Part shown: positions 1 through 64,000 of the stretch, piece after piece | Position numbering within the stretch: position 1 is the first letter of the stretch | Layout of the letters: each line of letters begins with the position of its first letter | DNA from: Syntrophaceae bacterium UBA2280 | Lineage (GTDB): Bacteria; Desulfobacterota; Syntrophia; Syntrophales; Smithellaceae | Length of the DNA: 64,000 nt | Direction of reading: 5' to 3' | Assembly: GCA_002347685.1 (NCBI GenBank) | Contig: DDWS01000026.1 | Coordinates: 26,995-90,994 of the forward strand | The notes under the pieces: generated by a model | Databases searched by the model: none | Told to the model about the DNA's origin: nothing | Seen by the model: only the letters and a program-made list of their open reading frames with translations | Translations under genes and position numbers: made by a program

Positions 1-536
1 GAACCGGATACCAGGCTGTCGTAAGCCCGGTGGAGGCCGAAAGTCGCCGCTGAACAAGCAACCAGCATGTCAAATCCAAAACCATCGATCCCCAGTTCGT
101 TTTGGACTTCAATCGCAATCGCAGGGTATGCCCGCTGGGTATAAGCGCAAGAAACAATGACCGCATCAATATCGGCGGCTGTTTTACCGGCGGCGGCCAT
201 GGCCTCCCTCGCGGCATAAACGGCGATTTCCGCCTGGTTGCTCAGTTCGTGATCTTTTCTTTCGGGAAATTTGGGGCGCATGCGGTCGATATCCAGAATG
301 CCTTTTCTTGTGTATACGTGCCGCGCTTTGATTCCAGACGTTTTCTCAATGAACCTTACGCTGGAAAGGGGTTTCTCCTCGATAATACCCGCCGCGATAT
401 CGGAGGCATGGTCCGTATTGAACTTGTCCGCGTAAGCGTTATAACTTTCAACCAGTTCTTCATTGGTGATGATGTCGGGGGGCGTCCAGATCCCCGAACC
501 GCTGATAACGATCTTTTGAGATGATTCTTTTATCAT
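1..536 (-). CDS. beta-ketoacyl-ACP synthase III family protein (FabH-like), truncated by the window edge
   Basis: Hand translation of the minus strand from the ATG at 536 gives MIKESSQKIVISGSGIWTPPDIITNEELV...SVRFIEKTSGIKARH...DMLVACSAATFGLHRAYD. The layout is KAS III-like, with an ACS active-site Cys context. It is absent from the ORF track because it runs off the window. Confidence 0.7.
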   Translation of the reverse strand, partial: MIKESSQKIVISGSGIWTPPDIITNEELVESYNAYADKFNTDHASDIAAGIIEEKPLSSVRFIEKTSGIKARHVYTRKGILDIDRMRPKFPERKDHELSNQAEIAVYAAREAMAAAGKTAADIDAVIVSCAYTQRAYPAIAIEVQNELGIDGFGFDMLVACSAATFGLHRAYDSLVSG

Positions 537-640
537 TTTTTAAATCCTTTATGTTGACATGATGTATTCGATGATGCGGTATATGAATTTCGCTTTTGGA
601 TGTCAACACAATATCGATCACAACCCGAATCGTTCCCGTG

Positions 641-2206
641 TCAAATCACCGGAGGAGCGTAATATTTTTCTTCAATTTTCCCCGCACGGTCGTCTCTCAA
701 TGCCGGCGGCAGGTTTTCGAGAATATCGGTTGCCGTGATGCCGTCCGCGCCTTTTTGCAGGGCGGCGAGATCTCCGGCATAGCCGTGCAGAAAAACCCCT
801 TTGCGCGCTGCGAGTTCCGGGGACAGTCCCAGTCCGAACATGGCTGCGATACAGCCGGTGAGGACATCCCCGCTGCCGGCCGTTGCCATTCCCGGATTAC
901 CGCTGAGATTAAAATAGATCCGGCCGTCCGCCCCGCCCACCAGCGAGTGCGCGCCCTTGAGCACGACGACGGCATTCAGCTTTCGGGAGACTTCGCGAAG
1001 CACACCGATTTTATCGGCATTCACCGCGTCCACAGACTTGCCGGACAGGCGCGCCATTTCGCCTGTGTGCGGCGTCAGGATGGTTGGGGCTTTGCGTTTG
1101 AGCAGCACATCCACTCGGTCCGCGACGGCCGTGAGTCCGTCGCCGTCAATCAGGAGCGGTTTTTTGATGACTGCGCAAAGCTCCCGAATCAGCTTAGCGG
1201 TTTCATCGTTTAAGGAAAGACCGGGACCAATCACCACCATGTCAGCATGATCCGCATGCGCCAGCAGATCCGGTTTAGCCTTGAGTGACAGGCTGCCTGC
1301 CGCCGTTTCCCGCTGCGGCAGATAGACAATTTCGCGGCCGGTGGCCGCCACAAAAGGCACGATGCCGGCGGGCGCGGCCAGCCTCGCGTACCCCCCGCCC
1401 GATTTCAAAAAGGACATGGCCGCAAAATACGGTGCACCGTAATAATTTTCAGCACCGGCGATAAACAGTACATCCCCCATCGAGCCTTTATAGGCCTGGA
1501 CGGGGCGGGGCGGTATCGGAATAAAACCGTTGGTCTGCGCCGAAAGAGCGTCACGATCATAAAGAGAAGGCGGAAAAGAAATATGCGACACCAAAAGCGC
1601 GCCGCCCTGCTCGTAACCGGGATACAGCAAATTGCCGACCTTCGGGAGACCGAACGTGACGGTGTAATCGGCCATCACCGCAGCCCCCATGATCCTTCCG
1701 GTATCTCCGCAAACACCGGAGGGAATATCCAGGCTCATAACCGGCTTCCCGCAGGCATTGATCAGCGCGATCGCATCGGCGGGCAGTCCCTTCACCTCCC
1801 GATCCAGACCGGTGCCAAAAATGGCATCCACTACCGCATCGCTATGGAAAACGTCCGGCCTTGCCTCTTCGGCTTTGGTCAGCAAATGGACGTCCAGGGA
1901 GAGATTACACGCGATATCATAGTTTGTGCGGGCCGCACCGATGTATTTCTTCGGGGAGGCCACCAGAAATACTTGTACCTTTCCGCCCTGCGAATGAATC
2001 AGGCGCGCCAAAGCCAGTCCGTCGCCGCCGTTGTTGCCCGCGCCGCAGAAGATCGCAAACTTTTTGCCGCGGATGCCGATTTCCCTTTGCAGCAGGACAA
2101 CGGCCGCGAGCGCCGCGTTCTCCATCAGGATCTCCTCGGCAACGCCGAACTTCTCGATGGCGAGACGATCCATTTCACGCATTTGTTCTACAGTGGCCAG
2201 CTTCAT
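641..2206 (-). CDS. nnr: bifunctional NAD(P)H-hydrate repair enzyme (epimerase / ADP-dependent dehydratase)
   Basis: 521 aa. N-terminal YjeF motif GAGNNGGDG and C-terminal carbohydrate-kinase motif GSGDVLTG. Confidence 0.9.
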   Translation of the reverse strand: MKLATVEQMREMDRLAIEKFGVAEEILMENAALAAVVLLQREIGIRGKKFAIFCGAGNNGGDGLALARLIHSQGGKVQVFLVASPKKYIGAARTNYDIACNLSLDVHLLTKAEEARPDVFHSDAVVDAIFGTGLDREVKGLPADAIALINACGKPVMSLDIPSGVCGDTGRIMGAAVMADYTVTFGLPKVGNLLYPGYEQGGALLVSHISFPPSLYDRDALSAQTNGFIPIPPRPVQAYKGSMGDVLFIAGAENYYGAPYFAAMSFLKSGGGYARLAAPAGIVPFVAATGREIVYLPQRETAAGSLSLKAKPDLLAHADHADMVVIGPGLSLNDETAKLIRELCAVIKKPLLIDGDGLTAVADRVDVLLKRKAPTILTPHTGEMARLSGKSVDAVNADKIGVLREVSRKLNAVVVLKGAHSLVGGADGRIYFNLSGNPGMATAGSGDVLTGCIAAMFGLGLSPELAARKGVFLHGYAGDLAALQKGADGITATDILENLPPALRDDRAGKIEEKYYAPPVI

Positions 2207-2321
2207 TGAACTTTACTCCTTGCGGTTTCAAGAATCATTATGAAAATATTATTTGTTAGTATAGAATACCTCTATGGAATTGCCAATAACATTTTTCGGC
2301 ATCCATTGTAAAGGATACGTC

Positions 2322-3167
2322 ATGACACCGATATCCGAAGTCATTCGCCGGCGCTGTTCGTGCCGGTCCTATGCGGACCGGCCTTTGGAGGAGGACGCCC
2401 TGCATCATTTTACGCGGGCGGTTCATGCGCCGCAACGCGGCCCTTTCGGACACACGCCGCGCTTTTCGCTGCTTTCGATCACGTCTTTGTCCCGCGATGA
2501 CTGGAAGAAACTCGGCACGTACGGTGTGATTAAAAATGCGCGCCTCTATATGGCGGGAATGATCCGGCCGGCTCCGATGGCCGCCTGTGATTTCGGATTT
2601 TGCATGGAAAAGCTGATTTTAGAGGCGACAAAACTTGGTTTGGGAACCTGCTGGCTGGGCGGGACGTTTTCGATCGGTGCCTTTGCCAACGCCGCCGGTC
2701 TGTGCAAGGAAGAGCAACTGCCCGCCGTCACCCCCGTCGGCTATCCGGCGGACCGCAGAAGTCTCACGGAACGGACCATGCGGCGTTTTGCAGGCTCCAA
2801 CCGCCGTAAGCCATGGCCTGAGCTTTTTTTTCAAGACAATCTTTTCATGCCGCTTTTATCCGACGAAGCCGGACCCTATGCCGAAGCACTCGAAAACGTC
2901 CGGCTGGCGCCTTCGGCCTCCAACAAACAACCCTGGCGAGTGGTCTATGACAAAAAGCTGCAGATCTTTTCCTTCTATATTTCACGCGCCTTCGGTTACC
3001 GGCAACTTCGGGAAATATCGTTGCAGGACATCGATATGGGCATTGCCATGTGCCACTTTGATCTGACGGTGAATGAAATGGGGCTTAAAGGATCCTGGCT
3101 CAGAGAGGATGCCCCCGCAACCATAAAACCCCTGGAGTATATGGCAAGCTGGCAGGCCGGTGATTGA
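2322..3167 (+). CDS. nitroreductase family protein
   Basis: Has RSCRSY and SASNKQPWR nitroreductase-type motifs. Start moved to MTPISEV (AAAGGA RBS) inside track ORF 2274..3167. Confidence 0.7.
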   Translation: MTPISEVIRRRCSCRSYADRPLEEDALHHFTRAVHAPQRGPFGHTPRFSLLSITSLSRDDWKKLGTYGVIKNARLYMAGMIRPAPMAACDFGFCMEKLILEATKLGLGTCWLGGTFSIGAFANAAGLCKEEQLPAVTPVGYPADRRSLTERTMRRFAGSNRRKPWPELFFQDNLFMPLLSDEAGPYAEALENVRLAPSASNKQPWRVVYDKKLQIFSFYISRAFGYRQLREISLQDIDMGIAMCHFDLTVNEMGLKGSWLREDAPATIKPLEYMASWQAGD

Positions 3168-3195
3168 GTCGTGTCCCGTGACACGCGGGTCGGGG

Positions 3196-4224
3196 CTAAT
3201 CCATGATCAGCACTTTTGCGCCGCGAATTTTGCCTTGCTTTAAATCGACGAGTGCGCGGTTGGCGTCGGCAAATGGATATTCCTCTACATCCGGAAGGAT
3301 CGGGATACGCGAGGCTATTGTCATCAATTCTTCGATATCGCGGCGCGCGACATTGGCCACGCTTTTGATTTCTTTTTCCTGCCACAAATGAAGAGGGTAA
3401 TCGAGGCGAAGCAACTCGTCTTTGTCTGCTTCCTCCTTACGGATCGCGTTGATGACGAGCCTGCCGTCCGGCGCAAGATTTTCGAGGGCTTCCACAACCG
3501 GCCTCCACGCGGGTGTTGTGTCAATGATCGCCGCGAGCTTTCGCGGACTGCGATCCGTCGTGTCCCCCGCCCATCTCGCGCCCAGATCAAGAGCAAAGTT
3601 TCGCTCCCTTTCGGAACGGGCAAAAACGAAAATTTCCGAATTCGGATAAAGGTGCCGGGACAACTGCAGCACCAGGTGCGCGGACGCGCCGAAACCTGTG
3701 AGGCCCAGCGGATCGCCGTCTCGTAGACCGGCCAACCGAAGCGAACGCCAGCCGATGGCGCCCGCGCATAAAAGCGGCGCGGCCTGTGCGTCGGAAAATA
3801 CATCCGAAATCGGATAAGCATAATCTTCCGACACGGCAACATATTGAGCGTATCCGCCCGGCACATCCCGGCCGGTGGCCTTGAAATCCGGGCAAAGATT
3901 TTCCAGACCCGCAAGACAGCGCAAACATCTTCCGCAGGCATGACCGATCCAGCCGACGCCGACCCGGTCGCCGGGGGCATGACGCCTTGCCCCTGGCCCC
4001 AGGCTTTCGACCTCACCGACAATCTGGTGACCTAAAATGAAAGGGAATACAACAGGCGGTGTCCGGCCTTCGATTTCATCGAGTTCCGTATGGCAGACAC
4101 CGCAGGCGGATACGCGAATCAGGACTTGCCCCGAGACAGGATCAGGGGTCGGAAGATCAACAAAAGAAAGCGGCTGAGGATTTTCACGAATGTCAGTGAT
4201 GAAATCCAGTACAGCCGCTTTCAT
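3196..4224 (-). CDS. zinc-binding alcohol dehydrogenase family protein (MDR superfamily)
   Basis: CGVCHTELDE catalytic zinc motif, GHQIVGEV, and structural zinc cluster CGRCLRCLAGLENLC. Confidence 0.85.
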   Translation of the reverse strand: MKAAVLDFITDIRENPQPLSFVDLPTPDPVSGQVLIRVSACGVCHTELDEIEGRTPPVVFPFILGHQIVGEVESLGPGARRHAPGDRVGVGWIGHACGRCLRCLAGLENLCPDFKATGRDVPGGYAQYVAVSEDYAYPISDVFSDAQAAPLLCAGAIGWRSLRLAGLRDGDPLGLTGFGASAHLVLQLSRHLYPNSEIFVFARSERERNFALDLGARWAGDTTDRSPRKLAAIIDTTPAWRPVVEALENLAPDGRLVINAIRKEEADKDELLRLDYPLHLWQEKEIKSVANVARRDIEELMTIASRIPILPDVEEYPFADANRALVDLKQGKIRGAKVLIMD

Positions 4225-4229
4225 GTTTT

Positions 4230-5621
4230 CTATTTCAGCGCCGCAGGCAGGGGAAGCAAAACGTCAACCGGCTGAATGTATTTGTCCATCACCTCGCGGG
4301 TGCCGTTGACTTTGAGCTTGTCGAACAGAAACGCGAATTGACGCTCCAGTTCGGCGCAGATGCCGCCACGGACATCCGCCGGAAGATGCCACAGCTCCAG
4401 TTTGAACGGTCCGAATCCTTTCTTGCGGGTTTTATAGATGAACTGTTCTTCCGTGTCTTTTTCCTTCCATTCGCTCTTCATATTGGTTTTCAAATGATCA
4501 TAGATCTTCGTCCGCAGATCCGCCGGAAACCCTTTGCTGTCGTAAATCATGTTCTGGAAGCCCGTGGCTAGATGAATCTCAGCAGTGCCGGTGGCGGGAA
4601 AGCGGTCAAACGCCTCATCCGGCAGTGTCGAGGCACCGTGCTGAACCGCTCCGGACAAACCATAACGCGTGCGGGAGGTTGCGGATAATTTTTCAAGAAC
4701 ATCAAAATCGATTTTAACGTTTGCGACCGAGCCGTCCGCCAGCGGCACGCCGCCGTGCGTCGTGCCGGTCTGAACGCTGATCTTGCTGATGCCTTTGAAG
4801 GCATCCCCCCTCTTTTTGAGCTCTTCGAGGTAGCCGTCCATGAAGGCCTGCAATTCCTCCACCGTACTGTTTTTGCCGCCGACTTCGCCGATCTCGCCGC
4901 CCACGGATATTGTGATGCCTTCCGGCTCCAGATCACGGATCATGGTGGTCAGCTCCGCCGCAAGCGTATAATTGGTCTGCTGCTGCTCCTTCACGGTTGG
5001 TTTGGATAAATCCACCAGCGTGGAGGTATCGATGTCGATGTTGTAGAAACCCGCTTCAATGGCTTCCCAGATTAAATTCTTGACCGTCTGTGTTTCCTTT
5101 TCCGCGTCGGCGGTAAATTTTTTGGCGTTGATCTGGAAATGATCGCCCTGCAAAAACACAGGGCCGCGCCAACCGGCTTTCACAGCCGCCGCCGTAATCG
5201 CGCAGGTGTATTCAAACGGCCGCTGAACCGTATAGTCAACTTCCGAACGGGCGATTTCAAAGAGCACCGGCCCGACCTTGCCTTTCATGGCGGCACGGAA
5301 AACGGCCTGCGCCACATCGTAGGTGATACCGCGAATATTGATGGCGGGAACGGTGAACCCGCCGACTTCCCCGCTGCCCATCGCCTCATAGAGCGTTTGA
5401 ACCGACGAAGACACGATGCCCATCGCAGCGGCCCCCCGGCGAATGAGAAAACCGGCGGCTTCCTTGGTGCCCGGATCGGGGCTGAAGACAACCGTATAAA
5501 TCAGATCATCGATCAACCCGCCTGAAAATTTTCCTTCATCCAGCACACGGACCTCATCGCCGTCGACTTCCAGGATGGACGCATACCCTTTTTTCAGCTG
5601 ACCTTTATTTTTATAAATCAT
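4230..5621 (-). CDS. class II (metal-dependent) ketose/fructose-bisphosphate aldolase, long form
   Basis: 463 aa with class II aldolase-like blocks (LQGDHFQ, GGEIGEVGG, QTGTTHGG, VQHGAS). Lies directly downstream of fbp. Confidence 0.7.
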   Translation of the reverse strand: MIYKNKGQLKKGYASILEVDGDEVRVLDEGKFSGGLIDDLIYTVVFSPDPGTKEAAGFLIRRGAAAMGIVSSSVQTLYEAMGSGEVGGFTVPAINIRGITYDVAQAVFRAAMKGKVGPVLFEIARSEVDYTVQRPFEYTCAITAAAVKAGWRGPVFLQGDHFQINAKKFTADAEKETQTVKNLIWEAIEAGFYNIDIDTSTLVDLSKPTVKEQQQTNYTLAAELTTMIRDLEPEGITISVGGEIGEVGGKNSTVEELQAFMDGYLEELKKRGDAFKGISKISVQTGTTHGGVPLADGSVANVKIDFDVLEKLSATSRTRYGLSGAVQHGASTLPDEAFDRFPATGTAEIHLATGFQNMIYDSKGFPADLRTKIYDHLKTNMKSEWKEKDTEEQFIYKTRKKGFGPFKLELWHLPADVRGGICAELERQFAFLFDKLKVNGTREVMDKYIQPVDVLLPLPAALK

Positions 5622-5632
5622 GGCTTCTCCTT

Positions 5633-6583
5633 TTAATCTTTGGATGACTGCGACAGGATTTGTCCCGCCATGGTGACTTCCGCCGCAGATCCGATATAGA
5701 TCGGTGAACGCTGGTTGACGTTGGTGACCTTTAAAGCCAGAATATCCTCACGGCCGTCCGTGGCTTTGCCTCCGGCCTGCTCCACGATAAAAGCCATCGG
5801 CTGCAGTTCAAACAGCAGCCGCAATTTCCCCTTGGGCGATTTCTTCAGCGCGGGATAGGTGAACACACCGCCCCTTTTAATAATCACCTGATTGATGTCG
5901 GGTACAAACCCACCGCTGTAGCGCAGTTTGTAGCCTTCCTGCTCCAGGGTCTCGATAAACTTCAGATGCGCGTCCGTCCAGTCGCAGCGCAGGCCGCCCG
6001 GCGAAAAGATCGAGCCCTTTTCCTTCAGACGGATATTTTCCTCGGAGAGCACGTATTCCCCTTCACGATCCAGAACAAACTCATGCGCGCCTTTGCCCGC
6101 CGAGTAGATCATCGTGATCAGCGGACCATAGGTGATATAGAGCGCAGCCACCATGGTGTTGCGCCCGCAATCCATCACGGAATGTTTATGGATGCCGATG
6201 ATCGTTCCGATGGCCAGATTCGTATCCACCAGAGACGAACCGTCGAGCGGATCCGCCGTAACAACGTATTGCTCCTGCCCCTTGCCGATGGTGACGATAT
6301 CTTCGAGCTCTTCGGAGGCATACTCACGTACAAACCCGGAGTGCTGCAGCTTATTTTTCAGAATATCGTCGGAAATACGGTCCAGCGCCAGCTGTTCTTC
6401 ACCGTAAATATTTTCAAAACCGGCCAGCTTGCGGTTGGATTCCTGGATTTTGGCGGAGATGTATTTCCCGACGACGGCGATCTGCCAGATGAGCCTGCGC
6501 AATTCCACCTCAATGCCGTCCATCCACATGTGGCGCCTTAGATCAACGATGTTTTTGGTGTAATCATTTGTTCCTTCACTCAT
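5633..6583 (-). CDS. fbp: class 1 fructose-1,6-bisphosphatase
   Basis: 316 aa with the DPLDGSS metal-binding motif, YSGGFVPD and GGVFTYP blocks. Confidence 0.9.
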   Translation of the reverse strand: MSEGTNDYTKNIVDLRRHMWMDGIEVELRRLIWQIAVVGKYISAKIQESNRKLAGFENIYGEEQLALDRISDDILKNKLQHSGFVREYASEELEDIVTIGKGQEQYVVTADPLDGSSLVDTNLAIGTIIGIHKHSVMDCGRNTMVAALYITYGPLITMIYSAGKGAHEFVLDREGEYVLSEENIRLKEKGSIFSPGGLRCDWTDAHLKFIETLEQEGYKLRYSGGFVPDINQVIIKRGGVFTYPALKKSPKGKLRLLFELQPMAFIVEQAGGKATDGREDILALKVTNVNQRSPIYIGSAAEVTMAGQILSQSSKD

Positions 6584-6607
6584 GACGTTTCGTGCTCCTT
6601 ACTTTGA

Positions 6608-8671
6608 TCATTTTCCGGCCGTGCCGAACATGTCCGGCACGACTTCATTTCTTTTTTCAGCCAGTATTTTTTCCAGTGCGCCTTTGAGCTCTGTCAGCGA
6701 ATAGGGCTTGACCATCGCACCGACAAAACCGTATTTCCAATATTCTTCAATCGCCGGGTCATGCACATAGCCGCTGGAAATCACCGCTTTGACCTCCGGA
6801 TGAACACTCTGCCAGCGCCGGATGGCCGTCTCGCCGCCTTCGTCGCCGCGCATCGTCAAATCCATGATGACCAGGGAAAAAGGCGCGTTCGCTTCTTTGC
6901 TTTGGCTGTAAATATCGATGGCCTCATCGTGACTGGTGGCCGTCGCCACTTCATAGCCCAGATGCACAAGCATGCTGCCGGTCACATCCAGAAGGATTTT
7001 CTCGTCATCGATGAGCAGGACCTTATGTTTTTCATCGGACGGTTTCTTGCCCGTCATCGCCGGTTTCGGTTCATGGCTTTCCCCGTTGGTCGCCGGAATG
7101 TAGACCGTGAAGGTGGTTCCATCCCCCGGCGTGGACTCGACCGTGATCATCCCTTCATGACTTTTCACAATGGAATACACGATGGCCAGGCCCAGTCCCA
7201 TTCCCTTGAGGCTGCCCATTTGTTTGGTCGTAAAATAGGGGTCAAACAGTTTTTTCATGTGCGCACCGGAAATCCCGGCGCCTTGATCACGGACATACCA
7301 CTTCACATAACGGCCGCCCCGAAGCGACGGAACCTGCTGAGCCGTTAAGACAACATTGAGCGCACCCACTTCAATGGCGCCGCCCAGCGGCATCGCCTCT
7401 GCGGCGTTCGTTACCAGTGAATGAACCACCTGATGCATCTGCCCTTCGTCAATCTGCGCCGACCATAGGCCTTCGGGCAGATTGAAAGCACACTGGATAT
7501 TTTTGCCGCTGAGGGTAAACTCCGTGGCATCCCGAAGAACCGTTGCGATGGAGACGGTTTTACGCTGCTGCGATCCACTGCGGGAATAGGTTAAAAGTTT
7601 CCTGGTCAGGGTTTTCGCCCGCTCGCAGTGCTCCTCCGCCGCGACCAGTCTCTGATACGCAGGACTGTCGGCTGCGACATCCATCCTGGCCATCGCCAGG
7701 GAACCGAACACACTCGTCAGGATATTGTTGAAATCATGCGCGATGCCGCCGGCCAGAAGACCGATGGATTCGAGTTTCTGTGCTTTGGCCAGTTCCGCCT
7801 CCATAAAACGGCGCACGGTGACGTCGCGGCCCAATGATTCAAAATACTCAATGCGGCCGCTGGAATCACGAACCGCGATGGCTGTAAATTCCAGGATGAC
7901 TGTCTGGCCGTCTTTTGCAACGCCTTCGACATGGAGATTCCTCAAGACATCCATGCCGGCATCGAGAGCCCCCGTGGCGCGGACCCAGTCTTTCACATAA
8001 TTCTTATGGAAAACCCGCATCGCCAGCCCGGGGTCCGCAAGATATTCCTCAAGGGAATAACCGAAAATCCTGTGCGCCGCCTCGTTGATATACATCACCT
8101 TGCCGCTGTCGGCCTGCACGTGAATAATCACCTCATCGGCATACTGCGTCAGACGTTCATAGACATTTCGAATTTCGCGATTTTCTTCCCTCAGGTGAAG
8201 CTGCTCGGTCAGATCCCTGACAAAAGCCGCAATGGCGATGATACTTCCACTGACGTCAAAACAGGGATTGGCATTAATCAGAAGCGCTTTCTTCGGTCCG
8301 GACGGCGCATCCATCACGCAGCTCTTGTCGGCCAGGGATTGCCCCGCCTTCATGATCCAACCGAAAACGGGATCCTCCTCGATTCGTTCTTCGTCGATGC
8401 ACCGGAAACGCCAGCGGGGATCGGAATACTTCCTTCCGATCATCTCCGTTGCCGAGCGGCCGAATATTTTTGCCATCCCGGGATTGACAAAAAGGATGAT
8501 CCCTTTACCGTCCACAACCATCAGCCCATCCGGAATCATCCCAATCAACTGCTGCAAGGGGGCATGATCCCGTTCCATCCGTGCGATTTTTTCTTCGAGA
8601 TTGTTTATTTCCAGACGGAGCTTATCTGCCGGGGTTTCTACCATGTGCCCAAAACCTTTCATCATTCTCAC
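6608..8671 (-). CDS. hybrid sensor histidine kinase (PAS domains, HisKA, HATPase, C-terminal receiver)
   Basis: H-box AHDFNNILT, G-box GMGLGLAIV, and a receiver domain (VLLIDDE...VIMDLTM). Confidence 0.85.
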   Translation of the reverse strand: MRMMKGFGHMVETPADKLRLEINNLEEKIARMERDHAPLQQLIGMIPDGLMVVDGKGIILFVNPGMAKIFGRSATEMIGRKYSDPRWRFRCIDEERIEEDPVFGWIMKAGQSLADKSCVMDAPSGPKKALLINANPCFDVSGSIIAIAAFVRDLTEQLHLREENREIRNVYERLTQYADEVIIHVQADSGKVMYINEAAHRIFGYSLEEYLADPGLAMRVFHKNYVKDWVRATGALDAGMDVLRNLHVEGVAKDGQTVILEFTAIAVRDSSGRIEYFESLGRDVTVRRFMEAELAKAQKLESIGLLAGGIAHDFNNILTSVFGSLAMARMDVAADSPAYQRLVAAEEHCERAKTLTRKLLTYSRSGSQQRKTVSIATVLRDATEFTLSGKNIQCAFNLPEGLWSAQIDEGQMHQVVHSLVTNAAEAMPLGGAIEVGALNVVLTAQQVPSLRGGRYVKWYVRDQGAGISGAHMKKLFDPYFTTKQMGSLKGMGLGLAIVYSIVKSHEGMITVESTPGDGTTFTVYIPATNGESHEPKPAMTGKKPSDEKHKVLLIDDEKILLDVTGSMLVHLGYEVATATSHDEAIDIYSQSKEANAPFSLVIMDLTMRGDEGGETAIRRWQSVHPEVKAVISSGYVHDPAIEEYWKYGFVGAMVKPYSLTELKGALEKILAEKRNEVVPDMFGTAGK

Positions 8672-8785
8672 GATCCATCCCTGAACGACGGCACGGACTA
8701 TCCATGTACACTAAAGTTATTAACCAATAATAACCGGCTTGACAAGCAAATATTTAACAAAGATGTCCTGATGAATAAAACCAGT

Positions 8786-10174
8786 TTATGGCCTATTCGT
8801 GTTTTGCTCGTACTTCTCCAGCTTTTTTCGAAGGGTCTTGCGCGTAATGCCTAAACGGCGGGCAGCTTCGCTTTTGTTTCCGCCGCATACGGTCAGCGCA
8901 TCCAGAATGCTTCTTTTTTCCACTTCCTCAAGCGGCAGATTCGGAGACAAAACAAACGGACGGGCTTCATCTGCGGTCGGATCATCCATCGCCAGAAGCG
9001 TCATATCCTCCACATCCAGATATTCGGTGCGCGACAAAACCACTGCCCTTTCGACGGCATTCATCAGTTCCCGGACATTGCCGGGCCAGGCGTAGCGCAC
9101 AAGTTTCTGCATGGCCTGAGGGGTAAAACCCGCGATGGACTTGAAATTCCTGCGGGAAAACATCGCCAGGAAATGCTGCGCCAGAAGCGGGATATCTTCC
9201 GTCCTTTCACGCAGCGGCGGCACATGCAGCGCCACCACGTTGAGCCGGTAGAATAGATCTTCCCGGAAACGCCCCTCCCTGATTTCTTTTTGCAGATCCT
9301 TGTTGGACGCGGCAAGCACGCGGACATCGACTTTGAGCACATCCGACCCGCCCACGCGGGTCAGCTCTCTTTCCTGCAAAACCCGCAGGAGTTTCACCTG
9401 CATCGCGGAAGACATTTCACTGACCTCATCTAAAAAAATGCTCCCGCCGCCGGCCTGGAGAAATTTTCCTTCCCTTCTGCGGTCCGCGCCGGTAAACGCG
9501 CCTTTTTCATGACCGAACAGCTCCGACTCCAGAAGCGTTTCTGTCAGCGCTGCGCAGTTGATTTTAACAAAGGGCGCCGCTTTCCGATGGCTGTTGGCGT
9601 GTAGCGCATTGGCGATGACCTCCTTGCCCGTCCCGGACTCCCCGGTGATCAGAATCGTGGCTTCCGTCGCGGCCACCTGCTCCACAATGTCCAGAAGCCT
9701 GGCCATTGCGGTGCTCTGACCGATGATGCTCTGCCGGTCGATTCTTTCCCCGAGTTTTTCTTTGAGATATTCATTTTCTTTTTTCAGCGAACTGTGCTCC
9801 GTCGCCCGGGCAATTCCGATTTGCAGTTCGTCAAAATCAAGCGGCTTGGTGAGATAATCATACGCACCTTTTTTAAGTGCGCTGACCGCTGTTTCCACCG
9901 AAGCGTAAGCCGTCATGAGGATTACCGGAATCGAGGGATTGATCTTACGGACCTGCTCGAGGGCTTCGATCCCGGAAACCTTCACCATCCGGATGTCCAT
10001 CAGAATCAGATCAAAAGCCCGTCTGCGGATTTCTTCGATCGCGCCCGCACCGTCATCCGCCTCAAAGGTCTGATAACCCCAGCCTCCCAGAAGTTTTTTC
10101 AGCATCAGCCGGTGAGCGGCATCATCATCCACAATTAAAATGTCGAGTGCGTTTATCATTGCTTCATCCCTCAT
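8786..10174 (-). CDS. sigma-54-dependent Fis-family response regulator (NtrC/ZraR-like)
   Basis: Receiver (ILIVDDD), AAA+ Walker A GESGTGKE, GAFTGA loop, C-terminal HTH (AARRLGITRKTLRKKL). An ATGA overlap couples it to the upstream kinase. Confidence 0.9.
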   Translation of the reverse strand: MRDEAMINALDILIVDDDAAHRLMLKKLLGGWGYQTFEADDGAGAIEEIRRRAFDLILMDIRMVKVSGIEALEQVRKINPSIPVILMTAYASVETAVSALKKGAYDYLTKPLDFDELQIGIARATEHSSLKKENEYLKEKLGERIDRQSIIGQSTAMARLLDIVEQVAATEATILITGESGTGKEVIANALHANSHRKAAPFVKINCAALTETLLESELFGHEKGAFTGADRRREGKFLQAGGGSIFLDEVSEMSSAMQVKLLRVLQERELTRVGGSDVLKVDVRVLAASNKDLQKEIREGRFREDLFYRLNVVALHVPPLRERTEDIPLLAQHFLAMFSRRNFKSIAGFTPQAMQKLVRYAWPGNVRELMNAVERAVVLSRTEYLDVEDMTLLAMDDPTADEARPFVLSPNLPLEEVEKRSILDALTVCGGNKSEAARRLGITRKTLRKKLEKYEQNTNRP

Positions 10175-11856
10175 TTTTCAGACCGGGGGAAACCCAGCAC
10201 GACTTTTGTGCCGGCCCCCGCCCGGCTTTCGATTTGAACCCTTCCGCCGTGCGCGTCCATGATTTTCTGCACGACTGCCAGCCCCAGCCCTGTTCCCGCC
10301 GGTTTTGACGTGAAATACGGATCGTAGATCCGTGGCATGTTTTCGCTGCTGATCCCCTCGCCCGTGTCGGCAATCACCACTTCGAGATCATCTTTGCGGA
10401 TTGAGGAGTCGACGGACAGCCGTCCGCCATCCGGCATGGCGGCCAGGGCATTCAAAAGAATATTCAGCAAAACCTGTTTCACGCGATCAGGATCAACGTC
10501 GACCGGAGGCAAACCATCCTCCGCCCGCACTTCAATCCCGATGGATTTTTCCCGCGCCTCGGCGGCAATCAGCCGGATGGCGTGGCCCACCAGATCCGCC
10601 ATGTTCGCCCGCTCAGTTTTCAATTCCAACGGCCGGGCAAATTCAATGAGCTGGCTGATCACGCGGTTGAGCCTTTCGGTCTCGGCGATCATAATGTCCG
10701 CGGTTAGCTCATCGTCGGGATGGCCGGAGAGCCTTTCTTTGAAATATACGGCAAAGCCCCGGATGGAACTGAGCGGATTCCTGATTTCGTGCGCCACACC
10801 CGCCGCAAGCGATCCGATGGCTCGCAGATGCCGGCTGCGGGCAACTTCCTTTTCCATCCGCCGCATGGCCGTCACATCACGCGCCAGCAGAATTCTGCCT
10901 TCGTTTCCATCATCATCCGTGAAGGTCGCCGCGACGACCTCCCAGATGTTCGTTTCACCCCGATGGTCTGTCAACTGCACATCGCGTTCGATTACCCCCG
11001 CTCCTTCATGGACATCTTCCAACAACCGCCAAAGGGCCGTCGGCAGCACAACGTCTGCCTGCCTGCCTGCAGCGTCCGGACAGGCGCCTTCAAAAAACTC
11101 CTGTGCTTTTTCATTGCAGGCGGCAATGCATCCCTGTGGATCAACCGCAATCAGACCGATCGGTAAATGGTTGACCAGTGCTTCGGAGAAAACCGTGATG
11201 CGCGATAAGGAGGAACGCGTCAGCCGATACGCCTGCACCAGAAAAAGCGACACAATGGCCAGCGAGCCGATCAGCGCAAGAATCAGTGCGACAAACAGCG
11301 TCCGGAAGGTATCTTCACGCGACGCGCTTTCAATTTTACTCATGTCGAAACCGACAAACACGATCATCGGACTTTGCCCCTCTTCAACCATCGGGACGCG
11401 CCACGGAGAAAATCCCCGATAGACCTCAAACGTTCCGGCACCATCGGGATTGGCCGTTTGCCGCCACGCGATTTTTGTGCTGTCGGCAAGCCTGACCGTG
11501 CCGAGATCCAATCCGTAATGGAGGCCCAGCATCGCCGGTTCGCTGTCCGCCAGAATCCGCCCGCGAGAATCCGTCACAATCATATAATCGATATCCGGCT
11601 GCTGAGCGGTCTCCATCAGAAGCTTCTGAAGATAGAATTCCCCGCCTTCAAAATCTCCGCGATATTGCAAACCCGCTTCAAAAGACCGGATCAACGTCGT
11701 GCCCTTTTCGACAAAAAGCATCTGGGCCTGATTTTTCCGCCCCTGAAACTGCGCAAACATCATCACACTCAGGATTCCGGCTAAAACCGCAAGCGCGCTT
11801 ACGGTCACCCAGACCGAAAGATCAAAGCGGATTTTTTTCTTTTTGATTTCCTTCAT
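10171..11856 (-). CDS. membrane sensor histidine kinase (ZraS/AtoS-like)
   Basis: H-box AHEIRNPLSSI, G-box GTGLGLAVV, and a TM helix after MKEIKKKKIRF. Start trimmed from 11946 to the ATG at 11856. Confidence 0.8.
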   Translation of the reverse strand: MKEIKKKKIRFDLSVWVTVSALAVLAGILSVMMFAQFQGRKNQAQMLFVEKGTTLIRSFEAGLQYRGDFEGGEFYLQKLLMETAQQPDIDYMIVTDSRGRILADSEPAMLGLHYGLDLGTVRLADSTKIAWRQTANPDGAGTFEVYRGFSPWRVPMVEEGQSPMIVFVGFDMSKIESASREDTFRTLFVALILALIGSLAIVSLFLVQAYRLTRSSLSRITVFSEALVNHLPIGLIAVDPQGCIAACNEKAQEFFEGACPDAAGRQADVVLPTALWRLLEDVHEGAGVIERDVQLTDHRGETNIWEVVAATFTDDDGNEGRILLARDVTAMRRMEKEVARSRHLRAIGSLAAGVAHEIRNPLSSIRGFAVYFKERLSGHPDDELTADIMIAETERLNRVISQLIEFARPLELKTERANMADLVGHAIRLIAAEAREKSIGIEVRAEDGLPPVDVDPDRVKQVLLNILLNALAAMPDGGRLSVDSSIRKDDLEVVIADTGEGISSENMPRIYDPYFTSKPAGTGLGLAVVQKIMDAHGGRVQIESRAGAGTKVVLGFPRSEK

Positions 11857-11941
11857 CCTTACACTCCGGCATGACCTGGATAGAATAAACCCGTATGGAT
11901 ACGCTAACTGGGTACCTATTATCCACCCTATGGGGATAAAA

Positions 11942-11958
11942 GGCAAATTCTATTTGCC
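11942..11958. promoter_or_regulatory. perfect palindrome GGCAAAT-N3-ATTTGCC, candidate activator site upstream of the sigma-54 promoter
   Basis: Read directly from the sequence. It lies about 45 bp upstream of the -24 element in the divergent HK/zraP-like intergenic region. Confidence 0.35.
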
Positions 11959-12001
11959 AGAAATTCGACATTATCCAGTAAATACGATAACATCCTCTCC
12001 A

Positions 12002-12017
12002 TGGCACAGGCTTTGCT
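12002..12017 (+). promoter_or_regulatory. sigma-54 (-24/-12) promoter
   Basis: TGGCAC-AGGCT-TTGCT matches the TGGCAC-N5-TTGCW consensus exactly. It is about 50 nt upstream of the Spy/CpxP-family gene and divergent from the NtrC-type two-component operon. Confidence 0.8.
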
Positions 12018-12068
12018 CTACTATCGGGTAACTGATCAGCAAAATATGTACAAAAAAGGAGAAAAACC

Positions 12069-12569
12069 ATGAAAAAAATGACTCTAACACTCGCAGCCAT
12101 CGCAGTGGGCCTGCTTTTTACGTCACAGGTGTTTGCGTGGGGTCCCGGCCCGGGAAAGGGCAGGGGTTATGGACCCTGCGGGGAAGCAGGTCTGGAAAGA
12201 TTAAACTTGACCGGCGAGCAGAAAACGAAGATCGAAGCCCTGCAAGTTTCGACAGATAAACAAATCCGACCGATTCGCGAGCAGATGTTCGACCAGTCCG
12301 TCGAGTTGCGCAAACTCTGGCTGCAGGCCAACCCGGATAAAGACCAGATTCTTGCCGCGCAAAAGAAAATGAGGGAATTACGCGACCAGGCGCAGGATAA
12401 ACAAACGGAATTACGGCTGGAAATCCGCAAAGTCCTCACACCCGAACAGCAGGAAATTCTGACGGGCACGGGCTGGGGAAGAGGTTCGGGATACGGCACA
12501 CGCGGCGGGAAAAGAGGCCCCGGCCGCGGCCACTCCGGTTGGGGTTCTCCAATGGGGATGTGTCCCTAG
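12069..12569 (+). CDS. periplasmic Spy/CpxP/ZraP-family stress protein (heavy-metal sensor-like)
   Basis: Signal peptide, two LTxxQ motifs (LTGEQ, LTPEQ), Gly-rich termini. Confidence 0.75.
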   Translation: MKKMTLTLAAIAVGLLFTSQVFAWGPGPGKGRGYGPCGEAGLERLNLTGEQKTKIEALQVSTDKQIRPIREQMFDQSVELRKLWLQANPDKDQILAAQKKMRELRDQAQDKQTELRLEIRKVLTPEQQEILTGTGWGRGSGYGTRGGKRGPGRGHSGWGSPMGMCP

Positions 12570-12592
12570 CCAGAGCGCACATCCTTCTTTTT

Positions 12593-12624
12593 GGAAAAGG
12601 GGAGCCTTAAGGCTCCCCTTTTCC
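12593..12624. terminator. bidirectional hairpin terminator
   Basis: Perfect palindrome GGAAAAGGGGAGCC-TTAA-GGCTCCCCTTTTCC between convergent genes. Both strands read a GC stem followed by TTTT. Confidence 0.7.
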
Positions 12625-12632
12625 ATTGTAAC

Positions 12633-13580
12633 CTATCCCGTGGTCATGCGGTTGCGGCCGTTTTCTTTGCTTTGGTAGAGCAGCCGATCCGCACGCTTGA
12701 TCAAAGTATCCACCGTATCGTCCGCGCGCATGTATGTCGCCCCCAGCGAGAGGGTCACCTGCAGCTTCGTCTGACTCAGCATGAGATACGACTCTTCCAC
12801 AAGCCTGCGCATCCGGTTGCCGATCTCTTCGATACTTTCCCCGGAAACATTTCGAATAATCGCTATAAACTCTTCGCCGCCCCATCGCCCGATCAAATCA
12901 AACGGCCTCGCGCTTTTGACCAGTGTTTCGGCGACATATTTCAAAACGCGGTCACCGACATCATGCCCGTAAGTATCGTTGACCTTCTTGAAGTAATCGA
13001 TGTCCATGAATAAAATGCCAAATGACATGCCGAAGCGCTTTCCCTCCTCAAAACAGCCCACAAGTCCTTTTTCGATGCCATGCCGGTTGGCCAGACGGGT
13101 CAGATTGTCCAGAAGGGCCATCTCCTCGAGCTCTTTCGCTCTGAGTTCTATCGATTTGTAGTTGCTGATATCCGTAAAGATTTCGACGCCTCCAATCGGG
13201 TTGCCCTGCTCATCGGACAGCGGGGACACGCGCACGGAAACGGGAATGCGATGACCGTTTTTATGGTGCATATATACCTCGGCCTGACGGTCCGATCCGT
13301 CTTCCATCGCCGCGTGCAAAGGACACATGGACAGGCACAGGCTGTTTCCCGATTCATCGACATGCGTCAGAATATTATCTGCGCAGGATCTGCCGACCAC
13401 CTCATCGGCCGAAAATCCTGATATCTTTTCTGCACCCTTGTTCCAGTAACGGATAACGCGATCGCGATCCACAAAATAGACCCCGTCGTAGAGATGATCG
13501 AGAACCATTTGGTAAGACTCATTATGCCAGACCATCAAACACCCTCCCCCGCCGTTTTTTCCTTCTACCGGACGCTCCAT
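12633..13580 (-). CDS. PAS domain-containing diguanylate cyclase (GGDEF)
   Basis: N-terminal PAS domain and a GGEEF active site (RWGGEEFIAI). Confidence 0.9.
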   Translation of the reverse strand: MERPVEGKNGGGGCLMVWHNESYQMVLDHLYDGVYFVDRDRVIRYWNKGAEKISGFSADEVVGRSCADNILTHVDESGNSLCLSMCPLHAAMEDGSDRQAEVYMHHKNGHRIPVSVRVSPLSDEQGNPIGGVEIFTDISNYKSIELRAKELEEMALLDNLTRLANRHGIEKGLVGCFEEGKRFGMSFGILFMDIDYFKKVNDTYGHDVGDRVLKYVAETLVKSARPFDLIGRWGGEEFIAIIRNVSGESIEEIGNRMRRLVEESYLMLSQTKLQVTLSLGATYMRADDTVDTLIKRADRLLYQSKENGRNRMTTG

Positions 13581-13680
13581 TTTCTCCGATGATGCCCTAC
13601 AACAACGCGGCGGTCAACGACAATTTTGAAGCATTGACTTCGTTTTCTCATCCTGTTAACGTCTTTCACGGAGGCATCGC

Positions 13681-14628
13681 ATGGACAAGATCAGGCTTGG
13701 AATCAGCACCTGTCTTCTGGGAGAAAATGTCCGTTATGACGGCGGGCATAAACTCGACCGCTTTCTTAGCGACACGCTGGGACAATATGTCGACTATGTG
13801 CCGGTCTGTCCGGAAGCAGAATGCGGTCTGGGCGTTCCGCGCGAAGCGATGCGCCTGGAAGGCGCGCCGGATGCCCCCCGTCTGATCACCCATCGCACCA
13901 AAGAAGATAAAACAGACAAGATGATCGCCTGGGCTGAAAAACGTCTGGCTGAACTGGAAACGGACGGTCTGTGTGGGTTCATCTTCAAAAGCGATTCACC
14001 GTCGAGCGGCATGGAACGCGTCAAAGTGTACGACGAAAAAGGCATGCCCGCCAAAACCGGCGTGGGCATTTTCGCACGGATGTTCATGGATCGATTTCCT
14101 TTGCTGCCCGTGGAAGAGGAAGGCCGGCTCCATGACACACTGCTTCGTGAAAATTTCATTGAACGGATTTTTACACTCAGGCGGTGGCGGGAAGCCAGGG
14201 CCGTGAAAGCCGGACGCGGGGCGCTGGTGGACTTTCACACCCGCTACAAATATTTGATTTTATCGCACAGCCCGAAACACTATACGGCAATGGGTAAACT
14301 CGTCGCGGATCAGAAAAGCCACAACCTTCGCGATCTTTTTTCACAGTACGAATCCCTGCTGATGGAGGCGCTGGCTCTGAAAACCACGCCGAAGAAAAAC
14401 ATCAACGTGCTTGAGCACATGATGGGTTACTTTAAAAATTCGCTATCCGCAGACGAGAAAAAAGAATTGCTGGAAATGCTCGATCAATACCGACTGGGCT
14501 ATCTGCCGCTGATCGTTCCCGTCACGCTGATCGGCCACTACGTGCGAAAATTCGATCAGCCGTATCTGAAGGATCAGATTTACTTAAACCCGCACCCGCT
14601 GGAATTGCAGCTCAGAAATCATGTGTAG
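13681..14628 (+). CDS. DUF523 (TudS/YbbK-like) plus DUF1722 (YbgA-like) fusion protein
   Basis: The N-terminus ISTCLLGENVRYDGGHK is typical of DUF523. The C-terminal half resembles YbgA. Confidence 0.7.
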   Translation: MDKIRLGISTCLLGENVRYDGGHKLDRFLSDTLGQYVDYVPVCPEAECGLGVPREAMRLEGAPDAPRLITHRTKEDKTDKMIAWAEKRLAELETDGLCGFIFKSDSPSSGMERVKVYDEKGMPAKTGVGIFARMFMDRFPLLPVEEEGRLHDTLLRENFIERIFTLRRWREARAVKAGRGALVDFHTRYKYLILSHSPKHYTAMGKLVADQKSHNLRDLFSQYESLLMEALALKTTPKKNINVLEHMMGYFKNSLSADEKKELLEMLDQYRLGYLPLIVPVTLIGHYVRKFDQPYLKDQIYLNPHPLELQLRNHV

Positions 14629-14633
14629 GATTA

Positions 14634-14838
14634 AGTTTAAAATTTAAAGTTTCAAGTTTAAAGTTCAAAGTTCAAAGTTGATGAACTCGTAAAAAGTCCA
14701 AGAATCGTCACACCGGCGAAGGCCGGTGTCCAGAACATATTGTAATCACTGGATTCCGGCCTTCGCCGGAATGACGTAAAAGGTGATTTATGACTTTTTA
14801 CGAGACCATCAAAGTTCAAAGTTCAAAGATCAAAGAGA
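14634..14838. repeat. composite intergenic repeat: AAGTTYA heptamer arrays flanking a roughly 120-bp nested palindrome
   Basis: Seven heptamer units at 14634-14682 and four at 14811-14838. The core has a 13-bp inverted repeat (CTCGTAAAAAGTC / GACTTTTTACGAG) enclosing two inverted copies of CGTCAYNCCGGCGAAGGCCGGNRTCCAG. Confidence 0.85.
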
Positions 14839-14876
14839 CCAACAGGGGTCGGGGCTCCCCGATCCCTGTTGGTCTC
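14835..14876. terminator. 20-bp-stem hairpin between convergent genes
   Basis: GAGACCAACAGGGGTCGGGG-CT-CCCCGATCCCTGTTGGTCTC, with a single G-T wobble. There is no clear U-tract. Confidence 0.5.
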
Positions 14877-14962
14877 ATAACGATTAACGCTTCACACCCG
14901 ACATCCAGCGCCTCATCCGGAATTCCCGGCATATGCTGGGCAGGCTGCCGGACTTACGCACC

Positions 14963-15853
14963 TCACGCCCTCCCGCTCTGCTTCAGCGCCTCGATGCGGT
15001 CTTCGAGCGGGGGATGGCTCATGAAAAGCAGTTTGAGACCGTGTTTGGAGGGTTTCCCGGCGATGCCGAACGCGGACATCTGCTCCGGCAGAGGCTCCTG
15101 CACGCCTTTTTTGAGTTTTTCCAGCGCGGCAATCATGCTGGCCGTACCGGCCAGTTTCGCGCCGCCGGCATCCGCCCGGTACTCTCGCTTGCGGCTGAAC
15201 CAAAGCACGATGACGCTGGCCAGAATGCCGAAAACGATCTGGGCGACAATGGTCGTGATAAAAAAGCCCAGGCCATGACCCTGTTCATTTTTCAGGATCA
15301 CGCGGTCCACAAAATGTCCGACCACACGTGAAATGAAGATGACAAACGTGTTGACGACGCCCTGAATCAGCGTCAGCGTAATCATGTCTCCGTTGGACAC
15401 GTGAGTAATCTCATGGGCCAGAACCGCTTCGACTTCGTTTTTGTTCATATTGCGCAAAAGTCCGGTGCTGACAGCGACCAGCGCGTTGTTCTTATTCATA
15501 CCGGTGGCAAAGGCGTTAGGCGCGGCAGAGTCGAAAACCGCGACTTCCGGCATACCGATCCCGGCCATCGCGGCCTGCTTTTTTACGGTTTCCACCAGCC
15601 ACATTTCGGTTTCGGAACGGGGCTGGGTGATCACCTGGGCACCCATGGCCCGCTTGGCCATCCACTTGGACATGGCCAGTGAGATCAATGACCCGCCAAA
15701 ACCGAACACGGCGGCAAACACCAGCAGGTTCCAGTAATTGAGTCCCACGCCGCTTTCATCCAGAATGCGATCGACGCCCAGCAGCCTCAAAACAATGCCC
15801 AAAACGACGAGCACGGCGATATTGGTCAGTAAAAACAACACCACTCTTTTCAT
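14963..15853 (-). CDS. htpX: zinc metalloprotease HtpX (M48)
   Basis: 296 aa, TM helices, HEITHV zinc motif. Confidence 0.9.
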
Positions 15854-15982
15854 TTCTTCATTCCTCCTGTGATGATTCCGGTGGCAAGCCTTAAACCGGC
15901 CCTGTAAACACTCTCTATCTTAGTTACACCCTACCGGATGTCAAGTATTTTCGCCTGATTTTCATCAGGGCACTTGAGGCCT

Positions 15983-17332
15983 TTATTGCCTCTGAAAATA
16001 CTGATGGATAGCGTCGAATGCCACTTGAACCATCCAGTCGATATCCTTTTCATCGACGACATAAGGCGGCATGAAATAGATGATATTCCCCAGGGGACGA
16101 AGCAGCACGCCTTTGGTGAGCGCGATGCGGTAAATGCCGTATCCGACACGTTTTTTCCAGTCAAATGTCTCTTTGGTGCACCGATCCGCCACCAGTTCCA
16201 GCGCGCCGATCATGCCGAGCTGGCGGTATTCGCCCACATACGGATGTCCGTCAAACAAGGTTTTGACTTTCGCTAAAAGCATCCGGCTTTTGATTTCGTT
16301 TTGCGCCAGAACATCTTCATCTTGAAAAATGCTGAGAGACTCTCTCGCGACCGCGCAGGCCAGCGCATTGCCGGTGTAGCTGTGCGAGTGCAAAAAAGCC
16401 TTCAACTCCGTATAGTCCGCGTAGAAGGCCGAATAGATTTCATCGGTCGTCACGACAAGCGACAGGGGCATGTAGCCCGCCGTGATCCCTTTGGACAGAC
16501 ACATCATGTCGGGGCTGACACCCGCGTGTTCGCAGGCGAACATTTTTCCCGTCCGGCCGAAGCCGACGGCGATTTCGTCGGCGATCAGGTGGATGTGATG
16601 CCGGGTGCAAAGCTCGCGGAGTTTTTTCAGATACGCGGGAGGGTAGATTTTCATGCCTGCCGCGCACTGCACCATAGGCTCGATGATCACGGCGCAGATT
16701 TCGTCCGCGTGCGCCTCGATCAACCGCTCCATCGATTCAAAACATTCGGCCCCGCACGTCTCGCGTTTTTTTTCGTAGGGACAGCGGTAGCAATCCGGCC
16801 CGGCGGCCTTCAGCGTGTCGAACATCAGCGGCTTGTAGATTTTACTGTAAAGATCGAGGTCACCGACGGACAAGGCGCCCAGCGTTTCTCCGTGATACGC
16901 GTCGGTAATCGCGGCGAATTTTGTTTTCCCCGCCCGTCCCGTCTGCTGATGATAATGAAAACTCATTTTGAGGGCCGCTTCCACCGCGGACGATCCGTTG
17001 TCGGTGAAGAAAACTTTATTGAGCCCCACGGGCGTGAGGCGTACAATTTCCTGCGCCAGATCAATGGCCGGCTCGTGAGAAAAATTAGCAAAGATGGCAT
17101 GTTCGAGTTTTTCGGACTGCTCGCGAAGCGCCCGGTTGATGCGGTCATTGGCGTGCCCGAAAAGATTCACCCACCACGACGACACGGCGTCGAGATAACT
17201 TTTCCCCTCCGTGTCATAGACATACGCGCCCTTCCCCCGCGCAAGAATGATCGGCGGAAAATCTTCGTAGTCCTTCATCTGCGAACAGGGATGCCAGATA
17301 TATTTTAAATCTTTTTTCTGAAGTTCATTCAT
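15983..17332 (-). CDS. bioA: adenosylmethionine-8-amino-7-oxononanoate aminotransferase
   Basis: Class III aminotransferase with PLP-lysine context [10 protein letters not shown]. Adjacent to bioF and bioD. Confidence 0.9.
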
Positions 17333-17374
17333 TACTCATTACTCCTTATCCGGCATGCGCCGGACTTACGATCC

Positions 17375-18538
17375 TCACGCTCCGATCACACCCAGTTCGC
17401 GGCCGATATCCGAGATGCACGAAAGCGCCTGTTTAAGATCCTCACGGTCATGTGTGGCCATCAGATTGATGCGCAGGCGGCTGGTCCCCGGAGGCACGGT
17501 CGGCGGACGGATGGCGGAAACAAAGACATTCTGTTTCATCAATGCCTCGCTAAACGTTACAGCCAGATCCGGGCTTCCCAGAACCACGGACACAATCGGC
17601 GTGGGATGGTTCGCCACATCGAATCCGGCCTCACGAAGCGATTGACGAAGCCACAACGAATGCGCCAGCAGCGCTTCGCGCCTTTGCGGCTGGGTCCGCA
17701 CAATGTCGAGCGCCGCAAGCGACACGGCGATCATTGCGGGAGACAGTGCAGTAGAAAAAATAAAACTACGGGCCGTGTTGACCAGGTAATCGATCAGGGC
17801 GCGGCTGCCGGCGACAAAGCCGCCCTCGGACGCCAGGGCCTTGCTCAGCGTGCCGATTGAAATATCCACACCGCCTGTCATACCGAAATGATCCGCCACG
17901 CCGCCGCCGTGCGCACCCAGCACACCCGTGGCGTGCGCCTCATCGACCATCAGAAGCGCGCCATGCTGCCTGGCGATGCCGGCCAGCGAAGGAAGCGGCG
18001 CGATATCGCCATCCACGCTGAAGAGCCCGTCGGTGATGATCAGACGTTTTTTGCCCGGATCGTTTTTGATCCGTCGCTCCAGATCCGCCGGATCGCAATG
18101 TTCATAGACGACGATTTTAGCGCCGCTCAAACGGCAGCCGTCGATGATGCTGGCGTGATTGAGGCGGTCTGAATAGATCGTCCAGTCGTGATCGGCAACG
18201 GCGGAAATGACACCGACATTGGCCATATAGCCGGTGTTGAAAACGAGCGCCGCCGGAGTTCCTTTGAAGGCCGCGATTTCCTCTTCGAGCTTTTGATGGA
18301 TTTCATAACTGCCCGTGGTCAGCCGGGAGCCGCCGGAACCCGCACCGTATCGTTCCAGCGCGTCACGGGCGGCCTGCTTGAGACTTTCATCCGCGCACAG
18401 GCCCAGATAACTGTTGGACGACAGCATCAGCATGTCGTGATTGGCAATGCGCACGCGCGCGCACTGCGGCGACTGCAGATACTTCATCTGCCGGTAGAGG
18501 CCGTCGTCCTTGATCTTGCGAAGTTTTTCGTCAAACAT
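17375..18538 (-). CDS. bioF: 8-amino-7-oxononanoate synthase
   Basis: Alpha-oxoamine synthase family with PLP lysine GTLSKAL. bio cluster context. Confidence 0.9.
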   Translation of the reverse strand: MFDEKLRKIKDDGLYRQMKYLQSPQCARVRIANHDMLMLSSNSYLGLCADESLKQAARDALERYGAGSGGSRLTTGSYEIHQKLEEEIAAFKGTPAALVFNTGYMANVGVISAVADHDWTIYSDRLNHASIIDGCRLSGAKIVVYEHCDPADLERRIKNDPGKKRLIITDGLFSVDGDIAPLPSLAGIARQHGALLMVDEAHATGVLGAHGGGVADHFGMTGGVDISIGTLSKALASEGGFVAGSRALIDYLVNTARSFIFSTALSPAMIAVSLAALDIVRTQPQRREALLAHSLWLRQSLREAGFDVANHPTPIVSVVLGSPDLAVTFSEALMKQNVFVSAIRPPTVPPGTSRLRINLMATHDREDLKQALSCISDIGRELGVIGA

Positions 18539-18547
18539 TATTATCTT

Positions 18548-19270
18548 TCAGACGGTTTCCATCAAAGCCAGAATGTCACCGATGTCGATGGTTCGTTCAA
18601 ACACGTCGCGAAGGTCTCCCGGGTAACCTTTTTCGGTGTCCACCGCATCTATCGCCGGCAGCGTAAAAACCGCATCCACCCCGGCGAGTTTTTTAATCGT
18701 CGCGATATTATCCTGTTCGATCAGCGTCTGCCCGACGCTGTTGATGACGATGCCCTTGACCTTCAGGCCTGCCTGCCGCGCCATTCCGAGCGTCAGCAGC
18801 GTGTGGTTGATCGTACCGAGACCCGCGCGTGCGACCAGCAGCACGGGAAAGCCCAGCGAGCCGATCAATTCATACTGCATGGTGCCTTCGTCATTGAGCG
18901 GCACGGCCAAACCACCCGCACCTTCGGCAACGATGACATCATAGCGCGCTTTCAGTTCGTCGAGACTTTTAGAAATGACGTCCGGATCGATGCGCCGGCC
19001 CGACAGGCGCGCGGCCAGATGCGGCGCGACGGCGTCGGCAAACGAGTAAGGCGTCGCAATTTTCGGGTCTTCGGAAAAACCCGATACAGCGCCAACAAAC
19101 GCCAGATCGGCAGAGAGCTTTGCGCCGGAAACATCCACCTCCCCGCTCGCCACCGGCTTGAAGTAGGCCGCGTGTTCATTATTTTTCAGCAGCAGATACA
19201 TCAGCCCGGCCGAAACAACCGTTTTACCGACTTCCGTATCCGTTCCGATGATGTAGATCCCCTTACTCAT
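18548..19270 (-). CDS. bioD: dethiobiotin synthase
   Basis: P-loop GTDTEVGKT, 240 aa, bio cluster context. Confidence 0.9.
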   Translation of the reverse strand: MSKGIYIIGTDTEVGKTVVSAGLMYLLLKNNEHAAYFKPVASGEVDVSGAKLSADLAFVGAVSGFSEDPKIATPYSFADAVAPHLAARLSGRRIDPDVISKSLDELKARYDVIVAEGAGGLAVPLNDEGTMQYELIGSLGFPVLLVARAGLGTINHTLLTLGMARQAGLKVKGIVINSVGQTLIEQDNIATIKKLAGVDAVFTLPAIDAVDTEKGYPGDLRDVFERTIDIGDILALMETV

Positions 19271-19456
19271 CCGTCACACTCCGTCACTTTGTCCATTCGG
19301 CTCAACCGTCTTATCAAAAGACGAAACCCCGTGCAATCAAAGATTGCTTCACCGCCGGATATCTCACGGATGGAGAGGTCGTTTTTTCCTTGACAGACGC
19401 GCTTCGGATCAGTATGGGTATCAAAATTACGATTCACGCTCAAGGGGGAAAACGAT

Positions 19457-20740
19457 TTGATCGTAAAAAAAACAGGCTGGATTCTGCTGATTCTTTTACT
19501 CATGGGGATTTTCCCCGTCTATCAGATATTCACACAATCATCACCACAGACTGCCGCCGTAGAAGAAATCGTTTCATCGCCTGCTTTCAAATCCATTGAA
19601 AGCAGCATAGAGCCCGGAGAAACACTCTTCTCCATTTTTAAAAAACACGACTTAAACATTGACGAACTGTTCGCCATGAAGCAGGCGTCAGCCAGCGTGC
19701 ATCGCCTCCGGCAGGTCCATCCGGGTCAACCCTACAGCTTCACGGTCGATGAAAACAATTGCGTCAGCACCTTCACCTATGGCATCAGTGAAAACACTAC
19801 TTTAAAAATCGAGCGCGGTGAAAATGGCTTCTCGGCAGAAAAATGCGAGATCCCCTTTGAAACGCGTGTGCTGACTCTGGGCGGCCGGATTGATGGAAGC
19901 CTCATCGCGGCGCTCGGCCAGGAGCGCGAGGAAATCATGCTGGCCATCCAGGTTTCGGATATTCTTGCCTGGGATATTGACTTCAACACGGATCTGCGGA
20001 CAGGCGATACGTTCAGGATTATCGTGGAAGGCCTGTACCTCAACGGCGATTTCAGGAAGTACGGAAAGATCCTAGCCGTTGAATTTGTCAATGACAGCCG
20101 CCGGCATGTTGCCTACCGGTTCGAACAGGATGGCAGAACGGATTATTTCGACGAGGAAGGAAAATCGCTCAGAAAAGCTTTTTTAAAAGCCCCGTTGAGT
20201 TTCCGCAGGATCAGTTCCTCTTTTTCTCCCTCGCGCAGGCACCCGATCCTGAAAATCAACCGTCCGCACCACGGCATCGACTACGTCGCGCCAACCGGCA
20301 CACCGGTGAGCGCAACCGCGGACGGCAGAGTATCATTTATCGGCTCTAGAGGCGACTACGGCAAGCTGATCATTCTTTCGCACCGCAATGGTCTGCAGAC
20401 CTATTACGGACATCTCTCAAGGTTCGCCGCGGGAATGCGTTCAGGCAAACAGGTTCAGCAGGGCGATCTGGTGGGCTACGTCGGCGCAACGGGCCTGGCC
20501 ACCGGGCCGCACCTGCATTACGAAATGCGTCAAAACGGTGTTGCGATCAACCCGGTGCGCTTCAAGGCGATCGCGGGCGAACCCGTCGTGGCCTCGCGAA
20601 TGCCCCAATTCCAGCAGGTCACAGCGGCGCTCGACCAGACGTTCTCCTCGGCGGTTTTCTACGAAACCGGGGACCCGGAAAGCCGGCAAAACGCCAGAAC
20701 GCTGGCCATGCGTATCGAACAGATGAACCTTCTGAACTGA
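19457..20740 (+). CDS. M23 family metallopeptidase with N-terminal membrane anchor
   Basis: HHGIDY and GPHLHYE zinc motifs. TTG start with a GGGGGA RBS. Confidence 0.85.
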   Translation: MIVKKTGWILLILLLMGIFPVYQIFTQSSPQTAAVEEIVSSPAFKSIESSIEPGETLFSIFKKHDLNIDELFAMKQASASVHRLRQVHPGQPYSFTVDENNCVSTFTYGISENTTLKIERGENGFSAEKCEIPFETRVLTLGGRIDGSLIAALGQEREEIMLAIQVSDILAWDIDFNTDLRTGDTFRIIVEGLYLNGDFRKYGKILAVEFVNDSRRHVAYRFEQDGRTDYFDEEGKSLRKAFLKAPLSFRRISSSFSPSRRHPILKINRPHHGIDYVAPTGTPVSATADGRVSFIGSRGDYGKLIILSHRNGLQTYYGHLSRFAAGMRSGKQVQQGDLVGYVGATGLATGPHLHYEMRQNGVAINPVRFKAIAGEPVVASRMPQFQQVTAALDQTFSSAVFYETGDPESRQNARTLAMRIEQMNLLN

Positions 20741-20776
20741 TTCCCGCCGACCGGATCCGCGGTCTCTTTTTATGAA

Positions 20777-20805
20777 TTGACAGGCTTCTCATATTTCCCT
20801 ATAGT
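20777..20805 (+). promoter_or_regulatory. sigma-70-type promoter for rnk (and possibly bioB)
   Basis: TTGACA, a 17-nt spacer, then TATAGT, read directly. It is about 100 nt upstream of the rnk start. Confidence 0.5.
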
Positions 20806-20903
20806 GGCATCGAAGTGCATGTACTGTAAAATCCGTTTTTCCGTACGGTTGATTTTTTTCAATCCAGCACGATGAAACAATTCCAGAGAATAAACTCGGA
20901 GGG

Positions 20904-21329
20904 ATGACCATGACGGCAGAGCGCTCGATACACATTTCAAAATATGACATGGACAGACTCGTCGAGCTGATCGATGGATTGCGCAGAACGCCCAAAGCCA
21001 ATCAGACCCATTTGGATTTACTGGAAAAGGAATTGTATCGGGGCGTGCTGGTGGATCCGCAGGACGTTCCCAAAGACGTCATCACGATGAATTCCAAAGT
21101 CAGCGTGAAGGATGTCGAATCAGGTGAGGTAACAACCTATACGCTTGTGTACCCGTCCGCGGCGAATATTTCAGAAAACAAGCTCTCGATCCTTGCCCCC
21201 CTGGGCACGGCGCTGCTGGGCTATCGCAAGGGCGACATCATTGAATGGCCCGTTCCGTCCGGCATCAGGAAAGTAAAAGTGGATGACATCATCTATCAGC
21301 CGGAAGCGGCGGGAGATTACCATCTATGA
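20904..21329 (+). CDS. rnk: nucleoside diphosphate kinase regulator (GreA/GreB-family, Rnk-like)
   Basis: 141 aa. C-terminal GreA/B-like domain (LSILAPLGTALLGYRKGDIIEW). Confidence 0.75.
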   Translation: MTMTAERSIHISKYDMDRLVELIDGLRRTPKANQTHLDLLEKELYRGVLVDPQDVPKDVITMNSKVSVKDVESGEVTTYTLVYPSAANISENKLSILAPLGTALLGYRKGDIIEWPVPSGIRKVKVDDIIYQPEAAGDYHL

Positions 21330-21387
21330 ACGGACAAACCCATTGGATGCTCCATGAAGCACAAGGCAGGATGAAAAAAGACATCCC

Positions 21388-22476
21388 ATGGAACTGATCG
21401 ATCACCTCAAGCGCAGGGCGCTGGCGGGAAAGAAAATCAGCGGTGATAATGCCCGCGAGCTTTTCATTGAAGGTTCCGATGCCCCTTATCGCGTTTTTGC
21501 GGCCGCCTCCGAAATCCGCGAGTATTTCAAAGGAAAAGAAATTATTCTTTGCGGTATCAGCAACGCCAAATCAGGCCGCTGCGCCGAGGACTGTAAATTC
21601 TGCGCGCAGTCTTCTCATTATGAGACTCAAGTCGCCTCCTATCCGCTCAAACCGGCAAAGCAGATTCTCGCCGAGGCAGCCCTGGCCAAAAAAGACGGGG
21701 CGGAATTTTTCGGTATCGTCACCAGCGGAAAGCGGGTGACGGTCAAAAAAGAGTGGCTGGAAATATTTAAGGCCATCGAAGGCATGCAGAATATCGGCAT
21801 CCATCCCTGCGCATCGCTGGGAATCATCGATACTGAAAAAGCCCGCGCACTCAAGTCGGCGGGGCTTTATCGATACCATCACAATCTGGAAACGTCGCGC
21901 AGTTTTTTTAAAAACATCTGCACCACGCACAACTACGAGGAAGATGTCGAAACCATCCGCGCCGCGAAAGACGCGGGATTGAGTGTTTGCGCGGGCGCTC
22001 TTTTCGGTATGGGAGAAGGCGTCACGCACCGCGTTGAGCTGGCCGAAACCCTGCGTGAACTCGATGTCGATTCGGTCCCGATCAACCTGCTCACCCCCAT
22101 TGGGGGTACGCCGCTGGACCATCTGCAACCGCTCCCGCCGATGGAAATCCTCATGACCATTGCCGTGTACCGCTTCCTGCTGCCGGACCGGGACATCAAG
22201 CTGTGCGGCGGCAAGGAGAAGAACCTCCGGCAACTGCTGCCGCTGGCCATTGTGGCAGGCGCCAATTCCCTGATGACCGGAAATTATCTGACCACCGCCG
22301 GCCGAGACAGCAAACTGGATCACGAAATGATTCTGGATCTGGGGCTGATTCCAACGCGGGAGATAGACCTTTGCCGCTGCGGGATGGAAGGGGAAAACGC
22401 CTGCATGGCCGGGGCGGGCATTCACACCGATCCTGCGAAACAATGCCTCGCGAAAAAACGACCGACTCGCAGATAG
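21388..22476 (+). CDS. bioB: biotin synthase (radical SAM) with a Cys-containing C-terminal tail
   Basis: CAEDCKFCAQS radical-SAM triad and YRYHHNLETS block. At 362 aa it appears to carry a C-terminal extension. Confidence 0.9.
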   Translation: MELIDHLKRRALAGKKISGDNARELFIEGSDAPYRVFAAASEIREYFKGKEIILCGISNAKSGRCAEDCKFCAQSSHYETQVASYPLKPAKQILAEAALAKKDGAEFFGIVTSGKRVTVKKEWLEIFKAIEGMQNIGIHPCASLGIIDTEKARALKSAGLYRYHHNLETSRSFFKNICTTHNYEEDVETIRAAKDAGLSVCAGALFGMGEGVTHRVELAETLRELDVDSVPINLLTPIGGTPLDHLQPLPPMEILMTIAVYRFLLPDRDIKLCGGKEKNLRQLLPLAIVAGANSLMTGNYLTTAGRDSKLDHEMILDLGLIPTREIDLCRCGMEGENACMAGAGIHTDPAKQCLAKKRPTRR

Positions 22477-22480
22477 TCTT

Positions 22481-23830
22481 TTATTCCGCCTCGGTGTCTG
22501 CGATGGTGATTTCAGCGGAAACCTCCGGCAGTGCCTCCACCGATTTCAATTTCTGGGTCAGTGTCCGTGTCTTTTTCTGCGCGTCGTCCACCGAGACCGC
22601 CGCCTGATCCAGCCTTTTTCGCACCGCATCGAGCGAATCGCCGAACCGGCCAAACGCCGCCTTCACCTCGCCTAACACCTTCCAGACCTCACTGGAACGC
22701 TTCTGAATCGCGAGGGTTCGGAAACCCATCTGCAAACTGTTGAGAAACGCGGCAAACGTGGAAGGACCGGTGACCACGATGTGATATTCGCGCTGCAGGT
22801 GAGCGACCAACGCGCTGCGGCGGATGACTTCTGCGTAAAGCCCCTCGGACGGCAGAAACATGATGCCGAAATCCGTGGTTTTGGGCGGCGCCAGATATTT
22901 TTGTGAAATGTCTCTGGCAGCCTTTTTGATGCTCGCATCGAGCTGCCTGACCGCGTCTTCCGCTGAGGGCGCATCCCCCCGATCCTGGGCTTCCACAAGC
23001 CGGGAATAGTCTTCCATCGGAAATTTCGCATCCACCGGGATCAGCACAGAATCCGAAGACGAATCGCCCTGGCCGGGCAGTTTGATGGCGAATTCGACAA
23101 AGTCGCCGCCGCTTTCATGGATCTTCACATTCCTGAGATACTGTTCAGGGGCAAGAATCTCTTCGAGCAGCGCGCCGAGCTGGACTTCGCCCCAGGTGCC
23201 GCGCGATTTGACATTGGTAAGCACCCTTTTGAGATCGCCCACGCCCGTGGCCAGCGTGCGCATGTCGCCGAGCCCCTGATGGACCTGCTCTAGCCGCTCG
23301 GAAACCTGCTTGAAGGAATCCGCGAGGCGCTTATCGAGCGTGCTTTGCAGTTTTTCATCGACGGTTTCACGCATGCGGTCGAGCTGGCGGGCATTGTCCT
23401 CCTGAATCTGCTTGAGCTTCGCGTCGATGATCAGGCGGATGTCCTCCATCTTTTTTTCATTGGTCGCGGTAAGATTTGTCAGTTGCCTGGCAAAACTCTC
23501 CAGTTGATCGTTTTGGAGTTTTCCGGTTTCGGCGATGCTCTTTTGAACCATCTCGCCGAAGGATTTGAGCGCGCCGGCCAGCTCCGTTCTCTCCTGCTGC
23601 GAGGAAGACTGGGTCTCGGTGCGTGAACGCGCGATTTCATCACGCATCGAACGGTCGGTTCGCTCCTGCGCATCCTTGAGTGCCGCCAACCGCTCGGCAA
23701 AAGGCCCAAGGTCGACAAAACCCCGTTTCAACTGCCAGACAAGCAGCGCGGCGATCAAAACCAGTCCCGCCAGTATGATGTAGAAATCAATTCCCATGCG
23801 ATCCTTCCACCCGAACCTGTTACCCGTCAC
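22481..23830 (-). CDS. rmuC: DNA recombination protein RmuC
   Basis: 449 aa. N-terminal TM helix, long coiled coil, C-terminal RmuC nuclease-like domain. Confidence 0.85.
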   Translation of the reverse strand: MTGNRFGWKDRMGIDFYIILAGLVLIAALLVWQLKRGFVDLGPFAERLAALKDAQERTDRSMRDEIARSRTETQSSSQQERTELAGALKSFGEMVQKSIAETGKLQNDQLESFARQLTNLTATNEKKMEDIRLIIDAKLKQIQEDNARQLDRMRETVDEKLQSTLDKRLADSFKQVSERLEQVHQGLGDMRTLATGVGDLKRVLTNVKSRGTWGEVQLGALLEEILAPEQYLRNVKIHESGGDFVEFAIKLPGQGDSSSDSVLIPVDAKFPMEDYSRLVEAQDRGDAPSAEDAVRQLDASIKKAARDISQKYLAPPKTTDFGIMFLPSEGLYAEVIRRSALVAHLQREYHIVVTGPSTFAAFLNSLQMGFRTLAIQKRSSEVWKVLGEVKAAFGRFGDSLDAVRKRLDQAAVSVDDAQKKTRTLTQKLKSVEALPEVSAEITIADTEAE

Positions 23831-23835
23831 ATCCT

Positions 23836-24450
23836 TTAGAACGCCCTTTGGAAATCTCTGTCGCGCAGAATCGTCACGAATGCGTGATCCACCAGCCGGT
23901 AGGAACGGGCCTCCAGCGCGGCGGCATCCGTAGCCGTCGTTGCGGGCATTGAAACGCTCATCTCTTTATCCAGCTTCGCTTCGCCGTCTCGAAACACCAG
24001 TACCCTGAATTTGAATTCCTGATCGGTCAAGGAAGTCAGGATCAGCTGAAATTCCGCAACGCCTTTCGGCGGGCGGTATCCTGCAACCCCCCACCAGTAA
24101 TGAACTCCGTAGGAAGGATCATGAACATAATCCACCAGCTGCACGCCGACATGCCCGAAGGATTTCTTAAAACAGGTCCAGAAATAGCTTTCCAGTTTTT
24201 CATTGCCTTCGTAGAAGAACTTCTTATCGCCGCTGGAATACCCCCAGGCCGTGGTATTTCCGGCCTGATTCTGAAAATTGGACAAAACGGCCTTCTTGCC
24301 TTTGTAGCGGCTGAATTCTCCTGCGGAAAATGCCGGTTTGTATTGATCGTTTTTAATCAGAATTTTCGTGCCGGAAGCGCCGCAGCCGGTCAGAAAAAGG
24401 CCGATCACCCCTGCGACCAGAATGCTTTTGAAAACACGATTGGCTCTCAT
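23836..24450 (-). CDS. hypothetical lipoprotein
   Basis: MRANRVFKSILVAGVIGLFLTGCGASG carries a lipobox (LTGC) and is preceded by an AAGGAGG RBS. Start trimmed from 24540. I recognise no family. Confidence 0.6.
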   Translation of the reverse strand: MRANRVFKSILVAGVIGLFLTGCGASGTKILIKNDQYKPAFSAGEFSRYKGKKAVLSNFQNQAGNTTAWGYSSGDKKFFYEGNEKLESYFWTCFKKSFGHVGVQLVDYVHDPSYGVHYWWGVAGYRPPKGVAEFQLILTSLTDQEFKFRVLVFRDGEAKLDKEMSVSMPATTATDAAALEARSYRLVDHAFVTILRDRDFQRAF

Positions 24451-24617
24451 CAGACAAAGACCTCCTTTGTGAAAAATATCGCCCGAATGCAGGCGAGGAC
24501 AAGCCCGGAAACTATAATGTCCGGAGGTCCTGCGTGTCAAGAAAAAACCATTTACGTGAAGCCTTTTGGGGTCAGACCTGTGATGACAAACGAGGCGGGA
24601 GAGGATTTCATGTTGTC

Positions 24618-25388
24618 CTACGAAAATTTCGTAAAATCCGGTTTTCGTTTCTCAAAAAACGCGCTGAAGGCCTCCCCGGCTTCCGGTGACGAAAGCATAT
24701 CGCTGAAAAAGCTGTTTTCCAGCAGGATTCGGGATTTCACCATTTCTGCCTGAGCTGATTTCATAAGCTGCTTGGTCGTACGCAGCGACGACGCGGGAAG
24801 CGCGGAAAGTTTGGCCGCCTGCCCGCAGGCAAATTCCAAAAGCTCATCGTGGGGCAGCACGCGGTTGACCAGGCCCATCTCATGGGCTTCGTACGCGGAA
24901 AAGAATTCACCGAGGAATAATTTTTCCGCGGCGCGCTGATACCCGACAATCTGCGGAAGCAGCAGGCTGGAGGAAAACTCCGGACACAGGCCCAGCGGCG
25001 AGAAAGGCATGGAGAACTTCGCCTCTTCGGAGGCGTAAATCAGATCGCAGTGCAAAAGCATCGTTGTGCCGATGCCGATGGCCGCGCCGGCCACCGCCGC
25101 GATAACGGGCTTGGTCAAGGCGATGAGGCTGGCCATGAACTGCGCCACCGGCAGGTCGCCGACATTCGCGCGCGCCTTGTGGTTCGCGAAATCGACCAGG
25201 TCATTGCCCGCCGTGAAAATGTCCGGCCGGCCGCAGAACAAAACCACGCGCATCGCCGGATCGTCCTGCCCGTCCTTGAGCGCGTCGGCCATCATCTGAT
25301 ACATTCCGGAGGTAATCGAGTTTTTCTTTTCGGGACGATTGAATTCAATCGTCAGAATGCCGTTTTCCTTCTTCGTGAGAATATGCAT
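24618..25388 (-). CDS. enoyl-CoA hydratase/isomerase family protein
   Basis: 256-aa crotonase fold (FTAGNDL, AAVAGAAIGIGTT). Confidence 0.85.
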   Translation of the reverse strand: MHILTKKENGILTIEFNRPEKKNSITSGMYQMMADALKDGQDDPAMRVVLFCGRPDIFTAGNDLVDFANHKARANVGDLPVAQFMASLIALTKPVIAAVAGAAIGIGTTMLLHCDLIYASEEAKFSMPFSPLGLCPEFSSSLLLPQIVGYQRAAEKLFLGEFFSAYEAHEMGLVNRVLPHDELLEFACGQAAKLSALPASSLRTTKQLMKSAQAEMVKSRILLENSFFSDMLSSPEAGEAFSAFFEKRKPDFTKFS

Positions 25389-25459
25389 GGACCCTCTAAA
25401 ATTCGTTTTGCCTTGCCGGAACCAAATGTCGGATCCGGCAAGGCAATCCGCTCAAAGCA

Positions 25460-27268
25460 TTAATCTTCAAAATACTCGCTTTTCATCGTCACCGTCAGGC
25501 CGTCGCCGGACAACAGGCGCGCGGCCAAACCCTCGATCTTGGGCAGTTCATAGCCGAAGAAATAACGGCAGGTAACCAGTTTGCCGTTGTAGAAATTCAC
25601 ATCGTTGGCGCCGACATTCCCCGCGAGCGCTTTTTTCGCCGTGTCGGCCTGCAACAGCCACTGCCACGCAATCGCGATGATACCGAAAAACTCCAGGTAG
25701 AGCGTGGCATCGGCCAGAAACATCTCCGGTCCTTCCTTGGCGGCAATGCCAAACAGATGGGCCGTCACCTTTTCCAGTTTAGCCAGCGCGGCTTCGAGAT
25801 CGGATGCAAAAGGCTTCAGCTCCGTGTCCGCTTGTGCCGTCTGGATCGCTTTGCGGACTTCAGCCAGGTACAGCTGCGCGGCCTTGCCCTTTTTCATCAT
25901 CATCTTGCGGCCTAAAAGGTCCTGACCCTGAATGCCGGTTGTGCCCTCGTGGATCGGGTGGATCCGGACATCGCGGTAGAACTGCTCGAGGGGGAACTCG
26001 TCGCAATACCCGTAGCCGCCCAGAATCTGAACGCCGGCGCTGCATGACAGGATGCCCATTTCCGACGGGTACGTCTTGGCGACCGGCGTCAGCAGTTCGA
26101 GGAGCAGGTTGTAATTTTCATGATCCTCACCCTCCGACACCTTTTCCATATCGTGGTACCGGCAGCACTGCATGAGAAGCGACAGGGAGCCCTCGACAAT
26201 CGCCTTCTGGAAAAGCAGCATGCGCTTGATGTCGGCATGCTCGATGATGGGTACCTGGGGCGCGGAGGGGTCCTTCGATGAGAGTTTGCGTCCCTGGGGA
26301 CGTTCTTTCGCGTATTCCAGAGAAGCATAATAGGCGGCGGAAGAAATGCAGGCCGCGCCCAGCCCCACGTCGATTCTGGCGCCGTTCATCATCTGAAACA
26401 TATAGCCCAGCCCCCTGTTGGGTTCACCCACCAGCCAGCCGCGGCAATCGTCATTTTCACCGAAAGCAAGCTGGGTAATGGGTCCGCCACGGTAGCCGAG
26501 CTTGTGATAGATGCCGGCGCAGTTGACGTCGTTGTGCGCAAGCCCGCCTCCGGCTTCGATGCGCATTTTGGGAATGATGAACAAGGAGATGCCCTTGACC
26601 CCCACCGGCGCGCCTTTGATCCGGCCGATCGCCAGATGAATGATATTGTCCGCACCGTCGTGCTCGCCTGCGGAAATAAAAATCTTCTGACCTTTCATCT
26701 TGTAATATCCCTGATCGGTCGGCTCTCCCGTCAGCGTGATATCGGTAAGCGAACTTCCCGCCTGCGGCTCCGTGAGCGCCATGGTGCCCTGCCACTCACC
26801 GGCCATCATTTTAGGCAGGTACAGGTCTTTCATCTCCTGCGTGCCGTACGAAGCAATCAGGCCGGCCGCACCGGTGGTCAGACCGTGATAGATGGAACCG
26901 GAATAATTCGCAGCCGCGAAGATCGCCGTCGGCACCATCATGCCGATCATTTCCGGCAGCTGCTGTCCTCCGTCTTCACAATTGAAGGTCGCACCGATCC
27001 AGCCGCCGGCGCCGCACTCCTGCATGATCGTCCGCACCCGGGGGTGAACCCTGACTTCACCATTGATATATTCAGGCTGATCCCGGTCCATTTCGTGGAG
27101 AACCGGTTTAAAAAGGTCTTTCCCCATTTTCATTGCCGTGTCCAAAACCATGTCAAACACTTCACGGCTGTGATCGGCATACCGGGGATACTGAAGAAGG
27201 GATTCCGCATCAAACATCTCGTAGAGTAAAAACTTTAAATTCCTGTCGCTGATAAATTTTTCGGCCAT
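25460..27268 (-). CDS. acyl-CoA dehydrogenase, long form with an extra C-terminal domain
   Basis: 602 aa with ACAD blocks (TEPQAGSSL, IHEGTTGIQ). Confidence 0.85.
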   Translation of the reverse strand: MAEKFISDRNLKFLLYEMFDAESLLQYPRYADHSREVFDMVLDTAMKMGKDLFKPVLHEMDRDQPEYINGEVRVHPRVRTIMQECGAGGWIGATFNCEDGGQQLPEMIGMMVPTAIFAAANYSGSIYHGLTTGAAGLIASYGTQEMKDLYLPKMMAGEWQGTMALTEPQAGSSLTDITLTGEPTDQGYYKMKGQKIFISAGEHDGADNIIHLAIGRIKGAPVGVKGISLFIIPKMRIEAGGGLAHNDVNCAGIYHKLGYRGGPITQLAFGENDDCRGWLVGEPNRGLGYMFQMMNGARIDVGLGAACISSAAYYASLEYAKERPQGRKLSSKDPSAPQVPIIEHADIKRMLLFQKAIVEGSLSLLMQCCRYHDMEKVSEGEDHENYNLLLELLTPVAKTYPSEMGILSCSAGVQILGGYGYCDEFPLEQFYRDVRIHPIHEGTTGIQGQDLLGRKMMMKKGKAAQLYLAEVRKAIQTAQADTELKPFASDLEAALAKLEKVTAHLFGIAAKEGPEMFLADATLYLEFFGIIAIAWQWLLQADTAKKALAGNVGANDVNFYNGKLVTCRYFFGYELPKIEGLAARLLSGDGLTVTMKSEYFED

Positions 27269-27420
27269 ATTTCTTCCTCTTTTTCCGGACTGCGTCCGGG
27301 GCAGCCCATTTCAGGTCGTCATAAAAAATGCCGCCAGGTTTATGAAAAAACCCGGCGGCACATGAAGTTACAGGTTGCACTCTGCCGTCTTTGTGACCGG
27401 GAAAGTGTTTTTGCAAGGCA

Positions 27421-28632
27421 TTAGCACTGCAGGTTTTCGATCACCGTCGCCACGCCCAGCCCGCCGCCGCAGCAGGAGCTGAAGCAGCCGTATTTTTTTC
27501 CGGAGCGGATCAACTCGCGCATCGTGAAGATACAGATGCGCCCGCCGGAGGCGCCGTTGGGGTGACCGAAGGAAATGGCGCCGCCGTTGGGATTCCATTT
27601 TTCCCAATCGACCTTATCACCGGTCTGTTTTTCGAGTTCCGCGGCCACCGCCAGATTCTGGACGGCGAAGGCTTCATTGCACTCAATGACATCCAGCTGA
27701 CTCATCTTCAGGCCGGCACGCTTGAGGGCCTGGGGAACCGCGTAAGCCGGCGCAATGCCCATGATCTTGGGATCAACGCCGTAATCACCGCCGGACAGCC
27801 ACTTCGCCATCGGCTTGTAGCCTAACTGCTCGGCTTTTTCCCTGGTCATCATCAGCACGAAAGCCGCGCCGTCGTTGCGGCCGGAAGCATTGCCGGCGGT
27901 AACCGTTCCGTCTTTCGTGAAGGCGGGCGGCAGTTTCGCCAGGCCCTCCAGAGTGGTTTCGGGGCGGAGAAATTCGTCCACCTTGAACTCCAGCGGGGGA
28001 TTCTTTTTACCCTGCGGAACCATGACCGGAACGATGTCCTGGGCGCAGAAACCGGAGTCAACGGCTTTTTTGGAGCGCTGCTGGCTGCGGTAGGAAAATT
28101 CATCCTGAGCTTCGCGCGAAATATTGTACATCTTCTGGAGGGCTTCCGCCGTGAAACCCATGTTCATGGTGGCGGCATCCCGGGAGGGGGCGCACGAATA
28201 GGCAATCGGCATCGGGGGAATCATGCGGAACGGTTCCGTGGTCATCGGGAAACGGCACGGCGCCTGGCTGTATGACTCAAAGCCGCCTGCGATCATGATG
28301 TCGGCCTGACCGGCCAGAATTCTCCAGGCGGCGTGATTGATCGCATCAATCGCCGAACCGCACTGCATTTCGACGTAAGAGGCAGCCGTGCTCTCCGGAA
28401 GGCCGGAAGCCAGCACAGCCCAGCGGGCCGCATTGACGGCCGTGTTCGGACCGATGGCCGAGCCCATGAAAACGGAATCCACCACACCACCCTTTTCAAT
28501 AATCTGGGATCTTTCGACCAGACCTTTCAGGGTCATGCCGGCGAGTTCCTCGCCCAGAATGTTGCGCATGGTTTTTCCCAGCGTGCCGAAGGCCGTTCTC
28601 ATGCAATCCACAAATACTACTTCTCTGTTCAT
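27421..28632 (-). CDS. acetyl-CoA C-acyltransferase (thiolase)
   Basis: Active-site MQCGSA, NEAFA, and C-terminal CCGGGLG. Confidence 0.9.
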   Translation of the reverse strand: MNREVVFVDCMRTAFGTLGKTMRNILGEELAGMTLKGLVERSQIIEKGGVVDSVFMGSAIGPNTAVNAARWAVLASGLPESTAASYVEMQCGSAIDAINHAAWRILAGQADIMIAGGFESYSQAPCRFPMTTEPFRMIPPMPIAYSCAPSRDAATMNMGFTAEALQKMYNISREAQDEFSYRSQQRSKKAVDSGFCAQDIVPVMVPQGKKNPPLEFKVDEFLRPETTLEGLAKLPPAFTKDGTVTAGNASGRNDGAAFVLMMTREKAEQLGYKPMAKWLSGGDYGVDPKIMGIAPAYAVPQALKRAGLKMSQLDVIECNEAFAVQNLAVAAELEKQTGDKVDWEKWNPNGGAISFGHPNGASGGRICIFTMRELIRSGKKYGCFSSCCGGGLGVATVIENLQC

Positions 28633-28773
28633 AAATCCTCCTGTGTTTTCTAAGTTTTTTGACGATAAAATCGTTTATGCGCTTAATGGGGAACGTCTTT
28701 CACCTAAACGGTCGTTTTAATTATTTTGGAGCGATATCATACCTGAACGGCCTCGTCAAGGACGAAGGTGGGA

Positions 28774-28904
28774 ATCAGAAGTCGGAGATCAGAAGTTTTT
28801 TTGTAAAGGGAGATTTAGGGGGATACAGAGTACTTCCCCCTTTTCTAAAGGGGGATTGAGGGGGATTATTGAAGTTGGTTACAATCTCCCCTAACCCCTC
28901 TTTT
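28774..28904. repeat. composite intergenic repeat (heptamers ATCAGAA/GTCGGAG plus three copies of an AAAGGGGATTNAGGGGGAT-like module)
   Basis: Direct module copies at 28805-28824 and 28847-28866, and an inverted copy at 28884-28904. The heptamer words recur in inverted form at 31057-31075. Confidence 0.8.
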
Positions 28905-28960
28905 ACCCTGAAGGGCACGCGAAAAAAGAGGGGAACATGCGGTGCGCCTGTGTGAGGCGC

Positions 28961-28996
28961 AAAAAAATCCCCGGAAGGTTTGCGCCCTTCCGGGGA
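28961..28996 (-). terminator. rho-independent terminator of the porin gene
   Basis: The minus strand reads TCCCCGGAAGGG-loop-CCTTCCGGGGA followed by TTTTTTT. Confidence 0.8.
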
Positions 28997-29029
28997 TAAA
29001 TTAACTTTGGAACAACAACTTGCTGAAGC

Positions 29030-30436
29030 CTAGAAGGTCAGGGTCAGCTTGTTGATGATCAGGTAGTTGTTCTCAAGATCCTTGGTCTCACCAATACCAG
29101 CCGCGACACCCTTGTAGTAATTACCGGTGAACAGGTAACCGGCGCCCAGCATGTAGGACAGGTTGTTGGTGATTTTGTAGGTCGCGGTCACATCCACTTC
29201 CCAGCCGTAGTCACGATCCACATGAGCAACGGTAAGGGTCTTGTCCGCATGGGCATAAGCTACCGCCAGCCCGATATCGAGTTTCTCGATCGGACGGACA
29301 CCGGCGCGAACCTTCGCGAAGTAGGCGTTGCTCAGCACGCCGACTGCCGTCGTGCCGTCGTAGGCCGCCTGTGCGCCTGCCCAGTAGTTCAGGTCGTTGT
29401 TGAACAGGATCAAAGTGGGATTCCAGTCAAGACCGCCACTCAGCAATCCGCCTTCCATTTTGTCAGCCGTTCCGGGATCGTTTCCGGATACATAGGCCAG
29501 GGTACCACCGACATAGAACATGCCTAAATCGGCAACCGCGTCAACATACGCGCTCAAATTGTTGATGTCGATATCATCGCCAAGCCCCGCTGCCTGAGGA
29601 ATCGGGGGAAGTAAATAATAGGGCGCATCGTCCCATTTGATCTTGCCGTATGCCCAGTACACCTGAGCCTCGAGGGCCACGGGGCCAACCTTGGCTTTCA
29701 CGTACGGGGTCAAAACGCCGACGTTCATCACGTAACCGCCGTCATCGAACAGAGGACCAAACCCACTACCCTGCATTGCACCTCTGTTGCCCGCTTCGCG
29801 GATGTACTTGCCCAGCAAGCCGACCTGTCCGGTCTTCCAGGCAAACACAGCAAAAGCGGTGTAGAAGCTGGAATCCCTGTCGGAAGCCAGTGTGTCGTTG
29901 ATTCTTGTGTAGCTTCTTTCATTGTTCTTTCCGGTCTGGAGTCCGACAATGACCGGGCCCTGTTTGATGGTGTACGTCACTTTACCGGTCGGCAGCGAGC
30001 TGTCGCCGAATTTGGTTCCCCAGGCGCCGTCGATCATGTAACCGGCGGAGAACATGCCGATGGGGGATACGTAGGTCAGATAAGCCAGATCGATCGCGAT
30101 GTTTTCGTTTTCAGCGCGGGTACCGGCGGACAGGATGTCATTTGTCGTTTCCAGGGGCACATCGGATCTTGCGGCGCCCCAGGCTCTTTCCATAATGTCC
30201 ATGCGGGTGGTCAGCATGAGCCCCGGAGAAACGGTGAACACGGTGTTCAGGCGCAGTCTCTGGAAATAGAACGCTGTGCTGGGATTACCTTCATCTTTGA
30301 CTAACCCGGTTTTGTCCATGTACAGACCACCGGCAACAAATTCGCCGCTGAATTTCACGTCGACCTGCGCAAAGGACGTCGTGCTGAAGGCTACAATCAG
30401 CCCCAGTGACAACAAAACTAACCAAAATCTCTTCAT
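29030..30436 (-). CDS. putative outer-membrane beta-barrel porin
   Basis: Signal peptide MKRFWLVLLSLGLIVAFSTTSFAQ, alternating amphipathic Gly/Tyr-rich strands, and a C-terminal LTLTF ending in Phe. Confidence 0.7.
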   Translation of the reverse strand: MKRFWLVLLSLGLIVAFSTTSFAQVDVKFSGEFVAGGLYMDKTGLVKDEGNPSTAFYFQRLRLNTVFTVSPGLMLTTRMDIMERAWGAARSDVPLETTNDILSAGTRAENENIAIDLAYLTYVSPIGMFSAGYMIDGAWGTKFGDSSLPTGKVTYTIKQGPVIVGLQTGKNNERSYTRINDTLASDRDSSFYTAFAVFAWKTGQVGLLGKYIREAGNRGAMQGSGFGPLFDDGGYVMNVGVLTPYVKAKVGPVALEAQVYWAYGKIKWDDAPYYLLPPIPQAAGLGDDIDINNLSAYVDAVADLGMFYVGGTLAYVSGNDPGTADKMEGGLLSGGLDWNPTLILFNNDLNYWAGAQAAYDGTTAVGVLSNAYFAKVRAGVRPIEKLDIGLAVAYAHADKTLTVAHVDRDYGWEVDVTATYKITNNLSYMLGAGYLFTGNYYKGVAAGIGETKDLENNYLIINKLTLTF

Positions 30437-30653
30437 TTCTTCCTCCTAAAATATAGATGGGAGTTAAAAATTTTCCGCCTTTTTTCCCGAAACGGGCATT
30501 CCGATGAGAAAAGGCGCCTCTTGTTTCGCACACCCCTGACGATCAAAGACCCGTCACAGGATATACGGCGCGAAAGCTAACAGAGACCTGCCGGACTTGT
30601 CAAGATATTTTTTCCCGTCAGCCACCACCGCTTTCGCTTGCCCGCCATTTACA

Positions 30654-30668
30654 GCAATATAAGTGCCA
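30654..30668 (-). promoter_or_regulatory. sigma-54 (-24/-12) promoter upstream of the porin gene
   Basis: The minus strand reads TGGCAC-TTATA-TTGC, an exact consensus match. It implies a 5-prime UTR of roughly 200 nt before the porin ATG. Confidence 0.75.
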
Positions 30669-30759
30669 GATTCACCCTTTGCGGCAACATCCCCCGGCCT
30701 TCCCGGCCGCAGGTTGGCCGCTTTTCGCTTGAGCCCTTTTTTCTCCTTCAGCCGTTTAA

Positions 30760-30774
30760 ACGATATATAATCGT
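30760..30774. promoter_or_regulatory. candidate enhancer (UAS) palindrome ACGAT-ATATA-ATCGT
   Basis: Centred about 100 bp upstream of the -24 element. It uses the same half-sites as the palindromes at 56791 and 60371. Confidence 0.5.
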
Positions 30775-30990
30775 AATTATTTATATTTTACAAAAATCGC
30801 CGTGCATCATCCACCTGAATGATCCGGCAACTGGAATGACAATCCGACATGAAACGGCAACACCTGCCATCCTTAAAATTGGATCTCCACTGAAAAATCA
30901 GTCGCTTCATGTATGGATTTTTTCACACACCAGCCACTGAAAGCTCTCAACATCGCCTGAAAAAGTGGGGGAAAAGACACAGGGGAATTG

Positions 30991-31298
30991 GTGGATGGTG
31001 AATAGTGAATAAAAGAGGTCAGAAGTCAACGATCAGAGATCAGAGGGTTCAGTAAGACCTCCGACTTCTGATCACTTCGCCCATCGCCCAGTGTCAATAT
31101 TGCTGTGTCATTTCGAAGGAGTCGAGACGACTGAGAAATCCAGGATTTCTCCCTACGGTCGAAATGACAAACGGGGGTGGGTCGAAATGACACGACTTGC
31201 TTAAAGCAAATGTTGCCAGTTTACGGTTGCCCTTTCCTTGATCCTTGATCCTTGATCCTTGAACCTCCGACCTCCGACCTCCGACCTCCGACCTCTGA
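30991..31298. repeat. composite intergenic repeat: multiple heptamer arrays flanking a nested palindrome
   Basis: Left arrays: GTGAATA x2, ATCAGAG x2, CGCCCAK x2 and others. Core: GTGTCATTTCGA...TCGAAATGACAC (31105-31193) with a central GAGAAATCC-AGG-ATTTCTC hairpin. Right arrays: CCTTGAT x4 and CCTCCGA x4-5 (31236-31298). Confidence 0.85.
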
Positions 31299-31379
31299 TC
31301 TTTTTAGGTGGGAAATCGATGAAGATTCTGATATTGGTTTACGGCACGTTGAAATGATTACGATCAAACAGGACGATGG

Positions 31380-32060
31380 ATGAAGATACCCCAGCTCAAA
31401 GCCGGAGAGCGACTCGACATTGTTTTAGAAAATGAGCTCCATCAAAGCAACGCCCATTACCTGAAAGCCGCGTTGTATGACGTCGAAAAGGATATGTTCA
31501 CCATTTCACAGACGTCTCCGGCGCTGGGACGGCATTTTCTGAACCGCCGGCTTAGGGTGACCTATCTGGTGCGCATGGGAAACCGCGTCTTGCGCTTCGG
31601 CTTTGCAGGCCGGCTGGTGGATCTGATTTCCGACTATGAGATCGCATCGGGAAAAACGGTGGAAGCGCTCCGGATTAAAAAGGACGGCCAGGCGGAACCT
31701 GCCGATTTCCGCATGTATTTCCGCGTCAAGCCTCCGTCGGCGTCAGATGTCTGCCTCTTTTGGGAGGAGGAAAAAGTCAGCCTTCTGGATATTTCCATCG
31801 GGGGGGCAAAGTTCAGCTACCCGAAAAGCTACCGTTTTCAAACGGGAGAAACCGTTACATTCAGACTTCTGATCGACAAAGCGGTCTTTGACGTGGAAGC
31901 CCGCGTGCGCACTGTACGGGAACCGCAGGCCGACGCGGCAAACAAACATATCCAGTTCGTCAGTGTGGAGTTTCATCATGGCGATCCCAAAATGGAAGCG
32001 ACGCTCGGCAAGGCGATCATGGATATCGAACGGGCCTTGCTGAGCGACGGGAAGATGTAA
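31380..32060 (+). CDS. PilZ domain-containing protein (YcgR-like, putative c-di-GMP receptor)
   Basis: C-terminal RxxxR (FRMYFRV) followed about 25 aa later by DxSxGG (LLDISIGGAKF). Confidence 0.75.
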   Translation: MKIPQLKAGERLDIVLENELHQSNAHYLKAALYDVEKDMFTISQTSPALGRHFLNRRLRVTYLVRMGNRVLRFGFAGRLVDLISDYEIASGKTVEALRIKKDGQAEPADFRMYFRVKPPSASDVCLFWEEEKVSLLDISIGGAKFSYPKSYRFQTGETVTFRLLIDKAVFDVEARVRTVREPQADAANKHIQFVSVEFHHGDPKMEATLGKAIMDIERALLSDGKM

Positions 32061-32068
32061 AGTAAGTA

Positions 32069-32120
32069 AGGCTGTAGGCTGTAGGCTATGGGCTATGGGC
32101 TATAGGCTATGGGCGATGGG
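32069..32120. repeat. RGGCTRT heptamer tandem array (7 units)
   Basis: AGGCTGT AGGCTGT AGGCTAT GGGCTAT GGGCTAT AGGCTAT GGGCGAT, read directly. Confidence 0.9.
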
Positions 32121-32187
32121 ATGATCTGGAAAGGGCGGGTTGCCCCGCCGTGATGAATACAGCATAACATTTTCGGAGGTAGAAAAT

Positions 32188-32292
32188 ATGTCGAAATCAA
32201 AGGATGCAAAAAAGGACACCAAGAAAAAACCGGCCAAATCCGTCAAAGAAAAGAAAGAGGCCAAAAAACTGAAAAAAGCGGGGAAGGAATAA
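32188..32292 (+). CDS. small lysine-rich basic protein (34 aa), absent from the ORF track
   Basis: A GGAGG RBS sits 8 nt before the ATG. Translation is MSKSKDAKKDTKKKPAKSVKEKKEAKKLKKAGKE, ending in TAA. It lies in a 330-nt spacer bracketed by heptamer arrays. Confidence 0.5.
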   Translation: MSKSKDAKKDTKKKPAKSVKEKKEAKKLKKAGKE

Positions 32293-32306
32293 AAAAAATA
32301 GGAGAG

Positions 32307-32361
32307 AGGCAATGGGCGATGGGCAATAGGTTTTTACTCCTATAGCCTATAGCCCATAGCC
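32307..32361. repeat. heptamer arrays: GGGCRAT x3 (direct), then TATAGCC/CATAGCC x3 (inverse of the 32069 array)
   Basis: The reverse complement of 32339-32361 is AGGCTATGGGCTATAGGCTATAGG, which matches the left array. Confidence 0.9.
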
Positions 32362-32392
32362 TGCTTCTATAACACTTCAGGATGATGATTTT

Positions 32393-34009
32393 ATGAAAAT
32401 TAAATGTCTCGGCGCGGCACAGACGGTCACCGGCTCGTGCTTCGTGATTGAAACGGGAAAAGTCCGGTTCGCCGTGGATTGCGGCATGCACCAGGGATCG
32501 ACCCAGGTGGAAAAACGCAACTGGAACATCGACCCGTACAACCCGGCACACATGGATTTCTTCGTGATCACACACGCGCATATCGACCATTCGGGCCTGC
32601 TGCCGCGCATGGCAAAACAGGGTTTTTCGGGGCCGATCTATGCCACCGAGCCCACAGGCGACCTGCTGGAAATTCTGCTTTTGGACAGCGCCCATATTCA
32701 GGAGACGGAAGCGGCCGGCAGAAACAAGCGAATGCAGCGCGCCGGAATGAAAGCGGACGCCGTCGCGCTGTACACGAAAAAAGACGCGGAAGCGACGCTG
32801 CCGATGATTCAGTCCCGGCCGTACAATGAAATCTTCAGCCCGGCTCAAGGCATCCGGGTCCGGTTCCTGGACGCGGGGCACATCCTGGGCGCGGCGATTG
32901 TGGAGCTTTTCATCGAAGAGGAAGGCTCCACGACCAAACTGGTCTTTTCCGGCGACATCGGCCGCCCGAATCAGCTGTTGATGAAAGACCCGACGTCTCT
33001 TAGCGATGCGGACTTTTTGTTCATGGAATCAACCTACGGCAACCGCAACCATAAAGGCGAGCAAGACAGCATCGACGAACTGGCGGAAGCCATCGCCTAC
33101 AGCTACAAAAACGGCGAAAAGGTGGTGATTCCCGCCTTTGCCGTGGAAAGAACCCAGGAAATCCTTTATTCTCTGCACCTGCTTTCCAAAGACGGCCGAC
33201 TGCCCAAAGACATGCCGGTTTATCTCGACTCTCCGCTGGCCATCAAGGCGACGGAAATCTTCCGGCGGCACAGCGCCTATCTGGACGCGGAAACCCAGGC
33301 CCTGCTCAAAAAGGGGGAAAACCCGCTAAAGCTTCCGCAGCTGAAGTTCACACCGACCACGGAAGAATCCATCCGGATCAATGAACGGCAGGAACCGGCC
33401 ATCGTCATTTCCGCAAGCGGCATGGCCAACGCGGGCCGCATCCTGCACCACCTGCGGCACAACCTGTGGCGGCCGGGCGCCAGTGTCGTTTTTGTCGGCT
33501 TTCAGGCCCAGGGGACCAACGGGCGCAAGATCGTGGACGGCGCGGACAAGATCCGCATTTTCAACGAGGACATCGCCGTCGGAGCCAGGGTGTTCACCAT
33601 CAACGGATTTTCCGCGCACGCCGGACAGTCGCAGCTCGTCGACTGGCTGACCTCTTTTCAGAATAAAAAAATGCAGGTGTTTCTGGTCCATGGAGAAAAT
33701 TCCGCGCAGGAGACACTGGCCGCGCTCATCCGGGAAAAATTCGGTTTTGCGGTCACGATCCCCGAATATCTGGAAGAAATCCAGCTGAAACTCGACGGCC
33801 GGATCGAGGAATTCAAAGCACCCCGTGTTGAGGAACCTCCAGTCGATGCAACCCTGCTGCTCGATGACCTGCAAAAAAAGTTAGACGAAATCCAAAGCAG
33901 GCGGAAAAGCATTTCAGCCCTGCCGCCTTCCGAGCAGGCTGAGTTGGCCCAAATGTTGCGCCAGGCGACATTGAGCCTTGAGGAAATTCAGCCAAGGCTG
34001 AAAGGTTAA
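32393..34009 (+). CDS. MBL-fold beta-CASP family ribonuclease (RNA-specificity domain) with a C-terminal extension
   Basis: HAHIDHSG motif 2, beta-CASP layout, ESTYGNRNH and FSAHAGQ blocks. Confidence 0.8.
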   Translation: MKIKCLGAAQTVTGSCFVIETGKVRFAVDCGMHQGSTQVEKRNWNIDPYNPAHMDFFVITHAHIDHSGLLPRMAKQGFSGPIYATEPTGDLLEILLLDSAHIQETEAAGRNKRMQRAGMKADAVALYTKKDAEATLPMIQSRPYNEIFSPAQGIRVRFLDAGHILGAAIVELFIEEEGSTTKLVFSGDIGRPNQLLMKDPTSLSDADFLFMESTYGNRNHKGEQDSIDELAEAIAYSYKNGEKVVIPAFAVERTQEILYSLHLLSKDGRLPKDMPVYLDSPLAIKATEIFRRHSAYLDAETQALLKKGENPLKLPQLKFTPTTEESIRINERQEPAIVISASGMANAGRILHHLRHNLWRPGASVVFVGFQAQGTNGRKIVDGADKIRIFNEDIAVGARVFTINGFSAHAGQSQLVDWLTSFQNKKMQVFLVHGENSAQETLAALIREKFGFAVTIPEYLEEIQLKLDGRIEEFKAPRVEEPPVDATLLLDDLQKKLDEIQSRRKSISALPPSEQAELAQMLRQATLSLEEIQPRLKG

Positions 34010-34039
34010 AGGCTAATCGGTTTTATGGATTTTGTAATA

Positions 34040-34133
34040 TGGCGGAGAGAGGGGGATTCGAACCCCCGTGGGAGCTTGTGGCCCCCAAATCGATTTCGAG
34101 TCGATCCCGTTACGACCACTTCGGTACCTCTCC
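34040..34133 (-). tRNA. tRNA-Ser (anticodon CGA)
   Basis: The reverse complement folds as a class II tRNA: acceptor GGAGAGG/TCTCTCC, anticodon loop CUCGAAA, long variable arm, GGTTCGAATCC T-loop, encoded CCA. Confidence 0.85.
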
Positions 34134-34135
34134 GC

Positions 34136-34390
34136 ATGATGTGATAAGACGCGCTGTGATTCGCTTTCTGATATCTTTTTTTCCCGTCCCTGCTTTTTAG
34201 AAATATTTCCCGCCGTGCGGCTTCCTCTTTTTTTTGTGTGATATGCTTCATAGCACAATAATTTCAAAGGGCGACGATGTTTTGTTGATTCTACCTGACC
34301 TCTTGAATGTTCAGAATATCTTCTCTTGAGATCAACTGTTTTGCCGATATCTTCGTCTAATTCACTTTGCAGAATGTAAACGTAGTGCAT
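34136..34390 (-). pseudogene. GIY-YIG nuclease family remnant (frameshifted, no stop before the tRNA)
   Basis: MHYVYILQSELDEDIGKTVDLKRRYSEHSRGQVESTKHRRPLKLLCYEAYHTKK continues in another frame as EEAARREIFLKSRDGKKRY. The switch occurs at an A8 run (34229-34236). Confidence 0.6.
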
Positions 34391-34426
34391 TGGCTTAAAT
34401 TGCAAAAGATCCCGATAAAATAATGA

Positions 34427-34519
<93 letters not shown>

Positions 34520-34520
34520 G

Positions 34521-34994
34521 TTATTCACCTGCCGAATCGGCTCTTACCCTCTTTTCCTTAAAAAATCTACTCAAAATATCCGCGCACTCATCCTTTAATA
34601 TTCCTTCCGTCACGATGACCTGATGATTCAGGCGGGGATCGCTCAAAATGTTGTATAGCGAGCCCGCAGCGCCGGCCTTTGGGTCACGCGTGCCGAAGAC
34701 GACACGCGCCAGTCTCGCCTGGAGAATGGCGCCCGCGCACATCACGCAGGGTTCGAGCGTCACGTAGAGCGTCGCGCCGGTGAGACGGTAGTTGCCGGTT
34801 TTTTCGGCGGCCCGGCGGATGGCCAGCATTTCAGCATGTGCGGACGGATCCTGGCGGGAGATCGGCGCGTTGTGAGCCTGCGCCAGGATTTGAGCGTTTT
34901 GCACCAGGACCGCGCCAACCGGCACTTCATCGTGACTGAATCCTGCATTGGCTTCCTGAAGTGCGATTTTCATAAAGTCTGTATCGGCAAGCAT
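34521..34994 (-). CDS. tadA: tRNA adenosine(34) deaminase
   Basis: HAEMLAI and PCVMCAGA zinc motifs. Its stop codon abuts the tRNA-Ser(GGA) 5-prime end. Confidence 0.9.
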   Translation of the reverse strand: MLADTDFMKIALQEANAGFSHDEVPVGAVLVQNAQILAQAHNAPISRQDPSAHAEMLAIRRAAEKTGNYRLTGATLYVTLEPCVMCAGAILQARLARVVFGTRDPKAGAAGSLYNILSDPRLNHQVIVTEGILKDECADILSRFFKEKRVRADSAGE

Positions 34995-35093
34995 CGCTGG
35001 GTCTCGCTTTCTTTGTGATGTGTCACATTCGGGTTATCATAGAGTTGATTTTGAAGCAAATGCCGTATATGATTCCCGGCAAGAGAGACACTT

Positions 35094-35654
35094 ATGAATT
35101 CCAGGAATGTTTTTTTGTGGCCCGTCATCATATCGCTTATCGGTCATGTGGCGTTGATTTCAATCAGCAGCGTCATTGATTTGCGAACGAATGTCAGAGC
35201 CGCTGAAATCTTTAATGTGCAGCTTACCGAACCCGACGAGGTGACGGATCCCGGCGTCAATCAAATCAGCCGGAACGAAGATCCGCCTCTGGAGGAGGGA
35301 AAAGCGGCCCGGGTTGAAGAAAATGAGAGGGAGGACACCGTTGACCTGGGCAATGCCGACATCAAATACGCTCAGTATCTGGGAGGCGTCAAAAGGAAGA
35401 TTCAGCGCCTCTGGGTCTATCCGGCCGCCGCTTATGAGCGCCGTGAGGAAGGCACATCCGTCGTCCGAATTTCCGTGGACGCAGACGGGACGCTCGGGCA
35501 GATCACGCTTATGTCCTCGTCCGGCTCAGCGCATCTCGACGAGGCCACACTCGTCACAGTAAAATCCGCGGCGCCGTTTTCGCCTCTTCCGCAAAGCTAC
35601 AACCTGACGCGTCTGCACATCATGGCATCCTTTCGCTACCGGATGTCGGACTGA
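35094..35654 (+). CDS. TonB-family energy transducer (C-terminal domain protein)
   Basis: N-terminal TM anchor, acidic/Pro linker, C-terminal TonB_C-like YPAAAYERREEGTSVVRISVDADG. Confidence 0.7.
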   Translation: MNSRNVFLWPVIISLIGHVALISISSVIDLRTNVRAAEIFNVQLTEPDEVTDPGVNQISRNEDPPLEEGKAARVEENEREDTVDLGNADIKYAQYLGGVKRKIQRLWVYPAAAYERREEGTSVVRISVDADGTLGQITLMSSSGSAHLDEATLVTVKSAAPFSPLPQSYNLTRLHIMASFRYRMSD

Positions 35655-35655
35655 C

Positions 35656-36576
35656 ATGAGCAAACCACCCTTTCTGAAAACACTCAAAAAAGCGCAAAGA
35701 TATCTTTGGGGCGTTGTGATCTTATACCTTGTTTTCCTGGCGGCGCAGGCCTCGGCCACGACGGTTGTAGACGGTGTCGGACGCAGGGTTGACGTGCCGG
35801 ACCACCCCTCGCGCATCATTTCGCTCGCGCCGGGAATTACCGAAATCCTTTTTGCATTGGAACTCGACGAACGGATCGTCGGCGTGACGAGTTTTTGTGA
35901 CTGGCCTCAAAAAGCCAGACAGAAAACGAGCATTGGAGGATTCACCAATCCTTCGCTGGAAACCATGCTCTGGCTGAAACCGGATCTCATTATCGCCACC
36001 GCCGACGGAAACCGGCCGGAAACCGTCCGCCAGCTCGAAAAGATCGGCATGACCGTTTACGTGACGCACCCGTCCGATACCGAAGGCATTTTAAAAAGCC
36101 TGCTTCAAATCGGGGAGATGACCGGCCGGAGGCAGGCCGCGCGCGAATTGGCCGATGCGCTTCAGCGTCGCCTCGATGCGGTGACCCTGCAGGTTCAGGG
36201 CAAAAAAAAGCCGCGGGTATTTTTTCAGATCGGGATGGATCCAGTGATCTCCGTCAACGGGGAAACCCTGATTTCCGACGTGATTCATCAGGCAGGCGGT
36301 GTAAATGTGGCGGCCCGGCAAAAGGCGCGGTATCCCAGGTACAGCGCCGAGGGCGTGATGGCCGGCGCGCCGGATGTTCTGCTGTTCGCGCCGATGGCCT
36401 CGGACAGGGAGTTTAAGAAAGTCAAGACCTACTGGCAGCAGTTTCCCGGGATTCCGGCGGTAAAAAATAACCGGATTCATCCCGTGGATACGGACCTGAT
36501 CGGACGGGCTTCGCTCAGGATTGTGGACGCGATTGAAAAGACGGCGCGCCTGCTGCATCCGGAAATGAAGGAGTGA
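35656..36576 (+). CDS. ABC transporter periplasmic binding protein (BtuF / iron-siderophore / cobalamin class)
   Basis: Signal peptide and class III SBP pattern (RIISLAPGITEILFALEL, PDLIIA). Confidence 0.75.
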   Translation: MSKPPFLKTLKKAQRYLWGVVILYLVFLAAQASATTVVDGVGRRVDVPDHPSRIISLAPGITEILFALELDERIVGVTSFCDWPQKARQKTSIGGFTNPSLETMLWLKPDLIIATADGNRPETVRQLEKIGMTVYVTHPSDTEGILKSLLQIGEMTGRRQAARELADALQRRLDAVTLQVQGKKKPRVFFQIGMDPVISVNGETLISDVIHQAGGVNVAARQKARYPRYSAEGVMAGAPDVLLFAPMASDREFKKVKTYWQQFPGIPAVKNNRIHPVDTDLIGRASLRIVDAIEKTARLLHPEMKE

Positions 36577-36760
36577 GGAGTGAGGGTTCGCCCGGCATGC
36601 GTCGGGCGCCCGGCGTATGCCGGGCGAATCCCCCTGTCTTAGCCATCATTCCAACACCTTACATTTTTCTGTTGAACGCAGGACGCAGATTGTCAAAATT
36701 TGGGTTGATTCCTGTCGATTTATCCATTAAGAGTCTCTCGCAGGTCTATATAAAAAATAT

Positions 36761-36858
36761 GGCCGGGTCCCGTACAACGAAGACTTGTGAACCCCGTCAG
36801 GTCCGGAAGGAAGCAGCGGCAGCAAATCCCTTCGTGTGTTGCGGTAAACCCGGTCACC
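36761..36858 (+). ncRNA. ffs: signal recognition particle RNA (small bacterial 4.5S type)
   Basis: Contains CAGGTCCGGAAGGAAGCAGC, the conserved domain IV motif. The 5-prime GGCCGGGTCCCGTACAACGAAG pairs with the 3-prime CTTCGTGTGTTGCGG..ACCCGGTC. The position upstream of dnaX is the classical one. Confidence 0.85.
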
Positions 36859-36862
36859 AGTT

Positions 36863-38617
36863 ATGATAACGGTGGCTCTCCGGCAACAAAACCCACGAAA
36901 CGAGGTTCCCTTGGAATACCAGGTTCTGGCCAGAAAATTTCGCCCGCAAACCTTTGACGACGTCGCCGGTCAGGAACACGTGGTCCGGACGCTGGCCAAC
37001 GCGATCGGACAGGGACGGATCGGACACGCATTTCTGTTTGCGGGTCCCCGGGGCGTCGGCAAAACGTCGATTGCGCGTATCCTGGCCAAATCCCTCAACT
37101 GCGAGACAGGCCCGACCGCCACCCCCTGCAATGTCTGCCCGAACTGCCGGGAAATTACGGAAGGCACGTCCATGGACGTGCGCGAAATCGACGGGGCGTC
37201 CAATCGCGGCATCGACGAAATCCGCGAGCTTCGGGAAAATGTTAAATTCGCGCCCGCCGCCTCCAAATACAAAATCTTCATCATCGATGAAGTCCACATG
37301 CTGACGCGAGAGGCCTTCAACGCGCTTTTAAAAACACTCGAAGAACCTCCCGGCCATGTCATTTTTATTTTCGCCACCACTGAAAATCACAAGGTACCGG
37401 CCACGATTCTTTCGCGCTGTCAGTGCTATGACTTCCGACGGATCTCCCTGGGACAGATCGCCGCCAATCTGGGCCGCCTGGCGGCCGCCGAAGGCATCAC
37501 CTGCAGCCCGGCGGCGCTTTCCTGGATTGCCGAAGCCGGCGACGGCTCCATGCGCGACGCCCAGAGCATATTCGATCAGGTGATTTCCTATGCGGGACTT
37601 TCCATTTCCGACGATGATGTGGAAGAAATCCTGGGACTTTCCGACCGCAGGTACCTGTATCGCCTCTCCGAAGCCGTCCTTAGGCGAGATGCCGCCACCT
37701 GCCTGATGATTCTGGAAGAAGCCTACCTGGCGGGCATCGACATGAAACATTTCTATTCGATGCTTTTAAAGCATTTCCGCAATCTGCTGCTGGTCAAAAT
37801 CACCGCCGACGGAAGCTCTTCTTTCGATATCGCGCCGGAACAGGCCGAAAAGCTTAAAGCCCAGGCAAAGGAGGTTTCCCGCGAGACTCTCCGGCGTTAT
37901 CTGGACATTCTGCTTTCTGAAGCCGACAGCCTGCGCCGCAGTCAGGAAGTGCGGATGAAAATCGAAACCATTCTGGTCAGGATGGCCTATCTGGAACCGG
38001 TTTTACCAGTGGGCGACATTCTGGCCGCGCTCGAATCGCTAGAACATAAACTTCAGCGCGAAACACCAACCTCGCAGGGCGGGGAGTCACCCACCCGGAT
38101 CGTAAGGCCGCCCCGGGAACCCATGCCGGCGCCCCGGGCCGAAGAACCGGCCGCGCTGGCCCGGCCGGAAGAGATCCCGGCCGGCACGGAGGCCAATCCC
38201 GTGAAAAATTCCGTGCCGGGCGAAGATCTGAAAAAATTCATCAAAAGACACAACGCGCGCCTGGGAGCAAAAATCGACGCGGCCTTGTCCTGGCGTTTTG
38301 AAAACGGCTGTTTGACACTCGCCTTCCCCGATGATTATATTTTTCTCGAAAGCGTCATGGAAAAATCCCAAAAGGAAGAGCTCGAAAGAATAGCCGGGGA
38401 ATACTATTCACAAAAAGTCTCTGTGACCGTCCAGACCGTCGCGGAATCCAGGCCCCGTGCAAGCAGCGGCAACGGACGCGGCGAGAAAGCAGGAAACCTC
38501 AATGAAATCAAGCGTGAAGCAATGAATTCTCCGCTTTTACAGAAGGTGCTCGACGAATTTGACGGCGCAGAACTCATAGAGATCAAACCCATCACGGATA
38601 AAAAACAAGGGGGATAA
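36863..38617 (+). CDS. dnaX: DNA polymerase III subunit gamma/tau
   Basis: Walker A GPRGVGKTS and zinc module CNVCPNC. The track ATG at 36863 begins 5 nt after the ffs 3-prime end. The TTG at 36911 (giving M-EYQVLARKFRP) is the more plausible start. Confidence 0.9.
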   Translation: MITVALRQQNPRNEVPLEYQVLARKFRPQTFDDVAGQEHVVRTLANAIGQGRIGHAFLFAGPRGVGKTSIARILAKSLNCETGPTATPCNVCPNCREITEGTSMDVREIDGASNRGIDEIRELRENVKFAPAASKYKIFIIDEVHMLTREAFNALLKTLEEPPGHVIFIFATTENHKVPATILSRCQCYDFRRISLGQIAANLGRLAAAEGITCSPAALSWIAEAGDGSMRDAQSIFDQVISYAGLSISDDDVEEILGLSDRRYLYRLSEAVLRRDAATCLMILEEAYLAGIDMKHFYSMLLKHFRNLLLVKITADGSSSFDIAPEQAEKLKAQAKEVSRETLRRYLDILLSEADSLRRSQEVRMKIETILVRMAYLEPVLPVGDILAALESLEHKLQRETPTSQGGESPTRIVRPPREPMPAPRAEEPAALARPEEIPAGTEANPVKNSVPGEDLKKFIKRHNARLGAKIDAALSWRFENGCLTLAFPDDYIFLESVMEKSQKEELERIAGEYYSQKVSVTVQTVAESRPRASSGNGRGEKAGNLNEIKREAMNSPLLQKVLDEFDGAELIEIKPITDKKQGG

Positions 38618-38621
38618 ACAA

Positions 38622-38936
38622 GTGCAAAATATCGGCAACATCATGAAACAGGCCAAAAAGATGCAGGAAAAAATCGGCCAGATGCAGCAGGAGCTGGAGA
38701 CGCGGACGGTTGAAGCCCAGGCGGGCGGCGGAATGGTGCGCGTCCTGGTGAATGGAAAATTCGAACTGGTTTCGCTTTCCATTGAAAAGGAAGTCGTCAA
38801 TCCCGAGGATATCGATATGCTTCAGGATCTGATCGCCGCCGCGGTCAACGAAGGCATCCGGAAGGCACAGGAAATGGCATCGGCCGAAATGGCGAAGATC
38901 ACAGGCGGCCTGGGCATTCCCGGTCTGGGCATGTAA
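38622..38936 (+). CDS. ybaB: YbaB/EbfC family nucleoid-associated protein
   Basis: 104 aa, with the [10 protein letters not shown]...GGG.V.V pattern. dnaX-ybaB-recR synteny. Confidence 0.9.
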
Positions 38937-38944
38937 GGCTGCCC

Positions 38945-39544
38945 ATGAAATCCTACGCACAACCCATTTCGCGCCTGATCGCGGAACTGGCCAAGCTTCC
39001 GGGAATCGGCGAAAAAACGGCGGCCCGGCTGGCCAATTATATTTTGCGCGCCACCCCCGACGATGTCGAAAAGCTCGCCGAAAGCCTGGTGGAAGTCAAA
39101 CGAAAAATCCGCCTGTGCCGGATCTGCCTCAATCCTACCGAGGAAGAGGTCTGCCATATTTGCAGCAATGGCAGCCGTGATCAGCATGTCATTTGCGTGG
39201 TGGAAGAACCAGACGCGCTGGCGGCTATTGAAGACAGCGGTGTGTATCATGGAATGTACCACGTATTGCACGGCGCGCTGGCGCCGCTCGACGGCATCGG
39301 GCCCGAACATCTGCGTCTGGGCGAACTTGCGCGGCGTGTCGCGGACGGCCGGATCACCGAATTGATACTGGCCACCAACCCCAACGTACACGGTGAAGCC
39401 ACAGCGCTTCTGATCACCCGAATGTTCAAGGATTCTAATCTCAAGATGACGCGCATCGCCATGGGTGTGCCGATGGGCGGCGATTTGAAGTATGTGGATA
39501 AAATGACCATCTCCAAGTCATTGGAGTTCCGCCGGGGCATGTAA
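38945..39544 (+). CDS. recR: recombination protein RecR
   Basis: HhH, C4 zinc finger [16 protein letters not shown], Toprim domain. Confidence 0.95.
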
Positions 39545-39548
39545 CCTT

Positions 39549-40406
39549 ATGCAGGACAAAACCATGCGCGAAATCGACGCTCAACAAGTCACGGCAACCG
39601 TCAGGAAGCTGTTTATCGAGGCCAATACCACCTTGGGGCAAGACGTACTTTCAGCCCTGAAACGTGCAATCACGAAGGAAGAATCGGCCATCGGCCGACA
39701 GGTTCTGGAAAAAATTCTGCAAAACGCCGCAATCGCACGCGAAGGCTCGCTGCCGCTCTGCCAGGACACCGGCCTTGCGGTTTTGTTTGTCGAAATCGGG
39801 CAGGACGTCCGCATCGTCGGCGGCGATTTACGCGGCACCATCGAAGAGGGTGTCCGCCAGGCATACGCGGACGGCTTCTTGCGCAAATCCGTCTGTGATC
39901 CGCTGACCAGGGAAAACACGAAAGACAATACGCCGGCCGTGATCCACCTGGACATGGTGCCCGGTAATCAGTTGAAAATCATCGCCATGCCCAAGGGCGG
40001 CGGCAGTGAAAATATGAGCCGCGCCAAAATGCTCACGCCTTCGGCGGGGATCGACGGCATTAAAAAGTTTGTTTTGGAAACCGTGGAAAAAGCCGGCGCC
40101 AACCCCTGCCCGCCCATTGTCGTGGGCATTGGCATCGGCGGATCGCTCGAACACGCCTGCCTTCTGGCCAAAAAAGCCCTCTTGAGAGAAACAGGCAGCC
40201 CGCATCCGGCAGATCCGCGCCTGGCGCAATTGGAGGAGGAACTCTGCGGTCAGATTAACGCATTGGGCATCGGCCCCGCGGGTCTGGGCGGCAAAGTGAC
40301 CGCACTGGCCGTTCATGCCGAAATGGCACCCTGCCATATCGCCTCTTTGCCTGTGGCGGTCAATATCCAGTGTCATGTGGCCCGGCATCAGGAAGCAATC
40401 ATATGA
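39549..40406 (+). CDS. Fe-S class I fumarate hydratase (tartrate/fumarate hydro-lyase), alpha (N-terminal) subunit
   Basis: 285 aa. LCQDTG and KGGGSEN blocks. Confidence 0.85.
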   Translation: MQDKTMREIDAQQVTATVRKLFIEANTTLGQDVLSALKRAITKEESAIGRQVLEKILQNAAIAREGSLPLCQDTGLAVLFVEIGQDVRIVGGDLRGTIEEGVRQAYADGFLRKSVCDPLTRENTKDNTPAVIHLDMVPGNQLKIIAMPKGGGSENMSRAKMLTPSAGIDGIKKFVLETVEKAGANPCPPIVVGIGIGGSLEHACLLAKKALLRETGSPHPADPRLAQLEEELCGQINALGIGPAGLGGKVTALAVHAEMAPCHIASLPVAVNIQCHVARHQEAII

Positions 40407-40990
40407 ATGATAAAAGCAAGATGAGCGCAAACGAGGTTCTTTCCATCCGGACGCCTCTGAAAGCCGATGTGTGCGCCTCGCTTCGCTCAGGCGATATGGT
40501 GCTGCTTACAGGCTCGGTTTACACAGCGCGCGATGTGGCCCATCGGCGTCTTTATGAAGCGCTGAAAAAGGGGCTCCCTCTGCCGATAGATTTGTCGACC
40601 GCCACCATATTTTACGCCGCGCCTTCGCCCACGCCCACAGGCAGGATTATCGGCTCCATCGGCCCTACGACCAGCTACCGGATGGATGTGTTTACACCCG
40701 CGCTCATCGAACACGGGCTTCGGGGAATGATCGGCAAGGGCAGCCGGTCGCCGGAAGTCGTAGAGGCAATCAAACAATACGGCGCGGTTTATTTCGGTGC
40801 GATCGGCGGCATCGCCGCCCTTACAGCCCAATGCGTGAAAAGAATCGAACGGGTGGCCTATGATGATCTGGGCCCGGAAGCTATCCGCCGGCTGACGGTG
40901 GTCGATCTGCCGCTGGTTGTCATCAATGACACCCTGGGAAACGATTTGTATCTGTCTGAACAAAGCAGATGGCGTATCATTCCGGAATAA
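40403..40990 (+). CDS. Fe-S class I fumarate hydratase, beta (C-terminal) subunit
   Basis: ATGA overlap with the alpha subunit. GSVYTARD and IGKG blocks. Start trimmed from 40370. Confidence 0.85.
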   Translation: MNDKSKMSANEVLSIRTPLKADVCASLRSGDMVLLTGSVYTARDVAHRRLYEALKKGLPLPIDLSTATIFYAAPSPTPTGRIIGSIGPTTSYRMDVFTPALIEHGLRGMIGKGSRSPEVVEAIKQYGAVYFGAIGGIAALTAQCVKRIERVAYDDLGPEAIRRLTVVDLPLVVINDTLGNDLYLSEQSRWRIIPE

Positions 40991-41090
40991 CGGTTGTTGT
41001 ATTTTTTTGGCGAAAAAACATTGACTCCATAATATTTCTATAATATGAATGCGAGTCATTTTCATAATATAATGAAGGAGATTCTGATAG

Positions 41091-41639
41091 ATGATCGAAG
41101 TAAGATGGCATGGCCGGGGCGGTCAGGGAGCGGTAACGTCGGTGGAATTACTGGCGGTATCCGCGATTGCCGCGGGGAAATTCGCCCAGGGGTTCCCCAG
41201 TTTCGGCCCGGAAAGAAGAGGAGCGCCTGTCGCCGCGTTTACCCGTATTGACGACAAGAAAATCAACGTCCGATCAGGCATTTATGATCCGGATGTGGTC
41301 CTGGTGCTCGATTCCAGTCTGATCGGCCTGGTTCCTGTCACAGACGGGCTGAAACCGGGCGGGAAGCTGATTGTCAACACGCACAAAACCCCCGACGAGA
41401 TCCGCAAAGCGCTCAATTACGCAGGGACATTGGCCCTCGTGGACGGCACAGGCATTGCGCGCAAGGAAATGGGCGTGCCCATTGCCAACACCACGATGAT
41501 CGGTGCGCTTTTAAAGGTCACCGGCGTGATGGATCTTGACGCGATGAAGGAAGCAGTAGAGCACCGGTTTGGCAGAATCGCTCAGAAGAACATCAACGCG
41601 ATGAAACGGGCCTACGACGAAATAACCATAAGCAATTAA
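41091..41639 (+). CDS. 2-oxoacid:ferredoxin oxidoreductase, gamma subunit (Por/Vor type)
   Basis: 182 aa. Starts RWHGRGGQG, as gamma subunits do. Confidence 0.85.
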   Translation: MIEVRWHGRGGQGAVTSVELLAVSAIAAGKFAQGFPSFGPERRGAPVAAFTRIDDKKINVRSGIYDPDVVLVLDSSLIGLVPVTDGLKPGGKLIVNTHKTPDEIRKALNYAGTLALVDGTGIARKEMGVPIANTTMIGALLKVTGVMDLDAMKEAVEHRFGRIAQKNINAMKRAYDEITISN

Positions 41640-41652
41640 GAGGAAAATTCAT

Positions 41653-41931
41653 ATGGCATTGAAAACATGGAGGGAACTTCCCATCGGCTGTGTAGTGACC
41701 GAACCGGGGAGCGCCAGTGAGTACCACACGGGCAGCTGGCGGTCGCAGCGGCCTATCTGGGATGACGCCAAATGCATCAAGTGCGGCATCTGTTATGTGT
41801 ATTGTCCGGAAGGCTGCGTGCAGCAGACTGAGGATGGTTTCTTTAAAGCGAACATGGACTATTGCAAGGGATGCGGCATTTGTGCCCACGAATGCTGGCC
41901 CCGCGCAATCAAGATGGTAGAGGAGGAATAA
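41653..41931 (+). CDS. 2-oxoacid:ferredoxin oxidoreductase, delta subunit (2x[4Fe-4S])
   Basis: CIKCGICYVYCP and CKGCGICAHEC cluster motifs. Confidence 0.85.
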   Translation: MALKTWRELPIGCVVTEPGSASEYHTGSWRSQRPIWDDAKCIKCGICYVYCPEGCVQQTEDGFFKANMDYCKGCGICAHECWPRAIKMVEEE

Positions 41932-41933
41932 AC

Positions 41934-43109
41934 ATGGCCAAGCGCGTAGGATTGGAAGTAACCGTCGCCGTGGCCGAAGCCGTGGCGCTATGCCGAATTG
42001 ACATGGCGGGCGTTTATCCCATCACCCCCCAGTCGCACATCGCGGAACACCTCTCCAACATGGTGGCCGACGGCTTGCTGGATGCGGAATTTGTAACCGT
42101 GGAATCCGAACACTCGGCCATGAGCGCGGTCATAGGCGCATCCGGCGCCGGCGCACGCGCCTATACGGCAACCGCCTCCCAGGGCCTTTTATTGATGAAC
42201 GAACTTCTGCCCATCGCCTCGGCGATGCGTCTGCCGATCTGCATGGCCGTCGCCAACCGGGCGGTCTCCGGCCCGTTGAACATTTTGAACGATCATTCAG
42301 ATATTATGCCTCAGCGCGACACCGGCTGGATCTCCCTTTTTGCGGAAAACAGCCAGGAAGCCGTCGATCTTTCCATTCAGGCTTTCCGGATCGCGGAAGA
42401 TCAGGATGTCATGCTGCCGGTTAATGTCAACATCGATGGATTTCAGCTGACACACATGGTGGAACCCGTGGAGATGCCCACGCAGGAAGAAGTAGATCAA
42501 TTCCTGCCCCCTTTTGTGCCGCACGCGACACTGCATCCCTCAAAGCCCGTTACGATGGGAGCCTTTTCCATGGCCGATTACTTCACCGAAATCATGAAGG
42601 CCAAAGACGAGGCCATCAGAAATTCTAAAAAGGTCATTCTGGACGTTTGGGAAGAATGGGGCCGACTGTTCGGACGCAGCTACAAACCGGTGGAATCCTA
42701 TAAAGCAGATGATGCGGAAACACTCATCCTGACAATGGGCTCCATGGGCGAAACCGCCCAGCTGGCCATTGATGAACTCCGCGACAAAGGCGTCAAGGCG
42801 GGGCTTATTAAACTGCGACTCTGGCGGCCCTTCCCGTTTGCGGAAATCAAGGCCGCAGTGAAAAACACGAAAAAACTGATTGTCACCGACCGCGCCGTAT
42901 CCTTCGGCGGTCCCGGCGGTCCCGTTTTTTCGGAAATCAAGTCGGCGCTCTACGCCGAAACGACGCGCCCCGCGATCTACAATTATATTTACGGACTGGG
43001 CGGACGCGACATCACCGTGCATGATTTTGTCGGCATGTTTGAGAAAGTTCTGGCGGATACGGAAAACTCATCAGCGGACACGTATGAATTTTGGGGAGTG
43101 AGAGAATGA
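41934..43109 (+). CDS. 2-oxoacid:ferredoxin oxidoreductase, alpha subunit
   Basis: MAKRVGLEV start after an AGGAGGA RBS, trimmed from 41862. PorA/VorA-like, 391 aa. Confidence 0.85.
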   Translation: MAKRVGLEVTVAVAEAVALCRIDMAGVYPITPQSHIAEHLSNMVADGLLDAEFVTVESEHSAMSAVIGASGAGARAYTATASQGLLLMNELLPIASAMRLPICMAVANRAVSGPLNILNDHSDIMPQRDTGWISLFAENSQEAVDLSIQAFRIAEDQDVMLPVNVNIDGFQLTHMVEPVEMPTQEEVDQFLPPFVPHATLHPSKPVTMGAFSMADYFTEIMKAKDEAIRNSKKVILDVWEEWGRLFGRSYKPVESYKADDAETLILTMGSMGETAQLAIDELRDKGVKAGLIKLRLWRPFPFAEIKAAVKNTKKLIVTDRAVSFGGPGGPVFSEIKSALYAETTRPAIYNYIYGLGGRDITVHDFVGMFEKVLADTENSSADTYEFWGVRE

Positions 43110-44062
43110 TGAATATCGTAGAGAATTTTGATTTATTTGCCCCGCGGCTGATCAATAAGCAGGAACTGCTTTCCTCAGGCCACCGCGCCTGTTCCGGCTG
43201 CGCCGAGGTGCTGGCCGTGCGGCTGATGTGCAAGGCGCTCGGCGAAAACACCGTCATCGCCTCCGCGACCGGCTGTATGGAAATCGTCTCGAGCATGTTT
43301 CCTACCACCGCCTGGCGTGTGCCCTGGATTCATGTCGCGTTTGAAAACGCGGCGGCCGTGGCATCCGGTGTGGAAGCGGGCCTCAAGGCACTGCGGAAAA
43401 AGGGAAAGATCGACGACCGCTATATTAAGGTCGTCGGCATGGCCGGCGACGGCGGCACCATGGACATCGGCTTCCAGGCGCTCTCCGGCGCGATGGAACG
43501 CGGACACGACATGATGTATGTCTGTTTCGACAACGAAGCCTACATGAACACCGGCATCCAGCGCTCCAGCGGCACGCCGATGGGCGCATCTACTACAACC
43601 GCTCCGGCAGGAAAGATCAGCTCCGGACAGAAAACCTGGAAGAAAAACATGCCGGACATTATGGTCGCTCACAATGTGCCCTATGTGGCGACCGTCTGCC
43701 CCAGCTACCCGCTGGACTTCATCCGTAAAATCGAAAAAGCCAAAAGCATCAAGGGGCCTTCCTATATCCACTGCTTCTCCGTGTGCCCGACCGGCTGGCG
43801 CTCCCCTTCGCATACAGCAATTTCCATGGGCCGCCTGGCGGTTGAAACCGGCGTCTTCCCGCTTTTTGAAGTGGAAAACGGTCACTACCGGGTTTCTCCG
43901 GACATGCCCAAAATACTCAAACCGATCCGGGACTACTTCAAACCGCAGGGGCGCTTCCGCCACCTGACGGCTGAAGAAATCGACCTGATCCAGGAACGGG
44001 TGATCATCGAGCACAAAAAGCTCATGGAAAAAGCCAAATATCTGAAAACAGGGAACGAATAA
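43106..44062 (+). CDS. 2-oxoacid:ferredoxin oxidoreductase, beta subunit (TPP-binding)
   Basis: CSGC and GMAGDGGTMDIG TPP motif. ATGA overlap with the alpha subunit. Confidence 0.85.
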   Translation: MMNIVENFDLFAPRLINKQELLSSGHRACSGCAEVLAVRLMCKALGENTVIASATGCMEIVSSMFPTTAWRVPWIHVAFENAAAVASGVEAGLKALRKKGKIDDRYIKVVGMAGDGGTMDIGFQALSGAMERGHDMMYVCFDNEAYMNTGIQRSSGTPMGASTTTAPAGKISSGQKTWKKNMPDIMVAHNVPYVATVCPSYPLDFIRKIEKAKSIKGPSYIHCFSVCPTGWRSPSHTAISMGRLAVETGVFPLFEVENGHYRVSPDMPKILKPIRDYFKPQGRFRHLTAEEIDLIQERVIIEHKKLMEKAKYLKTGNE

Positions 44063-44094
44063 AAACCCGTAAAGAATACCGAGGTGAGGCAAGC

Positions 44095-44580
44095 ATGAAA
44101 AAAACCGCGAATTTTACAGCAAAAACCAAGGCAATTGTCAAAAAACACGGGGGCGACAGAAGCGCGCTCATCGCCGTGTTGCAGGATATTCAGGAAACAT
44201 TCAATTATCTCCCCAAAGAGGCTATGAACACGGTCAGCACCATGATGGGAATCCCGGCCAGTCGTGTTTACGAAGTCGCTACTTTTTACAACGCCTTCAG
44301 CCTGAATCCGCGAGGGAAACACATTGTGAAAATCTGTGTGGGCACAGCCTGTCACGTCCGCGGTGCATCGGCCATACAGGACAAATTCGAGCAGAAGCTG
44401 CTTATAAAACCGGGCGAAACGAATCAGGATCAGCAGTTCACTCTGGAACTAGTCAATTGTGTGGGTGCCTGCGCGCTCGGTCCCGTAGTCGTCATCGATA
44501 CGGAATATCACGGGCAGATGACGATGAATAAGGTGGATAAAATCATCAATGAGATAAACAAAGAGGGGGCGCAGCAATGA
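44095..44580 (+). CDS. NuoE/HydC-like [2Fe-2S] thioredoxin-fold subunit
   Basis: [10 protein letters not shown]...CVGACALGP cluster ligands. Confidence 0.85.
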
Positions 44581-46424
44581 CAAAAATTACGACTGCTCAG
44601 GCCTTGCGCCAGGTTCAGGAAGATCTGAAGAAAAATTTTGATCCGACCAAGAAGCTCGTTACCATCTGCGCCGGCACCGGCTGCCGCGGGTACGGCTGCA
44701 TCAAAGTTAAAGAAGAACTCGAAGCGGAAATGAAAAAGCAGAACATGGACGTGGAAGTCCGCGCCACCGGCTGTTTCGGTTTCTGTGAAAAAGGCCCTCT
44801 GGTGATCATCCATCCGGAAAAAATATTCTATCAGCAGGTCAAGATAAAAGACGTGCCGGATATTGTCTCCAAAACCGTAGCCAACGGAGAAGTTCTGGAA
44901 AAACTGCTCTACCGCGATCCGGAAACGAAGGAAACCGTGCTCAAGGAAGAGGACGTTCCTTTTTACAAAAAACAGCTCCGCCTGGTTTTCGGCCAAAACG
45001 GCATGATCGATCCCACACGGATTGAGGACTACCTGATCATCGGCGGTTATACGGCGCTGGCCAAGACCCTGTCTGAGATGAGCCCGGAGGGTGTCATCAG
45101 CGAAGTGAAAAAAGCCGGCCTGCGGGGACGCGGCGGCGGCGGTTTCGCGGCGGGTATTAAATGGGAAGGATCGCGCAGAGCGCATGGCTCGCCCAAATAT
45201 GTCATCGCCAACGGCGACGAAGGCGATCCCGGCGCTTACATGGATCGCAGCCTCATGGAAGGCAATCCCCACAGCATCATCGAAGGAATGATCATCGGTG
45301 CATACGCGATCGGCGCTTCCGAAGGCTATATCTACGTGAGAAACGAATATCCCCTGGCCGTGCTGCACCTGACCATGGCGATTTCGGCCGCCAAGGAGGC
45401 GGGGCTTCTGGGCAAAAACATCCTGGGGACGGACTTTTCGTTTGATATCCATATCAACAAAGGCGGCGGCGCTTTCGTCTGCGGAGAATCCTCCGCTTTG
45501 TTTGCCTCCATCGAAGGCCGCGCCGGCGAGCCGCGCGCCAAATACGTCCACGCGGTGGAAAAAGGTTTGTGGGATAAGCCCACAGTTCTCAACAACGTGG
45601 AAACATGGGCCAACGTACCGCTTATCATCAGCCGCGGCGCTGACTGGTATAACACCATCGGCACGGAAGGCTCCAAGGGCACGAAAATCTTCTCGCTCGT
45701 CGGAAAAATCAACAACACGGGCCTCATTGAAGTCCCGATGGGCATGACGCTTCGCGAAATCATCCACGATATGGGCGGCGGCATTCCCAATGGCCGCAAG
45801 TTCAAAGCCGTGCAGACCGGCGGCCCTTCCGGCGGATGCATTCCGGAGAATCTGCTCGATCTGCCGGTCGATTTCGACAAGCTCTATGAGGTCGGTTCCA
45901 TGATGGGTTCCGGAGGCATGATCGTCATGGATGATAAATCCTGCATGGTCGATGTCGCCAGATACTTCCTGAACTTCCTTCAGGAAGAATCATGCGGTAA
46001 GTGCGTTCCCTGCCGCGAAGGCGTCCGACGCATGAGAGAAATACTCGACGACATCTGCGCGGGGAAGGGAAGGGAAGGCGACGTGGATCTTCTCGAGCAT
46101 ATTTCCACCGGCGTCGCGGACGGATCGCTTTGCGCGCTGGGCGGCTCGGCTCCCAACCCGGTGCTGAGCACCATTAAATATTTCCGCGATGAATACGAAG
46201 CCCACATCAAAGACCACCGCTGCCCGGCAGGCGTCTGCAAGGCACTCATCACCTACAGCATCGATGCTGAGAAATGCACCGGCTGTATGCTGTGCAGCAG
46301 GGTATGCTCCGTAGGGGCCATCCACGGCGAAAAGAAAAGGGCTCATGTCATTGACGACGACACGTGCACACGCTGCGGCGCGTGTATCGAAAGCTGTAAA
46401 TTTGATGCAATTCTTGTGAAATAA
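44577..46424 (+). CDS. NuoF/HydB-like NAD(P)H-binding flavoprotein with an extra N-terminal 2Fe-2S and C-terminal 2x[4Fe-4S] domains
   Basis: GRGGGGF FMN/NADH site, [13 protein letters not shown]3 cluster, [11 protein letters not shown] and [11 protein letters not shown]. Confidence 0.85.
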
Positions 46425-46439
46425 GGGGTAGATGAAACC

Positions 46440-47153
46440 ATGATAAATATGATCATTGACGGAAAAAACGTAACAGCGCCCAAAGACACTATGCTTCTGG
46501 AGGCCATCCGCGGCGCGGGGATTTCGGTACCCACCCTGTGCGCGCATGAATCCGTATCGCGCTCCGGCGCCTGTCGCCTGTGCGTGGTGGAAATTAAAAA
46601 GGGCAACCGGACGCGAATTGTCACATCCTGCCTGTATGGCGTGGAAGAAGGGCTGATCGTCAACACGAAAAGCGACCGCGTAAAAAACGTACGGCGGCTG
46701 GTCATGGAGCTTCTGCTCGCACGCTGCCCCGAATCCGACCTGCTTCAGAAAATGGCCAAGGAGATGGGCATTGAGGCCCAGCCCCGATTTACGCCGGATA
46801 CCGACAAGGGCACCTGTATTTTATGCCGTTCGTGCGTTCGGGTCTGCGAAGAGGTCGTGGGTGTCAGCGCCATCGGGCTTTTTGCCCGCGGCTCTCGCAA
46901 GACGGTGGGAACGCCATTTATGGAACAATCCGACGCCTGCATCGGTTGCGGCGCGTGCGTCTATGTCTGCCCCACGAACCACATCGTCATGACATCGACC
47001 GGCGAAAAGCGGAAAATCTGGGGGCGCAATTTCAAAATGCAGGCCTGTTCCAAATGCGGCAAGTTTTTCGCCCCGGTAGATCAATTAAAGTTCATCAGCA
47101 AAAAAACCGGAACCTCCATGGAGGATCTTGCCGTCTGCACAGAATGCAGATAG
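46440..47153 (+). CDS. NuoG/HydA N-terminal-like FeS protein (2Fe-2S plus 4Fe-4S domains, no catalytic domain)
   Basis: CAHESVSRSGACRLC, CILCRSCVRVCEE, CIGCGACVYVCP. At 237 aa it has no H-cluster or molybdopterin domain. Confidence 0.8.
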   Translation: MINMIIDGKNVTAPKDTMLLEAIRGAGISVPTLCAHESVSRSGACRLCVVEIKKGNRTRIVTSCLYGVEEGLIVNTKSDRVKNVRRLVMELLLARCPESDLLQKMAKEMGIEAQPRFTPDTDKGTCILCRSCVRVCEEVVGVSAIGLFARGSRKTVGTPFMEQSDACIGCGACVYVCPTNHIVMTSTGEKRKIWGRNFKMQACSKCGKFFAPVDQLKFISKKTGTSMEDLAVCTECR

Positions 47154-47226
47154 ACGTGTTGCCATTGAATCGTCCGGAGATTTCCGCTTCATGAAAAAAA
47201 AGCGGCCCTTCGGGACTATGAAATCC

Positions 47227-47269
47227 ATCCGGAAAGGGGCATCCTGAACGCCCCTTTCCGGATTTTTTT
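47227..47269. terminator. rho-independent terminator between convergent operons
   Basis: ATCCGGAAAGGGGC-loop-GCCCCTTTCCGGAT followed by TTTTTTT. Confidence 0.8.
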
Positions 47270-47328
47270 ATTTATATGCATACAGGATTTTCAAGACTTT
47301 TTTTGCCCGGCTTTAGACTCGACAGTCT

Positions 47329-48966
47329 CTAGCACGGATCGACAAACGTATGACCTGCCTCATCGGGTTTTCTTGCCGGTACCGATTTGAGACCCTGCAG
47401 AATCCATTTCCGGGTATCGGCCGGATCGATGACCGCGTCGATTTCAAGATAAGCGCCCATGTTGATGGCTTTACCCCGTTGATACATGTCGGCGACCAGT
47501 TTTTCGTAGAGCGCTTCTCTTTCCTGCGGATCCGCAATGGCCTCGAGTTCCTTTTTGAAACCGGCCTTGACCGCCCCTTCGAGGCCCATCGCCCCGAATT
47601 CTCCAGTCGGCCATGCGGCGGTGAAGAATGATTCGTGGAATCCTCCTCTGGCCATCGCCATGGCGCCCAGCCCGTACCCCCTGCGCAGAAAGACTGTGAA
47701 ATAGGGAACCGTGATGTGCGAGCCGACAACGAACATGCGGCAGACATGGCGAACCTGCGCCCTTTTTTCGATTTCCGGTCCGACCATAAATCCCGGGGTA
47801 TCGCACAAAGAAAGAATCGGCAGGCCGTGCGCGTTGCAGATCTGCATTAAACGCGCCACCTTGTCCGCGCCCTCCGCCTCAATCGCCCCCGCCATGTGCA
47901 TCGGGTTGTTGGCGATGAAACCGAGCGGACGGCCCTCGATCCGCATAAATCCGGTGACCATTCCCGGCCCGAATTTGGGTTTGAGCTCCAGAAATGATCC
48001 CGTATCAGCCAGCGTTTTGATCACATTTCTGACATTGTAAGCGCGTTTCCGGTTTTCGGGAATCAGGTTGCGCAAGCGAAGCTGATCGGCGGCTTCCCAT
48101 CCGGGAGTGGTTCCCTGGAAATAGGAAAGGTACTGCCTGGCGACAGCGACCGCTTCCTGATCATCGGCCACTTCGATATCCACGACGCCGCTTTGCGTTT
48201 GAACGTCGATCGGTCCGACCTCTTCGGGTTTGAAAACGCCGAGTCCGCCGCCTTCGATCATTACGGGTCCGCCCATGCCGATATTGGAATCGCTTGTCGC
48301 AATGATGACATCGCAGCAGCCCAGCAGGGCGGCATTCCCCGCAAAACAGGGACCTGTCACGATGCCGATCATGGGAACCGCGCCGCTTAGCCTGGCAAAT
48401 GAACCGAAAGTGGACAGGTCCAGGCCTGCGATCATGACCCCCATGGCATCCACATCTCCGGGCCTGCCGCCTCCGCCTTCCGCGAAGAAAACCAGCGGCA
48501 GTCTCTGCTCGTGCGCCAGCTTCAGCATGCGATCGATTTTTTTATGATTGAAAAATCCCTGGGTGCCGGCCAAAACGGTATAGTCATAAGCCATGAACAT
48601 ACAGCGGGCTTTATCGTCAGCAAACCAGGAACGGTTGACCGAGCCGATCCCTGTGATCAGACCGTCCGTCGGAGTCTTCAAGATGAGATCCTCTTCGGAA
48701 CGCCGCCCGCGCTGCGCGGCAATCGCCAGAGCGCCATATTCAATGAAACTCCCTTCATCGCACAGCTCGGTGATGTACGCGCGAGCCGTACGCTGGTTTT
48801 TCTGCTGCCTTCGCGCCACCGCGTCGGGACGGTTCTCGTCAAGGCAAAATGCATGTCGGCGTATCACCTCGGCCAGGTCGGGTCGAATCGGATCGGCAGT
48901 GGCCGCTTTGTCATCGGAAGGCGATATTTTTTCGTTGTCGGATGTCATCGTTTCTTTATGTTTCAT
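47329..48966 (-). CDS. acyl-CoA carboxyltransferase (PccB / MmdA / GcdA family)
   Basis: Two carboxyl-transferase domains (GGGRPGD, MGGPVMIEGGG, GFIANNPMHMAGA). Start trimmed to MKHKETM (GGAG RBS). Substrate cannot be resolved from the sequence. Confidence 0.8.
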   Translation of the reverse strand: MKHKETMTSDNEKISPSDDKAATADPIRPDLAEVIRRHAFCLDENRPDAVARRQQKNQRTARAYITELCDEGSFIEYGALAIAAQRGRRSEEDLILKTPTDGLITGIGSVNRSWFADDKARCMFMAYDYTVLAGTQGFFNHKKIDRMLKLAHEQRLPLVFFAEGGGGRPGDVDAMGVMIAGLDLSTFGSFARLSGAVPMIGIVTGPCFAGNAALLGCCDVIIATSDSNIGMGGPVMIEGGGLGVFKPEEVGPIDVQTQSGVVDIEVADDQEAVAVARQYLSYFQGTTPGWEAADQLRLRNLIPENRKRAYNVRNVIKTLADTGSFLELKPKFGPGMVTGFMRIEGRPLGFIANNPMHMAGAIEAEGADKVARLMQICNAHGLPILSLCDTPGFMVGPEIEKRAQVRHVCRMFVVGSHITVPYFTVFLRRGYGLGAMAMARGGFHESFFTAAWPTGEFGAMGLEGAVKAGFKKELEAIADPQEREALYEKLVADMYQRGKAINMGAYLEIDAVIDPADTRKWILQGLKSVPARKPDEAGHTFVDPC

Positions 48967-49186
48967 AGTAAAAAAACTCCAGGGTATTTCCTTGTTATTC
49001 TGATTGAGAAAAGATGCTCCATGCCAATGCAGTGCAAAATTTCTACTATATTTACATCGATTATTCAATGGATACGACCGGCCCGCCGGAAAGCAGCCAT
49101 TGCATGATCGGATGCGGTTTCAATAATCAGATCGGGATTTGCTTTCCCGGCCGCTTGCAGCGCCCCGGCACACCCCGATCCATCCC

Positions 49187-50521
49187 TTACCGGATACCAA
49201 ATTTTTCGAAGATAAAATCCGTGTCCTCCCCGATGCGGGCGGAGACTTTTTTGACTCGAAGCGGCGTTTTCGACATCTTCCCGGTTACAGGAAGCTTGAG
49301 TCCTCCGCAGGACGGATCATCCACCTTAAAGAAGGTGTTTCGCACCTTCCAGTGTTCCACCTCCATGACTTCCATGGGACGCAGCATGCGGGTAGTCACC
49401 GGAAGACCGCCGCCGCGCCACTTTGAACGAGCGGCCTTGAGGCAGAAAGCCTGAAATTTCGTAAATATTTCATTAAAGGTCATGTTGGCCACGGCCTTTT
49501 CAATTTCACGGTTGAGCGTCTTGGCCCTTTCGATATCGTCGGTAATCCGGTCCAGAAGCGTTTTCCAGTCCTCCTCGATATGCCACAGCCCCAGAATCCG
49601 AAGAGCCGCCCTGAAATCCTGGTCCCGGAAACAGGCAATGGCCACGTAACCGTCTTTGCATTTGAAGAATCCGTACGGGCAAAGCCCGTAATCGAGCGTC
49701 CCGTAACGGGGACGCGGTTTTTTCCAGATATATCCGACGGTTGGCGGAAACCCCACGCAAGATGAATAGGAATCGGCTGTGGCCACATCGATCATTTGCC
49801 CCTGACCGGTTCGCCCTTTAAAGAAAAGGGCCATCAGGCTGCTGCACACAGCCGACACGGCGCTCGTGTATCCGGCCGTGTAGAAGCCTGCCCTGGTCGG
49901 CCAGTTGTAGGGTTCCGGATCATCGGGCAGGCCGCCGATAAGGCCTGCCATTCCTGATTCGGCCTGACTGGTGAGATCCGACCACGGCTGGGACGCCATT
50001 TCTTTTGCCTGACGAGTGTACTGGCCGTAGGGCGTGATTGCCAGATATATCAGAGACGGATTGATTTCCTTGAGCTGCCGGTAGCCGATTCCCAGACGGT
50101 CCATCAGACCGGGCTCAAAGGTTTCAATGAGCATATCCGCCTTTTTCACAAGCGCAATAAACTTTTTTTTGTCCTCTTCGTTTTGAATGTCCAGGATGAC
50201 GTTGTGCTTGTTTCTGCTCTCCATGAGATAGGGAATCCCGGTGCCTTCGACGGTTTTTCCGTAAGGTGTCATCAGGCGCGACGGATCGCCATCCGGAGGT
50301 TCTATCCTGATCACAAAAGCCCCCGCCTCGGCAAGAAGGCTCGAAGCGATAGTACCGGTAAAATTGGCATAGCTCAAGTCAAGGACAACCGTGTCGCTGA
50401 GCGCCTCCGGTTTTCCCTGCGGCGACATGATTTCGGAGATGACTTTGCTCCATTCCGAAATCCGCTTCGCGGCTTGCTTGTTTTGCATATGCCGTGAATA
50501 TACTTTTTCCTTACTCGACAT
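49187..50521 (-). CDS. family III CoA-transferase (CaiB/BaiF/Frc family), paralog 2
   Basis: VVLDLS...LLAEAGAFVIRIEPP N-terminal signature and DLTSQAESGMAG catalytic Asp region. Start trimmed to MSSKEK, overlapping the upstream stop by 11 nt. Confidence 0.8.
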   Translation of the reverse strand: MSSKEKVYSRHMQNKQAAKRISEWSKVISEIMSPQGKPEALSDTVVLDLSYANFTGTIASSLLAEAGAFVIRIEPPDGDPSRLMTPYGKTVEGTGIPYLMESRNKHNVILDIQNEEDKKKFIALVKKADMLIETFEPGLMDRLGIGYRQLKEINPSLIYLAITPYGQYTRQAKEMASQPWSDLTSQAESGMAGLIGGLPDDPEPYNWPTRAGFYTAGYTSAVSAVCSSLMALFFKGRTGQGQMIDVATADSYSSCVGFPPTVGYIWKKPRPRYGTLDYGLCPYGFFKCKDGYVAIACFRDQDFRAALRILGLWHIEEDWKTLLDRITDDIERAKTLNREIEKAVANMTFNEIFTKFQAFCLKAARSKWRGGGLPVTTRMLRPMEVMEVEHWKVRNTFFKVDDPSCGGLKLPVTGKMSKTPLRVKKVSARIGEDTDFIFEKFGIR

Positions 50522-51872
50522 CGCTTTCACCACCATAGTTGAATAATTTGTCTTCCTCAATATTGTAATACACCGGGGGCCGCTGTCCCACGCGGTAATC
50601 CCACCCCCCGACAACCTGCTCTTTTTCGAGTTTCAGAATATCTTCTTCCGATAGCCCCAAACGGGTTTTCAGGATGTAGCGATTATGATATCCGATCGGC
50701 CGTGTCAGCCATTTGACCCTTCCCGGTGTTTCACTCATCATCGCCGCGGAACCGGCCATGACCAGTTTTTGATACATCGGATCGTCAAATTCCACGACGG
50801 AACCGCGTTCTTTCCGCCACGGATCTGTGCTGATCTGGACATCATCCTGGACTTCACCCAGAGGAAAACGGCAGGACTTTCTAAGCTCGCGAAGTTCATC
50901 GGCTGAAGTTGAAGCCATCCAATCGGACACAATCCGGTTTAATTCTGAGGCGTTTTCGGGTTTACACCGGTCCAGGGATCCGGCGAAACGACTGTCCTTC
51001 ATCAGATCCTCTCTGTTGAGGACCCTGCCTAAAGCGGCGAACTGCTCATCCGTGCCGATGGAAAGGGCGAAAAAGGCACCATCCGATGTCTTGAAAATGC
51101 CCGATGGAGATGCGGTGGGATCCTGATTGCCCGTGCGGCCGATTTCTTCGCCGGTGACACTGCTGTAAGTGAAATGAAACAGGGAACGCATCAGAATTTC
51201 CGCCTGGCAGATATCCAGATACTGCCCTTCGCCCGTTTTCTCCCGATAGTTGAGCGCCATCATGATCAGCATGGCGGCGAAAAATCCCGGATAGAAATCC
51301 CCGTAGAAATCCGGGACCTTGAAATAATGTTCCGTATCGGGATATCCGGTGCTGCTGATGACGCCACTGGCTCCCTGGGCCAGCAAATCCCATCCGGGGA
51401 AAAAGCGAAAGGGTCCGGACTGTCCGAACGTGCTCAGGCTCGCATAAATAATTTTCGGATTGACGGCCCGTGTCTGGGTATAGCCGATTCCCCAGGCTTC
51501 GACAGTTCCGCTGGCGAAGTTTTCAATCACGATGTCGGACTGTTCGGCAAGCTTCAGGATAAGGTCCTTTCCCCGGGGATACTTCACGTCGATTCCGACA
51601 AAATACTTGCTGTGATTGATGAAGTGCCACATGGGGTTTGAGTGCTTCCAGTATTTCCCCCAGTAGGTGGCGCTGCGCCAGTAGTCCCCCTGGTAGGGCA
51701 CTTCGACCTTGATCACTTCAGCGCCATGTTCGGCCAGGACGTTGGCTGCCTTGGGACCGAAAATCATGTGCGACAAATCGAGCACCCGGATGCCTTTTAA
51801 CGCTTCCGACTTTTTTTCCACCTTGGTGCGGTCGAAGGCGTCGGCCATGTATGAAAAATAATCATTGTTCAT
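50511..51872 (-). CDS. family III CoA-transferase (CaiB/BaiF/Frc family), paralog 1
   Basis: LKGIRVLDLSHMIFGPKAANVLAEHGAEVIKVE signature and WDLLAQGASG catalytic Asp region. Confidence 0.85.
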   Translation of the reverse strand: MNNDYFSYMADAFDRTKVEKKSEALKGIRVLDLSHMIFGPKAANVLAEHGAEVIKVEVPYQGDYWRSATYWGKYWKHSNPMWHFINHSKYFVGIDVKYPRGKDLILKLAEQSDIVIENFASGTVEAWGIGYTQTRAVNPKIIYASLSTFGQSGPFRFFPGWDLLAQGASGVISSTGYPDTEHYFKVPDFYGDFYPGFFAAMLIMMALNYREKTGEGQYLDICQAEILMRSLFHFTYSSVTGEEIGRTGNQDPTASPSGIFKTSDGAFFALSIGTDEQFAALGRVLNREDLMKDSRFAGSLDRCKPENASELNRIVSDWMASTSADELRELRKSCRFPLGEVQDDVQISTDPWRKERGSVVEFDDPMYQKLVMAGSAAMMSETPGRVKWLTRPIGYHNRYILKTRLGLSEEDILKLEKEQVVGGWDYRVGQRPPVYYNIEEDKLFNYGGESDVE

Positions 51873-51876
51873 AGAA

Positions 51877-52581
51877 CTAGACTCCCATGTAAGCTTTCTT
51901 GATCAATTCGCTTTTAAGCAGATCCTTGCTCTTCCCATCCAGAACGATTTCTCCATCCTGCATGACGTATCCCCTGTTGCTGATTTCAAGGGCGATCTGA
52001 GCATTCTGCTCGGCGAGAAATACGGTGATGCCCTGTTTCGGCAGGATTTCGATTGCACTGTATATCTGCTGTTGAAACGCAGGGCTCAATCCAAGTGACG
52101 GTTCGTCGATCATCAGGAGCTTCGGCCGCGCCATCAATCCCCGGGCGATCACCAGCATCTGCTGCTCGCCGCCGCTCATCAGGCTGGCCCGCTGGGCACT
52201 CCGTTCCGCGAGCCTGGGAAACATTTTCGACACCTGCTCGTACATCTCGTGGCGCCCGCTCCAGGCTTTCCGGGTACTTGCCCCCATGAAAAGATTTTCT
52301 TTCACCGACAGATAAGGAAAGATTTTCCTTCCTTCGGGTATCTGAGAAATGCCCATACGCACGACGTCCTGGGGCGGCAGCTTCTCGATCGATTTTCCGA
52401 GAAACTCGATGGTGCCCGCTGTTCCATGGAGGATGGCTGAAATCGTATTGAGCAGTGTGGTCTTGCCTGCTCCGTTTGAACCCAGAAGCGAAACCAGTTC
52501 TCCTTCTTTTATGGTCAGGTTCACGCGGTGCAAAACCGGAATGACGCCGTAAGAGACGTCCAGATTTTTAATGGTAAGCAT
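51877..52581 (-). CDS. branched-chain amino acid-type ABC transporter ATP-binding protein (LivF-like)
   Basis: Walker A GSNGAGKTT, signature MSGGEQQML. Confidence 0.9.
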   Translation of the reverse strand: MLTIKNLDVSYGVIPVLHRVNLTIKEGELVSLLGSNGAGKTTLLNTISAILHGTAGTIEFLGKSIEKLPPQDVVRMGISQIPEGRKIFPYLSVKENLFMGASTRKAWSGRHEMYEQVSKMFPRLAERSAQRASLMSGGEQQMLVIARGLMARPKLLMIDEPSLGLSPAFQQQIYSAIEILPKQGITVFLAEQNAQIALEISNRGYVMQDGEIVLDGKSKDLLKSELIKKAYMGV

Positions 52582-52582
52582 G

Positions 52583-53308
52583 TCAGTGTTTACCCCCTAA
52601 ATAAGCCTCAATAATATGCGGATCTTTAACAATCTGCTCGGGCGGACCCTCGGCGATCTTTTTCCCGTACTGTAAGACGACAATGCGCTGGGCGGCCTTC
52701 ATGATGATTTTCATGACATGTTCGATCCACAGGATGGTAATGCCGAATTGTTCCTGTGCGCTCCAGATCATCTCGAGGGCCCGTTCCGATTCCACGGGAT
52801 TGAGACCCGCCATGGCTTCATCGAGCAGGAGCAGTTTTGGCGTCGTCGCCAGCGCCCGGGCCAGTTCGAGCATTCTGAGCTCATAGAGATTGAGATTGCT
52901 GGCCAGTTCATCGCGTTTGGAAAAAAGACCGACAAATTCCAGATAGTAAGACGCTTCGAGTCCCGCGTCGCCTAAACTCATGTTGGTCCGCTTCTTGCCG
53001 TTTAAAACACTCGTCACGACAGACGCCAGCGCCGTCATGGCATAAAAGGGCTGCGGAATCTGATAGGTTCTCGATACGCCCAGTTTGCAAATCTTGTCCG
53101 ATGTCATCCCGGTGATTTGAGTTCCCTCAAAATGGATCGATCCGTCAGAGGGCTGATAAAGTCCGCAGATGATATTCATCATCGTTGTTTTTCCCGCGCC
53201 GTTGGGACCGATCAGCCCGACAACTTCATTTTTGCCCACGGAAAAGCTGACATCATCGAGCGCCCGAAGGCCGCCGAAACTAATACCTACATTCTTGATT
53301 TCTATCAC
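52583..53308 (-). CDS. branched-chain amino acid-type ABC transporter ATP-binding protein (LivG-like)
   Basis: Walker A GPNGAGKTT and LivG-type C-terminus. Confidence 0.9.
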   Translation of the reverse strand: MIEIKNVGISFGGLRALDDVSFSVGKNEVVGLIGPNGAGKTTMMNIICGLYQPSDGSIHFEGTQITGMTSDKICKLGVSRTYQIPQPFYAMTALASVVTSVLNGKKRTNMSLGDAGLEASYYLEFVGLFSKRDELASNLNLYELRMLELARALATTPKLLLLDEAMAGLNPVESERALEMIWSAQEQFGITILWIEHVMKIIMKAAQRIVVLQYGKKIAEGPPEQIVKDPHIIEAYLGGKH

Positions 53309-53387
53309 GTCTTGAGCATCTCCTTTACATATGAGAACGAACCTTTGCCCGTCTGTACACGGCGGTGACGAATGGCCTCATCTCTTC

Positions 53388-54431
53388 TTATTCACGGCGT
53401 ACATGCATCTTGGGATAGTAATCCCGGGGATGTCTTTTCTTGTAGAGCCCCCAGAGCCCCTCCCCGCGGGGCAAAAGATAAATCATCGCAACCAGGACCA
53501 GCGGAAACACCCAGTGGCTGATGTGGCCAAAGCTCCGCAGGGCTTCTTCGATGATGGACACCGCATAGGCGCCGGGAACCGCACCGAAGACGGAGGCGCG
53601 TCCTCCGATGATCACGATGAAGAGCACCTTCAGCATGAACTCGAGCGGCAGGTACGTCACACCGGCGAAGGATCGGAAGGTATGGACAATAAACCATCCT
53701 ACAATGCCGGTGAGAATGGAGGGAACCACATAGTAGATCACCTTATAAAAGCTGACATTGATGCCCATCATCCGCGCCACATTTTCATTTTCATTGATCG
53801 CCGCCAGTGAAACGCCGAACCGGGATTTGGTGATCTTATGGGCCCCCAACAGGTACAGGAGCATTAAAAACAGCGACAGATAATAATAGGACAGGTAATT
53901 CCACTTGACCCGGCCCAGATCGAAAAGGGGACTCATCCCGAAAAGACCCACCTCGCCTCTGAAGATATCACCGAACTGGTAGGTCAAATCAAGAAAGGCC
54001 AGGGGCAAAATCAGGGTGATGAGTGAAAAATAAAGCCCGCGGGCGATCCAGGTGATCGGACTGAGCATCAGGGCAACCGACCCGCAGACAAAAATGGTCC
54101 CCAGAAGCGTGAAGAAAGGGTTCCAGCCGAAAGAAAGGTTCAAAAGCGCCGCCGTGTACCCCCCGATTCCCAGGTAAAACTGGGGTCCGAAATTCACCCG
54201 GGCCGTTCCAAGAATCTGCAGGCTCAAGGGGATGGCGAGGGCGGCCAGGAGATTGGCCGTGGTGAGCATCGTCAGCAGATGCGGGTATGAAAAAAAGAAC
54301 AACGGCAATATCAGCAGAAACGCCACACCGAAAGTCGGATTCCGCCAGTAGCGGGGCTCTATGCACCACTCATATTTCTGCGTTCCCCATCTGAGCAAAA
54401 CGCGATCCCGTTTCAGATCAACACTTACCAT
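53388..54431 (-). CDS. ABC transporter permease (LivM-like)
   Basis: Polytopic membrane protein of the LivM family. Overlaps the livH-like stop. Confidence 0.85.
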   Translation of the reverse strand: MVSVDLKRDRVLLRWGTQKYEWCIEPRYWRNPTFGVAFLLILPLFFFSYPHLLTMLTTANLLAALAIPLSLQILGTARVNFGPQFYLGIGGYTAALLNLSFGWNPFFTLLGTIFVCGSVALMLSPITWIARGLYFSLITLILPLAFLDLTYQFGDIFRGEVGLFGMSPLFDLGRVKWNYLSYYYLSLFLMLLYLLGAHKITKSRFGVSLAAINENENVARMMGINVSFYKVIYYVVPSILTGIVGWFIVHTFRSFAGVTYLPLEFMLKVLFIVIIGGRASVFGAVPGAYAVSIIEEALRSFGHISHWVFPLVLVAMIYLLPRGEGLWGLYKKRHPRDYYPKMHVRRE

Positions 54432-55315
54432 ATCGTTTCTCCCTCCACTATTCCGCCCCGTTTAACAATGAGGAATACAAGTGTTACAAAGAGCGCCGCG
54501 AAACTCATGAATCGTGGAGCCAGTAAAAAGCTTGTCGAAAAATGCACAAAGGCAATCAGGTACGAGGCAATGATGTTGCCTTTGAGATTGCCCAGCCCTC
54601 CCAGAATGGCGATCAACAGCGCCGTAATCAGAAGCGGTTGACCCATGTGCGGATCAATACTCCAGAAGGGCGCGATCATGATCACGCACAGGGAAGGCGG
54701 GATCACAGCCAGAATCATGGCGAGGTAATACATGTTGTTCACGGAGGCCCCCATAAGCCTGGCGGCGTTTAAATCCTGACTCATCGCCCTGATAATCAGG
54801 CCGATTCTGGTTTTCATGAACATGAAAATAAAGAGCGCCGTCACGACAATGCCGACGATCGCCGCGGCGATCATCTGATAGGACACATTGACGACACCGA
54901 TGGTCGCAACCCCCTGAAACAACGTCGTCGGAAGGTTGACTCCCGCCGTCACGGGATACAACCAGTTCACGAAATGACTGGCGGCAAGAAACAGAAGAAT
55001 GGAAACCACCAGAAGGTTCTCCTCTTCATCCAGATATCTTTGAAAGACCCCCTTGTAAAAGACGACGACAGCGATGAATATCTGTAAAAGCAGCATGAGG
55101 ATGATGCTTGGAATCAGCCCCAGGTTCATATCGGACAGGAAGAACCACAAACCATAGGCGGCCAATACAAAAGTGATGCCGTATCCGAGGTGAAAAATGC
55201 GCAATACGCCGCAAATCAATGAAAAACCTATGGAAATCAGAAGATAGATCGATCCCCATATAACCGTGTAGATCAGAATGTTCTCAATTACAGCAACCAT
55301 GTCATAATCTCTCAT
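54425..55315 (-). CDS. ABC transporter permease (LivH-like)
   Basis: Polytopic membrane protein of the LivH family. Confidence 0.85.
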   Translation of the reverse strand: MRDYDMVAVIENILIYTVIWGSIYLLISIGFSLICGVLRIFHLGYGITFVLAAYGLWFFLSDMNLGLIPSIILMLLLQIFIAVVVFYKGVFQRYLDEEENLLVVSILLFLAASHFVNWLYPVTAGVNLPTTLFQGVATIGVVNVSYQMIAAAIVGIVVTALFIFMFMKTRIGLIIRAMSQDLNAARLMGASVNNMYYLAMILAVIPPSLCVIMIAPFWSIDPHMGQPLLITALLIAILGGLGNLKGNIIASYLIAFVHFSTSFLLAPRFMSFAALFVTLVFLIVKRGGIVEGETIW

Positions 55316-55393
55316 TGGGGGGGCGCCCGTTGAGGGCGCCCCCTGTTGTTTATTTCCGCTGCTACTTCGTACCGGGGCAAACGGATCGGGAGC

Positions 55394-56656
55394 TTACTTT
55401 CTCAATTTCGCCGGTGACATGAATTTTCCGGTGGCGATGTTTTTGGGATAAATCGGCACCATTTTCCCGTCCTGCCATTGAACGATGGGCGTCACGTATG
55501 CCGGATAGGGGAGATTATGATGGTTCTTGGCATCCCATCCGATGGTTCCGAGAACCGCCGTTTCTTTCACATTTTCAAGCTCATGGATGACTTTTTCAAT
55601 GTCCTTGGTGTCGCCTGCCTGCTGAAGGGCTTTCCTGTAGCCGAAAAGCGTGTCATATGTGGTGTGTGATCCGAAAATAGGCCCCACCTTGTATTTCTCA
55701 ATCATGTTGTCCATGAAGGGAATTGTTTTTTCAGTGATGGGAACCTTGACAAAGGACGAACCGATGCTTCCGCCGGCGATCATGCCGTCGGTCATTTTCC
55801 AGGCCATCGGCATGCCGGCAATTCCGCCCCAGAAGAACCATGGGATGTCGCGGGCGCTGGATTGAGCCCACTGCTTGATAAAGGAAGCCTGATCGATATA
55901 TCCCATGACGCCGTCGATGGCATCGGCGCCTGATTTCGTGATATCATCAAACAGGGTGCTGAACACTTTCTGATCCAGTGATATCGTCGCTTCATAGACG
56001 ACGTCAAAACCCTTGCTCTTATAAATATCCTTGAGGCTGGGTGAAACTCCCGGGATACCCCGACGGATGGGCTGGGTCCATGCCATGTCTTCATACAGCA
56101 AGGCGATTTTCTTTGAGCCGATGTAATTTTTATGGAAATCGGGCAGAATTTGTCCACCAAGAATCTGGAGGTAATGGGTGGCTACGAAATAATAGGTATG
56201 GAAGGCGAATTTGTACCGGTCATAGTTATCCCGCACAAGATGCCAGATATCGTCGGTTCCGCCAATGGTGCAAAACATGATGTGCGGGAATTCACGGAAA
56301 AGCTCAGCGCCGATCTGGGCTCCCGCCACGCCCATTTCAACCTTCTCAGCCACAACCACGGCATCCACCCGGTTGTGCATAACCAGTTTCTTATACACCT
56401 CGATGCCTTTGGGGATTTCTCCCTTGGTGTCTTCCGAAATCAACTCCACCGGACGCCCCAGAATGCCTCCGGACGCGTTCATCTCTTCAACCGCCAGCTT
56501 TGCCGCCGCCTGAGCGCTCAGCGAGAAAGGTGCTGAGAGATTACCCATAAAGCCGATCTTGATTGGTTTACCCTTCTGTGCCATCGCCGGTGAAATCCCC
56601 AGCGTCAGGCCAAGAACAACTGCGAGAACGATGAAAAAAATGCGTGCTTTGTTCAT
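55394..56656 (-). CDS. ABC transporter substrate-binding protein (type 1 PBP, LivK-like)
   Basis: Signal peptide ending AMAQ and IKIGFMGNLSAPF. Ligand not inferable. Confidence 0.85.
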   Translation of the reverse strand: MNKARIFFIVLAVVLGLTLGISPAMAQKGKPIKIGFMGNLSAPFSLSAQAAAKLAVEEMNASGGILGRPVELISEDTKGEIPKGIEVYKKLVMHNRVDAVVVAEKVEMGVAGAQIGAELFREFPHIMFCTIGGTDDIWHLVRDNYDRYKFAFHTYYFVATHYLQILGGQILPDFHKNYIGSKKIALLYEDMAWTQPIRRGIPGVSPSLKDIYKSKGFDVVYEATISLDQKVFSTLFDDITKSGADAIDGVMGYIDQASFIKQWAQSSARDIPWFFWGGIAGMPMAWKMTDGMIAGGSIGSSFVKVPITEKTIPFMDNMIEKYKVGPIFGSHTTYDTLFGYRKALQQAGDTKDIEKVIHELENVKETAVLGTIGWDAKNHHNLPYPAYVTPIVQWQDGKMVPIYPKNIATGKFMSPAKLRK

Positions 56657-56697
56657 GTGATCCTCCTTTTTAAATGACGATAAACTTCAAATTCTTA

Positions 56698-56712
56698 GCA
56701 ACCATTGTGCCA
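56698..56712 (-). promoter_or_regulatory. sigma-54 (-24/-12) promoter of the liv-like / CoA-transferase operon
   Basis: The minus strand reads TGGCAC-AATGG-TTGC, an exact consensus match, about 40 nt upstream of the SBP ATG. Confidence 0.8.
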
Positions 56713-56788
56713 TGAGAAAACAAGCAAGCAACTACTTGTTATTCAAAGTATTTCTCATTAAAAAAGCACAACGCTTTCAAAAAAACAC

Positions 56789-56802
56789 AACGATATATCG
56801 TT
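56789..56802. promoter_or_regulatory. candidate enhancer (UAS) palindrome AACGATATATCGTT
   Basis: Perfect 14-bp palindrome centred about 85 bp upstream of the -24 element. The 14-mer ACGATATATCGTTA is repeated at 60371. Confidence 0.55.
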
Positions 56803-56854
56803 AACAAACTAAATATGATATTATTTTTGTAGAAATGGCGAAGGCAGGGCCGAA

Positions 56855-59800
56855 TCAGTCGGCATCAGTATCTCCGGTCAGATAGCTCGCTTTTCGCGAT
56901 ATACCCAGCTTCTTCATTCGCGAAAAGAGTGTATTGGGATGAATGTCGAGAATTTCTGCTGCGCCACCCTGACCCGTTACCTTGCCGCCCGTTGCCCTGA
57001 GAACTTCCAGAATATGGTTTAGCTCGTTTTCCCTGAGGCTCATATGGGCATCATGAGATAAAGAATGCCTGCTGGCCAGTTCCGGCACCCGATAAAAGGG
57101 GCCGTTGCTCAATATCACCCCTCTCTCGATGACATTTTCAAGCTCCCTGACGTTTCCCGGCCAGTCATAGGACATGAGTTTTTCCATTTCCGGCGGTGAA
57201 ATTTTGTCCAGGGGCTTATTGCACTTATTCGCGTAGAGCCCCAGAAAATACCGGGCGAGAAGCGGCACGTCTTCTTTTCTGTCCCGGAGACTGGGAACAT
57301 GAATGGGAAACACATTGAGGCGATAATAGAGATCCCTGCGGAAACGGCCCTTTTTTACTTCCTGTTCCAGATTCCGGTTCGTGGCGGCCAGAAGACGAAA
57401 ATCCGACTGAATGATGACGTCGCCGCCGACCCGCACGAATTCCCGGCTTTGCAAAACCCGCAGGAGCTTGACCTGGATATCCATGGAAATATCCCCGATT
57501 TCGTCGAGGAAGATAGTTCCCCCGTTGGCAAGCTCGAATCGCCCGATGTGGCGCGCCGTCGCTCCGGTAAAAGCCCCCTTTTCATGGCCAAAAAGTTCAC
57601 TGGAAATCAGACTCTCAGAAAGAGCGCTACAGTCGACCCGGATAAAAGGCTTCTCCGCCCGGTGGCTGTGATGATGGATCGATCGGGCTACCAGCTCCTT
57701 GCCGACGCCTGTCTCGCCCAGAATCAAAACCGTCGCATCCGTCTGGGCAACCTGTTCTGCCTGGCTGAACACTTTCTTGATGGCCGGACTTTGACCCACG
57801 AAATCCTCGAAATGAATGGTTTCGAGGTATTCTTTCTCATAATGCTCTTTTTCAAGTTGCTGTTTTTCATACAGGTTTTGCAGGGCTTCCCAAGCTTCCG
57901 CGTTATCCATGGCAATAGCGGCCTGGGTGGCAAAGTAGTTGAGAATTTCCAGATCCGACTCCTTAAAAGCGCTGCGAAACAGCCGGTTGTCGTGATACAA
58001 AACGCCGGTTACTTTATTGCGCATTTTAAGAGGAACGCAGATACAAGACCGAATGGCGCCTCCGCCGGTGGCTTGATCGGAATTCCGGTGGTCGAGTTCC
58101 ATGATGTGTCCCTTGCCTGTCCTGGCCGTTTTTTCGATCAGCCTCATGGACCTGTCAAAATGGGGCACGGTGACATCTTCAGACGTGAGATTTTTCGCAG
58201 CCTTTAGAATGACTGTCTCGGCTCTTTCCCCTTCCAGAACGAAAATGGCACCCCGCTCGGCGCCGGTTATCCTGTTGATGGCGGAAATGATGCGCCTGGA
58301 AAGCTCCCTGTAATCCCGTATTGTGGTCAGCTCCTGGCTTAACCGCAATATTTCATCGAGCAGGTTTCTCCCGTAGCGCAGATCCTTCACAAGCGGCCTG
58401 ATGTCGCCGGGAACCAGAACCTCGTTGAAAGCATAGAGCGTCCGTGCCGCCGGTTCGGCGTACTCGATGTATTCTTTCTCGCTGCCCATCCGCAGATATT
58501 CCCTGGCCACCTCCAGCTTCGACTTGGCCAGTTCAATCTGATGCCCGCAGGTTTCCAGGTCTGCCATGGATTGCTTGAGGGTTTGCAGAATGTCCCTGCT
58601 TGAATGGCCCGAATTCCGCATCATCAGCGCCTTATGCCGGAAGGCAACGCCCTTCATGAAAAGATTACCGCTCTCGAGGGAATAGCGTATTTCATCGTCC
58701 AGGGACAAACCCTCCATCCGCGGGAACGATCCGTCTTCCATGTCCTTGCAGATCATCATCCACAAAGCGGTAAACTTCACGGTCATTTGGGACTGCACAC
58801 TGAGATCACAATATTCCTTCAGGTTTGATATCGCCTTGGCAGGGTCACCCGCCTGGTGATGCGCGTAGCTCAGCAAAGCCAGCGCTCCCAGCCGGGCATA
58901 AATGCTTTTGCTTTTCTTGATTTCATCCCAGGATTCTTCAATGCACGAAATGGCATCCTCGGGGCGGTGCAGCTCCAGCAGCAAATGTCCGAGGGATACT
59001 CCTGCCAAGCCGGCCATGGACAAGTTGCCAATGCTGCGGCTGCGGACTCGAATGGCATCGAGCATACCCAGGCCCTGCGAATACAAACCGGTATGGCCAA
59101 GACAGACGCCCGCCGTCAGAGCGGCCAACAGGGGCAGCCGGTTCTTTGGAAACTGGTCTTCCACTTCGGGTACGAGAGTTTCGTAAATTCGGACAACCTC
59201 TTTATAGCGGCCAGACCAGTAATGAAAAAAAATACCGAAAATCGTCGCTGATTTCTGGATGGCCGGGTCATCGATTGTTCGGGCCAACTCCCATCCCTGC
59301 CTGAAGTGGCTTAACGCAGAACTGTACCGGGAGGAAAGCCACTGGCTTTTTCCCAGATGCATTTCAAGAAAACCGATCGAACCCGAATCGCCGCAGGATT
59401 CGGCGCGGCGGATCGCTTCCCGGAGGATCGCGATGACGCGGTTCGGATTATCACTGTCCGTGGAAACCTTCGCATACTCAAGGGTCGCTTCAATGAAGAG
59501 ACGGTCTGCTTCAGGCGTCGCAAGTTGCCTGAGGTCATCGATGGCCTTGTCGTAATAAAGCCTCGCTTCCTCATCCCTGAACTGCCTGCGGTGAATGTTG
59601 CCGTTTTCAATCAGAAGGCGGCATCCGGCATCATCATTGGAAATATGCAGCAGATGCCGGGCAACCTGTCTTGTTTTTTTTGAGTCTTCGGAGAGATCTC
59701 CGAGAAGCAGCCTGGATATATTCCGATGAAGGGATTCTCTGTCGGCGGGCGGGATGGCCGACACCAGCTTGTTTTGTTCTGCAGCATCAATGAAGGAAAA

Positions 59801-60019
59801 ATCCGTCAGGTTATTCCGGGAAAGCCAGCCTTTTTCAACACCGGATTCCAATGCGGCAAAAATGACCGACGCCTTCTTCCCCGTCAGTTCCTGCAACCAA
59901 TCGATGTTGAATTCACCCTCAAACAGAGCGGCCCGGGACAAAACAAACAGGCGCCCTTGAAAATCCTCTTCAGAGAGATGACCGTTTATAATCATTGATT
60001 CCCTCATTGCCTGCAGCAC
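56855..60019 (-). CDS. sigma-54-dependent transcriptional activator with a large N-terminal helical-repeat region and a GAF domain (no receiver domain)
   Basis: 1054 aa. Roughly the first 550 aa are unassigned and helical. A GAF-like region follows ([22 protein letters not shown]...). AAA+ Walker [15 protein letters not shown] loop, C-terminal Fis-type HTH ([21 protein letters not shown]). Confidence 0.85.
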
Positions 60020-60370
60020 TCAAACGACTGCATTCAACCAAAAATACCTGCGGTTCTTTCGTAAACCCCCGCTTGGCAAATTCCTAAACGGCTGTACAGA
60101 AAAGGGGCCGTCTGATCGGGTTGATCTTTGCTTTCTTCCCCTGCATCACGATTTCTCGTCTGCAGCACACGATTTGACACTATGGCACAGGCTCCAATTC
60201 CTTACATCAACCGGATAGCAGATTCTTCGCCACCCGGTTTGAAGCACATTATCATATCATCGGCGCAATTCCAAGACTTCCCTGGAAGCCGTTTTTACCC
60301 ATCCTCCCTATGACGCTTATTTCTGAATGAACCCAACCCGGGTAATAAAATACGACATGGGGGTTATTTT

Positions 60371-60419
60371 ACGATATATCGTTACCTCTTTTCAGAAAGC
60401 ACGATGCCCTGGATCGTGC
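60371..60419. promoter_or_regulatory. two candidate enhancer palindromes: ACGATATATCGT and GCACGAT-N7-ATCGTGC
   Basis: Positions 60371-60382 and 60399-60419, which is 45-95 bp upstream of the -24 element of the decarboxylase-beta promoter. Confidence 0.55.
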
Positions 60420-60463
60420 CAAAAGGCTCTATATAATTAACGCTTGTTTCAATATTTCACTCA

Positions 60464-60479
60464 TGGCATAGTGATTGCA
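60464..60479 (+). promoter_or_regulatory. sigma-54 (-24/-12) promoter of the decarboxylase beta-subunit operon
   Basis: TGGCAT-AGTGA-TTGCA. The track ORF start at 60475 lies inside this promoter and is therefore rejected. Confidence 0.75.
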
Positions 60480-60564
60480 CAGTACACTACTTTATCATAA
60501 ATATTTCATACATATAACCGCAATTAATGTATTTTGCGATGCTATGTATAAGGAGACTCAATCA

Positions 60565-61818
60565 ATGACCATAGATTCACTGGTGAACATTTTTCAGGGG
60601 GTGGCGACGCTTGCGGAATCCTTTTCACACAACCCCACTGTCGCCTTCGTTCGTATCGGTCTGATCTTCCTGGGATTTCTTTTGATCTACCTGGGTAAAA
60701 AAGGCATTCTGGAGCCGCTTCTGATGGTTCCGATGGGATTGGGCATGGCGACGGTCAATGCGGCCATTATGTTCTTCGATCCCTTGAATCTGCACGGCGG
60801 CATGGGCACGCTCTTTGTGGAAGCGCAGGCCGGCGCCACGGCGGACGCCGTGAAAAATGCCGCGGAAGTCATGATGATGCTGCAGATCAACTGGCTCCAG
60901 CCGATCTATACGTTCACCTTCAGCAACGGTTTGATCGCCTGCCTGATTTTCATGGGCATCGGGTCCCTGCTGGATGTGGGCTACGTCATGGCCAAACCTT
61001 TCCAGAGCATGACCATCGCGCTTTTCGCAGAACTGGGAACGATTGTCGTGTTCCCCGTCGCCCAGCTTTTCGGTTACTCGCCGCAGCAGGCAGCCGCCAT
61101 CGCCGTAGTTGGAGGGGCGGACGGGCCGATGGTCTTGTTCACCTCGCTGAGGCTGGCCCCCGAACTCTTTGTACCGATTGCGATCATCGCCTATCTCTAC
61201 CTGGGGTTCGCCTACGGCGCCTACCCCTATCTCATCCGGGCCATGGTGCCGAAGAAACTCCTCGCGATCAAACCGCCGCCGGCCAGGAAAAAAAGGGAAA
61301 TCACCTCCGGCGAAAAAATGCTCTTCGCGGTCGTTGCCTGTGTTTTCCTGTCGTTTCTGCTGCCTGTTGCCGCCCCGCTGATCTTTTCCTTGTTTTTCGG
61401 TGTGGTCATCCGGGAATCAGGCGTGAAGGAGTTCGTTGATCTTCTTCAGGGTCCGGTCCTGTACCTGTCGACCATGTTTCTGGGGCTGATGCTGGGCGTG
61501 CTTTGCGACGTCAATACCATCATGGATCCGAAAGTGCTGCCGCTTCTGCTTTTGGGAATTCTGGCGCTTCTGATTTCGGGTATCGGCGGTATTTTCGGGG
61601 GGTATTTCATGTATGTGGTAACGCGGGGCAAGTTCAACCCCGCCGTCGGCATTGCGGGCGTGAGCTGCACGCCCACCACCTCCAAAGTCGCGCAGAAGGT
61701 GGTTTCGAAAGCCAACCGAACCGCCATCATTCTGCCGGACGCCCTCGGCGCGAATGTCAGCGGCGTGATCACAACGGCGATCATCGCCGGAATATTCTGC
61801 AGCCTGCTGGCCAGATAA
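60565..61818 (+). CDS. sodium ion-translocating decarboxylase beta subunit (OadB/GcdB/MmdB family)
   Basis: Polytopic membrane protein with an OadB-type N-terminus (YLGKKGILEPLLMVPMGLGMATVN). Start set to MTIDSL after an AAGGAG RBS. Confidence 0.85.
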   Translation: MTIDSLVNIFQGVATLAESFSHNPTVAFVRIGLIFLGFLLIYLGKKGILEPLLMVPMGLGMATVNAAIMFFDPLNLHGGMGTLFVEAQAGATADAVKNAAEVMMMLQINWLQPIYTFTFSNGLIACLIFMGIGSLLDVGYVMAKPFQSMTIALFAELGTIVVFPVAQLFGYSPQQAAAIAVVGGADGPMVLFTSLRLAPELFVPIAIIAYLYLGFAYGAYPYLIRAMVPKKLLAIKPPPARKKREITSGEKMLFAVVACVFLSFLLPVAAPLIFSLFFGVVIRESGVKEFVDLLQGPVLYLSTMFLGLMLGVLCDVNTIMDPKVLPLLLLGILALLISGIGGIFGGYFMYVVTRGKFNPAVGIAGVSCTPTTSKVAQKVVSKANRTAIILPDALGANVSGVITTAIIAGIFCSLLAR

Positions 61819-61833
61819 TAAAGGAGAAGCAAC

Positions 61834-61956
61834 ATGACTGGATGGAATGAGGCTTTACTAACCTACGGGTTAACGATCATCATCTCGTTTTCCGTGGCGG
61901 GCATTATCTCTCTTGTGGTGAAGCTGCTGGAGACGTTCTCAAAAAACAAAAGCTGA
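61834..61956 (+). CDS. putative small single-TM subunit of the decarboxylase (OadG/GcdD-like), 40 aa, absent from the ORF track
   Basis: AAGGAG RBS. MTGWNEALLTYGLTIIISFSVAGIISLVVKLLETFSKNKS has one hydrophobic helix and sits 15 nt after the beta subunit. Confidence 0.5.
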   Translation: MTGWNEALLTYGLTIIISFSVAGIISLVVKLLETFSKNKS

Positions 61957-62369
61957 TCCAAAACGGCGCGCGAGTTGTTTTTTACGGAAGGACGCCGTTT
62001 GCTCATGATGGTATCCGTCCGGCAGACAGGCATTCATAAAAGATTTCAACAGGGTGCTTCGATATGAGTAAGGCATCCTGTTGAAAGCCTCTTCGCCATC
62101 CCATTTTTGTGAACCCGGAAACCGCCTCGCATCATGCGTCCTCAATTCTGAGGCACAATTGTTTTTTGACACATTCCTTAAAAGTATGGTAAGTTTTCTT
62201 CCTAATGCCTGTAAAGGCAAAGTAGTCAAAGGCAAGGAAGGCGCACAACATCAATAAAGTATTCGGCCATACAGCAGGACTCGGCGCCGCTCAGATCAAA
62301 TCCATCGAACGCCTTTATCGGCGGGGCACCCCTCCGGAAAACATCATCAGCCATGATCTCGCGCGGGAG

Positions 62370-63962
62370 GTGGCCTTGCTGTCTTTTACGATCAACCGCC
62401 AGATCGGCCTGCTGATCGGGCGAAAAGGAGAAATCCATTTTGTCATCTGCGGGGACCAAAAGAGCATTTTCATTCCGGATCTCGACCGATTCCGCGCGGC
62501 CTCCACACGCTTTAAAGGTCTGCGCCTGATTCACACGCATCTGGCCGGCGAGGATCTCTCCGAAGAAGACTTGACGGACATGTCTCACCTGAGGCTGGAT
62601 CTGGCGGGCGCGCTTGAGGTGCGTCCCGACGGCTCGCCGGGAAAAATCACCTGGGCGCATCTGATTCCGGAAAATCCTCAGGGCGACTACTGGCTGATCC
62701 ACGAACCCCTGGAACCACACCGGCTTTCCGTCAACTTTCTGGCCTTCATCGGCGCGCTGGAAGACGAATTCGCCAGGCAACAAAAAACCCGCCGGATCGA
62801 CGCGGCGGAAAAGGCCGTTATCGTGCGCGTGGAAAGCCATTCGCCAGACGAAGCTGAAGCATCCCTCGACGAACTGCGCCAACTGGCGAAAACCTGCGGC
62901 GTCGAGGTCTTTGACGCTCAGATTCAGTATCGCCCGCAGCCGGATCCGAAATATCTGGTGGGCCGGGGCAGACTTTCGGCCATCGATCTGCGTGCTACGC
63001 AAATCGGCGCGAATCTGCTGATCTTCGACCACGAACTTACCGCGGCGCAGGTTCGGTCCATCAGCGATTTCACCGGTCTTAAAATCCTCGACCGCACACA
63101 GGTGATCCTCGATATTTTCGCGAGGCGCGCCCACAGTCGTGAAGGCAAAATTCAGGTGGAACTCGCTCAGCTCAAATATCTTTTGCCGCGTCTGACGCAC
63201 AAGGACCTATCACTGTCACGTCTGGCCGGCGGCATCGGTGGCGTGGGACCCGGCGAAACCAAACTGGAAATCGATCGTCGCCGCATCCGCGAGCGCATCC
63301 ACCGGCTGGAAAAGGACCTCAAAGGCATCACGAAATCACAAGGGCAGCGACGGGGAAGGCGCACAAAATCAGGCCTGCCGGTCATCTCCATTGTGGGATA
63401 TACCAATGCGGGGAAATCCACCCTGCTCAATACCCTGACTAAGAGCGCCTCTGTGGCGGAAGACAAACTCTTTGCCACCCTCGACACGAAAAGCGCCAGG
63501 CTGCGTTTTCCGCGGGACACAGAAGCTGTCATCACCGACACGGTCGGCTTCATCCGCCACCTGCCCCGGGAACTCTTCAGTGCTTTTCGCGCCACGCTCG
63601 ACGAGCTTCAGGAAGCGGATCTGCTCTTGCACGTCATCGATATCAGCCACCCCCGGTTTGAAGAACAGATCGCCGCGGTGGAAACCATCCTCGACGATCT
63701 CGACATTTCCGGGAAACCCGCCATCCGGGTTTTCAACAAGGCGGATCGTTTTGAAGACAAGGAAGCGCTAAACGCGCTTTGCCGCCGCTTCAACGCGGTG
63801 GCCGCCTCGGCGCTGGACAAAACCACGCTTCGCGGTCTGCTGGAAAAAATCGAAGCGGCGCTGCCCACAACAGACTTTTCGGGACGGGGAAATTATGATA
63901 GTGAACAACCAGACGAAAGGTGTGAAGAGGAGAATAACTGTCATCCGGGGGGGGAATCATGA
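62370..63962 (+). CDS. hflX: GTPase HflX (long form); the true start is probably upstream of 62370
   Basis: G1 GYTNAGKST, G3 DTVGF, G4 NKAD. The frame stays open and HflX-like back to 62226 (see findings). Confidence 0.9.
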   Translation: MALLSFTINRQIGLLIGRKGEIHFVICGDQKSIFIPDLDRFRAASTRFKGLRLIHTHLAGEDLSEEDLTDMSHLRLDLAGALEVRPDGSPGKITWAHLIPENPQGDYWLIHEPLEPHRLSVNFLAFIGALEDEFARQQKTRRIDAAEKAVIVRVESHSPDEAEASLDELRQLAKTCGVEVFDAQIQYRPQPDPKYLVGRGRLSAIDLRATQIGANLLIFDHELTAAQVRSISDFTGLKILDRTQVILDIFARRAHSREGKIQVELAQLKYLLPRLTHKDLSLSRLAGGIGGVGPGETKLEIDRRRIRERIHRLEKDLKGITKSQGQRRGRRTKSGLPVISIVGYTNAGKSTLLNTLTKSASVAEDKLFATLDTKSARLRFPRDTEAVITDTVGFIRHLPRELFSAFRATLDELQEADLLLHVIDISHPRFEEQIAAVETILDDLDISGKPAIRVFNKADRFEDKEALNALCRRFNAVAASALDKTTLRGLLEKIEAALPTTDFSGRGNYDSEQPDERCEEENNCHPGGES

Positions 63963-64000
63963 AATATCTGAGAATTGCCGCTGTTTTAATTGCGCTTTTA
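63959..64000 (+). CDS. hypothetical secreted or membrane protein, N-terminal fragment only
   Basis: ATGA overlap with the hflX stop. MKYLRIAAVLIALL looks like a signal peptide. Truncated by the window end. Confidence 0.4.
   Translation, partial: MKYLRIAAVLIALL

Follow-up and report, generated by a model that had tools for sequence, protein, structure and literature searches.

The regulatory region of the porin gene described here may be set beside several known systems. The sigma-54 holoenzyme forms stable closed complexes even without an activator, and the NifA site is TGT-N10-ACA. In E. coli, the ompA mRNA leader is 133 nt long and carries two hairpins, a stabilising one at its 5' terminus and another close to the ribosome-binding site. 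Concerning outer-membrane channels, the OccK proteins are carboxylate-specific, and NF033939 is the homotrimeric porin family of Desulfovibrio. Species of Smithella, which have not been cultured or are difficult to grow, play a key part in the syntrophic degradation of propionate and alkanes, and to our knowledge almost nothing is known about the control of their envelope permeability. In Pseudomonas, CbrB binds at porin genes, namely oprD and one specific for aromatic compounds (PMC6296734), which offers a precedent for sigma-54 activators binding near substrate-channel genes.

In the present study, we analysed a stretch of 64,000 nucleotides (the window) from Syntrophaceae bacterium UBA2280 of the Smithellaceae. 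It is probable, in our judgement, that two promoters in tandem drive its porin gene and yield mRNA with a structured leader, both starts and the use of the upstream promoter being predicted, and that an ACGAT-N5-ATCGT palindrome lying further upstream has arisen by chance within a conserved AT-rich tract and is not the enhancer of a distant activator. The features of the porin unit are as follows.

28967 to 28997, minus strand: intrinsic terminator after the porin gene (terminator scan and sequence), a 12-bp stem followed by a T-run
29030 to 30436, minus strand: porin gene, 468 aa (list of open reading frames), with its ATG start codon at 30436
30442 to 30447, minus strand: Shine-Dalgarno sequence AGGAGG of the porin, GGAGG being the same in all 13 related loci aligned
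30476 to 30516, minus strand: leader hairpin hp2 (covariation), with the invariant apex AAUGCCCGUUU and the loop UGCCCG at 30498-30493
30527 to 30567, minus strand: predicted leader hairpin hp1 (single-sequence folds), starting at the predicted sigma-70 start
30574 to 30603, minus strand: predicted sigma-70-type promoter P2, with -35 TTGACA at 30603-30598, extended TG at 30582-30581 and -10 TAGCTT at 30579-30574
30653 to 30668, minus strand: predicted sigma-54 promoter P1, TGGCAC-TTATA-TTGCT, with TGGCAC at 30668-30663 and TTGCT at 30657-30653
30760 to 30774, no strand assigned: ACGAT-N5-ATCGT palindrome, reading ACGAT-ATATA-ATCGT on the plus strand and ACGAT-TATAT-ATCGT on the minus strand
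30910 to 30930, minus strand: degenerate remnant of a site A, GTGTGTGAAAAAATCCATACA, from anchored comparison with the site of relatives at the same offset, about -260 from P1

The evidence supports an outer-membrane beta-barrel channel as the product of the gene. Its translation starts with the signal peptide MKRFWLVLLSLGLIVAFSTTSFA, followed by QVDV, and ends in a C-terminal aromatic residue (...LTLTF). The AlphaFold2 model (mean pLDDT 66, 80-94 in the strands) consists of a signal helix and an 18-strand beta-barrel, for which Foldseek gave AlgE, Campylobacter MOMP and OccK/OpdK as the best matches (TM 0.5-0.64, probability 1.0). NCBIfam DESULF_POR1 (NF033939) covers the N-terminus alone, i.e., the first 125 residues (E 7e-14). 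Both NF033939 (51 bits, cut-off 250) and PF07642 (Pfam BBP2; 17, cut-off 26.2) scored too low for membership of a curated porin family, and a PDB sequence search with the porin as query returned no match.

Since the gene is followed by an intrinsic terminator, the porin is monocistronic. Its flanking genes (PilZ, beta-CASP or thiolase) are common to nine related porin loci and are the same in the nearest relative, a metagenomic sequence, while the downstream thiolase is kept in one related locus (L007). The nearest species-level porins are about 63-66 % identical to that of the window, and peptide-pattern scans of metagenomes and genomes for the porin found none nearer than 59 % identity. Contigs with an identical porin, from five samples, have identical upstream DNA too and are uninformative for comparison.

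Judged by its sequence and conservation, the porin has a genuine sigma-54 promoter, P1, with a predicted start. Its GG and GC lie 12 nt apart in the intergenic spacer, facing the porin gene and 232 nt before the ATG, and the predicted start near 30642 would give a leader of about 206 nt. The motif TGGCAY-N5-TTGCT is kept, with a variable spacer, in 14 of 14 related porin loci, at 218-242 nt from the ATG (340 in one locus), and the nearest relative reads TGGCATTTATATTGCT, its -24 and -12 elements perfectly kept. By this conservation, which extends across at least 14 species, P1 marks the porin subgroup beside the PilZ and beta-CASP genes. An initial sequence-only reading of this DNA had called the gene an outer-membrane porin under an exact sigma-54 promoter; the first part is borne out by the 18-strand model, the Foldseek matches and the N-terminal NF033939 match, the second by the core kept in the 14 related loci and the nearest relative, and P1 (30668-30653, minus strand) and the palindrome (30760-30774, centred 99 bp upstream) were both found where that reading had put them. 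Exact copies of TGGCAC-N5-TTGC number three in the window and 10 in the 3.87-Mb genome; with about 7 expected genome-wide, this count is by itself unremarkable. All three window copies sit in spacers directly upstream of genes on the same strand. Additionally, the genome encodes one rpoN (a single Sigma54_DBD match) and about 30 sigma-54 activators (Sigma54_activat matches).

P1 adjoins a second promoter, lying 65 bp upstream of the -35 element of P2. The shared pattern identifies P2 as a sigma-70-type promoter common to the Smithellaceae porin family: TTGACA-N15-TGnTAnnnT was found in 13 of the 14 P1-bearing loci and also, 162-186 nt before the ATG, in distant family members devoid of P1. In the window the -35 and -10 elements are spaced by 18 bp, extended TG included, an A-rich UP-like tract lies upstream, and the start is predicted near 30567. 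A consensus promoter scan did not flag P2, because its -10 element agrees with TATAAT in just three of six positions. In the arrangement we favour, P2 would provide basal, high porin expression, on which P1 may confer a conditional boost through some sigma-54 activator.

The leader expected from P2 is about 130 nt long and holds both hairpins. In the alignment of 23 hp2 sequences, 90.6 % of cells were paired; shuffles gave 80.8 %, and none of the 500 reached the observed value. Compensatory changes occurred in 8 of 13 pairs, and slid controls stayed at 68 % or less. A covariance model of hp2 (R1) matched almost entirely directly upstream of porin genes of its own genus; the hairpin stands about 30 nt ahead of the ribosome-binding site and occurs in one to four porin paralogs per Smithella genome. 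Rfam 15 gave no credible match at E <= 10 for the leader and promoter region 30380-31000. As for hp1, a long 5' hairpin is folded at this position in most relatives, with differing arm sequences, in single-sequence predictions, and RNAalifold on a MAFFT alignment yielded no consensus structure. Covariation, in other words, supports hp2, and hp1 is predicted by single-sequence folds. The two hairpins may influence how stable the mRNA is or how well it is translated, in the manner of the E. coli ompA leader. The invariant loop AAUGCCCGUUU suggests a specific partner, and it is quite possible, if on balance somewhat doubtful, that hp2 represents a new genus-specific cis-regulatory RNA, bound by a dedicated trans-acting protein or small RNA, which co-ordinates all porin paralogs post-transcriptionally and, in one paralog, is layered under a sigma-54/sigma-70 double promoter with lineage-specific enhancer turnover. 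The initial reading had remarked on an unusually long 5' untranslated region of about 200 nt that could carry extra regulation and had recommended a covariation analysis. Extra elements are indeed present (P2, hp1 and hp2) and the hp2 stem does covary; the length loses its strangeness, being largely explained by the internal, family-wide P2.

Upstream of P1, the porin relatives carry a site A, GTGTGTTAAAAACAACAC, of the TGT-N10-ACA type at about -258 from P1, and a site C, TGTGGTAAAAATAGACACA, at about -184 to -185. Such upstream sites accompany P1 in 11 of the 13 other P1-bearing loci, and sites A and C occur solely together with P1. An attempt to trace the ancestral activator through further copies of site A failed, since in each genome site A is found essentially nowhere but in the porin promoter. 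In the window, a search of the porin spacer for TGT-N10-ACA found none, and an inverted-repeat search of 30669-31000 with 6-nt seeds was likewise empty; the only dyad seen between -60 and -330 of P1 is the ACGAT palindrome. What the window offers as upstream activator sites for P1 comes down to the degenerate site A and this non-canonical dyad, and the comparison indicates that sites A and C have decayed in the window's lineage alone.

This loss, together with an intact and family-wide P2 and the ability of the sigma-54 holoenzyme to settle on a promoter in a stable closed complex unaided, would fit a scenario in which P1 is an orphan in the window's lineage, never activated and a mere holoenzyme binding site, silent or modulating P2, with all porin mRNA arising from P2. 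However, the window and the nearest relative both have perfect -24 and -12 elements, and a 10-nt motif without use should have decayed at the 63-66 % porin identity that separates the nearest species; the retention of P1 counts against this scenario, which we hold to be very unlikely. That P1 is still a perfect consensus although the ancestral sites are gone implies that some activator still acts on it, which, the ACGAT palindrome being the only dyad seen in that stretch, speaks against taking the palindrome as a chance feature.

Could that activator be a distant one acting through the palindrome? The centre of the palindrome, 30767, stands 99 bp upstream of the initial T in TGGCAC, within the range of about 80-105 bp upstream of the -24 element in which a site of the activator would be expected, and some 125 bp from the predicted start near 30642; the earlier reading had called such a spacing a typical enhancer distance. 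The candidate activator and its sites are listed below.

56855 to 60019, minus strand: sigma-54 activator of 1054 aa with the architecture TPR-GAF-AAA+-HTH_8 (Pfam, NCBIfam and orthologs), used here as comparator
56790 to 56801, no strand assigned: enhancer 12-mer ACGATATATCGT, 78 bp, measured between starts, ahead of the ABC-importer operon's sigma-54 promoter at 56712-56698 (minus strand)
60371 to 60382, no strand assigned: second 12-mer ACGATATATCGT, 93 bp upstream of TGGCAT-AGTGA-TTGCA at 60464-60479 (plus strand), before an OAD-beta gene

The sequence-only reading had assigned the same enhancer half-sites to the porin and to this locus. The half-sites are the same; the spacing is not, being 2 in ACGATATATCGT and 5 at the porin. 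A spacing of 2 is found in all seven exact 12-mers beside the activator gene (G000, G008, G019, G025), which in these four genomes lie 78-108 bp from correctly oriented sigma-54 promoters. Seven of 61 genomes contain the exact 12-mer, in one or two copies; in the genome of the window it stands at 56790 and 60371 only, and it adjoins the activator gene in every relative in which its context was checked (G008, G019, G025, G005). These observations indicate that the TPR-GAF activator recognises a fixed 12-mer, which is absent from the porin. Flexible spacing of half-sites, with the activator using N2, N5 and N7, was considered and rejected, given that the N7 dyad (60401-60417) and the N5 dyad are each broken in the nearest relative and both N2 sites are intact there.

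According to the enhancer hypothesis, the palindrome would be a functional site for the TPR-GAF activator, and the porin would form the outer-membrane entry step of a regulon of uptake, CoA transfer and decarboxylation. Several points favour it: the half-sites are those of the canonical site, and A/T bases flank them and also make up the whole spacer; the position resembles that of the distal canonical sites, which lie at about -100 to -102 (the window's two canonical sites being centred at about -84 and -101); P1 has stayed perfect after the loss of sites A and C; apart from those of the activator locus, no other ACGAT-type dyad lies close to a sigma-54 promoter; and an 18-strand channel with a fold like that of the carboxylate-specific OccK would suit organic-acid uptake. 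Nevertheless, besides the unequal spacing and the confinement of the 12-mer to the surroundings of the activator gene, the comparative data are against it. None of the 13 other P1-bearing loci has the palindrome. Among them is that of G025 (locus L030), a genome with orthologs of both porin and activator, in which sites A-C and no ACGAT dyad accompany the porin; such an absence was the test set beforehand for orthologous porin promoters. In sample 3300037608, the source of the nearest relative, the activator is 99 % identical and both 12-mers are intact, that at 60371 being conserved within a spacer just 92 % identical, whereas the porin palindrome is broken to ACGAC-TATAT-ATCGT in an upstream region 93 % identical; the porin and activator contigs of this sample are inferred to come from one organism. 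With 5 substitutions in 267 nt, the chance that at least one would fall on a half-site base is about 17 %, so the broken palindrome is weak evidence. Furthermore, close activator orthologs were found in G008, G019, G025 and G037 only, and the P1-bearing porin occurs in at least 13 other genomes, many lacking a close activator ortholog, so the co-occurrence expected between porin and the 47-62 kb locus does not hold. Membership of the porin in this regulon, as proposed earlier, finds no support from spacing, from relatives or from the nearest relative. The activator had also been described as the nearest one with matching palindromes, 26 kb away; another sigma-54 activator, encoded at 8786-10174, is nearer to the porin, at a distance of about 19 kb, and the description stands insofar as that one has no such palindromes. 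For the enhancer hypothesis to be true, a recent lineage-specific capture replacing the lost ancestral sites would be needed, and we consider it unlikely.

We prefer to see the palindrome as a chance feature of the AT-rich tract in which it sits (about 30758-30803) and which relatives have at the same position; the AT content of -135 to -90 is 0.78 in the window and 0.58-0.80 in the 12 related loci scored. No IHF consensus match at one mismatch or fewer was found in this tract, either in the window or in 10 of 13 relatives. The window has one exact copy of ACGAT-N5-ATCGT, and the genome has two, with about 3.7 expected; of 61 related genomes, 9 contain ACGAT-W5-ATCGT and 5 the reversed control pattern, the other activator-bearing genomes having none of the former. 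The motif is at background frequency and unusual only in its position upstream of a sigma-54 promoter.

With any spacing from 0 to 20 allowed, the window contains seven ACGAT-N(0-20)-ATCGT dyads where 1.6 would be expected, an enrichment that 0 of 100 shuffles reach. We also noted an ACGAT-N3-ATCGT at 28662-28674, which precedes the adjacent thiolase operon by 30 nt, and a dyad at 25335-25352 which, by translation, falls within the codons of a conserved enoyl-CoA hydratase motif. One might think of the porin dyad as the operator of a different regulator with ACGAT half-sites, perhaps shared with the thiolase-operon site, coupling the porin to beta-oxidation genes and not to the activator locus. 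The enrichment, the two dyads flanking the porin unit and the thiolase retained downstream of the L007 porin are compatible with this idea; yet the spacings are unequal (3 and 5), three of the seven dyads belong to the activator locus and the one in enoyl-CoA hydratase is coding, the porin dyad is not kept in the nearest relative, and no candidate regulator emerged. We find such an operator highly improbable.

Under the chance-feature reading, the porin is taken out of the inferred organic-acid regulon, which as a result stays a compact local unit, and half-sites in common at differing spacing are seen to be insufficient proof of a shared enhancer. The conserved P1/P2 arrangement, the P1-specific enhancer sites and the porin-specific leader motif provide testable regulatory parts for major channel proteins of Smithella.

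Comparison with the systems introduced at the outset places the locus as follows. The porin shares the 18-strand fold of AlgE, Campylobacter MOMP and OccK/OpdK, all of them 18-strand channels, at a sequence identity of 10-14 %, and it resembles the Desulfovibrio family NF033939 at its N-terminus, with an HMM score far under the cut-off. The CbrB case involves different proteins and another organism, CbrB being a global regulator, and the TPR-GAF activator proposed here in a similar role fails the tests. Like the ompA leader, the porin leader is about 130 nt long, precedes the gene of a major outer-membrane protein, and has a hairpin at its 5' end (predicted) and a second one near the ribosome-binding site, hp2 lying about 30 nt before the Shine-Dalgarno sequence; unlike it, the porin leader has an invariant hp2 loop, AAUGCCCGUUU, and the two leaders bear no sequence relationship. 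With promoters of the glnAp2/NtrC and nifH/NifA type, P1 shares the GG/GC core at -24/-12 with correct spacing, and its relatives share dyad sites 185-260 bp upstream with an AT-rich tract between, their site A fitting the NifA-type TGT-N10-ACA. In contrast to that type, the porin of the window has lost its upstream sites and possesses a strong sigma-70 promoter 65 bp downstream of P1.

As the sequence-only reading had held, the minus-strand gene at 30436-29030 encodes a porin: the product begins with a typical signal peptide and ends in Phe, its AlphaFold2 model (19 sequences; pLDDT 80-94 in the barrel strands, 66 as overall mean) consists of a signal helix and 18 strands, and Foldseek groups this model with the 18-strand channels AlgE, Campylobacter MOMP and OccK/OpdK. 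Family matches were all below threshold, to NF033939 "outer membrane homotrimeric porin" (N-terminus only) and Pfam BBP2, a PDB sequence search found no relative, and record titles assign the protein to Smithella/Smithellaceae. The family is multi-copy: this genome has 4 paralogs, and relatives have as many as 13. The features of the locus are as follows.

30930-30910, minus strand: degenerate site A, the only remnant in the window of the upstream sites A and C of related loci (orthologous offset)
30774-30760, minus strand: dyad ACGAT-TATAT-ATCGT, its centre 99 bp from the T of TGGCAC (read from sequence)
30668-30653, minus strand: sigma-54 promoter P1, TGGCAC-TTATA-TTGCT (read from sequence)
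30603-30598 and 30579-30574, minus strand: -35 and -10 (TAGCTT) of the sigma-70-type promoter P2 (alignment with related loci)
30567-30527, minus strand: hp1, long 5' leader hairpin (single-sequence folds)
30516-30476, minus strand: hp2, second leader hairpin, with invariant apex/loop AAUGCCCGUUU (covariation)
30436 to 29030, minus strand: porin ORF, 468 aa (ORF list)
28997-28967, minus strand: strong intrinsic terminator directly after the porin ORF (terminator scan)

P1 and the dyad were confirmed where they had been noted. The exact sigma-54 core occurs 3 times in the window and 10 times in the 3.87-Mb genome, against about 7 expected at random, and ACGAT-N5-ATCGT twice in the genome against about 3.7; neither is significant by count, so that significance must rest on context and conservation. 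Nine of the best-matching porin loci in the genus's other species share the PilZ, beta-CASP or thiolase genes on their flanks with the window, and in 14 loci TGGCAY-N5-TTGCT precedes the ATG by 218-242 nt (by 340 nt in a locus with an insertion), its five-base spacer and flanks being variable. Porin paralogs outside this subgroup have no P1. The proposed exact sigma-54 promoter is thus real and conserved.

Besides a single rpoN gene, the genome encodes about 30 sigma-54 activators, and one of these, an NtrC/AtoC/ZraR-like response regulator (8786-10174), lies nearer to the porin than the TPR-GAF-AAA+-HTH activator at 56855-60019 (minus strand). It belongs to a second sigma-54 unit (8786-12016), in which the upstream ORF 10171-11946 may be its kinase and a divergent exact sigma-54 promoter (12002-12016, plus strand), with its own dyads TTATCCACCCTATGGGGATAA and GGCAAATTCTATTTGCC, precedes a 166-aa ORF. 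Elsewhere, TGGCAGG-N4-TTGCT marks a distinct subtype of sigma-54 promoter with about 15 members, most of them in spacers (contigs C28, C53, C64, C66, C68 and others) and six of them within 40 kb on C28 (about 271-310 kb); the whole set may belong to one large regulon.

The porin had also been proposed as the outer-membrane entry step of the uptake/CoA-activation/decarboxylation regulon of the 56855-60019 activator, linked to it by a shared enhancer, and this was not borne out. The activator is flanked by the only two genomic copies of ACGATATATCGT, its canonical 12-mer (half-site spacing 2), each with a sigma-54 promoter in the right orientation 78-93 bp away. In three related genomes (G008, G019, G025), where activator orthologs are 48-52% identical in the sensor region, the same exact 12-mer adjoins the gene, 78-108 bp from sigma-54 promoters, and in two species (loci L034 of G019 and L035 of G025) it forms a tandem pair exactly 18 bp apart; these pairs lie upstream of variant promoters aGGCAC-N5-cTGCA, and at the G008 locus L033 an exact copy is paired with a degenerate one, ACGGTATATCGG, again 18 bp apart. 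Since the 12-mer occurs in only 7 of 61 relatives, in one or two copies each, the regulon appears local, and the spacing of 2 is fixed. The divergent spacer between activator and OAD-beta (60020-60474) is rich in ACGAT half-sites, with 6 in 455 bp; CACGATTT is directly repeated there at about 60148 and 60169, a distance of 21 bp, and the 7+7 dyad GCACGAT-N7-ATCGTGC (60399-60419) in the same spacer has not been kept by the nearest relative. The activator's sensor region has a 29%-identical paralog beyond the window (G000:C63:3841-5370), which is interrupted by three stop codons and is probably a pseudogene.

At the porin, an ACGAT...ATCGT dyad of any kind is absent from all 13 other P1-bearing loci, the outcome that the sequence-only reading had itself named as refuting the link. 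Instead, 11 of the 13 have site A (the TGT-N10-ACA motif GTGTGTTAAAAACAACAC, at about -258) and/or site C (TGTGGTAAAAATAGACACA, at about -184), several with a weaker site in between; both are confined to loci with P1, and each genome has essentially a single site A. These loci have an AT-rich tract at -135 to -90, and the window's dyad sits inside its own such tract. That it is nonetheless an enhancer tying the porin to the activator's regulon we consider improbable; in its favour, it is the only dyad in the porin upstream region, at canonical distance, and P1 is still a perfect consensus in the window although the ancestral sites are gone, but G025 possesses both activator and porin orthologs and its porin locus lacks the dyad, and ACGAT-W5-ATCGT is found in relatives only at background rate (9 of 61 genomes versus 5 of 61 for the control), never beside a suitably placed sigma-54 promoter, and is absent from the other activator-bearing genomes.

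The nearest relative found by protein search argues likewise. Its porin is 72% identical and, on the contigs that carry it, has PilZ and beta-CASP genes as neighbours, as in the window; over the 546 nt upstream, identity is 93% and P1 (TGGCATTTATATTGCT), P2, hp1 and hp2 are kept, but the dyad reads ACGAC-TATAT-ATCGT (30770 T to C). In the same metagenome sample, an activator 99% identical to the window's has both 12-mers and both sigma-54 promoters intact in a locus whose divergent spacer is only 92% identical and whose other non-canonical dyad, ACGAT-N7-ATCGT (60401-60417), is also broken. Because the 12-mers persist and the N5 and N7 dyads do not, only the spacing-2 site behaves as if under selection; with one substitution each, this is modest evidence, in agreement with the fixed 12-mer and the dyad-less related porin loci.

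Tandem arrays of the heptamers GATCAGA, TCCTTGA and ACCTCCG separate the porin promoter region from the PilZ gene (31031-31295; see also 28849-28867); the block of about 220 bp is missing from the nearest relative and is therefore an insertion or expansion in this strain. The thiolase ATG is preceded, at a distance of 30-42 nt, by ACGAT-AAA-ATCGT (28662-28674). Another site, ACGAT-N8-ATCGT at 25335-25352, falls within the stretch that encodes LTIEFNRP, a conserved motif of enoyl-CoA hydratases, and so arises as a by-product of coding. Between the window's porin and that of the nearest relative, most differences fall in a small number of segments, likely surface loops, that have large insertions or deletions, and identity is 93% or higher in the barrel strands, the promoter and the leader, the pattern expected under diversifying selection on exposed loops, e.g., by phage or predators.

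As for the long leader of about 200 nt, the suspected extra regulation stands as a candidate structured leader, and the stretch also contains the family's main promoter. P2 (A-rich tract, TTGACA, 15 variable bases, TGnTAnnnT) lies 53-68 bp downstream of P1 in 13 of the 14 P1-bearing loci. Because it also occurs 162-186 nt before the ATG of distant members (about 41-54% identical) without a sigma-54 promoter, P2 is ancestral and P1 was added in one subgroup; the P2 transcript would start near 30567. Single-sequence folding predicts a hairpin of hp1 type in most relatives despite different arm sequences. In hp2, 90.6% of cells pair among 23 distinct sequences, a figure that none of 500 shuffles attains (80.8% in shuffles) and that compares with at most 68% in slid controls, with compensatory changes at 8 of 13 pairs and many G-U pairs. 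Its covariance model has 35 matches in 22 of 41 genomes (1-4 per genome), all in the genus except one weak match elsewhere and nearly all 25-30 nt upstream of porin-family genes located by genome search, one being the window's own paralog on C21 (G000:C21:5541-5600). Rfam holds nothing comparable, and hp2 appears to represent a previously undescribed RNA motif specific to the porins of this genus and is a candidate new cis-regulatory element. The porin gene thus combines tandem sigma-54 and sigma-70 promoters, with predicted start sites, and a structured leader of putative function that resembles that of E. coli ompA.

Follow-up and report, generated by a model that had tools for sequence, protein, structure and literature searches.

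The locus described here lies in a 64,000-nt stretch of DNA (the window) from a syntrophic, Smithellaceae-like bacterium and carries an enhancer-controlled gene set, most likely for organic-acid import, CoA transfer and a biotin-type carboxyl transfer tied to a sodium-pump subunit. The best reading is an inducible regulon through which a carboxylate other than an amino acid is taken up, activated with CoA by transfer, and then subjected to biotin-dependent carboxyl transfer. In its full form, a two-operon sigma-54 regulon under the adjacent TPR-GAF activator in which uptake, CoA transfer and carboxyl transfer lead to a Na+-coupled decarboxylation, this reading is given a probability of about 0.5. 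As the earlier note on this DNA had stated, the combination of importer, CoA-transferases and carboxyltransferase (CT) matches no named pathway that we could find; no transporter component, CoA-transferase or CT reached an equivalog-level NCBIfam model, and no literature description of the seven-gene import and CoA-transfer core was found. Coordinates of all features are given in Table 1.

Table 1. Features of the locus, in window coordinates
Feature	Position	Strand	Details
Terminator hairpin, bidirectional, common to CT and convergent ferredoxin gene	47227..47269	.	
Stand-alone acyl-CoA carboxyltransferase (CT), LCC/YCC clade	47329..48966	-	545 aa from MKHKE, Carboxyl_trans 3e-77
CoAT2/CT spacer	48967..49186	-	220 nt, long imperfect hairpin just after CoAT2 stop codon
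CoAT2, family III CoA-transferase	49187..50536	-	449 aa from ATG 50536, CoA_transf_3 1e-75
CoAT1, family III CoA-transferase	50511..51872	-	453 aa, CoA_transf_3 1e-93
ABC ATPase, LivF-like	51877..52581	-	ABC_tran
ABC ATPase, LivG-like	52583..53308	-	ABC_tran + BCA_ABC_TP_C
ABC permease, LivM/UrtC-like	53388..54431	-	BPD_transp_2 7e-31
ABC permease, LivH/UrtB-like	54425..55315	-	BPD_transp_2 1.5e-22
GC-rich hairpin, SBP/first permease gap	55318..55344	-	10 bp, 5-nt loop, no U tract
Periplasmic substrate-binding protein (SBP)	55394..56656	-	420 aa, signal peptide, HAAT/Liv-type fold
Predicted sigma-54 promoter P1	56698..56712	-	TGGCACAATGGTTGC, TGGCAC-N5-TTGC; leader ~30 nt to SBP start codon
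Candidate upstream activating site 1	56790..56801	.	12-bp palindrome ACGATATATCGT, within 14-bp palindrome AACGATATATCGTT
Sigma-54 enhancer-binding activator	56855..60019	-	TPR, GAF, AAA+, Fis-type HTH
Third ACGA-N4-TCGT site	60148..60159	.	ACGATTTCTCGT, activator/OAD_beta intergenic region
Candidate upstream activating site 2	60371..60382	.	Palindrome ACGATATATCGT
Predicted sigma-54 promoter P2	60464..60478	+	TGGCAT-N5-TTGC, before OAD_beta gene
Na+-translocating decarboxylase beta subunit (carboxybiotin decarboxylase)	60565..61818	+	417 aa from MTIDS, OAD_beta 3.5e-104
Single-helix membrane peptide	61834..61956	+	40 aa, own AAGGAG ribosome-binding site

An exact sigma-54 motif (P1) heads the SBP string where the earlier note had placed it. 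Of the eight tightly packed genes claimed to follow, the tight spacing holds and the count does not: a cassette of seven genes (SBP, two permeases, two ATPases, CoAT1 and CoAT2) that abut or overlap is followed by CT. From SBP to CT the intergenic distances are +78, -7, +79, +1, +4, -26 and +220 nt, the last being the gap before CT that had already been reported. The neighbourhood search suggested at that time recovered the cassette in 80 related genome loci, including 39 closer ones (group A), with group B more distant. Gene order SBP-permeases-ATPases-CoAT1-CoAT2 is intact or contig-truncated in 80/80 of these, and the cassette is intact in one Korarchaeota MAG as well. The seven-gene core is widespread in anaerobes, and its constancy supports the earlier view of import followed by CoA transfer as a functional unit. 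Convergent to the string lie neighbouring genes for fumarase, 2-oxoacid:ferredoxin oxidoreductase and NuoEF-like proteins; they are found beside the cassette only in the near-identical contigs L001-L004 and in 0/80 other loci, and the propionate/methylmalonyl-CoA route once suggested from them is therefore left without positional support.

Within the importer, the LivG-like and LivF-like ATPases score 206 and 236 bits with the respective models, under the cut-offs of 362 and 441. The hairpin in the gap between SBP and the first permease gene (-25.7 kcal/mol; z = -3.85) probably acts within the operon, either stabilising the mRNA or as an attenuator. CoAT1 and CoAT2 are 28% identical and are predicted to form a heteromeric CoA-transferase. 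The start of CoAT2 overlaps the CoAT1 gene end, and in the cassette loci examined the CoAT2 gene always lies directly 3' of CoAT1. Both retain the catalytic Asp, which is Asp162 in CoAT1 and invariant there in 69/69 sequences, and is present in 68/69 for CoAT2. The best named models for CoAT1 are the succinate-glutarate, succinyl-CoA:mesaconate and formyl-CoA transferases, all far under cut-off. Dicarboxylates (glutarate, mesaconate, oxalate, benzylsuccinate) are the substrates of the nearest named models of the CoA-transferases; the likeliest substrate class here would be a (di)carboxylate, possibly medium-/long-chain or substituted, and the imported compound would be activated by CoA transfer.

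The activator gene lies directly upstream of the importer string. Its ORF is 1054 aa long, while gene callers begin 8 codons later (1046 aa), and the product consists of a ~550-aa TPR-rich N-terminal region, a GAF domain, an AAA+ domain in which GAFTGA can be read in the translation, and a Fis-type HTH (Pfam matches Sigma54_activat 7e-72, GAF 2e-13, HTH_8 and TPR). Exact TGGCAC-N5-TTGC occurs at 3 sites in the window versus 0.14 expected, a number reached in 0/100 shuffles. Allowing one mismatch or none, ACGATATATCGT has 2 matches in the 64 kb versus 0.03 expected, and each exact 12-mer copy lies 85-89 nt 5' of one of the sigma-54 sites flanking the activator gene, the distance from palindrome centre to promoter GG being ~85 nt for site 1 (-24 GG of P1) and ~89 nt for site 2 (GG of P2). 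ACGA-N4-TCGT occurs three times in the window, 3/3 inside the two intergenic regions flanking the activator gene; the third site is possibly autoregulatory or auxiliary. Orthologues of the activator (66-70% identity) accompany the cassette in three other lineages (L007, L009 and L010). All three have a P1-equivalent sigma-54 site 5' of the SBP gene. Upstream of it lies the site-1 palindrome, in variant form in L007 and unchanged in the other two; its distance from the GG is 200 nt in L009 and 85 nt in both other lineages. The adjacent activator gene and this recurrence of palindrome and promoter support the enhancer-dependent control that had been proposed from the P1 motif. Both operons are candidate members of one regulon. 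The activator gene, the palindromes, the second sigma-54 operon with OAD_beta and its peptide, and the conservation of the cassette had all been overlooked in the earlier note.

The beta-subunit operon is divergent from the activator and importer string and has its own palindrome and sigma-54 site. The encoded protein, equal in length (417 aa) to its homologues, scores 202 bits with TIGR01109, over the cut-off of 190.6, and 452 bits with the MadB model TIGR03136, under the cut-off of 596.9. The subunit logic of this decarboxylase family has been described (PMC7145394). The 40-aa peptide has no Pfam or NCBIfam match; orthologues of 40-41 aa follow OAD_beta in L090-L093 and L097, and the peptide is a conserved companion of OAD_beta. 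Among other Smithellaceae, the pair is found in other contexts behind a sigma-70-type promoter (read by eye), homology to the window starts just 16 nt before the ATG, and P2 is absent 5' of the orthologous beta-subunit gene in L090, L092, L093 and L097. L097 carries a 98.1% identical copy of window positions 60549-61968 behind TRAP-transporter and ligase genes. Because a near-identical copy exists in another context without P2, the sigma-54 site and palindrome are specific to the arrangement in the window. Counting against the best reading, OAD_beta was found within 10 kb in no other cassette locus.

CT matches PDB 5fif at 8e-191 and 4rcn at 4e-188, has the length of its homologues, and contains no BC or BCCP domain. 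It had been placed in the PccB/MmdA/GcdA family; it matches MmdA/PccB types only at ~1e-66 and GcdA at 1e-14, versus 1e-190 to 5fif and 4rcn, and belongs to the LCC/YCC clade rather than that of GcdA or MmdA. A CT adjoins the cassette in 22/39 group-A loci, which ties a carboxyl-transfer step to the importer and CoA-transferases as had been supposed. Three CT forms occur near cassettes: a stand-alone LCC-type (downstream, same strand, in 16 loci, with CT identities of 60-80%), an MmdA-type (6 loci, 5 downstream on the same strand and 1 upstream, in L040), and one full BC-BCCP-CT enzyme of 1098 aa in L042, which is transcribed away from the cassette and a TetR gene and is 69% identical to the window CT in its CT domain. 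The window cassette is L007/L009-like (81% identity) and the window CT Smithellaceae-like (78-82% versus 61-63%); since these affinities disagree, CT adjacency has survived a cassette exchange. CT probably belongs to the P1 operon. The hairpin in the CoAT2/CT spacer folds no better than shuffles (z = -0.85), and the spacer contains no sigma-54 site, no palindrome and no clear sigma-70 promoter. The hairpin after CT, previously read as a strong terminator of the string, is real (-34.7 kcal/mol over an 81-nt stretch, z = -5.3), but its T7 run is on the + strand side and the minus-strand tail is just AUGGAUUUCAU, so it is better suited to ending transcripts of the convergent ferredoxin gene. Neither the window nor the surroundings of any cassette contained a biotin carrier gene; the decarboxylase is thus incomplete as seen here, which counts against the best reading.

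In the mechanism that we propose, a sensed ligand would lead the activator to bind the ACGATATATCGT palindromes and to open both P1, for the ABC importer and the two family III CoA-transferases and probably CT, and P2, for the beta subunit and the membrane peptide. The importer would bring in an organic carboxylate, probably not an alpha-amino acid, and the CoA-transferase pair would turn it into a CoA thioester with an existing acyl-CoA as the donor, an activation that would cost no ATP. The LCC-type CT may then shuttle a carboxyl group between this thioester and a biotin carrier whose gene lies elsewhere. Carboxybiotin would most likely be decarboxylated by the co-induced beta subunit with export of Na+, and the whole would amount to a decarboxylase of the Gcd/Mmd kind whose alpha subunit is unusual. 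We infer that carboxyl transfer runs as decarboxylation, and Na+-coupled decarboxylation is probably its outcome in the window organism. An ATP-driven importer would be energetically awkward if the pathway gained just one decarboxylation, which counts against the best reading.

It is conceivable, if somewhat unlikely, that regulon, uptake and CoA transfer are as proposed and that the CT step is the carboxylation of a new acyl-CoA, driven by ATP via BC/BCCP encoded elsewhere or by the Na+ gradient via a reversed beta subunit, in a pathway like the propionyl-, crotonyl-, methylcrotonyl- or geranyl-CoA-type carboxylation of an imported monocarboxylate. The L042 cassette, lying beside an ATP-dependent carboxylase, argues for carboxylation and against decarboxylation. 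LCC-type enzymes are known as carboxylases on C2-C16 acyl-CoAs (PMC6491548), and the genes for an AbfD-like dehydratase, enoyl-CoA hydratase, 3-hydroxyacyl-CoA dehydrogenase and acyl-CoA dehydrogenase that follow several cassettes would fit monocarboxylate beta-oxidation. However, no BC or BCCP gene was found in the window, and the sole predicted co-regulated partner is a carboxybiotin decarboxylase subunit, which works in the decarboxylating direction in characterised systems (PMC7145394).

Two further explanations were considered. CT could serve a housekeeping role, for instance as the carboxyltransferase subunit of the organism's acyl-/acetyl-CoA carboxylase, and be a mere neighbour of the string, the inducible unit then being just the importer and the CoA-transferase pair, whether or not the beta subunit joins them. 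We consider this improbable, although its separation from CoAT2 by 220 nt and a hairpin, without palindrome or sigma-54 site of its own, and its orthologues at 80-82% identity that stand alone beside unrelated genes both favour it and count against the best reading. Across Syntrophales, CT is also better conserved (78-85% identity in the best 120 matches) than the cassette proteins, and a CT is absent nearby in 17/39 group-A loci and all group-B loci. Against a chance neighbour stands the same-strand adjacency in 16 loci, which holds at such varied CT identities and despite discordant cassette and CT phylogenies, as do the other CT family beside 6 cassettes and the fused LCC in L042. That the importer is a true amino-acid system (Liv-type or omega-amino-acid) is very improbable. 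In that case the substrates of the CoA-transferases would be hydroxy or oxo acids derived from amino acids, as for HadA/FldA in Stickland-type fermentations, or the scheme would follow 4-aminobutyrate or 5-aminovalerate fermentation. HAAT family architecture, the aminotransferase genes often just 5' of group-B cassettes, and a 4-hydroxybutyryl-CoA-dehydratase-like gene with an SDR in some group-A loci speak for such a system. Yet the SBP (Peripla_BP_6, 1e-32) reaches 33 bits with the LivJ/K model against a cut-off of 477, its NCBIfam matches all being far under cut-off, and in a weak alignment to the LivJ profile (69.7% probability) Tyr202 is kept while the alpha-ammonium-binding Glu226 has no counterpart. 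Group-B SBPs are just ~30% identical to the window SBP (56-77% for group-A orthologues), and the regulon contains no aminotransferase, 2-hydroxyacyl-CoA dehydratase or amino-acid dehydrogenase.

Among known systems, the Na+-decarboxylases (Gcd/Mmd/Oad) likewise combine a CT with an OAD_beta subunit, here closest to the MadB model, and have a small single-helix peptide right after beta. Unlike them, the window has an LCC/YCC-type alpha candidate rather than GcdA, MmdA or OadA, lacks a nearby biotin carrier gene, and holds alpha and beta in separate operons joined only by common regulatory sites. The 40-aa peptide also differs from OadG/GcdD in having neither the Ala/Pro linker nor the C-terminal alpha-binding part.

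Two-subunit family III CoA-transferases include SmtAB of Chloroflexus. With BbsEF, the succinyl-CoA:(R)-benzylsuccinate CoA-transferase (PDB 9fn0), the window pair shares two adjacent, distant CoA_transf_3 genes in fixed order, CoAT1 being more BbsF-like (1e-42 in a PDB search) and CoAT2 nearer BbsE (6e-25) than BbsF. LssDE is the BbsEF analogue for limonenylsuccinate (PMC12583861). The window pair resembles this group in that its nearest relatives use dicarboxylates, and differs in its ~30% identity to any characterised enzyme, in missing all NCBIfam equivalog cut-offs, in keeping the catalytic Asp in both subunits, in sharing an operon with an ABC importer, and, relative to BbsEF, in having no glycyl-radical synthase or Bbs-type beta-oxidation genes. 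CT matches the CT domain of LCC/YCC enzymes full-length at ~58-60% identity (read by eye from the alignment with 5fif/4rcn), and one relative, L042, has the complete form next to its cassette, whereas the window CT stands without BC or BCCP and seems to be linked through regulation to a Na+-pump subunit. What LCCs do physiologically is described as unclear (PMC6491548).

The importer has the five components of HAAT systems (LivJHMGF/UrtABCDE-type), with Peripla_BP_6, BPD_transp_2 and LivG/LivF-like ATPases, but its SBP lies very far from every solved or named member (best PDB match just 2e-12) and its genes are invariably joined to two CoA-transferase genes. HAAT members of Rhodopseudomonas palustris bind aromatic or fatty and dicarboxylic acids. 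Lastly, the activator departs from the FhlA, NifA, PrpR and AtoC types in its long N-terminal TPR region (MalT-like, weak) before GAF and in reaching no NCBIfam equivalog cut-off, while it shares with them the AAA+ domain with GAFTGA and the Fis-type HTH, and the locus shares with sigma-54 catabolic regulons a candidate palindromic site ~85 nt 5' of a -24/-12 promoter.

The string of genes on the minus strand at 47329-56712 contains everything that the earlier note ascribed to it, namely genes for a substrate-binding protein (SBP), two permeases, two ATPases, two family III CoA-transferases (CoAT1 and CoAT2) and a carboxyltransferase (CT). Spacings along the string are +78, -7, +79, +1, +4 and -26 nt, with start codons chosen with the support of homologue lengths, followed by the 220-nt spacer in front of CT. 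The predicted sigma-54 promoter at the head of the string (P1, TGGCACAATGGTTGC) was confirmed in sequence, with 41 nt separating it from the SBP start codon. Chance would give 0.14 exact copies of TGGCAC-N5-TTGC in the window; there are three, well above the count in shuffled sequences. The strong terminator reported at 47227-47269 is a strong hairpin (z = -5.3), but its T run faces the convergent ferredoxin gene, so that the tail on the string's own strand is weak. A strong GC hairpin of 10 bp without a U tract is located between the SBP and first permease genes (55318-55344), ending 3 nt before the permease ATG, and may lift SBP expression above that of the membrane components. Within the CoAT2-CT spacer a further sigma-54 promoter was considered and rejected, as the GC of TGGCATGGAGCATCT is not correctly spaced, and a riboswitch was likewise discarded since the fold is ordinary (z = -0.85) and there is no Rfam match in the region.

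Features of the string and its surroundings, in window positions
Feature	Position	Strand	Remarks
P1, predicted sigma-54 promoter of the SBP gene	56698-56712	minus	TGGCAC-N5-TTGC; -24 GG and -12 GC at canonical spacing
P2, predicted sigma-54 promoter	60464-60478	plus	TGGCATAGTGATTGC (TGGCAT-N5-TTGC); canonical spacing; heads the OAD_beta gene
Sigma-54 activator, 1054 aa	56855-60019	minus	directly upstream of the string; overlooked by the earlier note
String proteins	47329-56656	minus	Peripla_BP_6 SBP; two BPD_transp_2 permeases; LivG-like and LivF-like ATPases; two full-length CoA_transf_3; Carboxyl_trans
OAD_beta, Na+-decarboxylase beta subunit, 417 aa	from 60565	plus	OAD_beta 3.5e-104; TIGR01109 202 bits, above the cut-off of 190.6
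Single-helix ORF, 40 aa		plus	after OAD_beta; own AAGGAG ribosome-binding site
Fumarase, four-subunit 2-oxoacid:ferredoxin oxidoreductase and NuoE/NuoF/ferredoxin genes	39549-47153	plus	converge on the string

In the activator a TPR-rich N-terminal region precedes a GAF domain, a GAFTGA-containing AAA+ domain and a Fis-type HTH (Sigma54_activat 7e-72, HTH_8). Exactly two copies of the 12-mer palindrome ACGATATATCGT are present in the 64 kb (0.03 expected), at 56790-56801 and 60371-60382. Both are candidate activator sites; the centre of the first is some 85 nt upstream of P1, measured to its GG, and the second is about 89 nt upstream of P2. All three window occurrences of the looser ACGA-N4-TCGT fall within the two intergenic regions flanking the activator gene. 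No rpoN gene was seen among the annotated window ORFs.

Based on these features we propose that the GAF/TPR activator would sense the substrate or its CoA ester, bind the palindromes and open both P1 and P2. The importer would bring in a carboxylate, and the CoAT pair, probably a heteromer, would make the CoA ester from an existing acyl-CoA. This regulon, import and CoA-transfer part of the reading is given a probability of about 0.8. CT would then swap a carboxyl group with a biotin carrier whose gene lies elsewhere, and the co-induced beta subunit would decarboxylate the carboxybiotin with export of Na+, as in Gcd, Mmd and Mad, which belong to a described decarboxylase family (PMC7145394). 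That the ester then undergoes Na+-coupled decarboxylation is put forward more tentatively, at a little under even odds.

Two other exact sigma-54 sites are present in the window. One (30654-30668) heads a minus-strand string of five genes (23836-30436) for a weakly porin-like 468-aa protein, a thiolase, a 602-aa acyl-CoA dehydrogenase, an enoyl-CoA hydratase and a 234-aa protein of no assigned function. Membership of this beta-oxidation string in the same regulon was rejected because the region 23836-30668 is without ACGATATATCGT, and a different activator is presumed. The other (12002-12016, plus strand) precedes a Metal_resist/LTXXQ (ZraP/CpxP-like) gene that is divergent from genes for a PAS histidine kinase and a response-regulator-type sigma-54 activator, an arrangement resembling ZraSR/ZraP (8786-12569).

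The beta subunit has its nearest relatives among Smithellaceae proteins (80-93% identity), and the conserved 40-aa peptide is encoded directly after it. In three relatives (L090, L092 and L093) the pair adjoins genes for MoxR, VWA and acyl-CoA dehydrogenase proteins and, by eye, has a TTGAC-type sigma-70 promoter in front, with neither a sigma-54 site nor the palindrome at that position. Nucleotide homology between the window and these loci starts only 16 nt before the beta ATG. Locus L097 carries at 9985-11404 a 98.1% nucleotide-identical copy of exactly window 60549-61968, located after TAXI-TRAP transporter, AMP-ligase, thiolase and acyl-CoA dehydrogenase genes, and the same unit at 83.5% identity makes up about 9985-11410 of L093. 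Across all contexts compared, homology begins at the ribosome-binding site. The pair thus looks like a sharply bounded, promoterless 1.42-kb module that may have been duplicated or moved between acid-catabolic operons. Among the same contexts only the window has the palindrome and a sigma-54 promoter before the pair, which is our main argument that the string and the Na+-pump subunit are co-regulated. The beta subunit's MadB-like score was dismissed as too weak a sign of malonate; all Smithellaceae have this beta, in other contexts.

A gene-neighbourhood search for the same string, as the earlier note had proposed, was carried out on 80 loci retrieved from GTDB species representatives with a profile of CoAT1 homologues. 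The ABC genes and both transferases were contiguous and co-oriented, or cut by a contig end, in 80/80. Most loci belong to MAGs of Syntrophales, Smithellaceae, Syntrophaceae, Syntrophobacteraceae and Desulfatitalea, and some to Dehalococcoidia. Two types of this seven-gene cassette can be distinguished. In group A the SBP gene comes first and CoAT1 is 62-82% identical to that of the window; in group B CoAT1 is 53-59% identical and a different SBP (about 30% identical) is encoded after CoAT2. A Korarchaeota/Thermoproteota MAG harbors the same seven genes, overlapping and in the same order (L095, 1041-8428; L096, 624-7999), and this archaeal copy implies a probable transfer of the whole cassette between domains. 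A Methanomethyliaceae protein (P0091) is 65% identical to CoAT1. The CoAT1 family numbers 2,574 proteins at E <= 1e-20 among 8,000 scored, with 155 relatives in GTDB species representatives, and its members carry generic names only in the sources. A recurring gene set follows the cassette at five group-A loci (L018-L020, L025, L030), in place of or beside CT, and encodes TetR, a 4-hydroxybutyryl-CoA-dehydratase-like (HpaB-family) protein, enoyl-CoA hydratase, 3-hydroxyacyl-CoA dehydrogenase, a 600-aa acyl-CoA dehydrogenase and sometimes an AMP-ligase; it is a possible clue to the downstream pathway.

An activator orthologue (66-70% identity) is present at three of the 80 loci (L007, L009 and L010). 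Their SBP genes have TGGCAC-N5-TTGC upstream and, further upstream, ACGATATATCGT or the variant ACGAAATGTCGT, with palindrome-promoter spacings of 85, 200 and 85 nt, respectively. A TetR gene lies upstream of the SBP gene in 13/31 activator-less loci with enough flank. From this co-occurrence, and TetR elsewhere, sigma-54 control appears to be lineage-specific, with activator, palindrome and promoter seeming to travel together. The window cassette groups with those of L007 and L009 (81% identity), whereas its CT is closest to those of Smithellaceae (78-82%), with no more than 61-63% identity to the CTs of L007 and L009. Because cassette and CT group with different relatives, the cassette and activator are probably xenologous in a Smithellaceae background, although still beside a CT. 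GC content is 49-54% in the cassette and activator genes against mostly 55-58% in the neighboring genes compared; recent cassette transfer was not accepted on composition, as this slight dip is not decisive.

Neither transferase falls into a named group. CoA_transf_3 matches over the whole profile (1e-93 for CoAT1, 1e-75 for CoAT2) and the catalytic Asp is conserved in 69/69 CoAT1 and 68/69 CoAT2 orthologues. The two are 28% identical to each other and keep a fixed gene order. Scores for the formyl-CoA, succinate-glutarate, mesaconate, carnitine and oxalate groups were all below cut-off (best 200 bits vs 750), and the best-scoring named models, each far below its cut-off, were the succinate-glutarate, succinyl-CoA:mesaconate, formyl-CoA and oxalate transferases. 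The pair thus represents a subfamily of its own that has no name, and dicarboxylates are the substrates of its nearest relatives.

The importer has the five-component HAAT architecture, and a true amino-acid function, the usual annotation of such transporters, has to be weighed. It is unlikely, given that the SBP scores 33 bits against a LivJ/K cut-off of 477 and so is not equivalent to LivJ/K. In a weak hhalign alignment to LivJ (69.7% probability) the carboxylate-binding Tyr202 is kept, while the alpha-ammonium-binding Glu226 falls in a gap and has no counterpart. Ligand inference from structure was abandoned, as an AlphaFold model from the single sequence was too poor to use (mean pLDDT 34.9). 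From the dicarboxylate-type transferase relatives, the long-chain-type CT and the ATP-costly importer we infer a dicarboxylate or a bulky or long acyl substrate rather than malonate fermentation. The propionate/methylmalonyl-CoA route suggested from the nearby fumarase and oxidoreductase finds no support, as these genes are beside the cassette only in the near-identical contigs L001-L004. Elsewhere in the window are a small bacterial SRP RNA (36761-36858, plus strand) just upstream of dnaX and two long tRNA genes of about 90 nt (34043-34133 and 34430-34519, minus strand).

The assignment of CT to a GcdA/MmdA type was not borne out, as the mmdA model gives 247 bits where its cut-off is 999, and the match to GcdA structures reaches only 1e-14. 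Instead CT matches, over the full domain, the CT domains of the single-chain acyl-CoA carboxylases 5fif (8e-191) and 4rcn (4e-188), at roughly 58-60% identity by eye from the alignment; matches to PccB, MmdA and 12S types are at about 1e-66. LCC enzymes of this kind take C2-C16 acyl-CoAs with a strong preference for long chains (PMC6491548). CT could be an unrelated neighbor of the string, as the CoAT2-CT spacer and the presence of CT orthologues (80-82% identity) standing alone in unrelated contexts would suggest; CT is absent nearby in 17 group-A loci and in all group-B loci. On the other side, 16 group-A loci have an LCC-type CT next after CoAT2 on the same strand, and the ORF-based gap measures 5-345 nt where both ORFs are cleanly called; an MmdA-type CT is found beside the cassette at six loci, downstream on the same strand in L009, L010, L011, L022 and L030 and upstream in L040.

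If CT does belong with the string, the acyl-CoA might be carboxylated instead of decarboxylated. In favor of this, one Dehalococcoidia MAG (L042) pairs the cassette with a complete enzyme of 1098 aa (43-3339, minus strand), LCC-type with biotin carboxylase (BC), biotin carrier (BCCP) and CT domains and an ESMKM biotinylation motif, whose gene is transcribed divergently from the cassette and a TetR gene; the fused form was seen only there. Decarboxylation has on its side the beta subunit under P2. No biotinyl motif was found in window ORFs of at least 60 codons (stop to stop) or beside any group-A cassette, and the carrier may be encoded elsewhere. Biotin synthesis genes, judged by Pfam content, are located at 15983-19270 (minus strand) and 21388-22476 (plus strand), and encode BioA-like class III and BioF-like class I/II aminotransferases, a BioD-like AAA_26 protein and a BioB-like radical SAM protein with BATS; they are about 25-30 kb from the biotin-dependent CT, and no regulatory link was seen.

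In methanogenic systems, Syntrophales, the relatives of Smithella among them, play a key part in breaking down fatty acids, alkanes and aromatics, and they live near the thermodynamic limit, where ATP-sparing substrate capture and activation matters. A bolder idea, which we regard as unlikely though worth stating, is that the cassette is a self-contained, horizontally mobile module to 'capture and thioesterify' (di)carboxylic acids with no ATP for activation, and that in this Smithellaceae a dedicated sigma-54 activator has connected it to a Na+-pumping acyl-CoA decarboxylase of a new type, with an LCC-type alpha subunit and a promoterless 1.4-kb beta-plus-peptide plug-in. Its users would be energy-limited anaerobes (Syntrophales, Dehalococcoidia, even Korarchaeota), and the acids might be medium- or long-chain or alkyl-substituted, e.g. 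alkylmalonates, alkylsuccinates or alpha,omega-dicarboxylates. With the substrate identified, models of anaerobic carbon flow would gain a further catabolic route. If CT and beta do form a pump, it would represent a fourth alpha-subunit type in the Na+-decarboxylase family, and recruitment of a pump subunit by a shared palindrome and promoter swap would be a clean, testable case of regulon evolution.

All of the parts come from known families and none falls within an equivalog definition. No description of an ABC importer fused with twin family III CoA-transferases was found in the full-text literature. The cassette is an uncharacterised module for uptake and activation, widespread and found in both domains, and it comes here with an unusually legible putative sigma-54 regulon that has captured a Na+-pump subunit. 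The heteromeric benzylsuccinate CoA-transferase BbsEF is the closest parallel for the transferases, CoAT1 being nearer BbsF and CoAT2 nearer BbsE; for a putative two-subunit enzyme of this type, the signs seen here are the adjacency, fixed order and overlap of the genes. LCC/YCC carboxylases share the CT domain of the LCC clade, yet they have BC and BCCP in the same chain whereas the 545-aa window protein is a CT domain only. With the Na+-translocating biotin-dependent decarboxylases the window has the membrane beta subunit in common; their alpha subunit is of the GcdA, MmdA or OadA type, whereas CT is of the LCC clade, and a possible small OadG/GcdD/MmdD-like membrane anchor is the conserved single-helix peptide, which has no family match.

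Follow-up and report, generated by a model that had tools for sequence, protein, structure and literature searches.

The two identical palindromes at 56790-56801 and 60371-60382 of the window (the whole stretch of DNA that we analyzed, 64,000 nucleotides) are probably UAS sites, bound by HTH_8 dimers of the sigma-54 activator that is encoded between them. The UAS consensus, as deduced from sequence comparison, is RCGA-WWWW-TCGY, with the extended form TAACGATATATCGT in the window. We favor this explanation because the box is conserved near sigma-54 promoters in related loci and because the box and the recognition helix of the activator covary. The sequence elements, their conservation, the promoter distances, the HTH covariation, and the gene functions (by homology) were computed; binding, the effector, and autoregulation are what we infer.

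Boxes, promoters, and the activator

The elements around the activator gene are:

56789-56803: Box L, AACGATATATCGTT(A), a perfect ACGA-N4-TCGT palindrome, 53 bp past the activator's stop codon
60370-60384: Box D, TACGATATATCGTTA, a perfect ACGA-N4-TCGT palindrome
60148-60159: Box A, ACGATTTCTCGT, a perfect box, with an ACGA half-site 21 bp from it (60169-60172)
56697-56712, minus strand: sigma-54 -24/-12 promoter of the liv-like operon, TGGCACAATGGTTGCT
60464-60479, plus strand: sigma-54 -24/-12 promoter of the decarboxylase beta gene, TGGCATAGTGATTGCA
56855-60019, minus strand: the sigma-54 enhancer-binding protein (EBP, the activator), an ORF of 1054 aa
Activator residues about 1-540: TPR-rich N-terminal region
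Activator residues 570-705: GAF domain
Activator residues 741-907: AAA+ sigma-54 interaction domain with GAFTGA intact (PF00158, E = 7e-72)
Activator residues 995-1038: HTH_8 (PF02954, 22.5 bits against a cut-off of 22)

The 12-mer ACGATATATCGT is found exactly at 56790-56801 and at 60371-60382, and the identity between the two sites extends to the 14-mer ACGATATATCGTTA (56790-56803 and 60371-60384; two exact copies versus 0.00 in 100 dinucleotide shuffles). The initial annotation had put this 14-mer at enhancer distance from two divergent sigma-54 promoters. Indeed, both copies are exact, and both promoters are present and fire away from the activator gene; the distance from the box center to the 5' end of the -24 element is 83.5 bp for Box L and the liv-like promoter and 87.5 bp for Box D and the decarboxylase-beta promoter. 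ACGA-N4-TCGT has three matches in the 64-kb window (at 56790, 60148, and 60371), all flanking the activator gene. Each promoter in the window has only one strong box in front of it, while pairs of boxes, 18-21 bp apart, occur in several orthologs, a difference that counts against the UAS reading. We rejected a repeat or mobile-element origin for the common 14-mer, as the similarity between the two regions stops at 14-15 bp.

The gene between the boxes was also described correctly: the ORF has the domains expected of an EBP. AAA_lid_14 is found between Sigma54_activat and HTH_8, Walker A (GETGVGKE) and GAFTGA are invariant across 8 homologs, and HTH_8 is strongly conserved among orthologs. An AAA+ domain with Walker A and GAFTGA, an HTH_8 domain, and promoters with -24 GG and -12 GC together place the protein among the bEBPs. 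The closest solved structures are ZraR (1ojl, E = 4e-83) and NtrC1/NtrC4, with which its AAA+ and HTH_8 modules align. Judging from its sequence, the activator belongs to no named equivalog: its best NCBIfam similarities all score below the cut-off (386 of 529 for NifA, 373 of 830 for FhlA, and 365 of 476 for NorR), and the matches span only GAF and AAA+. The liv-like operon is encoded on the activator's strand, which puts the liv-side box just 3' of the activator's stop codon. Within the window, the search for a sigma-70 promoter for the activator gene gave chance-level matches only.

Box A lies about 130-150 bp upstream of the activator's start codon. Direct repeats of CACGATTT had been reported here; the sequence is present, but it is better described as a perfect box at 60148-60159 with a half-site at 60169. 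In four family members (L022, L031, L056, and L084), a strong and a weak box 18 or 21 bp apart lie beside the activator gene's own TTGAC -35-like hexamer. Box A is plausible as a candidate autoregulatory or distal site. Autoregulation is plausible because there is a perfect box upstream of the activator gene and because the relatives' boxes abut the TTGAC -35-like hexamer, and Box A would probably allow the activator to modulate its own expression.

Conservation, covariation, and other explanations

Our scan was unbiased: we considered all 4-mer inverted repeats, with spacers of 0-12, in 81 loci of the activator family. Pure A/T motifs aside, ACGA-N4-TCGT was the top inverted repeat beside the activator gene, with 18 copies in 63.6 kb of activator-flanking DNA versus 0.42 expected. 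The remaining 749 kb of these loci contained 5 copies, which is a 43-fold enrichment beside activator genes. The distance from the box center to the -24 element was 60-102 bp in 22 of the 23 box-promoter pairs. So, the box is a conserved palindrome upstream of sigma-54 promoters that is co-inherited with an EBP, as a UAS should be; such sites are usually palindromic and lie about 70-200 bp from the promoter. Phylogenetic footprinting, which the initial annotation had suggested as a check and a possible refutation, strongly supports this reading, with the box kept beside orthologous activators at UAS distance from sigma-54 promoters.

In particular, orthologs at 54-71% identity preserve the order of activator stop codon, box, and sigma-54 promoter, although the operon downstream varies. 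Boxes equivalent to Box L are at the same position in L007, L008, L010/L013, L011, L014, and L015/L016. As in the window, an ABC transporter and CoA-transferases follow the box in L008, while the box is followed by an acyl-CoA ligase and a carboxyltransferase in L007, L010, and L015, and by TAXI-TRAP, a ligase, and a carboxyltransferase in L006. Across seven orthologous downstream regions, the best shared 7-mers were ACGATAT (6 of 7) and GGCACAA (5 of 7, the conserved -24 element), versus a null maximum that averages 3.4. Counting against this reading, the orthologs in L009/L012, with 69% identity and the same HTH, have no box or sigma-54 promoter beside the activator in the sequence available.

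The box also tracks the recognition helix, which has TLFSRM in the window's activator. A perfect box was found in 13 of 25 loci with TLxSRM and in 0 of 40 with TLxFRM (Fisher P = 3e-7, uncorrected for phylogeny, and the loci with boxes are partly close relatives). Within TLxSRM, x = F, Y, or A goes with ACGA..TCGT (13 loci) and x = N or R goes with GCGA..TCGC (4 loci plus L006; Fisher P = 4e-4, again uncorrected for phylogeny). This helix-to-base covariation would be a rare natural specificity series for an HTH_8 domain. For the TLxFRM branch we saw hints of a motif only, such as TGTGCACA and, in L044, the repeat TGTGTCG-N4-CGACACA.

The palindrome could instead be the operator of another transcription factor whose gene is elsewhere, for instance a repressor or a global regulator, so that its proximity to the activator would be incidental. 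A/T-centered palindromes are typical of many repressor operators, and several family members have the box directly against a TTGAC -35-like hexamer, which is a repressor-like position. We consider this improbable because, in some 20 diverse loci, no gene other than the activator accompanies the box consistently; because the presence of the box and its outer base pairs follow the activator's own recognition-helix residues; and because the boxes lie at UAS distance from sigma-54 promoters. It is harder still to believe that the liv-side palindrome is the intrinsic terminator hairpin of the activator transcript and resembles Box D by coincidence. Box L does lie 53 bp past the stop codon, GTGTTTTTTT comes after it on the minus strand, and T-rich DNA also follows the box in L008 and L010/L013. 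However, L007 lacks a T-run, and the box at 60371 and those in L022, L031, L056, and L084 are upstream of genes, not at a transcript end. A terminator scan had no match at Box L, and the hairpins are weak, folding no better than shuffled sequences (z = +0.46 and +0.70), so we rejected this reading, which would also leave the HTH covariation unexplained. (A separate hairpin, AAAGC-N5-GCTTTTTT, is at 56758-56775, apart from Box L.) As for UAS binding by the activator, the half-sites are 8 bp apart, center to center, which is close for a classical HTH dimer and counts against the dimer reading.

A further question is how strictly the activator reads the spacing of the half-sites. The relevant features are:

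60399-60419: GCACGAT-N7-ATCGTGC, an inverted repeat with 7-bp arms, equivalent to ACGA-N9-TCGT, 45-65 bp upstream of the -24 element
30760-30774: ACGATATATAATCGT, ACGA-N7-TCGT, about 95 bp upstream of the TGGCACTTATATTGCT promoter
30653-30668, minus strand: sigma-54 promoter TGGCACTTATATTGCT, a doubtful third target
29030-30436, minus strand: putative porin of 468 aa, downstream of the TGGCACTTATATTGCT promoter

The palindrome at 60399-60419 is present as the initial annotation had it. By sequence it has the same half-sites as the box with the wrong spacing, and we treat it as a putative element; as RNA it would give a hairpin of the -10 kcal class, with a fold no better than those of shuffled sequences. 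If the activator read ACGAT half-sites flexibly, then this palindrome and the element at 30760 would be genuine sites and the porin promoter would be a third member of the regulon. Both elements have perfect ACGA/TCGT arms 45-100 bp upstream of -24 elements, and the 10-mer AACGATATAT is common to the 30760 site and Box L. Also, L044 has a porin homolog (35%) by its family activator, behind a sigma-54 promoter, and the DNA-binding domains of EBPs are joined via flexible linkers. We nevertheless think that flexible reading is unlikely. Across the 81 loci, only the N4 spacing was enriched, with N7 and N9 seen once each, as the window's own copies, and an added 3 or 5 bp would turn the half-sites by about 100-170 degrees. 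The element at 30760 is retained only in a near-identical relative (L092/93), which is too similar to be informative. The positional orthologs of the porin promoter in L094 and L095 (60% protein identity) still have the sigma-54 promoter, but no ACGA..TCGT element; they share another conserved inverted repeat about 260 bp upstream, and the window has this repeat as well. Thus, the proposal of a free ACGAT half-site gives way to an operator of fixed spacing, RCGA-N4-TCGY with an A/T-rich center, and two promoters remain of the three-promoter regulon that had been proposed. The porin promoter is doubtful, given its N7 spacing and the absence of the element in distant orthologs.

Target genes and a proposed pathway

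The genes behind the two promoters are:

47329-56656, minus strand: liv-like target operon (Pfam and NCBIfam)
55394-56656, minus strand: binding protein of an ABC transporter (Leu/Ile/Val-type)
54425-55315 and 53388-54431, minus strand: ABC transporter permeases
52583-53308 and 51877-52581, minus strand: ABC transporter ATPases
50511-51872 and 49187-50614, minus strand: two family-III CoA-transferases
47329-49068, minus strand: carboxyltransferase/decarboxylase alpha subunit, at the end of the liv-like operon (Carboxyl_trans, 2.6e-77)
60565-61818, plus strand: Na+-translocating carboxybiotin decarboxylase beta subunit (Pfam OAD_beta, 2.8e-104)
61834-61956, plus strand: hydrophobic ORF of 40 aa, 3' of the beta gene, conserved in L097-L101

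OAD_beta and a carboxyltransferase alpha subunit together indicate a Na+-translocating biotin-dependent decarboxylase (Oad/Mmd/Gcd/Mad type), and TIGR01109 scores the beta subunit at 202 against a cut-off of 191. Its substrate is not assignable from the sequence: the beta subunit's best NCBIfam match, the malonate-decarboxylase-type beta model, and the mmdA alpha model for the carboxyltransferase are both below their cut-offs. No biotin carrier subunit was located within the window. A single decarboxylase type thus has its alpha subunit behind one promoter and its beta subunit behind the other, a functional coherence that favors the UAS reading, and by homology the target genes fit one pathway: uptake of a dicarboxylic acid, CoA transfer, and decarboxylation.

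We propose that the N-terminal TPR/GAF region senses a ligand, for which a dicarboxylic acid or its CoA ester is the most likely candidate. The AAA+ domain would then assemble at the box, some 105-110 bp ahead of where transcription starts, the DNA would loop, the GAFTGA loop would touch the sigma-54 holoenzyme, and ATP hydrolysis would open both promoters. Their co-induction would provide a complete pathway of ABC uptake, then CoA activation by the family-III CoA-transferases, and then biotin-dependent, Na+-pumping decarboxylation, with decarboxylase alpha from the end of the liv-like operon and membrane beta from the promoter on the opposite side, which points away.

The two sides of the locus differ in their relatives. 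Carboxyltransferase orthologs (60-66% identity) follow the activator in L007, L010, L013, and L015/16. Beta orthologs (87-93% identity) in other Smithellaceae are beside MoxR/VWA genes and have TTGAC-type promoters in place of a sigma-54 promoter, and they lack the box; the 98% identical cassette of L101 is common to the window over 60549-61968 only. As the decarboxylase-side regulatory region had no orthologous intergenic region among the compared loci, we base the assignment of Box D only on its identity to Box L and its position.

It is quite possible, if tentative, that these patterns reflect a portable cassette and a simple code. The activator gene would form a portable unit with the RCGA-N4-TCGY box on its 3' side and the sigma-54 promoter in Syntrophales and Desulfobacterales, joined genome by genome to differing operons for dicarboxylate uptake, activation, and decarboxylation. 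The beta-subunit cassette, which is sigma-70-driven or operon-internal in close relatives, would have been captured here via a new sigma-54 promoter and an identical box. The residue x in TLxSRM would read the outermost base pair, with F/Y/A giving A:T and N/R giving G:C. If true, this would be a small recognition code for Fis-type HTH_8 domains.

Relation to known systems

The boxes and the activator are very likely a well-supported but ordinary bacterial switch, a textbook EBP-UAS arrangement in an uncharacterized regulator family, and a specialist would not be surprised by the mechanism. In the literature that we searched, we found nothing on the activator family, on the RCGA-N4-TCGY motif, or on sigma-54 control of such decarboxylases. 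RCGA-WWWW-TCGY offers a testable candidate operator, together with a minimal regulon, for the very large TPR+GAF sigma-54 activators (about 1050 aa), which are widespread in syntrophic and sulfate-reducing Thermodesulfobacteriota, a genetically difficult group. It would also link both halves of a Na+-pumping decarboxylase, uptake, and CoA transfer into one inducible pathway, and so help to annotate how Smithellaceae conserve energy by dicarboxylate fermentation.

The EBP regulons of Desulfovibrio vulgaris were likewise inferred from the co-localization of EBP genes with sigma-54-dependent operons (Kazakov et al. 2015, PMC4641369). Their sites are conserved palindromes, often A/T-rich, upstream of the promoter, and the study also proposed autoregulation and one-component EBPs whose N-terminal domain is GAF or is long and unknown (PMC4641369). 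However, none of those EBPs is described with a TPR+GAF architecture, and TPR is never mentioned (PMC4641369), whereas the activator here has both.

The activator shares its AAA+ and HTH_8 modules with NtrC/ZraR-type regulators. Unlike these, it has no receiver domain or partner kinase and is a one-component sensor. The DNA-binding domain of the NtrC/ZraR type binds inverted repeats as a dimer, and the half-sites of NtrC sites are further apart than those of our box.

Like the activator, the one-component regulators NifA, FhlA, and NorR combine a GAF sensor, an AAA+ domain with GAFTGA, and a C-terminal Fis-type HTH, but they lack its extra TPR-rich N-terminus of about 540 aa. These families have their palindromic sites some 80-150 bp ahead of -24/-12 promoters, with target genes adjoining the activator gene. 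The NifA boxes (TGT-N10-ACA) and NorR boxes (GT-N7-AC) are unlike RCGA-N4-TCGY, and the predicted targets here also differ from those of NifA, FhlA, and NorR, being genes for dicarboxylate uptake, CoA transfer, and a Na+-decarboxylase.

Two palindromes flanking the activator gene

The gene for a 1054-aa sigma-54 enhancer-binding protein, the activator, lies between two sigma-54 promoters, each with an ACGA-N4-TCGT palindrome as its proposed upstream activating sequence (UAS). From the sequence, we consider a two-promoter regulon with a defined, fixed-spacing operator to be well supported; it is possibly autoregulated.

Features of the locus (window positions, strand)
49068-47329 (-): carboxyltransferase (Carboxyl_trans; distant mmdA-like, below cut-off)
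51872-50511 and 50614-49187 (-): two family-III CoA-transferases
56656-51877 (-): Leu/Ile/Val-type ABC transporter, five genes
56697-56712 (-): sigma-54 promoter TGGCACAATGGTTGCT
56789-56802: box L, AACGATATATCGTT, 53 bp past the activator stop codon
60019-56855 (-): activator, 1054 aa; TPR-rich N-terminal half, GAF domain (residues 570-705), Sigma54_activat domain (741-907, with GETGVGKE and GAFTGA), AAA lid, HTH_8 (995-1038)
60148-60159: third ACGA-N4-TCGT site, ACGATTTCTCGT
60371-60382: box D, ACGATATATCGT, on the plus-strand side of the activator gene
60399-60419: inverted repeat GCACGAT-N7-ATCGTGC, between box D and the promoter
60464-60479 (+): sigma-54 promoter TGGCATAGTGATTGCA
60565-61818 (+): OAD_beta-type carboxybiotin decarboxylase gene
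directly after it (+): conserved 40-aa hydrophobic ORF

The activator has the defining features of its class and belongs to none of the named equivalogs in NCBIfam. A protein database search gave just 6 matches to its N-terminal region, and the TPR region (~540 aa) had no sequence-level match among solved structures. Nothing on this family or on the box motif was found in the literature searched.

Boxes L and D have a 14-mer in common, ACGATATATCGTTA. The exact 12-mer has 2 copies in the window (0.00 in shuffles), and the three ACGA-N4-TCGT sites of the whole 64-kb window are all next to the activator gene. So, the initial annotation was right that identical palindromes flank the activator at sigma-54 promoters. 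It also listed direct CACGATTT repeats; the element is there, and it is better read as the third perfect box, ACGATTTCTCGT. The centre of box L is 83.5 bp from the 5' end of the liv-side -24 element, and the transporter, CoA-transferase and carboxyltransferase genes form one minus-strand operon downstream of TGGCACAATGGTTGCT.

The box across the activator family

DNA-level searches found 5 orthologous loci in Syntrophales/Desulfobacterales MAGs (65-69% identity) and a further 80 family loci in metagenomes (38-66% identity). Judged by the names of its homologs, the window belongs to Smithellaceae/Syntrophales. Footprinting of the orthologous regions had been suggested as a check, and the box proved to be kept in the closer orthologs, beside the activator and in the order activator stop codon, box, sigma-54 promoter.

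Boxes in related loci from other genomes and metagenomes
L007: box tcACGATATTTCGTga, 84.5 bp from promoter TGGCACAATACTTGCT
L008: box gACGATATATCGTt, and a one-mismatch box 18 bp upstream
L010/L013: box ACGAAATATCGT, 100.5 bp from CGGCACAATCATTGCT
L014: box ACGATATTTCGT
L015/L016: two perfect ACGATATATCGT boxes, 18 bp between them
L011: two one-mismatch boxes, 18 bp between them

The downstream operon encodes an ABC transporter and CoA-transferases at L008 (as in the window), an acyl-CoA ligase and carboxyltransferase at L007, a ligase and a fused biotin carboxylase/BCCP/carboxyltransferase at L010, and a TAXI-TRAP transporter, ligase and carboxyltransferase at L006. Because these operons vary among box-bearing loci, the box travels with the activator and not with any particular target gene. 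In distant members (L022/L029, L031, L056, L065, L084/85, L017 and L062), the box precedes the activator gene and a TTGAC -35-like hexamer often follows it directly; the distance to a divergent sigma-54 promoter is 70-128 bp. This geometry matches the decarboxylase side of the window.

For every 4-mer, we counted inverted repeats (spacer length 0-12) in the 63.6 kb of DNA that flanks the activator gene at 81 non-redundant loci; the remaining 749 kb of those loci served as the control. ACGA-N4-TCGT was the top-ranked repeat that is not pure A/T, with 18 occurrences in flanking DNA (0.42 expected) versus 5 in the control. No other ACGA..TCGT spacing was enriched in these loci (N7 and N9 occurred once each, as the window's own copy). 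Also, the 7-mers most widely shared among seven orthologous downstream regions were ACGATAT (6/7) and GGCACAA, from the -24 element (5/7), versus a null maximum that averages 3.4. For 22 of the 23 box-promoter pairs, 60-102 bp separated the box centre and the -24 element.

Could the palindrome have another role? As a terminator it fails: no terminator-like site was found, its hairpins are weak and no better than those of shuffles, and boxes of identical sequence are also found at positions that are not transcript ends. A repeat element is excluded, as similarity ends at 14-15 bp. The box could also be bound by another transcription factor, which we consider very improbable in light of the activator's 14-residue recognition helix. 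This helix does not change across close orthologs. Across the family, a perfect ACGA-N4-TCGT box is present in 13 of 25 loci with a TLxSRM helix (all x), versus an RCGA-N4-TCGY box of any kind in 0 of 40 TLxFRM loci (Fisher test, 3e-7, which is overstated as shared ancestry is ignored). If x is F, Y or A, 13 of 18 loci have ACGA..TCGT (5 are without a perfect box); if x is N or R, GCGA..TCGC is found in 4 of 5 loci, plus L006 (Fisher test, 4e-4, with the same overstatement from shared ancestry). Such covariation is expected if the activator reads the box directly with its own helix, and binding by a different, unlinked protein would not readily explain it.

There are hints that the TLxFRM branch may use a different operator. 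At L044, a distant locus with helix TLAFRM, the sigma-54 promoter TGGCACGTCCATTGCT precedes a porin homolog (sites 2610-2640 and 2905-2920), with a perfect inverted repeat, TGTGTCG-N4-CGACACA, ~290 bp upstream of it. TGTGCACA is found again upstream of five other TLxFRM loci.

Elements with wider spacing and the porin promoter

The initial annotation also assigned two wider elements to the activator. GCACGAT-N7-ATCGTGC has perfect 7-bp arms with the half-site, but five extra bp separate ACGA from TCGT, and nothing comparable was found across the activator family (81 loci). The site at 30760, before the putative porin promoter, is ACGA-N7-TCGT; it lies ~97 bp from the -24 element and has a 10-mer in common with box L, and a near-identical relative (L092/93) keeps it with a single change in the spacer. 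Also, a 35% porin homolog adjoins the family activator of L044, behind a sigma-54 promoter. However, neither N7 nor N9 is enriched in the family, and the positional orthologs L094 and L095 (60% protein identity, same PilZ and beta-CASP neighbours) retain the sigma-54 promoter while the 30760 element is absent. It is rather doubtful that the wider elements are functional activator sites. Of the three promoters proposed, the two that flank the activator stand, and the porin promoter is unproven as a regulon member.

A better candidate UAS for the porin promoter would be GTGTGTnAAAnAnnACAC, a different, imperfect inverted repeat followed by CATGAA, which is common to L094, L095 and the window (~30897-30931, ~260 bp upstream of the porin -24 element). 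It would probably serve an activator other than the 1054-aa one. Two adjoining perfect heptamer tandem arrays (31235-31295; TCCTTGA x4.6 and ACCTCCG x4.7) separate the PilZ gene from the region upstream of the porin, and L092 and L094 have related heptamer arrays at the corresponding position.

Predicted function and known systems

By homology, the carboxyltransferase is the alpha subunit, and the OAD_beta protein the beta subunit, of a biotin-dependent Na+-translocating decarboxylase. The liv-side CoA-transferases resemble succinate-glutarate and succinyl-CoA:mesaconate CoA-transferases, and a coherent reading of the regulon is dicarboxylate uptake, CoA transfer, and decarboxylation coupled to Na+ export (predicted). 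Carboxyltransferase orthologs (60-66% identity) are downstream of the activator in five further loci. The OAD_beta protein passes the generic Na_pump_decarbB model; its top NCBIfam match, a malonate-decarboxylase-type beta subunit, is below cut-off. At L012, a 69% ortholog where no box was found beside the activator, co-directional genes upstream of it (560-2307) code for a biotinyl carrier with an AMKM motif, a small membrane protein and a subunit of the OAD_beta type, so the decarboxylase association holds at a locus without a box found.

No ortholog of the decarboxylase-side intergenic region was found in the data. In other Smithellaceae, beta-subunit genes (87-93% identity) adjoin MoxR/VWA genes and have TTGAC-type promoters, with neither sigma-54 promoter nor box. 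At the DNA level, the beta gene and 40-aa ORF (60549-61968) are 98% identical to 9985-11404 of L101, a metagenome contig in which this cassette comes last in a TAXI-TRAP and acyl-CoA ligase operon. As the homology begins only ~15 bp ahead of the start codon, the beta gene has the appearance of a cassette that was exchanged recently and is now under different regulation.

Two other observations concern this region and the window. In loci L001-L005, which correspond to 49187-60019, a single 864-aa ORF (P0001; 11 Logan contigs, several sequencing runs) fuses residues 26-549 of the activator (67% identity) directly to residues 135-474 of CoA-transferase-2 (81% identity). The carboxyltransferase gene is next, and the activator's GAF/AAA+/HTH region, the entire ABC transporter and CoA-transferase-1 are absent; the fusion is either an allele with an in-frame deletion or a chimera that recurs in assemblies. 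The window also has a second sigma-54 system (8786-11946), with an NtrC-type activator (462 aa, AAA+ region 46% identical) and an adjoining 591-aa ORF that is probably its partner kinase; a perfect promoter, TGGCACAGGCTTTGCT (12002-12017), faces the opposite way, before a 166-aa ORF.

The arrangement around the 1054-aa activator follows the standard logic of enhancer-binding proteins and their UAS, as in NifA, NorR, FhlA and NtrC, and it matches the Desulfovibrio regulons described by comparative genomics (PMC4641369).
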